A DNA stretch of 63,087 bases, filler included, from Octopus bimaculoides (taxonomy: Eukaryota), in assembly GCF_001194135.2 (NCBI RefSeq). It is 7 parts of 7 records of this genome, joined end to end, with 100 filler letters (N's around TTAATTAATTAA, not from the genome) between each part and the next. Parts side by side here need not be neighbours in the genome. Positions count along the whole stretch, not along the records: positions 20,132 to 31,026 come from NC_068996.1; positions 31,127 to 38,260 come from NW_026422213.1; 5 more parts are not named here. One strand, given 5' to 3'. How positions within the stretch are numbered: position 1 is the stretch's first letter; every line of letters starts with the position of its first letter. A program made the position numbers and the translations under genes. The notes beneath the pieces were generated by a model. It worked only from the letters and a program-made list of their open reading frames with translations. It did not search any database and was not told where the DNA came from. Shown piece after piece: positions 1 to 63,087 of this stretch.

Positions 1-62
<62 letters not shown>

Positions 63-102
63 ATACATATATATATATATACATACATATATATATATAT
101 AC

Positions 103-133
<31 letters not shown>

Positions 134-457
134 ATACAAAGAATGTATATGCATGTATACACACATATATGTACATACTTACATCTACATGTGTATATAG
201 ATGCATGTCAGGGTACAGGACGTTAGAACAATGAACTACAGACCACGGAACGAACACAGGAAAACAGATAGCCACTTGGAATTAATCCTTCGTCAGCTGC
301 CTCTATTCTAACTAGACGTTTCGAAGATAATATATGCATATATACATATATATATATACACATATATATATATGCATATATACATATATACACATATATG
401 CATATATATACATATATTCATATATAGATATATATACATATATATATACACATATAT

Positions 458-526
<69 letters not shown>

Positions 527-590
527 TATACATGCATATATATACACATGCACGCGCTGACACACACACACACACACTCACACATATACG
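1..590. repeat. (TA)n/(TACA)n/(CA)n microsatellite tract, interrupted at ~170-330 by a dispersed repeat
   Basis: Direct dinucleotide/tetranucleotide repeats; explains the YI/HI-rich ORFs at 308-615. Confidence 0.95.
170..330 (-). mobile_element. Dispersed repeat with PLE-terminal-like motif (family D); second copy at 43195-43370 (+)
   Basis: Minus strand reads TCTTCGAAACGTCTAGTTAGAATAGAGGCAGCTGACGAAGGA...AACGTCCTGTACCCTGACATGCATCTATA...CATGTAGATGTA. This aligns by eye to TCTTCGAAACGCTTAGTTTTAGAATGGTGGCAGCTGATGAAGGA...AACGTCCTGTACCCAGATATGCATCTATA...CATGTAGATGTA at 43195-43370. Confidence 0.5.
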
Positions 591-605
591 TATTTATCTA
601 TCAGC

Positions 606-816
606 AAGGCCGTGAGCTGACAGCTCGGTAGCACGCCGTGCAAAATGATTAGTGGCATTTCGTCCGTCTTTTCATTCTGATTTCATATTGGGGCGGGGTT
701 GGCTTTGCTTTTCGTCTTTACAGGGTCGATAAAATAAGTACCAGTTGAACGCTGTGGTCGACGTAATCGACTTGCTTCTTTCCTTGAAATCACTGGACTT
801 GTGCCAAAATTTGAAA
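606..816 (+). mobile_element. tRNA-derived SINE, family M (central domain resembles the MetaSINE domain), degenerate
   Basis: AAGGCCGTGAGCTGACAG...GGGTCGATAAAATAAGTACCAG...GTGCCAAAATTTGAA matches the family best preserved at 46288-46500. Confidence 0.8.
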
Positions 817-1140
817 TGAATTTTGTATTGATCAATTTCCTTTGAATACTTTTTTCAATTACTCTTCATTAGCAGTAATACCCGTCATTGATCGCTTAAT
901 TACTCTTTCTCAGGAGCCACATTCAAAGTGTTATCATATATATAGATTTACTCCTCTTGTGTGTGTGTTATTGATGTAGGAAAATGATCAATTTTAAACA
1001 TGAACTTCTTTTTGTTTATTATATAACAATAATAATAAGTGAGTTGTATGTGTTATTTTATATATCAATACAGTAATGACAATTATATAATACACAAGTC
1101 GGCACGGAACTGTAATGAAAGAGAAATGTCCAACATGATG

Positions 1141-1206
1141 CACAGTGGGACTGAACTCAAGGTGACATGGTTGGAAAGCAAGCTTCTCAACCACACAGCC
1201 ACGCCT
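1141..1206 (-). mobile_element. 5' head fragment of a CORE-type tRNA SINE (family C2)
   Basis: CAGTGGGACTGAACTC...TGGTTGGAAAGCAAGCTTCTCAACCACACAGCCACGCCT matches 57345-57395 and 58105-58160. Confidence 0.75.
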
Positions 1207-1337
1207 ATAAAGGAGAGATACATTTTGAATTATAAACTCCTTGATACAATATGCTTAACAAAAAGATGGGATGTTTACGGCGAGAAGACCTTTGATTTTA
1301 ATATTTTCTCGAGCAATGTAGCAACAACGCTACACCA

Positions 1338-1861
1338 TATTGGGTGTTCCNNNNNNNNNNNNNNNNNNNNNNNNNNNNNNNNNNNNNNNNNNNNNNNNNN
1401 NNNNNNNNNNNNNNNNNNNNNNNNNNNNNNNNNNNNNNNNNNNNNNNNNNNNNNNNNNNNNNNNNNNNNNNNNNNNNNNNNNNNNNNNNNNNNNNNNNNN
1501 NNNNNNNNNNNNNNNNNNNNNNNNNNNNNNNNNNNNNNNNNNNNNNNNNNNNNNNNNNNNNNNNNNNNNNNNNNNNNNNNNNNNNNNNNNNNNNNNNNNN
1601 NNNNNNNNNNNNNNNNNNNNNNNNNNNNNNNNNNNNNNNNNNNNNNNNNNNNNNNNNNNNNNNNNNNNNNNNNNNNNNNNNNNNNNNNNNNNNNNNNNNN
1701 NNNNNNNNNNNNNNNNNNNNNNNNNNNNNNNNNNNNNNNNNNNNNNNNNNNNNNNNNNNNNNNNNNAACACATATTAAGCATGATAAACATAAATAAAAG
1801 TGATTTTTAAAAAATGCATCCGATTTCACTCAAATCATCGTTAATTCTGGGACACCCTGTA
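1338..1861. mobile_element. Possible Tc1/mariner-type MITE spanning an N gap
   Basis: Left TATTGGGTGTTCC and right GGGACACCCTGTA (reverse complement TACAGGGTGTCCC) are imperfect inverted termini with TA ends. The interior is mostly N. Confidence 0.3.
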
Positions 1862-2539
1862 TCTACTCGTCCGACTAAAACGGGGAAGGTAACAAAGGGT
1901 GGGGGGACTAATTGCAGGTGGCGAGCGTAGCTTCCAGAAGTGGTCACGCGGTAAAATTCGATTCGTTGTGAGTCACAACAGTTAGCAGTTTGTTGTTTTT
2001 GTATGAACATTTTGCATTATATAGTTCAGACATGGATGACATAGAAAGCAGACATGCTGCCGGGCCATGCTGCGTTACGCAGGATTGGAAACGTGAAATA
2101 TCAACAAGGCACTTCTGAAGAATGGATGAATGGGTTTGTTGTGGTTTTACCCAACCGCACACAAACGCACATGGCCCTGTGGTGCGTGGGATGGTAACAC
2201 GAAGCACCAACAGGACGCCGACAAAAATTTTAATGTTCTTCTCATTTCCTCTGCCAAATTGGACAAAATGTTTCATGAAATATTATACGCTACTTATAAT
2301 GCATGTATAGTATCAATATTTTTTCGTCGGAACATGACCTAAAGCAAAGATGAAGCCCAGTGCAGTATACTCAAATCTGATTAATCTGCCTTTTTTTTGC
2401 GCGTGTGTGTGTGTGTGTGGGGGGGTCCATAGTCGGCGTCGGAAATGTTTTTTAGTCAACAGCAATTCGAGGAGCCTCATTAATGTTTGTTGCAAATTTG
2501 GAAGACAGCGAGTGGATACTCTTCAATTTACGGGACTTA

Positions 2540-2745
2540 ACGCCGCGAAAATGCTTTAAAAATGCGGTTTATCTGCCCCTGGGCCCGCATTAGGCAACAG
2601 GTTGAAAATCATTTGGGCTCATGACACTCCATGTACCCTATGTAACGCATGTGTAAAATTTCATTAAAATCAGTTGGGTGGATCTCGGGTTTTAACAACA
2701 TGACAAACACAGACACACATCCTGTGTTTTATATATATATATAGA
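2540..2745 (-). mobile_element. Helitron-type non-autonomous element, 5' end
   Basis: Minus strand begins A|TCTATATATATATATAAAACACAGGATGTGTGTCTGTG..., the same architecture as the element starting at 62722. The 3' CTRR end was not located. Confidence 0.5.
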
Positions 2746-3800
2746 TTATTTCTTTCTTTTAATTATTCTCCAATATTTCCTTCAGTTTTTCTTTCATTTA
2801 TACACCAATATTTCTTCCTTTTATTTATTCTCTATTTTATCTTTCTCTTAACCATTTTTGATATTTCTTTTAGTTAGTCTTCAAATTGTCACTCTTTATA
2901 ATTCAATATTTGTTCCAGCAATTCTCCAGTATTTCATTTACCCTGTTATTCTTCATTGTAACTTCAGTTATTCTTTAATTCAATAACTATTTCAGTTATT
3001 CTTTAGTATTTTTGTCTTCATCGATATTTCAGTAATTCTTTTAGTTATCCTTTAGTAATTATTTCATCTATCATTCTCGAGTATCTATTTCAGTTTTCTT
3101 TAAAATATCACCCATAAATTATTTCTCAATTTTTTTTTAACCAATCCTATTTGTCTTTAGGTTTGTTTTTCTCTTTTGTAAAATCAAATATATTTTCGCT
3201 TGAACGTTGGTTAGATACCAAAATTCCCACAAGTTTCAAAATCTGTTAAAAACATCCAAATATTGAAATTGACATGATTTCCAAGATCAGTTCGTCTTTT
3301 TTATTGGTGGTGGTGTTTTCGATTTTTGTTAAAATTCTTCTCTCCCCAGATTTTGGCTGAACTTAGTCTAATCAATTTGAAATTTCCACCAACTTGCTCA
3401 CATTTTGCATGGTAGATCTAATCCGTAATCCGGGTTGACTCCACCACATGACTCTTTGATGCTATTTGCTAACTCCGTTTTGTTACAAAAGATGAATTTT
3501 CTCTATTCTTCTCTTTCGTAGTCTTTAGTCATAAATAAAACTTACTCATACCAAATTCACAGGGTATGACTTTTGACATTTCCCCCCAAGTCATTCTGTA
3601 CATAGCATATCGATTGTTCTTATGTTTGTAGTAGAGGGGCAAATATGACGTTTATGATATTTTTACTTCCCAAAGAGCATTACGGAATTTAACAGACACC
3701 AATGACTCTCAGACTCGGCTGGTAGGGAGCTTCTCTCTTGCTTAATAATCAACACTTGAATTGGACTAAATATTAAAAAATGTTGTTAATGTAATTACAG

Positions 3801-4018
3801 ATGTGAAGAAATGGACAGTGACTGTCTACAACAGTGCCGACATCACAAACAAGCTGACTTTTAAATTAGTCGGAGTTACTGGTGCTTCACAGACACATTT
3901 TTTAAGTGAAAACGACAAAGATAGCACATATGAAAACAGATATAATTTTATCAGTTCTGATATTGGAGAATGGGATACTTTATGGATCGTCGTATACGAA
4001 AATATAACGATTAGAAAC
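3801..4018 (+). CDS. Internal coding exon, PLAT/LH2-like beta-sandwich domain
   Basis: Acceptor GTAATTACAG| and donor |GTAAGT bound a single open frame: (D)VKKWTVTVYNSADITNKLTFKLVGVTGASQTHFLSENDKDSTYENRYNFISSDIGEWDTLWIVVYENITIRN. The spacing V.V...KL.G..G.S...L......F...DIGE...L.I resembles PLAT/LH2. Confidence 0.6.
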
Positions 4019-5749
4019 GTAAGTAAAATTCAATTATTCCTAAGAGTGTTGTATTAATTGTTTAGCATCATATCAACTCTATAATTAAACACATTCTAGC
4101 TTTGTCACTCTTGTCTTATAGCGCTACATTATGCAATATATCTTCCTCTTTTCAAGACAGCCGGGTGAGTTTTGAATGAAATCTGACTGCCTTTTCTAAC
4201 AGATAGAGCGACCAAGTTGCATTCTTCTAAAACCCATGATGAACTAGATAAAAAATTCTCGAATATTTTAGTTTCAACTCAAATGCATACTGACTGAATT
4301 TGCAAAATACTTATTGAATATATTTTCCTTTGCTTCAACGTTTCAAAATTAGTGTAAACATCCGGTGCACTGATAATGATTTTAACATAGGAACAAGAAG
4401 ACAGATCTTCTAGGATGTGAGTATAAGCGATGAAAAAACCTAATAGCTAAGTAGTCCTTTATTTATTTTATCGATCCAAGGAAAACGAAAGTCAAAATTT
4501 GGAGAACAATTACTGGTAAGGGTCCTAGTCGATGTGTGCCATAATATCTTTATAATGAGATATTTTTGTTACTCCCTATTTATAAATGTTTGCGAAATGG
4601 CAGAATGTTAGAACAGTATTTATTCCCGGTTATTGGGTTCTGAGTTCAAATTATACAGAGTCCAACTTTACTTTTCATCTTTTCAGTGTCGAAAAAGTAT
4701 TAAACTAGGATGGTGGACTAGAGAGTCATTTGAACGTCGTATAAAATTCATTATAGCATTTCTTCCGGATCTTTGCATTTTGAGTTCAAATTGCACTGTG
4801 ACCTGCTTAGACTTATTACGTCACTCGGTTTAAGACCTTCATCTGGTTCTTTAGTACTTTTAAAGAAATTCACTTTGCAAGCATCCGACTAGGGTCTTCG
4901 GTTTGAAGATAACATTCTCTCCCCACTCCTCACAACAATCTGGAAGACCCTGCGGTGGTAGCCGTACGGTTATAGGCATTGACATAACCTTCTGACTAAG
5001 AAACGTACCTTTCCAAATATGGTATGTAGAGTAACTAACACTTCGACCTGTGCCATTTTTGGTGACAACAGCGATTCCATGCAACGCTATGCAGTGCCTC
5101 TTCTTTCACTCTTTTATTTGTTTAAGTCATTGGAGTGTGACCGTACTGGCGCATCACTTTCAACGGTTTAGTCTAATATATTGATCTCCGCACTTATTTT
5201 AGTCCTATACAGTTTGTCGAAGCGCTAAATTGTAGGATATAAGGCAATTTTTCAAGATGCCATATAGTGGGATCAAATCCGGACACGTAATGGCAGGGCA
5301 AATTTCTTAACGATGCGTTGTACCTCCATCTTTTTTTCTGCTTTGTTTTTCGGTTTTCTTTTCGAATAGAGTTAGGTTTATATGAAACATTAATTATTCT
5401 GTGATAGTTGATGAATTTGTTAATAAATTTTAGGTTGTATATATATGTGGAGAGCAATGCTGCTGAGGTTCTGTGTAGGTGCATTCAGGTACACGCCGTT
5501 CCATAACTGGTTATAACTAAACTACCAGTTAAATTATCACACCTCGCACAGATGAGGATCTCTACTAATCGATTTTATCAATCACTGAACCTTTCGATGA
5601 TAGGTTTCCTTGATAAGAAGTAGTCTGGTACTAAATCAACAATATCAACAACTAATTTGCGAAAAGCTTTACTTTTAAACATTTGTAAGTCCATATAAGA
5701 TGACAACCACAAATGAACAAATTAACAGTGTTGTATCTTATTTACTTAG

Positions 5750-5807
5750 GGATTTCAATTAATGTTCAATGAAAGCAGACGTCAGCATATGAATTTCACC
5801 GCACTTG
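5750..5807 (+). CDS. Candidate next exon of the PLAT-like gene
   Basis: TATCTTATTTACTTAG|GGATTT...GCACTTG|GTGAGA encodes GFQLMFNESRRQHMNFTAL. It starts in phase 0, compatible with the 4018 donor. Confidence 0.35.
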
Positions 5808-6129
5808 GTGAGAGCAGCACACGGAATAAACATTTTACAGTTCCTTGTACAAGTAAGTAATAAAGGCATTAAGCATTTCTCTCTCTCTCTTAATTAAGAA
5901 AACAGAGAAAAAAAACAAGAAACAACAACAACGCGAGGACTACTACATGCAAAGTATTAATGAGACGCTCAGAGAATGAAAGAAAGAATGGTTAGACATA
6001 GGAAAGCCCAAAAGAAAAGAAAGAGGAAGGAAAATATCGCCAACTGTTCACTTGCAGTTACATTTTTGAAATGACCGGAAGCAGATGACAAAGAGAAAGT
6101 GCTTTCTGGGACAGGAGAATGTGATGAAT

Positions 6130-7346
6130 GGTTGGTATCTGTGTGTGTGTGTGTGGGTGTGTGCGCATGTGTGTGTGTGTGTGGTGGCAAGTGTGCGTGT
6201 GTGTGATAGCGCGTGTGTGTATGGTAGCGTGTGTGTATGGTAGCGTGTGTGTGTGGTAGTAACTGAGTGTGTGTGTGTGTGTGTGCGTGGTAGCGTGTGT
6301 GCGTGTATTGGTAACTGGGTGTGTGTATGCGAGGTGTGGTATTAGCTGTTTACATGTGTTTGTTGTGTGAGTGGTCTGCGTGTAGCTGTTGATGTTGTAG
6401 TGAGAGATCAACATCTATGTTGACAGGTATAGGTGGTTGTGGCAGCGTGTGTGCGTGTATGTTTGCTTTTGCACGTGTGCGTAGATGGGATGGTCAGTAG
6501 TGAGTCGGGCAGTTTGAAGGGTGTTTGAGAGGCAGTCTGAAGAGTGTGTGAATGAGTGGGTGTGGACGTGTGTATGTGTTGGCATGTGTACGTAGACGGA
6601 GTGAGAATATGTGTATGTGTGTGTGTGTGGACGTGTATAGGTGCGTGTGTGTCCCACTCTCTCTGTGTCACTGTCTCTCTCTGTATATGTATGTGTGTGT
6701 GTGTGCTCGCATGTGCGCGTGGAGATGTGTGTGTATGTGCGCGTGAGTGACTGTGGAAGTGTATGTGGGTGTGTATGTCTGTACATGTATGTCTGTATTG
6801 TGTGCGTGGAGCTATATGTGGGTTCATGTGTGCGCGTGTGTGTGTGTGGGGTTACTTGTGTGCGCATGTATGTGTTGTGTGTTTGTTGTGTGTGTGGAGG
6901 TATATGTGCATTCGTGTGTTGTGCGTGCGTGTGTATGCGTGTGTGTATGTGCACCCTGCGTGCGTGTGTATGTGTGTACGTGTGTGAGAGGGAGAGATGG
7001 GTGAGGTAGAGTGTGGATGCGTTATCTGAAGGGTGTGTGTGAATGGGTGAATGTAGCTGTGTGAATGGGTGGGGTGGTGGGGTGTGTGTGTGTGTTGGCA
7101 TGTGTGCGTGGATGGAGTGAGAATGTGTATATGTGTGTGTGTACACATGTATGAGTATGTGTGTGTATTTATTTTTGTGTGTCATTCTGTCGCGCGCTCT
7201 CTCACTGTGTAAATGTGAGTGTATGTGTGTGTACCTATCTCTGTGTGTCACTCTGTTGCCTGTGTGGAAGTGTATGTACGTGCGTGTGCATGTGCGTATA
7301 TGTGTGTATGTGTGTATGTGAATGTTGTGTGGAGGTATGTGTGCAT

Positions 7347-7392
<46 letters not shown>

Positions 7393-7480
7393 AGGGTTGT
7401 GTGTTCATGCGTGTGTGTGTGTGTGCGTGCGTGAGAGGGAGATGGGTGGTGGTAGGTGGTGTGTGGTGTGTGGTATAGGA
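6130..7480. repeat. Degenerate (GT)-rich tract with an internal ~450-520-bp higher-order duplication
   Basis: Distinct words recur: GTTGGCATGTGT (~6578, ~7095), GTGGAAGTGTATGT (~6753, ~7264), GTGGAGGTAT.TGTGCATTCGTGTGT (~6894, ~7329), GTGAGAGGGAGA (~6983, ~7431). Confidence 0.8.
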
Positions 7481-7559
7481 ACAAGAGGTAAAATATTAAT
7501 ACAAATCATAAGTAGTACAAATAATACAAATAAGTAGAAACTGTAAAATAAAACCGAAT

Positions 7560-10160
7560 TTTTATTTAACCTCGATGGTCTACACAAAGAGAGGACGTTA
7601 CAAAAACAGACAAGGGGCTGGGGAACGAATGACTAACAACATGAAGTTAGAGATATAGTCGAGTGGATTAAAACAGAAATCCCCCAAACCACGTACCAAC
7701 ACTGAAACTTGGGTTTTTTTTCCTTTTGTCTCACTCAAGTAGATTCATTCACTCTCAACATGCTCGCAAGAATCTGCCATCTTTTCACGAATGCACTTTG
7801 CGACAAGCATCTCCTCTCCAGCCTTATTTTCCTTTTCAGGTGAAAAAGGAAAAAGTTAACCAACCCAAGGCTGGAGATGAAGATGCTCGTCGCAATGCGT
7901 TTCACTCGCGTCTTCCATACTACTTCCTTCATGATAGCCATTACATAGAGTAAACAAGCCTGCTCTTCCCTGTTCAGAGAAGTCGGCGGAACAATCTTAA
8001 TTATAGACTCGGATGATAGTTGTACTTTTCATCTCGTGACAGCAGTTGCTCGACATAAACTTATAGTGCCAAGATCTTCGGACACTGCACACCTGCGTGC
8101 AGAACAGTTTCACTGTTCTGCACACATCTTGGGCATGTTGGTGTGGATGAAGAACCATGCATGTAGAGTTTATCCCGAACAGGTGAGGCTCCTCGGTAAC
8201 ATTGCCATGCCAGGGACTTCTGTAAATTATCCATAGGCCCTGGCCCGAATGTTCTTCGCTACAGGCTGGCAAGCTGACCGTCATCGAAGTCCAGGGTTTC
8301 TCTTAGGGCATCATCACACTTGAACTCTATCAACTCTCTATAAAACGACGAGGTGGAATCCCCGCTACCGGCGTTGCCCGTTTGGGAGTGGAGCAAAAGT
8401 GCCTAACGGCACTCTGCTTGCCAAGCACCCAACTTGATCTAAGTGGTGAATGACAGAAGCAACAGTCTAATGAACGGAGATCACACTTACTCACCGTCAA
8501 GGTAGAGCTAGAGATGCCTCAGCCTCAGTGCATGCCTGAACATTTTTAGCCATGGCATCCCCAGTCTACCCTTCATCGGTTGTTAGCAGCAAATAGAGCG
8601 CCATACCAGAGGTCTCCTTCACCTCCACAAAAACGGAAGAGTATGCGTTCCAGCTTGTTCATCCACGAAGCTGGGCAAGGCACGACGGTCAGGCGGTAGG
8701 TAATTGTTGATACGATAAACACACCTGCAACCTCCGCCCTCCCTTTCAGAGATAGCTTCCGCTCAGACCAGGTCTGAGTTAGGAAAGCCACCCTACTCGT
8801 CACCTCACTCCAGTACTTCTCTATCTGGAGTTCTAGGCCAAACCAGACTCCTAACATTTTCATCGGTCCATCCAAATTCCCACGACGTTGTTGGGCGGGA
8901 TCGACTTGCAAGCCGACCGACTAATCCCAGTTAATTTTTGCTCCTGCCACCGCTTCGTAATACCTTATGGCCTTACCTACCCACTGTAGGTGGTGTTCAA
9001 ACCAGGGTACGATATCGGTGATGTCGTCCGCATACGTCAAAACCGATTCTCCACACCATAGATCTCGCGGGATGCCTCTCATAGCCTCCAACTTCTGCAG
9101 AAATGTCTCGAAGGCCAAAACATGCAGAAGTGGAGAGAGAGGATACCCTTGACGTACCGAATGCTCAATGCAGAACGGTTCCGAAAAGAAACAGTTCACT
9201 TAAACGATCGAATCGATGTTGCGATACAAATCAGTGATCCACCCACGGAAGGTGGGGTCAAACCCGGCCGCCGCAAGGACCGTTGCCAGATACTGATGGT
9301 CAACCCTATCAAACGCTTTAGATTGGTCTAAATGGACCATAGCCCCATCCTCTCCAGGAATTCTATTTACCCTCTTTAAGGTGTAGCGTATAAGATGGAG
9401 ATTGTCGTGAATCGACTTACTAGAGATGGCACAGGCTTGCATCTCCCCAATAAGTTTCCCCACGACCTGCGCCAACCTTTTTGCTAACACCTTGGCCAAA
9501 ATCTTCAGCTCTGCGTTAAGCAGAGTGATGGGTCGAAAATTATCAAGTACATTCCCCTTTTTGTGTCCTTTTTTAGCAGCACCACAACACCCCCACCCCG
9601 GCTCACAGACCGAGGAATGCTCCCATTCTGCTGCCAGTTGGTGTAGACGCATGCTACTAGGTGCCCAAACAAGTCTTGCATACTATAATACAATTCATAG
9701 GGGAGACCATCTAATCCTGGCAACCTGTCCTCGCCACAGTCCGATAGTACCTCCTCCTCCTCCGCAGTTGTGATCGGCCCTTCACAGCATTCCACTTCCC
9801 GCCCCGAGAAGCACGACAAACCGGCGAGGAAGTCCACGAGGCCCTTCCCACCCTCCGGTTCACTGCCCCTCCCAAAAAGATGGGCGAAATGCTCGTGAAA
9901 CTACCTTGCACATCTCCTCGGGTTCGTTTACTGAACGCTCATGTTGGTCCATCAAAGACCTTATTGTGCCACTATTGCCCCGATGGGTCTCTAACACACG
10001 GGCCCATCCGACAACGTTGATTTCCTCTTGTCGCATTGCACTAACTTAGCCCTGACAATACATCTTTCGTGTTTAGTTTTGAGATGTTGGTCGAGTGCCA
10101 TCTTCGTAGCTAAAATGCTGGATGCAGAGCCTGACCCCATAGCCATTTCTAGAGCCTTAA
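7560..10160 (-). mobile_element. 5'-truncated, frameshifted Tx1/L1-clade LINE (ORF2 RT + zf-RVT + 3' UTR)
   Basis: Peptides PGLDGLPYELY, NFRPITLLNAELKILAKVLAKRL, LDQSKAFDRVDHQYL, VRQGYPLSPLL, YADD, and zf-RVT VRDKL...CPRC...ETVLHA..QC (~8060-8200); AATAAA near 7560. No endonuclease domain seen. Confidence 0.92.
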
Positions 10161-10169
10161 CTAAAAGAT

Positions 10170-10470
10170 GAAAAATAAAAAAATAAATAGATAAACTAAA
10201 GATATCAAATTAAACAAGTAAAACAGTAGCAGAAATAAACTTATAAAAAAGACAAATAAAAAATGAATAAAAAAATAAATAAAAAAATGAATAAATGAAT
10301 GAATAAATAAACGAATAAAAAAACGAATAGAAAATTAATAAAAGATAACCGAATAAAAAATAAAGGAATAAACGATAAAAAATCGATAATAAACGATAAA
10401 ACTTATAAAAAATGAATGAAAATAATAAGTAAATGAGTAAAAATAAGATAGGGTAAAATGTTATTTTTTT
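10170..10470. repeat. A-rich low-complexity tract (AAATAA-like), probably PLE 3' flank
   Basis: Composition; lies directly downstream of the PLE ORF on the minus strand. Confidence 0.6.
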
Positions 10471-10489
10471 AAGGAAGGTGCAGTGACAG

Positions 10490-11157
10490 TCATTGCGAGG
10501 AGGAGTTTGTGTTGAGTCCGAAAGGAGTTTGGGTATGTAGAGTAAGAATGTAACGCTGCTCCAGGCGGAGTCTGGAGTTGGTGGATCCATTGCGTAGGGC
10601 AAGGCCGAAGACAGGGATATTTGAGGTGGAGTGGTTGACCAAACGAAAATCACGAGCGACGGGGGTGTTCGTACGTAGACGAACATCTCGTAGGTGGTGT
10701 TCGGTGAACCGGTCGGCTAGGCGGGGAGCATTGGACTAACGTAGAGTTTGTTCCAGAGGTTACACCTGAAGCAATAAATAAGGCTGGAAGAAGTACAGGA
10801 GAAGGCGTTCCTAACGTAGAGGATGTTCTGGTTGGATCCGGTGAGGTAGGTGGTGCTAAAGATGAAGGGACGGGTGTGGCAGCGTGATCTAGAGCAAGGG
10901 AAGGATCCGGGTTGGGTTGGAATGGAGTGGGGAAGTGCTACGGACCAGTAGATCGTGTAGGTTACGGGGGCATTTAAAGGAGGACAAGAGTGGGTTGAAG
11001 AAAATAGGGAGGGTGGTGGAATCTAGATGGAGGCAACCCCTCCACCTTACCACTCTGGCGAAGGGGTAAGGTGGAAGGGTGGAAAAGATGGGGAAAGGGG
11101 ATGCGGTTGGAGGATCGGTGTGGAGAAGGGTGGAAGGGTATCTGCGACGCATATATA
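10490..11157 (-). mobile_element. Penelope-like retroelement, GIY-YIG endonuclease end of ORF (frameshifted)
   Basis: Minus translation ...RNLHDLLVRS...FPCSRSRCHT...AFSCTSSSLIYCFRC...LYV..RLADRFTEH.LRDVR...PVA...LRLEQRYILTLHTQTPFGLN matches the PLE GIY-YIG pattern. Confidence 0.85.
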
Positions 11158-11257
11158 NNNNNNNNNNNNNNNNNNNNNNNNNNNNNNNNNNNNNNNNNNN
11201 NTTAATTAATTAANNNNNNNNNNNNNNNNNNNNNNNNNNNNNNNNNNNNNNNNNNNN
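11158..11257. other. Artificial scaffold-joining linker 1
   Basis: 44 N + TTAATTAATTAA (11202-11213) + 44 N. Confidence 0.97.
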
Positions 11258-11500
11258 GTAGCGGTGGTGCTGGTGCTGGCGGTAATGGTGGTCCTGGTGG
11301 TGGTGGTGGTGCTGGTGGTGGTGGTGGTGCTGGTGCTGGTGATGGTGATTGTGACGCTGGTGCTGGTAATGGCCACGGTGAGAGAGGAAAAGAAAGAATC
11401 TGAAGAAAAAACTGGGTTCTGCGAAGGAGAGTATTCTGTTGTTGTACTTGTTGTAGTTGTTGTTATAGCTGTTCCTGCTGCTTTTATTATTTCTATGTCT
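11258..11500. repeat. (GGT)n/(GTT)n low-complexity tract
   Basis: Direct trinucleotide repeats. Confidence 0.85.
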
Positions 11501-11663
11501 TAACCAATTTAGAAGGAACAACTCGTGTAGCATCTCCCCCCCTACTCCTTTTCAAGGATTTCCAAGACAGGTAAAAAGTGCTGAAGGAACTGTAATAAGT
11601 CATTGGCCTATTACTGTAGGAAACGACATATCAAAGATATTGGGTTCGTCTTCGATCATAAAC

Positions 11664-11764
11664 CTGTTCTGAAGGATTGAAATAGAGAGGACCCCCGTCA
11701 AAATCAAAAGAAAAAATACCCAAGGATCCAGTAATAGTGTTAGTAAACTGGACCAGAACGGATT
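11664..11764 (-). CDS. Candidate exon, unknown product
   Basis: Strong acceptor TTCTTTTTATTTTCAG|; frame (E)SVLVQFTNTITGSLGIFSFDFDGGPLYFNPSEQ; weak donor CAG|GTTTAT. An alternative hydrophobic frame NPFWSSLL...Q* is also open. Confidence 0.3.
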
Positions 11765-12146
11765 CTGAAAATAAAAAGAAGTGATGGTCATGGCTAGAAC
11801 GTCAGCGATCAAAAGCCTTCACGATCAGAACTGACTTAGTGTTATATAACTGTTCCCAGTTGAGGCACAAGTCCAGCGGTTTTGAAGAGAAGGTGGTTAG
11901 TCGACAACATTTGCCACTTTCACCCTCCCATCTACATGAGTGATACTTTAGATTTTTTTCGACTCCGAATGGATGAAAGGCAAAGTTGATCTTTGTAAGG
12001 TTCGAACTCAATACTGCAAAACATTTTGTTCAGCGCTCTACTGATTCTGTTTGTCCACCGACTTGATAGTCGTTGTCATCGGCTTTATCTCGTATCTGAG
12101 AATTTTGTTGCTTGTTTATAGTGATGGCTTTAATGACTCTGTACAC

Positions 12147-12503
12147 CAGTGGTTCCCAAACTTTTTAGAGGTGCGACCCACTATTTATGACACTAGTTTA
12201 TGGTGACCCACTTAACTCTACTGGGTCAAAACATTAATGAAAGAAACAAATTTATTTCAGATTACATTTTCATTGTGGCCTGTGAGAAGGATGAGCCTGT
12301 TTCTTGCTACGCTCAATAATAGAATTAAAAAAGCCTACTGCTTGATAAAACAACCAGTCTGGTATTGAAAACATGAGTCTTGAACTATCTCGATAGACAG
12401 CAGTTAATCAAAGCTAATACGTAATTTTATAACTTTTTGCGACCCACTAGGATTCCGTTCGCGACCTATCAGTGGGTCGCTACTCATAGTTTGGGAACCA
12501 CAG
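12147..12503. mobile_element. hAT (Charlie-like) MITE
   Basis: TIRs CAGTGGTTCCCAAACT / AGTTTGGGAACCACAG (1 mismatch) and internal repeated GCGACCCAC. The 8-bp TSD is degenerate. Confidence 0.8.
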
Positions 12504-12700
12504 CGTAGACCAATTCTTGCTCAGTCGACGGCATTGACTGCATGGCAATGTTGGTGAAGAACGAGCTTTTCTCTCCTGTCTTTGATTTCTTCCCTTTTTC
12601 TTCTGGTGACTTACTCTTTTACTCTTTTAACTGTTTCAATCATTCGACTGTTTCAAACGATTTAGGCCTAATTCCACAGACTTGACCAAGAACTAAATAA

Positions 12701-12880
12701 CCTTTCTATTATAGGCACAAGGCCTGAAATTTGGGGGAGGGCGATAGTCGGTTACATCGACTTCAGTACTGAACAGGTATTTAGTTTATCGACCCCGAAA
12801 GAATGAAAGGTAAAGTTGACCTCGGCGGAATTTGAACTCAGAACGTAGCGACGGGCGAAATACCGATAAGCATTTCGTCC
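12701..12880 (-). mobile_element. SINE family M copy (another degenerate copy at ~11940-12060)
   Basis: ATCGACCCCGAAAGAATGAAAGGTAAAGTTGACCTCGGCGGAATTTGAACTCAGAAC. Confidence 0.9.
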
Positions 12881-13256
12881 AAGGACTAAATAACGGCAAC
12901 GAGAAGTAGTTTTATCGACCAGTGATTTTTGTATGCAACCCGGCGGAATTGGCTCTTAGCACTATTTTCACGGTGAATGTATCGGCCACCTGGGACACAC
13001 TGAAGATCATTCTTGGAGGAGTTATGCCTGGAGTCCGAAGGAAGGAAACACGGAATACCGTGGGAAGGACACGCAACTACTAATTCGCTAATTCGTGCTA
13101 TTATTAATATGGTAGTAAGGTGACAAGTTGGCAGAACTGATAACACGCCAGACAAAATATTTAGCGGCATTTTGTCCCTCTGTAATTTTTTTCAAATGAT
13201 ACTAACCCATACAAATACGCTCTCTTACACCATTTCACAGCACGCCCATGCCCACA

Positions 13257-13311
<55 letters not shown>

Positions 13312-13712
13312 TTCTCTATCTATCTATCTATCGATCGATCTATCTATCTATCGATCTTCTCATGTTTTGTTCTATGTCATTTAGCTTCTGTTCAGAACTA
13401 TCGAACACTGCTAAGCATACTCTGATTCCTTCAAAAAATGTTCGAAACCACGATGTGTTTAAGGTAATAATGAATTTGAATTTGAGACGTTCAGACAAGC
13501 TGCAGAAAACACAGAATATCTGAATATCTTAATATAAAATATATTTCTAAAACACAGTCGTGTTTTCGCATAAAATGTTTTACAAAAGTTTTATATATAC
13601 TCTTCTCTTTTCTTTCACTTGTTTCAGTCATTAGACTAAGACCATACTGGAGCACCGCCTTGAAATGTTTGTAGTCTTTCAATCGATCCCAGTACTTAAT
13701 TTTATTTATACA

Positions 13713-13746
<34 letters not shown>

Positions 13747-13978
13747 CATACATACATATATACATACATACATACACACAAATACATACATACATACATA
13801 CATACATACATACATACATACATGCATACATACATGCATACATACATACATACATACATACATACATACATACGTGGGGGTGTTGTGTGTGTTTCAGTTA
13901 ATTAATCCCTCTAGTAATCAATCTATAAGTCTGTCTATATCGAGCCATCCATTATCTGTCTCTTGATACACACACACT

Positions 13979-14017
<39 letters not shown>

Positions 14018-14456
14018 NNNNNNNNNNNNNNNNNNNNNNNNNNNNNNNNNNNNNNNNNNNNNNNNNNNNNNNNNNNNNNNNNNNNNNNNNNNNNNNNNNN
14101 NNNNNNNNNNNNNNNNNNNNNNNNNNNNNNNNNNNNNNNNNNNNNNNNNNNNNNNNNNNNNNNNNNNNNNNNNNNNNNNNNNNNNNNNNNNNNNNNNNNN
14201 NNNNNNNNNNNNNNNNNNNNNNNNNNNNNNNNNNNNNNNNNNNNNNNNNNNNNNNNNNNNNNNNNNNNNNNNNNNNNNNNNNNNNNNNNNNNNNNNNNNN
14301 NNNNNNNNNNNNNNNNNNNNNNNNNNNNNNNNNNNNNNNNNNNNNNNNNNNNNNNNNNNNNNNNNNNNNNNNNNNNNNNNNNNNNNNNNNNNNNNNNNNN
14401 NNNNNNNNNNNNNNNNNNNNNNNNNNNNNNNNNNNNNNNNNNNNNNNNNNNNNNNN

Positions 14457-14511
<55 letters not shown>

Positions 14512-15246
14512 GTATACATAAACATATATATATGCATGTATATACATGCATACATATATGAACATACACACCCAACGAACAACGCATCAATCTTTTGCGC
14601 CATTTCATCAGTCACCTTCAACACTCCTCGCAGACTTCCTGACACAGTTCTCTTTCTTCTTCAGCTTCTCCTCCTTTTTTTCTTCTTCGAAACAATAAGA
14701 ATATTATAGTTTGGGAAAACTAAACTGCGAAGACTGATGCCAGCAGTAAGTTGAACCAATTCCAGTCTTGATGCGAATTGGCGGATTTATATTCATTTTG
14801 AGTAGTGAGGCTGTGAGTGCATTTTGTGTATGTGTCTGCTTGAGAGTGTATATGTGATAAGTGTGTGTTTGTGTGTATTTGTAAGTGTATGTGTGAATTA
14901 AAGAGATAGAAAACGAACATGTGTGTGTGTGTGTGTGTGTACGTGTGCGGCTATCTATATGTGTGAGTGTGTGTGTGTTTGCGCTCCTGTGCATGAGAAG
15001 TGGTGAGATGGGTATATATATGTGAGCGAGAGTATAAGTTTATATACGCATTGGCGCGTTTCTATTTTTTATGTATGTATATATGCATATTTGCATGTAC
15101 GTATTTTTGTATATGTATGAGTAATTATGTAAATAATATGTAAGTATGGATGGATGGATGTGTATGTATGTATGTATGTATGTATGTATGTATGTATGTA
15201 TGCATGTGTGTGTGTGTATGTATGTATGTATGTATGTATGTATGAA

Positions 15247-15592
15247 GGCGCGTGGCTCAGTGGTTAGGGCATCGAACTTACGATCGTGGGGTTGTGAGTT
15301 CGAATCCTGGACTGGGCTGCGTGTTGTGCTCTTGAGCAAGACACTTNNNNNNNNNNNNNNNNNNNNNNNNNNNNNNNNNNNNNNNNNNNNNNNNNNNNNN
15401 NNNNNNNNNNNNNNNNNNNNNNNNNNNNNNNNNNNNNNNNNNNNNNNNNNNNNNNNNNNNNNNNNNNNNNNNNNGAGGCCGGTATGCATGGGTGACTGCT
15501 GGTCTTCCATAAACAACCTTGCCCGGACTTGTACCTGGAAGGGTAACTTTCTAGGTGCAATCCCATGGTCAGTCATGACTGAAGGGGGTCTC
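15247..15592 (+). mobile_element. CORE-type tRNA SINE (family C1), spans N gap
   Basis: A box TGGCTCAGTGG, B box GAGTTCGAATCC, then GTGCTCTTGAGCAAGACACTT (CORE-like). The tail matches 25688-25790 inverted. Confidence 0.85.
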
Positions 15593-16502
15593 AGCATCTA
15601 TGTATGTATGCATGTATGTATATGCATATATTTGTCACTGCATCTATGAATCTATAATGTTAGACTTAACTCAGTGTTCATATACATATATATCTGTCTA
15701 TCTATTCTTGTGTCGATATACATATATTTACCTCTACGTGTGTATATGCAACTGTTAAATACTAAACTTCTGCAATGTTATACTGTATATTCTATTTTCA
15801 CAGTACTTTTAATAGTTTGTAAATATAATTTCTTCATTATCTCCTTCCTGTCTTGTTCTGTGGAGCCCAACTTCTCAAAACTGATCATAAGGAATTTAGC
15901 TATCCATCCAAACGCCCTAATAACCACGTACCTCGGTTGTTGTATCTGAGAAGCTTTCTTTAGTTTGGTATGGATGTTTTTCTTTTTATCTTTAGCTTCA
16001 TGTTAAAGTCTGCTGAACAATTGATTTCTACAACCGCGCACACTTCCTGTTCTCTTTTGTCTTATATCGGTCTGTTGTGCTTGCATTCTACAGAATCTTT
16101 GGCAGGAATATTCCACCAGTATTCTTCCATATTATGGCTGAGTGTGTTCCTTCACATCACCGTAACTTATTTCATTTTGATCAACTGAGCTATCTTTCCC
16201 AGAGGTAAGCCTCAAAAATTGCTGAATGGTAGACGTTGACGAATAGAGTTGACGAAGCGACATTCAGTGGGTGCTAGGATCGTTTTAACCTTTTGCCTCT
16301 ACATTTCCGGTTAAAGTAGAGGTTGTTCAATAGTGCTGTTGGTGTCGAAATTTGTTAATTATTAGTTATCAGGTTTTAATATCAACGACCCGGATCTCAT
16401 CTAGCGTCCAATAAACCCAGATATTAGTATGAGTGGTTGAACGGTGTGGGCTTAGCGAAATTAGGAGGCAAGAGGCAGAGATCGTCACCCACCCACCTGC
16501 TG

Positions 16503-16511
16503 TATATAAAG
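16503..16511 (+). promoter_or_regulatory. Possible TATA box of a Pol II promoter
   Basis: TATATAAAG in unique sequence, preceded by CCAAT (~16408) and CCCACCCACC (~16488). A possible first-exon donor AGT|GTAAGC lies at 16615. Confidence 0.3.
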
Positions 16512-16939
16512 CGATGCGAAATATCCTCTGAGCTATTAGATATTGTTAGTTAAAGAGGAGAGACCACAACTGTCTTTGTCAATTGGCGTTGATATTCATT
16601 GCTTATGACATAGTGTAAGCGAATACGTGCGTGTGTATGTATGTGTGTGCACGCATAAATGTGTGTGTATGCCTGTGTCTGTCTCTGTGTGTTAGTACTT
16701 GTTTGTGTGTGTGTGTGTGTGTGTGTGCGTGCGCGCGTGCGGGTGAGTGAAGGAATTGTACATTTCTGTCAATATAATTAAGTGTATAATTAACTCGGAA
16801 TTTCGATTAGACAAAGCATAAACACACATATACATACACATGCATAAACACACATATACATACACATGCATAAACACACAAACACGTACATACAGTACAA
16901 GCATATACATAGTCATATGTGTATGTGTGTGTGTGTGTA

Positions 16940-17401
16940 TACGAGGGGAAGTAAAAAATTATCCACACTTTCGTCATAGCATATCTTTATTATTGTCACA
17001 CTGCCTTCTGCGCATGCGTACTTATAGTTAGTATTATTGTGGTCATGTGATCGAAGTCTGAGCCTGATCATGCCATTTTTCTTTCTGGCTTTACAGTGTA
17101 AGCCTGGCCGCTCTACTAGCGATGTGCACCAAAGAAGAACAAACAGCAGTGATCCGATTTCTCTGGTCGGAAGTTGTGTACAATCAACAGTGCAAGATAC
17201 AGTACTTTGCTGACCAACAAACTGAAGCCAGCAATTCGCATCAAACGCCGAAGCCTATTGTCGAAGAAAGTTTTGTCGACAATGCACGCCCATACACGGC
17301 TTTCATACCGTTGAAACCATTAACCAATTGGGTTTTGAGGTGCTGGAAACACCCTGCCAACAGTCAAGATTTCGCGCCTTCCGGCTATATCTTTGGACCG
17401 C
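16940..17401 (+). mobile_element. Internally deleted mariner (DD34D) remnant
   Basis: TA-CGAGGGG terminus; TKEEQTAVIRFLW (HTH) and DNARPYTA...HPANSQDFAPSGYIFGP (HDNARPH...HPPYSPDLAPSD-like). The right end is in an N gap. Confidence 0.85.
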
Positions 17402-18329
17402 NNNNNNNNNNNNNNNNNNNNNNNNNNNNNNNNNNNNNNNNNNNNNNNNNNNNNNNNNNNNNNNNNNNNNNNNNNNNNNNNNNNNNNNNNNNNNNNNNNN
17501 NNNNNNNNNNNNNNNNNNNNNNNNNNNNNNNNNNNNNNNNNNNNNNNNNNNNNNNNNNNNNNNNNNNNNNNNNNNNNNNNNNNNNNNNNNNNNNNNNNNN
17601 NNNNNNNNNNNNNNNNNNNNNNNNNNNNNNNNNNNNNNNNNNNNNNNNNNNNNNNNNNNNNNNNNNNNNNNNNNNNNNNNNNNNNNNNNNNNNNNNNNNN
17701 NNNNNNNNNNNNNNNNNNNNNNNNNNNNNNNNNNNNNNNNNNNNNNNNNNNNNNNNNNNNNNNNNNNNNNNNNNNNNNNNNNNNNNNNNNNNNNNNNNNN
17801 NNNNNNNNNNNNNNNNNNNNNNNNNNNNNNNNNNNNNNNNNNNNNNNNNNNNNNNNNNNNNNNNNNNNNNNNNNNNNNNNNNNNNNNNNNNNNNNNNNNN
17901 NNNNNNNNNNNNNNNNNNNNNNNNNNNNNNNNNNNNNNNNNNNNNNNNNNNNNNNNNNNNNNNNNNNNNNNNNNNNNNNNNNNNNNNNNNNNNNNNNNNN
18001 TATATATATATACACATACATACATACAGGACTACGTACATACATTTATATATATACATACGTATGTGCATACATATACTTACGTACATATAGTTGCATA
18101 CACACATAGTAGAGCATGCATAGAGACATACGTACATACACACTCGTACACACGCACAGATATACACACACGCACACACACACACACATGCACACATACA
18201 TACATACATACATACACACATACATACATACATACATACATACATACAAGCATTCATGCATACATACATGCATAATTACCGACCAACTGAAAAACAAGAT
18301 CTTCCCGGATGTTAAAAATCCCTCAGGTT

Positions 18330-18388
18330 ACATCATCATCACCATCATCATCATCATCATCATCATCATCATAACAGTAATAATAATG

Positions 18389-18443
<55 letters not shown>

Positions 18444-18468
18444 TAATAATAATAATAATAAATAATAC

Positions 18469-18502
<34 letters not shown>

Positions 18503-18550
18503 TAATAATAATAATGATAATAATGATAATAATAATAATAATAATAATAA
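18330..18550. repeat. (CAT)n/(AAT)n microsatellite
   Basis: Direct trinucleotide repeats. Confidence 0.95.
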
Positions 18551-18649
18551 ATAATTTCTCTTCTCTTGCCTTCAGTCATTTTTGTTGAAATACGATTCAG
18601 TGCGTGTGTGTTTGTGTTTGGCTGTGTGTATGAGTGTGTGTGTGTATGA

Positions 18650-18680
<31 letters not shown>

Positions 18681-19749
18681 TCTGTTTTGTGTGTATCTAA
18701 GCTATTGTCTTGTGTGTTGTTGGGATGGGGTGTTGCCGTTTCCACTTCTCGCCTGCTTGCTATAATCTTGCTCACAGCTTTCTGACTCAAGCTCCCCGAG
18801 GTTAAACTACAAAGCAATCAAATGTATAAGACTCCCCTCAAAGTATATATTTCTCTCGCACCTTCCTCTCTCTCTCTCTCTCTCTCTCNNNNNNNNNNNN
18901 NNNNNNNNNNNNNNNNNNNNNNNNNNNNNNNNNNNNNNNNNNNNNNNNNNNNNNNNNNNNNNNNNNNNNNNNNNNNNNNNNNNNNNNNNNNNNNNNNNNN
19001 NNNNNNNNNNNNNNNNNNNNNNNNNNNNNNNNNNNNNNNNNNNNNNNNNNNNNNNNNNNNNNNNNNNNNNNNNNNNNNNNNNNNNNNNNNNNNNNNNNNN
19101 NNNNNNNNNNNNNNNNNNNNNNNNNNNNNNNNNNNNNNNNNNNNNNNNNNNNNNNNNNNNNNNNNNNNNNNNNNNNNNNNNNNNNNNNNNNNNNNNNNNN
19201 NNNNNNNNNNNNNNNNNNNNNNNNNNNNNNNNNNNNNNGTACTTGACCATTACTATGTCCCTTCGCTGCTAGCTGACCAATAAAATAAGTACAAAGCTTA
19301 AAATTTAAAAAAATAAGCATTACTGTTGACATGTTCGACTAAAACAGAGTATCTGAAACCTTTTTTATCTAAAGACCCTTTGATTCCTATTTTACTTGAT
19401 GGAACCGTCCGAGGCATTCGATGTTTAAAAAATCCTGTCCATGTTTTTATAATTAAATGTTATTATGGTTGTATAAAAATAATTGAAAATATTTTGTGTG
19501 TTCTAGAAGTATAACCAATTTATTGCTCATAAATTCTAACAACAAAATCTTGTATGGACTCCGGTTGAGAATCTCTGGGTTAAACCCTTCAAAGCAGTGC
19601 TCCAGCATGGCCGCAGGTTAAATGACTGAACCCTCATTTGTCGTTCACGATAGGGAGACAGATTTAGAAAGCAACTAATTTCCACCTTTAATCAATTAGG
19701 ACTTAAAATTACAGAGGCCATTAATCTCTCTATAATTGATTATTTAGAT

Positions 19750-20031
19750 GTTTCCCTAGGTTTAAACTCCTCCTCTTCCTCCTCGTATAAACCTTTCCAT
19801 AAGCCTAATGAGAAACTCGCATATATACATAAACAGTCTTGTCTCCCTCCTGTAATATTTAAAAACCTGATAGTTAATACTAGTAACAGAGTGTCTAACT
19901 TCTCTTCTTCCAAAAAAAATTTGAGAAAGCTACCCCCTATTATAACAAGACCCTAGCCAATAGTGGCTTCAAAGATAAATTAATATATAATCCCTCTAAT
20001 AATAGTCAAAATATTAACGGTAGATCTAGCG
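19750..20031 (+). mobile_element. Penelope-like element RT C-terminal fragment
   Basis: YKPFHKPNEKLAYIHKQSCLPPVIFKNL...RVSNFSSS...FEKATPYYNKTLANSGF matches the PLE Y.KPN...Y....S.HP.....RLS..SS...F....P.Y..AL..SG pattern. Confidence 0.8.
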
Positions 20032-20131
20032 NNNNNNNNNNNNNNNNNNNNNNNNNNNNNNNNNNNNNNNNNNNNTTAATTAATTAANNNNNNNNNNNNN
20101 NNNNNNNNNNNNNNNNNNNNNNNNNNNNNNN
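20032..20131. other. Artificial scaffold-joining linker 2
   Basis: 44 N + TTAATTAATTAA (20076-20087) + 44 N. Confidence 0.97.
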
Positions 20132-20206
<75 letters not shown>

Positions 20207-20249
20207 GCCTGACCAAAAACTATTGGGATTGGTGTTATAAAAAGAAAAC

Positions 20250-20520
20250 TACAATACATATTGCTTTGGAATATAATCTCCTTTGAAGTTGTCCCTTTCT
20301 GGAGCCATACACTTTATCTTTGATGGAAGCATTCCTGGAACTCTCTTTTTGAAATTGGGAGCAGCTGCCTTATCACATTCTCTTGGATTTCCTCAATGTC
20401 TTAAAATCTTGTTGAGGTCTTCAGCTGCAATGACTGAGCCTTAGTTTCACAGTCATAGCCATAGACCCCTGAATCATCACTTGTTATGACTGCTTTTTCA
20501 ACTCAGTCAAGGAGATCCTA
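20250..20520 (-). mobile_element. Mariner remnant
   Basis: Minus VITSDDSGVYGYDCETKAQS resembles ITGDESWVYGYDPETK.QS; the 3' end resembles GDYFEGD. Confidence 0.65.
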
Positions 20521-20526
20521 TGCATT

Positions 20527-20900
20527 TGTAGTAACGCCTTAGCAGACGACATGTCCGGTAAGCTTATCCACGCATGCGCGGGGACAAGTTCCGGAAGGAA
20601 CACGGGAAGAGTCTCGTGCGCATGCGTGGTCATTCGAGATCCAAGTTTCGCGCCCTGATTCATTCTCTTTCTCAACCGGCCAGCCATGAGCCCAGACGTT
20701 CAAGCTGTCTCTCTCCAACATTCCAACTCTGGAGACAGCTCTTTCCAACATTCCAACTCTGGAGCTAGACAAATAACCAACCAACATCACTGACGGCGTC
20801 TCAGCAACCAAAGGGCGAAGTGCTGACTATTTCCTCTGTAAATAAATATTGTGTTGATGGTTCAGAATCTGCGTTCTGTTGTTTCTTCAGAATTTAATGT
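20527..20900. mobile_element. Possible solo LTR
   Basis: GC-rich block starting TGTAG, with a ~29-bp internal direct repeat (CCAACATTCCAACTCTGGAG x2) and AATAAA near 20842. No TSD or clear CA end found. Confidence 0.3.
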
Positions 20901-21869
20901 ACGGAAGCAGCTATACACCTAATGGTGTATAACCACTTTCCTACACATTTGAACCCTGATGTGCAAATAAGGATACACACCATAGAAAGACAGAATGGAC
21001 TAAACAGAACAGGGAGATACACATGGGATGGAGAGCCACTGAAGAGGTCACAGGATGTGTGACAGAAGATTTCAGACAAAGGACAGTAAAGTAAGAACAA
21101 TAATAAATCTGAAGTGAAACATGAGTATACAGTGCATGTGTTTATATGGCAAAAAAAAAGTATAACCATCCCATAAAGTTAAAATTGTGCAATGAAGTTA
21201 AAATAGGTTTTAAAAAAATGAAATTTCACAAAAGAGAAAATTTATTTTATTAGATACTGAAAAGAATAAATTCATTGATATATATTTGTATGTATTGATT
21301 AAACCTAAATTTTATGTGTATTTCTGGTTTTTAGCAGAACTGTTGTATTGGACTGCCACTTAAGAGCTATTTTTAACACTCTCTATGGCTTACCCAACCC
21401 TTCAATGTTGAAAATTATTTGACCCCATGTGAATCAGGTCATTAGAACACAAACAAAACTCTAGCAAGACTGTATAGATTTTCTATAAAATAAATTTCCA
21501 GCTTCAAGGTACTTTTACCATTATTAGTTATTGGTAATCAATGCCAACTGCTAATATTGATTATTTGCTTCTTTTTTCCCAATACATGAAACAGGCCTCT
21601 TTAAGAATATAAATATTTATTACCATCCAATTGAGAGTGTATCTACTTACAGTTTTAATTCTTTGTACCTGTTATTTAGGAATTTTAAATTTACCATCAA
21701 AAGTAACTACTTTTCCTTACTATGTACAGTATACTGGGTGTTTCTCAATCATATTACAGTATATAGTTTTTATGTATCATTTAAATTTGTTGTTAACTAT
21801 TATGTGAATTTTTATCTGAGGATAATTAAATTGAATCATTTCCTTTCACTGTAGCATTGCTGGATCTTT

Positions 21870-22998
21870 TTGAAGTTGATTGTGGAGTTTTTTCGTTATT
21901 GCCTTATTGAGCTTACTAGTCAACGTCTGAGAAGTCTCTTGATTCTATCAATAAGCCACTGCCATCTCAATCTACATGCTGAAAATATGTTGATATGCTT
22001 AGTGCAAGCACGGTTGAAAATTGCAAGAGCTGCCTGGCTGATCAAAATATATTTTTAATTGTTGAGGAAAATGAGATCAATGACAAAAAAATTGTTAATG
22101 TACTTATTGGTTCAGTTAAAAAAATTTTTTAAACACTCTTAATAGAATGTCTGCCACTTAAATCAATTCTAACTGCCACAATCATCACACAGATCAAACA
22201 TGATTTGCTAATAAGTTTGAAGATCCTAAGAGAAAATTTTCTCCTATTATTGTCTGATGCTGCTCAGTATATAGTAGCAGCTGGAGAAACATTGTGAGTT
22301 GTGTACCCTAAGCTCTTCCATGTAACCTGCTTGTCTCAACTACTGCATAATTATGCTCTAAAAATAAAGGTTTTCTATCCTCCAATCGATTGTCTGATTG
22401 CCACCACCAAGGCTGTTACTGTAAAAAGCAAACACCATTGAAAGCAATTTAAAACAATCAGATACTCCCACTTAGCCAATTGTGACCAGGTGGGGTAGCT
22501 GGTTGATGCCTGAAATTACTGTGCTAAGGATCTTGCAGAAATTACAAAAATTGTAGAGAGGTTTTGGAACGAAGATATTTTGGTGTGGAGAGTGAAAGAA
22601 GTTGTGTGAAATCTTGAGATCAAGACTAACCTCACCCAAATCTGTTTAAACTATCTGCAGTTTAAATAGTTAATTTTGAAACCTGATTCAACAGCCTTCA
22701 CCGTCTACAAATCTTACAAAAACCTCAAAGAATTGAAATTCAACAAAGATTTATGTGTATCATGAATTATTTTGACTGTAGACTCAATAATGACCAAATC
22801 AATTTGAGTGTTCATCTAATGAGCTCCAACGTTTCACTTGTGGAATATGCAGATCTGAGACAATGCCAAGTGACATCAGCTTCTGTAGAACACAGTTTTT
22901 TGGATGCTGAAAAAATCTTTGCAAAAGACAGGAATTTTTTACCTACAAATACAAAGCATTATATCATATTGTACTATAATAAATTTCCACAATATTGA
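21870..22998 (+). mobile_element. Decayed hAT transposase (DUF659/CGGBP1-like)
   Basis: LLLSDAAQY..AAG..L...YPKLFHVTCL..LLHN, IVTRWGSWL and TSASVEHSF...KI....R...N..YIILYYN; multiple stops and frameshifts. Confidence 0.75.
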
Positions 22999-23059
22999 TC
23001 TTTTTAAATTGTATTGATAATTCTTATATATCATAAAGTAATCAAAACTAGAGCAAACT

Positions 23060-23660
23060 CCCTAATGTTAGTTGTCCTCATCATTTAGTATCCATTTTCT
23101 ATGGTGGTATAGGTTAGATGGTTTGATTGGGATTGGTAAGATGGAGAGCAGCACCAGGCTCCAGTCCGTTTTCTATGGCTGGATGCCCTTCCTAATACCA
23201 ACCACTCCACAAAGTGTACCTTTAACATGTGACCAGCACAGGTGCCTTTTATGTGTCACTGAAGTGGGTACCTTTTACATATCACCAGCACTAACCACAA
23301 CTACAACTTCACTTGGCTTCATGTGTTTTCTCAAGTACAGAATATCATCAAAGGTCTCAGTCACTAGTCATTGCCTCCATGAGGCCCAACATTTGAAGAT
23401 CATGCTTCGCTACCTCATCCCATGACTTCCTGGGTCTACCTCTTCCACAGGTTCCCTCCACAGTTAGAGATTGGCACCTCTTTACACAGCTGTCCTCGTC
23501 CATACACATCACATGACCATACCAACACAGTCGTCTCTCTTGCACACCACATCTGATTCCTCTTATGCCCAACTTTTCTCTCAAGACAGTTACATGCACA
23601 CTGACATTGCACATCCAGCACAGCATACTAGCTTCATTTCTTTCAAGTCTTCACAAGTCT
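23060..23660 (-). mobile_element. RTE-clade LINE 3' fragment
   Basis: RRLCWYGHVMCMDEDSCVKRC..LTVEG..GRGRPRKSWDEVAKHDL..LGL, followed by a 3' UTR shared with 26520-26700. Confidence 0.88.
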
Positions 23661-23832
23661 GCAGCCACAGTCCCATGGATTTATTAATTAAAATAAGAAT
23701 AAACTAAGGTTAAAAATCTGTCAATTAAAGTTTAAAAATAAGGTTAGAAAAGTATGAAAATAAGATTAAAATCAAGAAATTTTTAAGGTAAAAAAAAATT
23801 GCTCTACCTATTATTCATTTTACTATTTACAT

Positions 23833-23875
<43 letters not shown>

Positions 23876-24328
23876 AACGCACGCACACACAAACACACAC
23901 GCAGACACACACACACACAAATGCACAGCCTCATTTAATTTTCATTCTGTTATCTACAATCTACAAATATTTATTAATTGTAGCTAATGAGCAATAATTA
24001 CTTTCAAACTATTTTTTGATTGATGGAGTATTAAAGACGTATTTCAACTCTTAAACTGAAACTGTTCCATCCTTGTTGTTCAGATTATAAAATGCAGATC
24101 TTTGTATTGAAAGAACACAAAGAATAACAACATCCTTACATGTGGAGTTAAGGTTGTGATCTGTAGGGCTTGGCAGACATCAGGGATAGGTCACCCACTT
24201 AAGTTGGAATTTCTCAGTTTAGATGGGGATTTTATTTTCATGGTTTCCTTTGACGTTATGGGGAGTGGGGGGAGGACATCTATTCAGCAAAAACTTTTTT
24301 CTTTTTCTTTAACATAGAGGTTTCTCAC

Positions 24329-24466
24329 CTCATTTTTAAGTGCATATAGCCCACAAAATTTACCAAAATCGGTCTGAAAGTGGAGTGGGAGTGTGGGGTG
24401 CGGGTAAAAATGTCATCATTTATCAAATAATTTTCCATCATTTCCAAGGACAAAAGCGAAAAATCC
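24329..24466 (-). CDS. Candidate symmetric (phase 2-2) exon, unknown product
   Basis: TGTCTGTTTTGACAG| ... AG|GTGAGA, 138 nt; the only open frame reads DFSLLSLEMMENYLINDDIFTRTPHSHSTFRPILVNFVGYMHLKM. Confidence 0.4.
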
Positions 24467-24869
24467 CTGTCAAAACAGACAAATTCCAACTTATGTGAAC
24501 GACGTATCCCTAACATCCATCCAGGGATTATATTCTTGCTTGTCCATACTAGTTTTAATGTGAGAGTCAATCTGAGCAATTCCATCCCTTACACATGGAT
24601 CCCTACCTATTCAGCAAGCTAAGATTGCTACGGTGAGCAGTAAGCTGTAGGTTTTGCATTGGGATGGTCTTATCCAAAGTGAATCACCTTACAAGCCAGT
24701 AAGCCTCTGCAAAGTCTGTAAATATTTGAAAGGCAAAAACAGAAAAAAAAACTGACTCTGTAGAGAGCATTAACTTCATTAATTCCCTCAGTCCAAGGAC
24801 GCTCCGTCTAACTTCACTCTCTAGGAAAAAATTAAAAAGTTGCATATGCAGCCCAAGTGTAATGATTGC

Positions 24870-25328
24870 AGACAAACCAATGGACAGAATCACAAAACTA
24901 TTCAGGAGTATAACAATAATAGGCCTATTTCCTTTCAACTACCATATTTGTTCATTACAGGAAAACTAACGGAAGGAATTAGAAAAATGTTCAGGAGAAT
25001 AACAATAATAGGCCTATCTTCTGTCAAAGTCGACTTTGCCTTTCATCCTTTCAGGGTCAATAAATTAAGTACCAGTTGCATACTAGGGTAAATCTAATCG
25101 ACTGGCTCCTCCCCAAAAATTTCAGGCCTTGTGCCTAACATAGAAAAGAATAATAGGCCTATTTCTCAACTACCATATTTGTTCATTACACGAAAACTAA
25201 CAGACAGAAGCAAAAAATAATTCAGGAGAATAACAATAATAGGCCTGTCCTTCAAATGCCATATTTGTTCACTGCAGGCAAACTAATGGACAGAATCACA
25301 AAATAATTCAGGAGAATAACAATGATAG
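24870..25328. repeat. ~86-bp minisatellite array (continues 28714-28779 and 29688-29940)
   Basis: Unit ~ATAATAGGCCTATTTCTCAACTACCATATTTGTTCATT.CAGG.AAACTAA.GGACAGAATCACAAAA.AATTCAGGAGAATAACA. TAATAGGCCT recurs at 25151 and 25237. A SINE M fragment interrupts at ~25015-25150. Confidence 0.85.
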
Positions 25329-25592
25329 ACATGATTCTAGAAAAATTTGCAGCAAACATTTTTGCCACAGGAAAATTCGCTTCAGGATTTTGGGCCTTAG
25401 AAAAAAGTTCATTGCAAAGGAAATTTTGCCACAAGACAAAAGATGAATTGCTCCCCTTGATATATAATTATGTAATTGTTTCAACCATTAAGAAGGGATA
25501 AAGCAATTTCTTAACTCATTTAAAGTTTCTTTATTCATTTGACAATATTTTTTTGTGTAGCAAAATTGTTTAAGGCAAAATTTCCAGATACA

Positions 25593-25644
<52 letters not shown>

Positions 25645-25687
25645 TGTATCCTGAGAGTTTGCTGTAAACAATATATATGTATAGGGG

Positions 25688-26013
25688 TGACCCCTTCAGT
25701 CATGACTGACCATGGGACTGCACCTAGAAAGTTCCCTCCAGAGGCACAAGTCCAGGCAAGGTTGTTTTCATGAAAGAGCAACAGTCACCCATGCATACCA
25801 GTCTCCCCTCCACCAATGTTATCCAAGGGAAAGGCAAAGGGGCCGATACAGCTTGGCACCAGTGATGTCGCAACTCATTTCTACAGCTGAATGAACTGGA
25901 GCAACGTGAAATAATGTGTCTTGCTCAAGAACACAACACGCAGCCCGGTCCAGAATTCGAACTCACAACCTCACAATTATAAGCTCAACACTCTGACCAC
26001 TGAGCCATGCGCC
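25688..26013 (-). mobile_element. CORE-type tRNA SINE (family C1), full length
   Basis: Reverse complement of the 15247-15592 element: GGCGCATGGCTCAGTGG...GAGTTCGAATTC...GTGTTCTTGAGCAAGACAC. Confidence 0.88.
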
Positions 26014-26015
26014 TT

Positions 26016-26046
<31 letters not shown>

Positions 26047-26360
26047 TAAGAAGCTTTTTTACTAAATGCATTGTATTAACAATTATTTAATTATATATTT
26101 ATTTAATTAACTAATTAAAATAGATATACTCTTAGTAATTAAGCAGAAACATATGTCAGAAAATTATTTATTTATATGGATAGATAAATAAATAAAGGAT
26201 TATTATATGTTTCCATTGTCTACCTTATTACATTTTCTCAGGACCTACTACCTTGCGTATTTTAACTGGAATTAATACTGTGTGGTCAGAACTAAATTTG
26301 AGACTGAATTGATTTCTACCTGGAATTGTCTCCCTACTTTGTTATATATGTGTGTGTGTG

Positions 26361-26393
<33 letters not shown>

Positions 26394-26519
26394 NNNNNNN
26401 NNNTGTGTATATATATATATACATATACATATATACATACATATATACATGGATTCTCGGATGTCAAATCAAGTCTAGCACTTATTTGAATCTGGTACTA
26501 ATTATATTCATCATCATCA

Positions 26520-27670
26520 TCATCATTTAACATCTGTTGTTAAATTTGGCATGGTTTTCTATGGATGGATGCCCTTCCTAATGCCAACCACTCCAAGAGT
26601 ATAATGGATGTTTTTACATGCCACCAGCATGGATGCCATTTGTATGACACCAGTATCTGCCATGACTGTGATTTTGCTCAGCTTGATGGGTCTACTCAAC
26701 CACGACATAATGCCAAAGATCTTGGTCATTGCTTCTGTAAGGCTCAACATTCGAAAGGAACTCGGCCACTTGGCCTCCGTGAGGCCCAGCACTCAATAGG
26801 AGCTCAGCCACTTTGCTTCCATGAGGCCTAATGCTCAAAAGGAACTCAGCCACTGTGCTTCTGTAAGGCCCAATGATTGAATGGGACTCAACCACTTTGC
26901 CTCTGTGAGGCCCAATGTTCAAGGTTGATTTTTTTATGTGCCACCAGCACGGGTGCGCTTGGCTCGATGACTCCTCTTAAGCAGTGCACATCACCAACGG
27001 TCTTGCTCACTAGTCATTTCTTCTGTGACGCTCAAAGTTTGAAGATCATGCTTCACTACCTCATCCCATGTCTTCCCAGGTCTACCTCTGCCACGGGTTC
27101 CCTCCACAGTTAGAGATCGGCACTTCTTTAAACAGCTGTCCTTGTCCATACACATCATATGACCCTACCAGTACATTCGTCTCTTTTGCACACCACATTT
27201 GATGCCTCTTATGCCCAACTTTTCTCACAAGACACTTACACTCTGTCAAACATGCACACTGACATTGCACATCCAGCGAAGCATATTGGCTTCATTTCTC
27301 TCAAGTCTTCAGCTGTTATAACCGATTTTTCACTTCCATACAGCATAGCTGTTCGCACACAGGCATAAAACAATCTGCCTTTCACTCTGAGAGAGAGGCC
27401 CTTTGTTGCTAGCAGTGGTAGGAGCTCTCTGAACTTTGCCCAACTTAATCTTATTCTCATAGCTACAATTTCAGAACTTCCACCTCAACTACTAACCTGA
27501 AGCTATTTACTACCTCTAGTATGCCTATGCATCTTCCACATACAAAAGTTAATTTCTCTGTTAACCTTCCTCTGATGTTGCTGCACCTTTTGTGTGTCCA
27601 GAGCTTACACTGGGTGCATCTTATGGAGTTTCTACCTATACCTTTTCTACAGATTGAGCAGGACCATCTA
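26520..27670 (-). mobile_element. RTE-clade LINE 3' fragment with PHD-like zinc finger and 42-bp tandem repeats
   Basis: GRWSCSICRKGIGRNSIRCTQCKLWTHKRCS, IRLSWAKFRELLPLL..KGLSLRVKGRL.YACVR.AMLYGSE; homologous to 23060-23660. Confidence 0.85.
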
Positions 27671-28779
27671 CCTGAGGGGATTTGTGATCATTATTTAACA
27701 AACCACTCAGTTGCGAGATGGAATGAAACACAATATAGACAATAGATGCAACTGCACATGCACATGTACACATATACTCACTATAGTTATGTATATGTTT
27801 AGCATGTCTTTTTTCAGAGTCAAACATTAGAAAATAAATAAAAAAAGTATAAATTTATTTAAAAACATATGAAACTTTTAAAATTGACGAAAGTAATTTA
27901 AGATGTGTGCAAATATTTCATATGACAGTAGGTAATGTGAACAACTGACAATATACATCTGGGCTGCATTAAAAGTACCAAATCCTTATTATTCTCAAGG
28001 TCGTCTAAACCCACCGTTTGTGTGTGAAACAGTGAAATTCTCTCTGGATTATCGTCGCCATTCTCGTATAATGAAAACTTTTCACCATTTTCAAGAAGTC
28101 TATATTCTTCAGGTATTATATACCCGCTTCTTCCGGTTGGGATTGGAGGGAGCTTGGCTTTTCTTTTGCCCCCAACCTCTAATATTGCGAGACAAATGCA
28201 ATGATTTTGGCATCAGTAACAATGCATTATCATCTAAACTAGATGAAATTTCTGCAATTAACGACCGTGCAGAAGTTTATGAATTAGTGGCTGGTGATTT
28301 CAATTTCATTTTTGCAATGCAAACTTTTGGTTTTGAAGGATGAGGAGGATGGCAATGCTCACCAAATGTTTTTACATAGAGATAAATTCTCATTTTCTTG
28401 CACAGTATGCACTCTTTGTTTACATTCTCTATTTTCATATTTCCAATATGTTTTTCACCATATTTTCTGCCTCTGCTAGTTCCCACTTGAAAGACCATTG
28501 TAATGGGTTGCCTACACAAAAAAATATTGACAAATGAATAAAGAAATTTTAAATGAGTTAAGAAATTACTTTACCCCTTCTTATTGGTTGAAACAATTAT
28601 ATACCAAGGGGTTCCAATTCATCTTTTGTCTTGCAGCAAACTTTCCTACAGCCAAAAATCCTGAGATGAATTTTCTTGCGGCAAAAATGTTAGCAGCAAA
28701 CTTTCCAAATATGAATAGGCTTATCTCTCAACTACCATATTTGTTCATTGCAGGCAAACTAATGGACAGAATCAGAAAA

Positions 28780-29687
28780 TATTGGATCGTCCCATAAATA
28801 ATGCATTTTTTTTCAGTTGCATGAACAAAAAGTCAGAGGGGGACAGGATCAGTTTGCTATAAAGGCAGGAAGTAATTTTACCTTGTTCTTATTCTTAGTG
28901 CAGGTTTTGAAGAGTGCAGTTTGATTTTAACAGTTATTTTTTCAAAGCTATAATGGAAGTGACAAAGGAGCATATTCAGCATATTTTGCTTTATGAATTC
29001 TATAAAGGCAACAACGCATTAGAAAGGGTGAGGAATATTAATGCAATATATGAGTATTGAACAATAAGTGTAAGCCAGTATCAATGGTGGTTCTAGAAAT
29101 TCCAAGTTGGAAACTACAGCCGAGAAGATGAGCCTCATCTTAGAGAATCTGTAGAGCTTGACGAGGACATCCTGCAAACCCTGGTAGAACAAAATCCCAT
29201 CGTAACTGTTGAGGAACTAACAGAGAAGCTTGGGTTTGGTCACTCACCCATTCATCGGCACCTGCGGGCCATTGGAAAAGTCAGCAAATTGGATCAATGG
29301 GTTCCTCACTAACTTTCCGAGTTTAATCATGCAGTCACATACAGTGAGGATGACATTCCAAAGACTGGAGCAGTTTGAATGGGAAACGATGCCCCACTCA
29401 CCATATTAGCCAGACATTGCACCATCTGATTATCATTTATTTCGCAGTCTTCAAAAATCATTTGGACAGAAAAAATATGAGTTCTGTAGACCAGGTCAGA
29501 ACAATACCAGAGGAGTATTTTTTGTGAATTTTGGGAGAGGGGTTATGCAAGTCTACCAGATAGATGGAAGAACATTTTAGAAAATGAAGGAGAGTATATT
29601 TTAGATTACAAAATAACTTTGTTTATCTTAATTTTGAAAAACAAAACAAGTATAAAAAAAACACATTACTTGTGGGATGACCCAATA
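28780..29687 (+). mobile_element. Mariner (DD34D) deletion derivative with both TIRs and TA TSD
   Basis: TA|TTGGATCGTCCCATAAATAATG and CATTACTTGTGGGATGACCCAA|TA. ORF from ATG 28953 reads MEVTKEHIQHILLYEF...LRAIGKVSKLDQWVPH, then PHSPY.PDIAPSDYHLFRSL; the catalytic core is mostly deleted. Confidence 0.92.
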
Positions 29688-30349
29688 ATTCAGAAGAATA
29701 ACAATGATGGGCCAATCTCTCAACTACTGTATTTATTAGGCAAACTAATGGACAGAATCACAAAAATATTCAGAAGAATAACAATGATGGGCCTATCTTT
29801 CAGCTGCTGTATTTGTTCATTGCAGGAAGACTAATGAACAGAATTACAAAATAATTCAAGAGAATAACAATAATAGGCCTATCTCTCAACTACTATATTT
29901 GTTCACTGCAGGCAAACTAATAGACAGAATCACCGAACATAAGTACCAGTCATGTACTGGGGTCAATGCAATTCACTTATATACTCCCTTCAAATTGCTG
30001 GCCTTGCGCCAAAATTTGAAAGCGTATTCAGACGGTTTCCAGTTCTTCATCTCAGCTAACTTTCTCTCAACTACAACTTTAATCATTTTGCTTTCCAACG
30101 CCACCAACATATCAAGAAATTCCTGAAAACAAGAGCAATGAATAAACTGTTAAATTTAGCTCAAACATTGTAGGGACACAAATCTTTTAATTATCCTTTG
30201 CATAATTATGTATTAATTTAGTTGTCCGTTGTTTAATTAATGGCCTCATAATTCCTATTTATGATTATAATTCATGTAATTATCTACTAATTAATAATGT
30301 TTTGTTTTTTGGTGTTATATGAGAACTACATGGGAATATCTGCTTTATA

Positions 30350-30485
30350 AAGAGGCTGTATCAGAACCACATGGTTCTGGATTCAGTCCCAAGTATGGCA
30401 TCTTGGGTAAGTGTCTTCTATCATGGCCCCGGGTCAACCAAAACCTTGTAAGTAGATTTGGCAGACAAAAAACATAAGAAGCCTG
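30350..30485 (+). mobile_element. CORE-type SINE family C2
   Basis: AACCACATGGTTCTGGATTCAGTCCC...CATCTTGGGTAAGTGTCTTCT...GATTTGGCAGAC...GAAGCC. Confidence 0.75.
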
Positions 30486-30568
30486 TTGTGTGTGTGTGTG
30501 TGTGAGTAATATATATACACACACAAACATAAATAGACAGATGGACAGACAGATAGATGGACAGCTAC

Positions 30569-30602
<34 letters not shown>

Positions 30603-30603
<1 letters not shown>

Positions 30604-30870
30604 TTTACATTATCTACATTTGACGGATATTCGTCCTCATCTTGTTTGTTGTTAACACAACGTTTCGTTTTCTGATATACCCTCCAGCCTTCGTCAGGTG
30701 TCTTGGGGAAATTTCGAACCTGGGTTCTCATTCCTATCGATGTTACTATTATTATTATTATTATATTATTATTATTACTATTATTAATCAGGTCGCTGCC
30801 GTGAATCGAACTCGGAACCTTGAGGTTAGTAGCCCGCGCTCTTAACCACTACGCCATATGCCCGTGGGCA
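30603..30870 (-). mobile_element. tRNA-headed SINE with hammerhead-bearing tail (family H), copy 1
   Basis: A box TGGCGTAGTGG (30846-30856), B box GAGTTCGATTC (30803-30813), (TAA)n spacer, then tail GACAC-CTGACGA-A-GGCTG...GAAACGTT-GTGTT. Confidence 0.8.
30654..30702 (-). ncRNA. Minimal type I hammerhead ribozyme motif, stem II damaged
   Basis: GACAC CTGACGA A GGCTG GAGGGTATAT CAGAAAAC GAAAC GTT GTGTT. Confidence 0.5.
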
Positions 30871-31026
30871 ATTATGGGGTGAATTTTAAGGCTTATAAAT
30901 CTATTATTTTTCTATCCTTCCTCAATACCGGTTCCCATATGCTATTCATATCTGCACTCAGTCTGCTTAGGAGGTTGTTGTGTCCTAGCATATGTGCTGC
31001 TTCTTTTAGTTTTCGTATTTTCCAGT

Positions 31027-31126
31027 NNNNNNNNNNNNNNNNNNNNNNNNNNNNNNNNNNNNNNNNNNNNTTAATTAATTAANNNNNNNNNNNNNNNNNN
31101 NNNNNNNNNNNNNNNNNNNNNNNNNN
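31027..31126. other. Artificial scaffold-joining linker 3
   Basis: 44 N + TTAATTAATTAA (31071-31082) + 44 N. Confidence 0.97.
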
Positions 31127-31377
31127 TTAGTTTTGTTTCTCAATGTTCACCACTCAAATCTTACCAGGATTGATAAAAACCATCAAGTTCCTATCAAGTA
31201 CTGAACTTGATTAAAAGACATCTTCCTGAATCCTGGGCCTTTGTCACATATTATCATTGTTATTATTATTGTTGTTGTTATTGTCAAGACAGTGAGCTGG
31301 CAGAATTGTTAGAACATCAGGAGGATTGCTTCATGGCATTTCTTCAGGCTCTTTACATTCTGTTCTATATTTAAGAG

Positions 31378-31560
31378 ATGAGGAATTATGTACATTATTT
31401 ACAATTGACGGATATTTGTCCTCATCTTGTTTGTTGTTAACATAACGTTTCAGCTGATATATCCTCCAGCCTTCATCAGGTGTCTTGGGGAAATTTTGAA
31501 CCTGGGTTCTCATTCCTAAGGTATTTTTTGATGTTACTATTATTATCATTATTGTTATTC
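31378..31560 (-). mobile_element. Family H tail without head, inverted and abutting copy 3
   Basis: Reverse complement of 31640-31800; contains HHR motif 31439-31484. Confidence 0.8.
31439..31484 (-). ncRNA. Minimal type I hammerhead ribozyme motif
   Basis: GACAC CTGATGA A GGCTG GAGGATATAT CAGCT GAAAC GTT ATGTT. The core is intact; there is one stem I mismatch. Confidence 0.55.
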
Positions 31561-31800
31561 CCACGGGCATATGGCGTAGTGGTTAAGAGCGTGGGCTACT
31601 AACCCTAAGATTCTGAGTTTGATTCCAGGCAGTGACCTGAATAATAATAGTAATAATAATAATATCGAAAAATACCTTAGGAATGAGAGCCCAGGTTCGA
31701 AATTTCCCCAAGACACCTGATGAAGGCTGGAGGATATATCAGCCGAAACATTGTGTTAACAACAAACAAGATGAGGATGAATATCTGTCAAATGTAAATA
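31561..31800 (+). mobile_element. tRNA-headed SINE with hammerhead-bearing tail (family H), copy 3
   Basis: A box 31572-31582, B box 31615-31625, (AAT)n spacer, HHR motif 31712-31757. Confidence 0.82.
31712..31757 (+). ncRNA. Minimal type I hammerhead ribozyme motif
   Basis: GACAC CTGATGA A GGCTG GAGGATATAT CAGCC GAAAC ATT GTGTT. Stem I GACAC/GTGTT and stem II GGCTG/CAGCC pair; stem III has a G>A change. Confidence 0.55.
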
Positions 31801-31809
31801 ATGTCTTTA

Positions 31810-32870
31810 CATTCTGAACTCAAATGTCACCAAGGTCAAATTTGCCTTTCATCCTTTTGGGTTCGATAAAACTAAGTACCTGACAAGTACGGGGTGGGGG
31901 TGGGGTCAATGTAATTGACTTACTCCCTCCCCTTCAAAGATTGCTGGCCTTGTTGTTGTTGCTGCTGCTGCTGTTGTTTGGACATTGAGTTGGCAGAACC
32001 ATTAAGAGTGGTGGCACTTTACTTTCTGAGTTCAAATCCTACCAAGGTTAACTTTAACTTTTCACCTTTGCACCTGTCAAAAGATACCAATATTAAGACT
32101 AATTAAAGCAGCAAGCTGGTAGAATTGTGAGCATAGTAGACAAAATGCTTAGAAGCATCTTGTCTGACTTTATGTTCTGGGTTCAAATTCCACTATGGTT
32201 GACTTTGCTTTTCATCCTTTGGGGGTTGATAAGATAAATACCAGTTGAACACTGGGGTTGATGTCATCAACTTACTCCCTCCCTTAGAACTGCTGGCCTT
32301 GTGCCAAAATTTGAAACCATTATTATTATTGTGGCAAAGGAGCTTTGGTACAGAGAGTAAGCAAGCTAACCTCGAATCTTCCCTACAGTACCACTTGCAT
32401 AGTATTTGGGGGTTTTTAGTTCAAACCTTACTGGGTTTACCACCTTAACTTTAATCTGTCTTAGGATTAGTGAAATGTGTAAGTGGCTGGAGATGGTTCC
32501 ATTAATTATATTGTCTAGCTTAATCACCATAGCAACTGGAGTCAGGTAAGAGACTGTCACCAGCAGACTTACTGGATACCTTGTAGTGTTTAGTTTACAT
32601 GGTTTACTGTAGTGAATATTGTCACAGTTTGATAATGCCTTTCTTAGCTCGGGATGGGGGTGGAATGTTCATAAAATGAGTATCAGTAATATACCGGGGG
32701 AGGGTACATTGAAACAACTATATTCTCTTAAATGTGGTCCATACTTGATCAAATTCATCCTTTTGGGGTCGATATAAGTACCAGTTGAGTACTGGGGGGG
32801 TTGATGTAATTGACTAGCCCCCTCCCCCAAATTTCAGGCCTTTTGCCTATAGCAGAAATTATTATTATTA
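31810..32870 (+). mobile_element. Cluster of degenerate SINE family M copies
   Basis: Repeated TTTGC.TTTCATCCTTT.GGGGT.GATAA...AGTACC motifs at ~31840, ~32205 and ~32755. Confidence 0.8.
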
Positions 32871-33557
32871 TAAGCAAACGAAATTGTTCTTATTGTTGTC
32901 TACTAGTACAAGTGAGTGTCACAGGGCAAGAAATATGTTGAGAGAAATGTGGTTTTCATTACAAATTGAAGCCACTCCATTTATATCACAAATGCCTTTA
33001 GGGAAGGGCATGAACATCAGAAACTCTCCATTTTCTCTCTTCATCAATATAAGGCCTTAAGCTATATTATTTATCAATATAATAGTAATGTCTGTTAGCT
33101 GGTGGTACCATGTAAAAGTTGTGGAGTGTTTGTGACCTGTCTCTTAATTCCCTTCCTATGTCTTTGGAAAAGGCTGAATTGTCTCACAGTTTCCTTGTTC
33201 TCTCTAAAGCTTGTAGGACATCAATATTATCAATTCCTTTGTTAGTAATAAAACTCACAGAAATTATTCTGCAACAAGTTTTTCTTCTTTTTTTCGTTCT
33301 CTGCAAAATGTTAAACATTTTAGAACAAACTTTCTTTCCCAGCGGAGTTATCTGCCCCTGTTCATGTTCGGTGATCTACAATTAGTGAATTGATCAGGAT
33401 TATAATTAATGGTTGCATCTACCTTGCTTCCTACATGTTGTCATGCACATTACAACATCCTGTGTTTATTTATTTGTTTCCTAAGTAAAAAATGGTTTTT
33501 GGTTTGATAAAATGTTTTATTTTTTTAAATATGACTTTGTGACATCTTTTGTTTCAA

Positions 33558-33764
33558 CCCTTTAGCAGTCAGAATAGTTTGTCTAATGTAATGCTTATTT
33601 ATTCACTCTGTTTTGAATTACTCTTGCATTGAGATTATGCTGATGTACTTGTTTATTTTTAGTATGATATTGTAGGGTAGGTGTGAGAAGCTGAATATGG
33701 CCAGTTTGAACATAAAACAGGTAGATTATTTGGGCTGGATATGGCCAGTTTAAATTCTAAAGGG
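33558..33764. mobile_element. piggyBac-type MITE
   Basis: TCAA|CCCTTTAG ... CTAAAGGG|TTAA inverted termini with TTAA-type TSD. Confidence 0.75.
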
Positions 33765-34611
33765 TTAAACCTAAATAATTTGATATATGACATTGTTGTA
33801 TATGTATACGACAAAAGTCAGATATTTTCTAGATGTTATATTTTGTGCATTGTCTCTGGTTATTGTTATATTTCTTATGTCACATCTTTGGATATTTCCT
33901 AAATAACATTACATCTCTTACTTTTAATTGGACATTGCCCTGATGACGTGTCATATCTTATGTCATGTCTCTGGATATCTCTTAGATGATTGGTGTTACA
34001 TTTTGATATGTTATCTTTTCCTTGACACGAAATTATATAAATTATTAAATAGTAAATTAGAGGTGGTGCCACATGTTAAAATATCTGAGTAGTTCTGTGA
34101 GAGACATTTTAGTAAAGACACTGCTACTGTTATTATTTGTAGTTGTTTGTTTGTCCTCTCCAAGACTCAACCAGCTGATGTTCAGTTGTAAGAATATATC
34201 GTGTTTGTTGTTGTTTGAAGCAATAAAGCATCATGTCAACAGTCTTCCGTCCATTTTGCAGATCAGAACTTTCTGTTTCTTTACCAAGAATCGGTTGAGT
34301 GGGGACTTTGTAGTAAATGGACTGCAGTGGAGGTAGAAGAGTGTCTCTCTCTGCTGTAAGAATTGGTTGAAAGGACGGGTGGTTCCAATCACATTGACAT
34401 CTATGGTACTTATTGTATTGTTACCACTCAATCCCAGCTTTCCTCCTTCTCAAAACAAAGCTAATGCAGAAGATTTAATACGACTGAAACATGTCTTGAA
34501 ATCATACGATTGATCATTAATGACTGCATATCAGGTAGGTCACCACCATTGCTCTTGGTAGGTAACAGCCTCTGTTGATCTTGTTTCTCATCTCTGTTAA
34601 TCTCCTTCCAG

Positions 34612-34745
34612 AGATTGCCATGGATACAATGCAAACTGTACCCATATATCAAGCAACACTGTTTTCTTTGGTTTTGTACACTGGCAGCTATTGTCCGTTT
34701 CATCAATTGACTGTTAATGGTAGTTCACTTGTCAATGGGGAGAAA
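34612..34745 (+). CDS. Candidate exon, unknown product
   Basis: Acceptor TTAATCTCCTTCCAG|, donor AAA|GTAGGT; (E)IAMDTMQTVPIYQATLFSLVLYTGSYCPFHQLTVNGSSLVNGEK. Confidence 0.35.
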
Positions 34746-37700
34746 GTAGGTAGATTCAATGTTTAGTTTGTGTTTTCTAAATTGTATTTATTAATAAATC
34801 TGACATCCGTTTATCCTATCCACCTCAATTGGAATTATATATATATATATATATATATACAAAAGTTTAGTATTTCAAGTTTAAGTAAACAAAATGTTAT
34901 TGTTTAAAAAACTTGTTATAATAATTATTTCTTTTTAAAAGCAAACAAGAAGGCAATGATATCTTTGTCAGGCTGCTAACAATCACTAAAGGAACTAAGC
35001 TCAAAAAGGAATTTTTTTTTTTACATTTTTAAAATTTCACACAGAGCTGGATTTAAATAACAAAAAAAAAAAAGGGAAACATTCTATATTCATTTAAGTT
35101 TATAAACAAACATACCTTTCAATTAAAATACTCTATAGTAATAATACTCAGATGGAATGATTGCTGAAGTAAAATTTGGTCTTTTATGGAAACTACTAGG
35201 AGTGGTTGTTATTATTATTATTAAAGATATGTTGAAAACTGTGTGTTTGTTGTGTTATTTACTCCAAAGTTCACCTCAAAATCTCTCAAACCAGATTCTT
35301 ATCTGTTCGAAACTACATCATACAAGCTGTTGACTGTGGGCTCTTTTAATATTGAACTGGATAAAGCTACACCACAAATGCCATTTTTTTTTTTTAAATT
35401 TCAAATTAATCTGAAAATAGCCAGCAATATTAAATGTTCTCTAAACTTGTGGTTCCTCATTGATTTTACATTCATTTTGAAACGTTAGGTGGTAAGATGG
35501 ATTTTGTTAAAGCAATTTTTTTCTTTTTTTTGATTAATTATTAAGCAGTAATGGAACCTGCTGTTAGCTTGAGGCAATCAAAGTTACGTGGTTTTCTTAC
35601 AAACACACCATTATTGCTTTAGAGTAAGTTTTGAACACCTTAAATTCACATCCATTGATTTCTACTTACTTTGTGTGTGTCCATGAAGAGAGCACAGCTG
35701 CTATGAAACCCCTAGCTACCCAGGGTCATGATCCTGGACAAGTCAGAAACTCACAAATTGCAGTTTGTCAGTTTTATTTAATTATTATTTGACATTATTA
35801 ACAGATATTTGTAAACAAATTAATAAGGTGTAAAAGGCAGAGTGGAACTGATAATTTAATAGTGTAAAGGAATATAAAATACTGGAAATTTAATTTGTAA
35901 TTAATGAAACGGTGAAATAATAATCTTGATCTCCTGTTGATTTGGAATGTGAAAAGAGGAAGAGAAATGTTTGTTTTTAGATAACTTTTTTCCTTTAGTT
36001 ATTTAGAATTTCCAAATACATTCTTTTTGAAGTTGAAGATTTAATTTTCTTTCTCAAAAATTATTCAGTATAATGGTTAGACATGCAAATATTTTTGAGT
36101 TAAAAATTTAAAATAAGTAATAATAAAATTATAGCTCAACTAAAATTAAAACTTTCTTTTTTTTATTAAAATGTGATTGAATATTGATAGTTAAATGAAA
36201 ATATATATTTTTTTTATTTCCACGAAGAGAAAGGTCTGGACATTTTGAAGCTTTCTCACACATTCACATTTTACTTGGAGATTATCAGGAGGAAAAAAAA
36301 AAAATCTTGAATATTTTCTTATTGCAAATTGAAATTTCAAATAAAAATATTCTTGTTCTACATTGGAAGCCGTCAATGTGAATTACTTGTGAAGTTGTCT
36401 CTTTCAAGAAAAAATAATTCAATGCTAAGATTTCATTTGAAAATATGTGTAGGATTGTTAGAAACATCTGTCAACAGTATATATACATATAATAAAATTA
36501 TCGTATATAGTGCTCAAGCGCACAACTCATCAGAAAAAGGAGCCAAAAGTACATGAACAGTACACGAGGAAATAACAGAATTGCTTTGGAGTGGAACATC
36601 AGGTGTACTAGTAGTGAATTTCAGGAAGCATGGATGTTATGAACGATGTAATGTCCTGACAGCTAACAACTGATGTAAGTAGGCAGAGATTTGACTGAAA
36701 TTTCTAACAGGTTAAGCAACCATGTACAAGCTTCTTCCCTAGCTCTTGGGACAACACTTATGGAGGATGGAAATTCTGGTGAGAAATGATTGGTCAAAAT
36801 CAGTAAAATTTTGCTGCATTCACCAATGTTACTGAAGGAAAAAAGACAAAAAAACAAAAAACATTTGTTCAGCAACAAAACCTTGGAAGTAACAATTGTT
36901 TTTATTTAAAAAAATATACACGACTTGATTGAGTCATTTATATTGAAGGAAAAAAAAAAAATACCAAACCAAACATTCATAGAAAAGGAAAACCCTTGAA
37001 ATAATTCAGATAAGCAACAGTTATACAAGAATAAATAAAATATATATAAGCAGTCTGTTCATTTCAGTTTAGTTTAATATATTGTTCCCAATTTACGACC
37101 ATTATATTTCTTATCAATGGATAACAAAAATAATTCTGTGAGGAATGCCCAAGAAGAATTGAAGAAAAGTGAAATTTAGTTACGAATTAAATTCCATTTA
37201 TAGAATCCTCTGTAAAAGTGATAGGCACAACAAATGTTTTGTTTTTGATTAGGTTTTCCAAACCCTGTAATTAAAAGAAGACAGGTCTTAAAAAAAGGAA
37301 ATACAACTGGAATAATAATAACAATCAGACAAATACATAACCACAACATCAAGACTTAAAAGTGTATATAACATACAAAAAATAGCACTACTAAGTTCTG
37401 CACACACCCTACGTAAAGCCCTTTCAATACAGTGAATATAACAACACTACAACATACCACGGCACATACCCAAGGCATACAGAGCTGCACTCAGTACTGC
37501 AGTGAAAGCACATGATAAAGATAATAATAATAATNNNNNNNNNNNNNNNNNNNNNNNNNNNNNNNNNNNNNNNNNNNNNNNNNNNNNNNNNNNNNNNNNN
37601 NNNNNNNNNNNNNNNNNNNNNNNNNNNNNNNNNNNNNNNNNNNNNNNNNNNNNNNNNNNNNNNNNNNNNNNNNNNNNNNNNNNNNNNNNNNNNNNNNNNN

Positions 37701-37948
37701 NNNNNNNNNNNNNNNNNNNNNNNNNNNNNNNNNNNNNNNNNNNNNNNNNNNNNNNNNNNNNNNNNNNNNNNNNNNNNNNNNNNNNNNNNNNNNNNNNNNN
37801 NNNNNNNNNNNNNNNNNNNNNNNNNNNNNNNNNNNNNNNNNNNNNNNNNNNNNNNNNNNNNNNNNNNNNNNNNNNNNNNNNNNNNNNNNNNNNNNNNNNN
37901 NNNNNNNNNNNNNNNNNNNNNNNNNNNNNNNNNNNNNNNNNNNNNNNN

Positions 37949-38260
37949 TGGCACAAGGTCAGCAATTTCAGGGAGGGGGTAAGTCGATTACATTGACCCC
38001 AGTGCTCAATTGGTACATATTTTATCAACCCTGAAAAGGATGAAAGGCAAAGTTGACCGAGCGGAATCTGAACTCAGAACACAAAGACAAATGAAATGTT
38101 GCTAAGCATTTGACCCAGCATGCAAACAAATTCTGCCAGCTCTCCACCATAATAACTCTTTCTACTGAAGGTACAAGGCCAGAAATTTTATTGACCCCGA
38201 AAAGGTGAAAGCCAAAGTCGACCTTGGTGGAACTTGAACTCAGAATGTAAGGACAGACAA
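37949..38260 (-). mobile_element. Two adjacent SINE family M copies
   Basis: GGATGAAAGGCAAAGTTGACC...GAACTCAGAA repeated at ~38040 and ~38205. Confidence 0.85.
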
Positions 38261-62721: not shown

Positions 62722-63040
62722 TCTATATATATAAAAATGAGAATGTGTGTCTGTCTGTCTGTCTGTCTGTGTGAATCCCTAAAACTCGAGAACTACGCAA
62801 CCAATTTCATTCAAATTTTACAAATGCCTTACTTAGGGTTCCAGTCGTGTTTTAGTTTAAAAAAATTTTAACTTCTTGCAGAGTTCGAGCCCACGGTAAC
62901 ATAATTTCTCCTCCACTATTTAAGTATTACGTGTCAAAAGTGAAACAAAAACACTCATGTCAAATACTTTCACTTTAAAAATGAAACTATTCTACTAACT
63001 GAAACAATCACATTTCGATACTGTAATGACAGATACTTTC
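62722..63040 (+). mobile_element. Helitron-type element 5' end
   Basis: A|TCTATATATATAAAAATGAGAATGTGTG(TCTG)n...CCAATTTCATTCAAATTTTAC, a canonical TC start. Confidence 0.6.
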
Positions 63041-63046
63041 AGAGAG

Positions 63047-63077
<31 letters not shown>

Positions 63078-63087
63078 GAGAGAAAGA

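Follow-up and report, generated by a model that had tools for sequence, protein, structure and literature searches.

A tRNA-headed short repeat of Octopus bimaculoides with a Penelope-type minimal hammerhead and the insertion footprint of a Penelope-like element

SINEs are defined as passengers of LINEs. In Octopus vulgaris, according to the accessible part of an octopus repeat survey, 893 of 900 recently active SINE families are unclassified. Endonuclease-positive (EN+) Penelope-like elements (PLEs) insert in a layout of their own, described in the accessible text of two papers as an inverted 5'-truncated copy, a tail of 30-40 bp at one end, a short target duplication and a palindrome at the junction; the target duplication is optional (PMC8557442, PMC3846280). 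Their terminal repeats, the pLTRs, contain the first codons of the PLE ORF (PMC3846280, PMC11167929, both in excerpt). For PAc of the anole, the consulted sections equate the tail with the stretch between two reverse transcription start sites and name uncut RNA as the main template (PMC11167929). The consensus of the minimal PLE hammerhead, as excerpted, lists an extra base between positions 9 and 10.1 as conserved, and the same source already reports pairs of PLE hammerheads on opposite strands, 100-700 bp apart (PMC4209133).

We analysed 63,087 nucleotides of Octopus bimaculoides DNA (GCF_001194135.2), seven parts joined by filler, called the window below. It contains three copies of one short repeat, whose parts are listed in Table 1. 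Three matches to the hammerhead core pattern, all within 30654-31757, were found in the window versus 0.35 expected, and none of 100 shuffles reaches three. The three tails are 90-93% alike. The heads of copies 1 and 3 are 89% alike (72/81 aligned positions), each joined to its own tail via an (AAT)n spacer; a preliminary description, made from the same DNA, had placed two of the three tails behind a Pol III-type head and such a spacer, and copies 1 and 3 show exactly that. Overall, the arms formed by copies 2 and 3 resemble each other (117/126) no more than they resemble copy 1 (118/129 and 117/129, respectively). The gap at 31027-31126, like those at five more places, is made of two 44-N runs flanking a 12-bp filler and is an artefact.

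Table 1. Parts of the three repeat copies and of their immediate surroundings, in window positions.
Feature	Position	Strand	Remarks
Copy 1 tail	30603..30741	-	Damaged hammerhead 30654-30702; runs up to a (TA)n microsatellite; lacks the 30-nt extension
Copy 1 (AAT)n spacer	30742..30787	-	
Copy 1 head, tRNA-like	30788..30869	-	A box 30846-30856, B box 30803-30811; ARAGORN at 90% threshold
Stop-to-head stretch, 23 nt	30870..30892	-	Worn inverted copy of the first ~25 nt of the head
43-codon frame and stop	30893..31024	-	Likely Penelope/Poseidon GIY-YIG endonuclease C-terminus; cut by the gap at 31027
Left 13-bp direct repeat	31350..31362	+	Target duplication, of which as much as 5 bp could reflect microhomology to the end of the element
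Copy 2 30-nt extension ("tail")	31363..31392	-	Absent from copies 1 and 3; pairs back on the post-hammerhead stretch
Copy 2, inverted headless arm (spacer and tail)	31393..31559	-	Hammerhead 31439-31484
Copy 3 head	31560..31640	+	A box 31572-31582, B box 31617-31625 (CpG-decayed)
Copy 3 (AAT)n spacer	31641..31663	+	
Copy 3 tail	31664..31803	+	Minimal type I hammerhead 31712-31757, predicted cut after 31752; without the extension
Right 13-bp direct repeat	31804..31816	+	Flanks on both sides rejoin as one older SINE

Both heads have an exact A box with a B box 34 nt further on, which is the type 2 spacing, and in copy 1 the two boxes are both exact. The combined pattern has three matches in the window, one of them in another SINE at 15253, for a shuffle mean of 0.055. 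The B box sequence quoted in the preliminary description is indeed found in copy 1, and in that copy only. ARAGORN calls neither head at its default setting; at the 90% threshold it calls the head of copy 1 alone, a result reached by 0 of 500 shuffles. The acceptor stem of the tRNA is not retained. Both heads begin at the same small hairpin and copy 3 starts 12 nt before its A box: this 5' end is no proof of a Pol III start, because the same point coincides with the hairpin. TTTT is absent from the sense strand of all three copies, a weak sign on a strand that is A-rich. Each of the two heads in the window meets its tail in the same register, and in one contig of run X11, tentatively labelled as RNA, the tail is connected to part of a different head copy in inverted orientation. 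A protein search with the frame spanning head, spacer and tail found none among its four candidates. A further tRNA-headed SINE, with A and B boxes also 34 nt apart, occupies 15245-15587 and has a relative at 25691-26015.

In every tail the hammerhead motif retains its two core boxes, as well as the extra A that follows A9 (3/3 copies). The shared motif first proposed for the three tails is a composite: the tails are there and the majority of the family has it intact, but no single copy in the window has it whole. Stem II of copy 1 is broken by a 3-nt insertion; copy 2 has a changed last base in stem II and one mismatch in stem I; in copy 3 helices I and II are whole and the palindrome is lost at 31750. 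The G that restores this palindrome accounts for 57-86% of the depth in each of four read runs (shares computed from the depth table), and the intact hammerhead is the norm of the family. Positions 15.2-16.2, those of the dimer pairing, are palindromic in two of the three copies and in the family majority.

The motif fits the published minimal consensus of PLEs, CUGANGAH ... GAAAN with NUH and the extra base between 9 and 10.1. It has the helix I of 4-5 bp and the G10.1-C11.1 pair of helix II, whole only in copy 3. The extra A after A9, singled out in the preliminary description, is present throughout and is nothing special, being a listed conserved feature of PLE minimal hammerheads. The U at the cut site (position 17) recurs in several of the PLE examples shown in the excerpted source (PMC4209133). 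We compared variation along the 46 positions of the motif, setting aside four CpG positions, all of which vary. Variation of at least 5% in some run affects 6 of 9 free positions (N7 and loop II) versus 0 of 33 core and stem positions (p 1.6e-5), a pattern to be taken as support and not as proof, since the positions are non-independent, the seeding is biased towards conserved letters and the loop readily undergoes slippage.

An Rfam scan of the repeat returned neither tRNA nor hammerhead, just microsatellite and hairpin noise. Minimum-energy folding fails to yield the hammerhead (z -2.1 and -0.5), help from a dimer or a protein lying outside such modelling, and the 3' stem folds mildly better than shuffled sequence (22 of 500 shuffles as good). 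From the cut site to the two 3' ends of the element there are 51 and 81 nt, so the predicted cutting would remove the priming end. A weak ribozyme, dependent on a dimer or a protein, would fit such a cut site. Outside the octopus, 12 metagenome and two viral loci that match the core pattern of 18-20 nt were discarded as chance, their likeness not extending beyond the core; pattern scans gave no match in prokaryote genomes and, for the head, none in viral contigs. Elsewhere in the window, at 53312 (minus strand), another hammerhead-like motif, unrelated and with a single core mismatch, lies beside a 66-bp palindrome; the region around it, 53205-53343, matches 48239-48309 in inverted sense.

Copies 2 and 3 are a single head-to-head insertion within a 13-bp direct repeat. 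This repeat, at 31350 and 31804, is the sole one of at least 8 bp in a box of 100 by 100 nucleotides (chance 4e-4); it sits at both ends of the element, and the flanks rejoin into one older SINE. The insertion begins with an inverted headless arm that bears a 30-nt extension and continues with a whole head-spacer-tail unit that lacks it. The extension, present on one arm only, reaches up to 35 nt if microhomology is counted. The examination of target duplications and termini proposed at the outset gives a 13-bp duplication around copies 2 and 3 and a one-sided 30-nt tail, neither of which the preliminary description had mentioned. An inverted 5'-truncated arm, a one-sided tail and a target duplication are all traits of PLE insertions.

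The two arms share a variant at 31734 that is held by at most 7% of the depth in all four runs. They differ at 10 of 140 sites, seven of them CpG. The shared rare variant and the mostly CpG differences fit one template followed by later decay. The end of the spacer of copy 2 is more like that of copy 1 than that of copy 3. We rejected a second insertion into the spacer of copy 2: its head is absent beyond copy 3, and one duplication frames both copies. For copy 1, comparison of the flanks gives no target duplication longer than 5 bp, so that one of the two insertions has a duplication. Direct partial tandems, as in pLTRs, do not occur in the window; possible hints of tandems come from single-contig back-jumps in the read runs. 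The host of the insertion, an older and very common SINE, extends over 31270-31349 and 31817-31960 and is found at more than 15 other places in the window.

The family is very abundant. From four of 24 listed runs, 16,419, 24,004, 8,062 and 1,110 contigs were aligned to copy 3, that is 8,062-24,004 per DNA run, with a depth that covers the tail only. In run X1, the summed depth of ~7 million, set against 42-72 per listed single contig, suggests copies in the order of 100,000, a figure that is no true copy number. A frame is open through the tail in all three copies; in copy 3 it runs from an ATG at 31683, before the hammerhead, to the end of the tail. Across tail and extension together, 50 codons are open, with a chance of about 0.02 per frame, which would be expected of a pLTR that contains the beginning of the ORF. 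Protein searches with the tail frame returned 31 matches: 14 to the same family, 13 to a sister family and four to unrelated repeats. Four of the 14 family translations include the extension, one includes a part of it and nine end or diverge earlier, some of these perhaps through a stop or a frameshift. In addition, 37 loose contig ends in run X1 resemble the extension at 50% agreement. By these comparisons the extension belongs to the element, whose independent copies fall into two classes by their 3' end.

The protein searches gave no long protein that begins with the tail frame, and none of the 31 matches is reverse transcriptase-like. Searches for a partner by protein retained none of two candidates and one of six, the latter being a WD40 gene model of O. 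bimaculoides. This model, P0001, begins with 17 residues of the tail frame and is either an exonised repeat or an annotation error; translations of the tail are present in two O. bimaculoides gene models altogether. The sister family (P0004-P0007, P0015, P0019, P0022, P0023, P0025, P0026 and P0028-P0030) has a homologous tail and a different upstream part, and 6 of its 13 translations hold two head-to-tail units starting at the hammerhead. A further subfamily, detected by loose ends at 31694-31713 in runs of three organisms, has the same hammerhead and another linker upstream. The tail itself has no poly(A), does not match the LINE fragments of the window, and contains an imperfect 9-nt tandem repeat near its 3' end.

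A frame of 43 codons precedes copy 1 on the same strand, running from the gap at 31027 to a stop placed 23 nt before the head. Its first 21 residues align by eye and without gaps to the last endonuclease block of a Poseidon sequence, taken from the accessible supplement of PMC8557442, with 8/21 identities (W1, R4, K7, E8, A9, H11, L19 and R21). Two patterns derived from this block, written after the frame had been seen, match this place only in the six frames of the window and nowhere in 150 shuffled windows. Pfam, NCBIfam, PHROGs and PDB searches with the 43 residues gave no match, Pfam being equally blank for the two other PLE fragments of the window. No alignment was obtained to the Neptune-like one of these fragments, and a structure model made without alignment is a single helix.

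Between stop and head, the 23-nt stretch repeats the start of the head in inverted and worn form; 4 of 5000 random 30-mers score as high. The resulting palindrome resembles those at the 5' end of rotifer pLTRs, as far as these are described in the excerpted text of PMC3846280. We consider the frame to be the likely C-terminal end of a Penelope/Poseidon GIY-YIG endonuclease, judging from its residues and position. With a gene end followed by a terminal repeat, copy 1 resembles the 3' end of an autonomous PLE, in this single copy. At its other end it lands at a (TA)n run without target duplication.

Other pieces of mobile elements are scattered over the window. The PLE fragments pointed out earlier, at 10490-11157 and 19750-20031, hold up as leads and have no link to the repeat. 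As candidate partners, 10490-11157 and 19654-20031 were set aside: a relaxed scan detects no hammerhead nearby, and they share no DNA with the tail. At 10490-10735 (minus strand), again with no hammerhead nearby, we see the end of a GIY-YIG-like frame, Neptune-like by eye; its Atlas neighbours are mollusc proteins, including one cluster with GIY-YIG on 15% of its members. The segment 19654-20031 (plus strand) encodes a fragment of a PLE reverse-transcriptase thumb (Atlas score 0.96-0.97; HTH_animal on 17% of one cluster), by eye close to a PLE of the Hydra clade. A broken LINE-type reverse transcriptase covers 8573-9682 (minus strand; RVT_1, E 2e-14 and 2e-6), and the region 29000-29600 holds what we take, by eye, to be a decayed mariner-like transposase. 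Short tandem units of ~80 bp, all of one family, make up 24858-25328, 28714-28783 and 29684-29933. Finally, 38423-38554 and 38763-38895 form a 133-bp inverted pair, 98% alike.

We hold it very probable that the repeat is mobilised by a PLE. The initial proposal of PLE-driven rather than LINE-driven mobilisation is well supported by the insertion footprint and the endonuclease end, evidence that it had not invoked, while the SINE with a borrowed tail that it had in mind is one of two readings. The junction hairpin and the adjacent endonuclease end count among the evidence for PLE mobilisation. That the tRNA-like head is native to the PLE is a reasonable expectation, held with distinctly less confidence. 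Taken as a whole, the unit would by a narrow preference be the pLTR of an autonomous Penelope/Poseidon element whose native head works as a Pol III promoter and which spreads in the manner of a SINE. The gene link is known from one copy, over 43 codons cut by a gap.

A more far-reaching reading is given a little under an even chance: an autonomous PLE may have built a tRNA-derived Pol III promoter into its pLTR and launch from it a SINE RNA of its own, 250-300 nt long and inserted at perhaps 100,000 sites, the parent being at the same time the partner. The A and B boxes would let RNA polymerase III copy the unit alone, from about 13 nt before the A box, into an RNA that holds promoter, hammerhead and priming tail. 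The enzyme of the parent element would spread this short unit like a SINE. The PLE protein would bind the RNA between hammerhead and tail and nick AT-rich DNA; reverse transcription could then start at either of two points 30 nt apart, as shown for PAc of the anole. After target-primed copying, the new strand might fold back at the 5' hairpin or switch template, giving the inverted arm. Cutting by the hammerhead would require a dimer or the help of a protein. Since the copies continue for 51 and 81 nt beyond the predicted cut, uncut RNA is the likely template.

The head may instead come from an independent tRNA-derived SINE that acquired a PLE 3' end and depends on that PLE in trans; the autonomous element would then have no tRNA head. 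All PLE footprints fit this origin equally well, and the sister families, which share the tail and differ upstream, imply that heads can be swapped. The endonuclease end before copy 1 would then be due to a one-off template jump or to an insertion at the junction of a PLE gene and its repeat, a place akin to the site that the PAc endonuclease prefers, just after its own ORF-pLTR junction (PMC11167929, in excerpt). Insertion into a PLE should however leave the rest of its pLTR behind copy 1, where we find a (TA)n run, and a jump onto PLE RNA would normally be expected to land at the tail, not just past the stop. The 23-nt worn inverted copy of the head is, moreover, older than copy 1 itself. 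We regard such a capture as unlikely, if a serious competitor; the frame upstream of copy 1 makes a pLTR with its own head somewhat more likely than a borrowed tail. Less probable again is that the short copies are 5'-truncated stumps of a Pol II transcript of the PLE, with the tRNA-like piece as a passenger and fold-back at the hairpin. In the accessible text of PMC8557442 and PMC3846280, most PLE insertions are truncated and show palindromes at the inverted junction, and here copy 3 starts at the hairpin, copy 2 is headless and the acceptor stem is lost. Yet the A and B boxes of copy 1 are exact and correctly spaced, the 5' end lies where a Pol III start is expected, and the family is very abundant.

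Mobilisation by a LINE, of a SINE having a PLE-derived hammerhead in its 3' part and an inversion due to twin priming, seems to us highly improbable. Twin priming yields non-overlapping arms, whereas both arms here repeat the whole tail; poly(A) is missing, the 30-nt extension is unique to one arm, and a PLE endonuclease end precedes copy 1. What speaks for a LINE is the imperfect 9-nt tandem repeat near the 3' end, short tandem repeats being found in some LINE tails, along with the LINE fragments of the window and the 13-bp duplication, since target duplications are normal for LINEs. We give still less credence, close to none, to the idea that head and tail are separate repeats brought together by chance at (AAT)n microsatellites. 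PAc cuts at ATT, which would allow PLE stumps to insert into an AAT run (PMC11167929, in excerpt), and the protein search across the head-tail join was empty; against this, both heads are joined in the same register and with matching divergence (heads 72/81, tails 118/129), and the X11 contig joins the inverted piece of yet another head copy to a tail.

If the unit is indeed a pLTR with a Pol III promoter of its own, Pol III parasitism would be extended to the Penelope class, in parallel to Cassandra and Helenus among LTR elements. Such a SINE would have as its partner the telomerase-related enzyme of a PLE that is simultaneously its parent, and part of the large and mostly unclassified SINE load of octopuses would be driven by PLEs. 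Thousands of insertions of a natural 250-nt substrate would become available for the study of PLE integration, with its two starts, its inverted arms and the role of the hammerhead. The partnerless alpha elements of Schistosoma might find an explanation as well.

The openly accessible full-text literature yielded in its consulted portions no tRNA-headed element with a PLE footprint and no tRNA-derived promoter in a pLTR. The accessible parts of two octopus repeat surveys name no such element; Repbase or Dfam may already have a name for the family. The closest known counterparts are the Penelope/Poseidon pLTRs, which, as excerpted, share with our repeat the hammerhead, the inverted truncated arm, the tail of 30-40 bp, the target duplication, the junction palindrome, the probable position of the repeat right after the endonuclease end and the overlap with an open frame; the promoter described for them is TATA/Inr-like, whereas the tRNA-like head and the (AAT)n spacer are features of the repeat studied here (PMC8557442, PMC3846280, PMC11167929). 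The minimal type I hammerheads of metazoan PLEs are the same motif, with core, G10.1-C11.1, a 5-bp helix I, palindromic 15.2-16.2 and U17 in common, and by the accessible description ours differs from them only by its place behind a Pol III-type head (PMC4209133).

Sm-alpha and Sj-alpha of Schistosoma are likewise abundant short repeats in which a tRNA-derived Pol III promoter precedes a hammerhead; their hammerheads are canonical and often in tandem, multimers are cut to monomers, and the excerpted sources name no partner (PMC6765202, PMC2770079). Compared by description, the octopus repeat differs from them in its minimal hammerhead, in copies that run past the cut site, and in its PLE footprint and neighbour. 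The non-LTR retrozymes of animals and non-autonomous PLEs such as MRC1 are, like our repeat, short non-coding units thought to be carried by PLEs (bioRxiv 10.64898/2026.07.22.740005, PMC7229834, PMC8557442, PMC6685494, in their accessible parts). Retrozymes are defined, in the accessible text of the preprint, by two or more successive head-to-tail units in which the hammerheads are complete (bioRxiv 10.64898/2026.07.22.740005), unlike the copies of the window, which are single or head-to-head. No tRNA head is described in the consulted portions for retrozymes or MRC1 (PMC7229834, PMC8557442, PMC6685494), and the preprint, in the same limits, has no term for a promoter or Pol III. Cassandra, Helenus and Ajax have a Pol III promoter derived from a small RNA inside a terminal repeat, as here, and are non-autonomous LTR elements, Penelope being absent from the available text (PMC10886601). 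The ribozyme and the footprint are already known; what is new, to the extent of the papers found, is their combination with a tRNA-like head.
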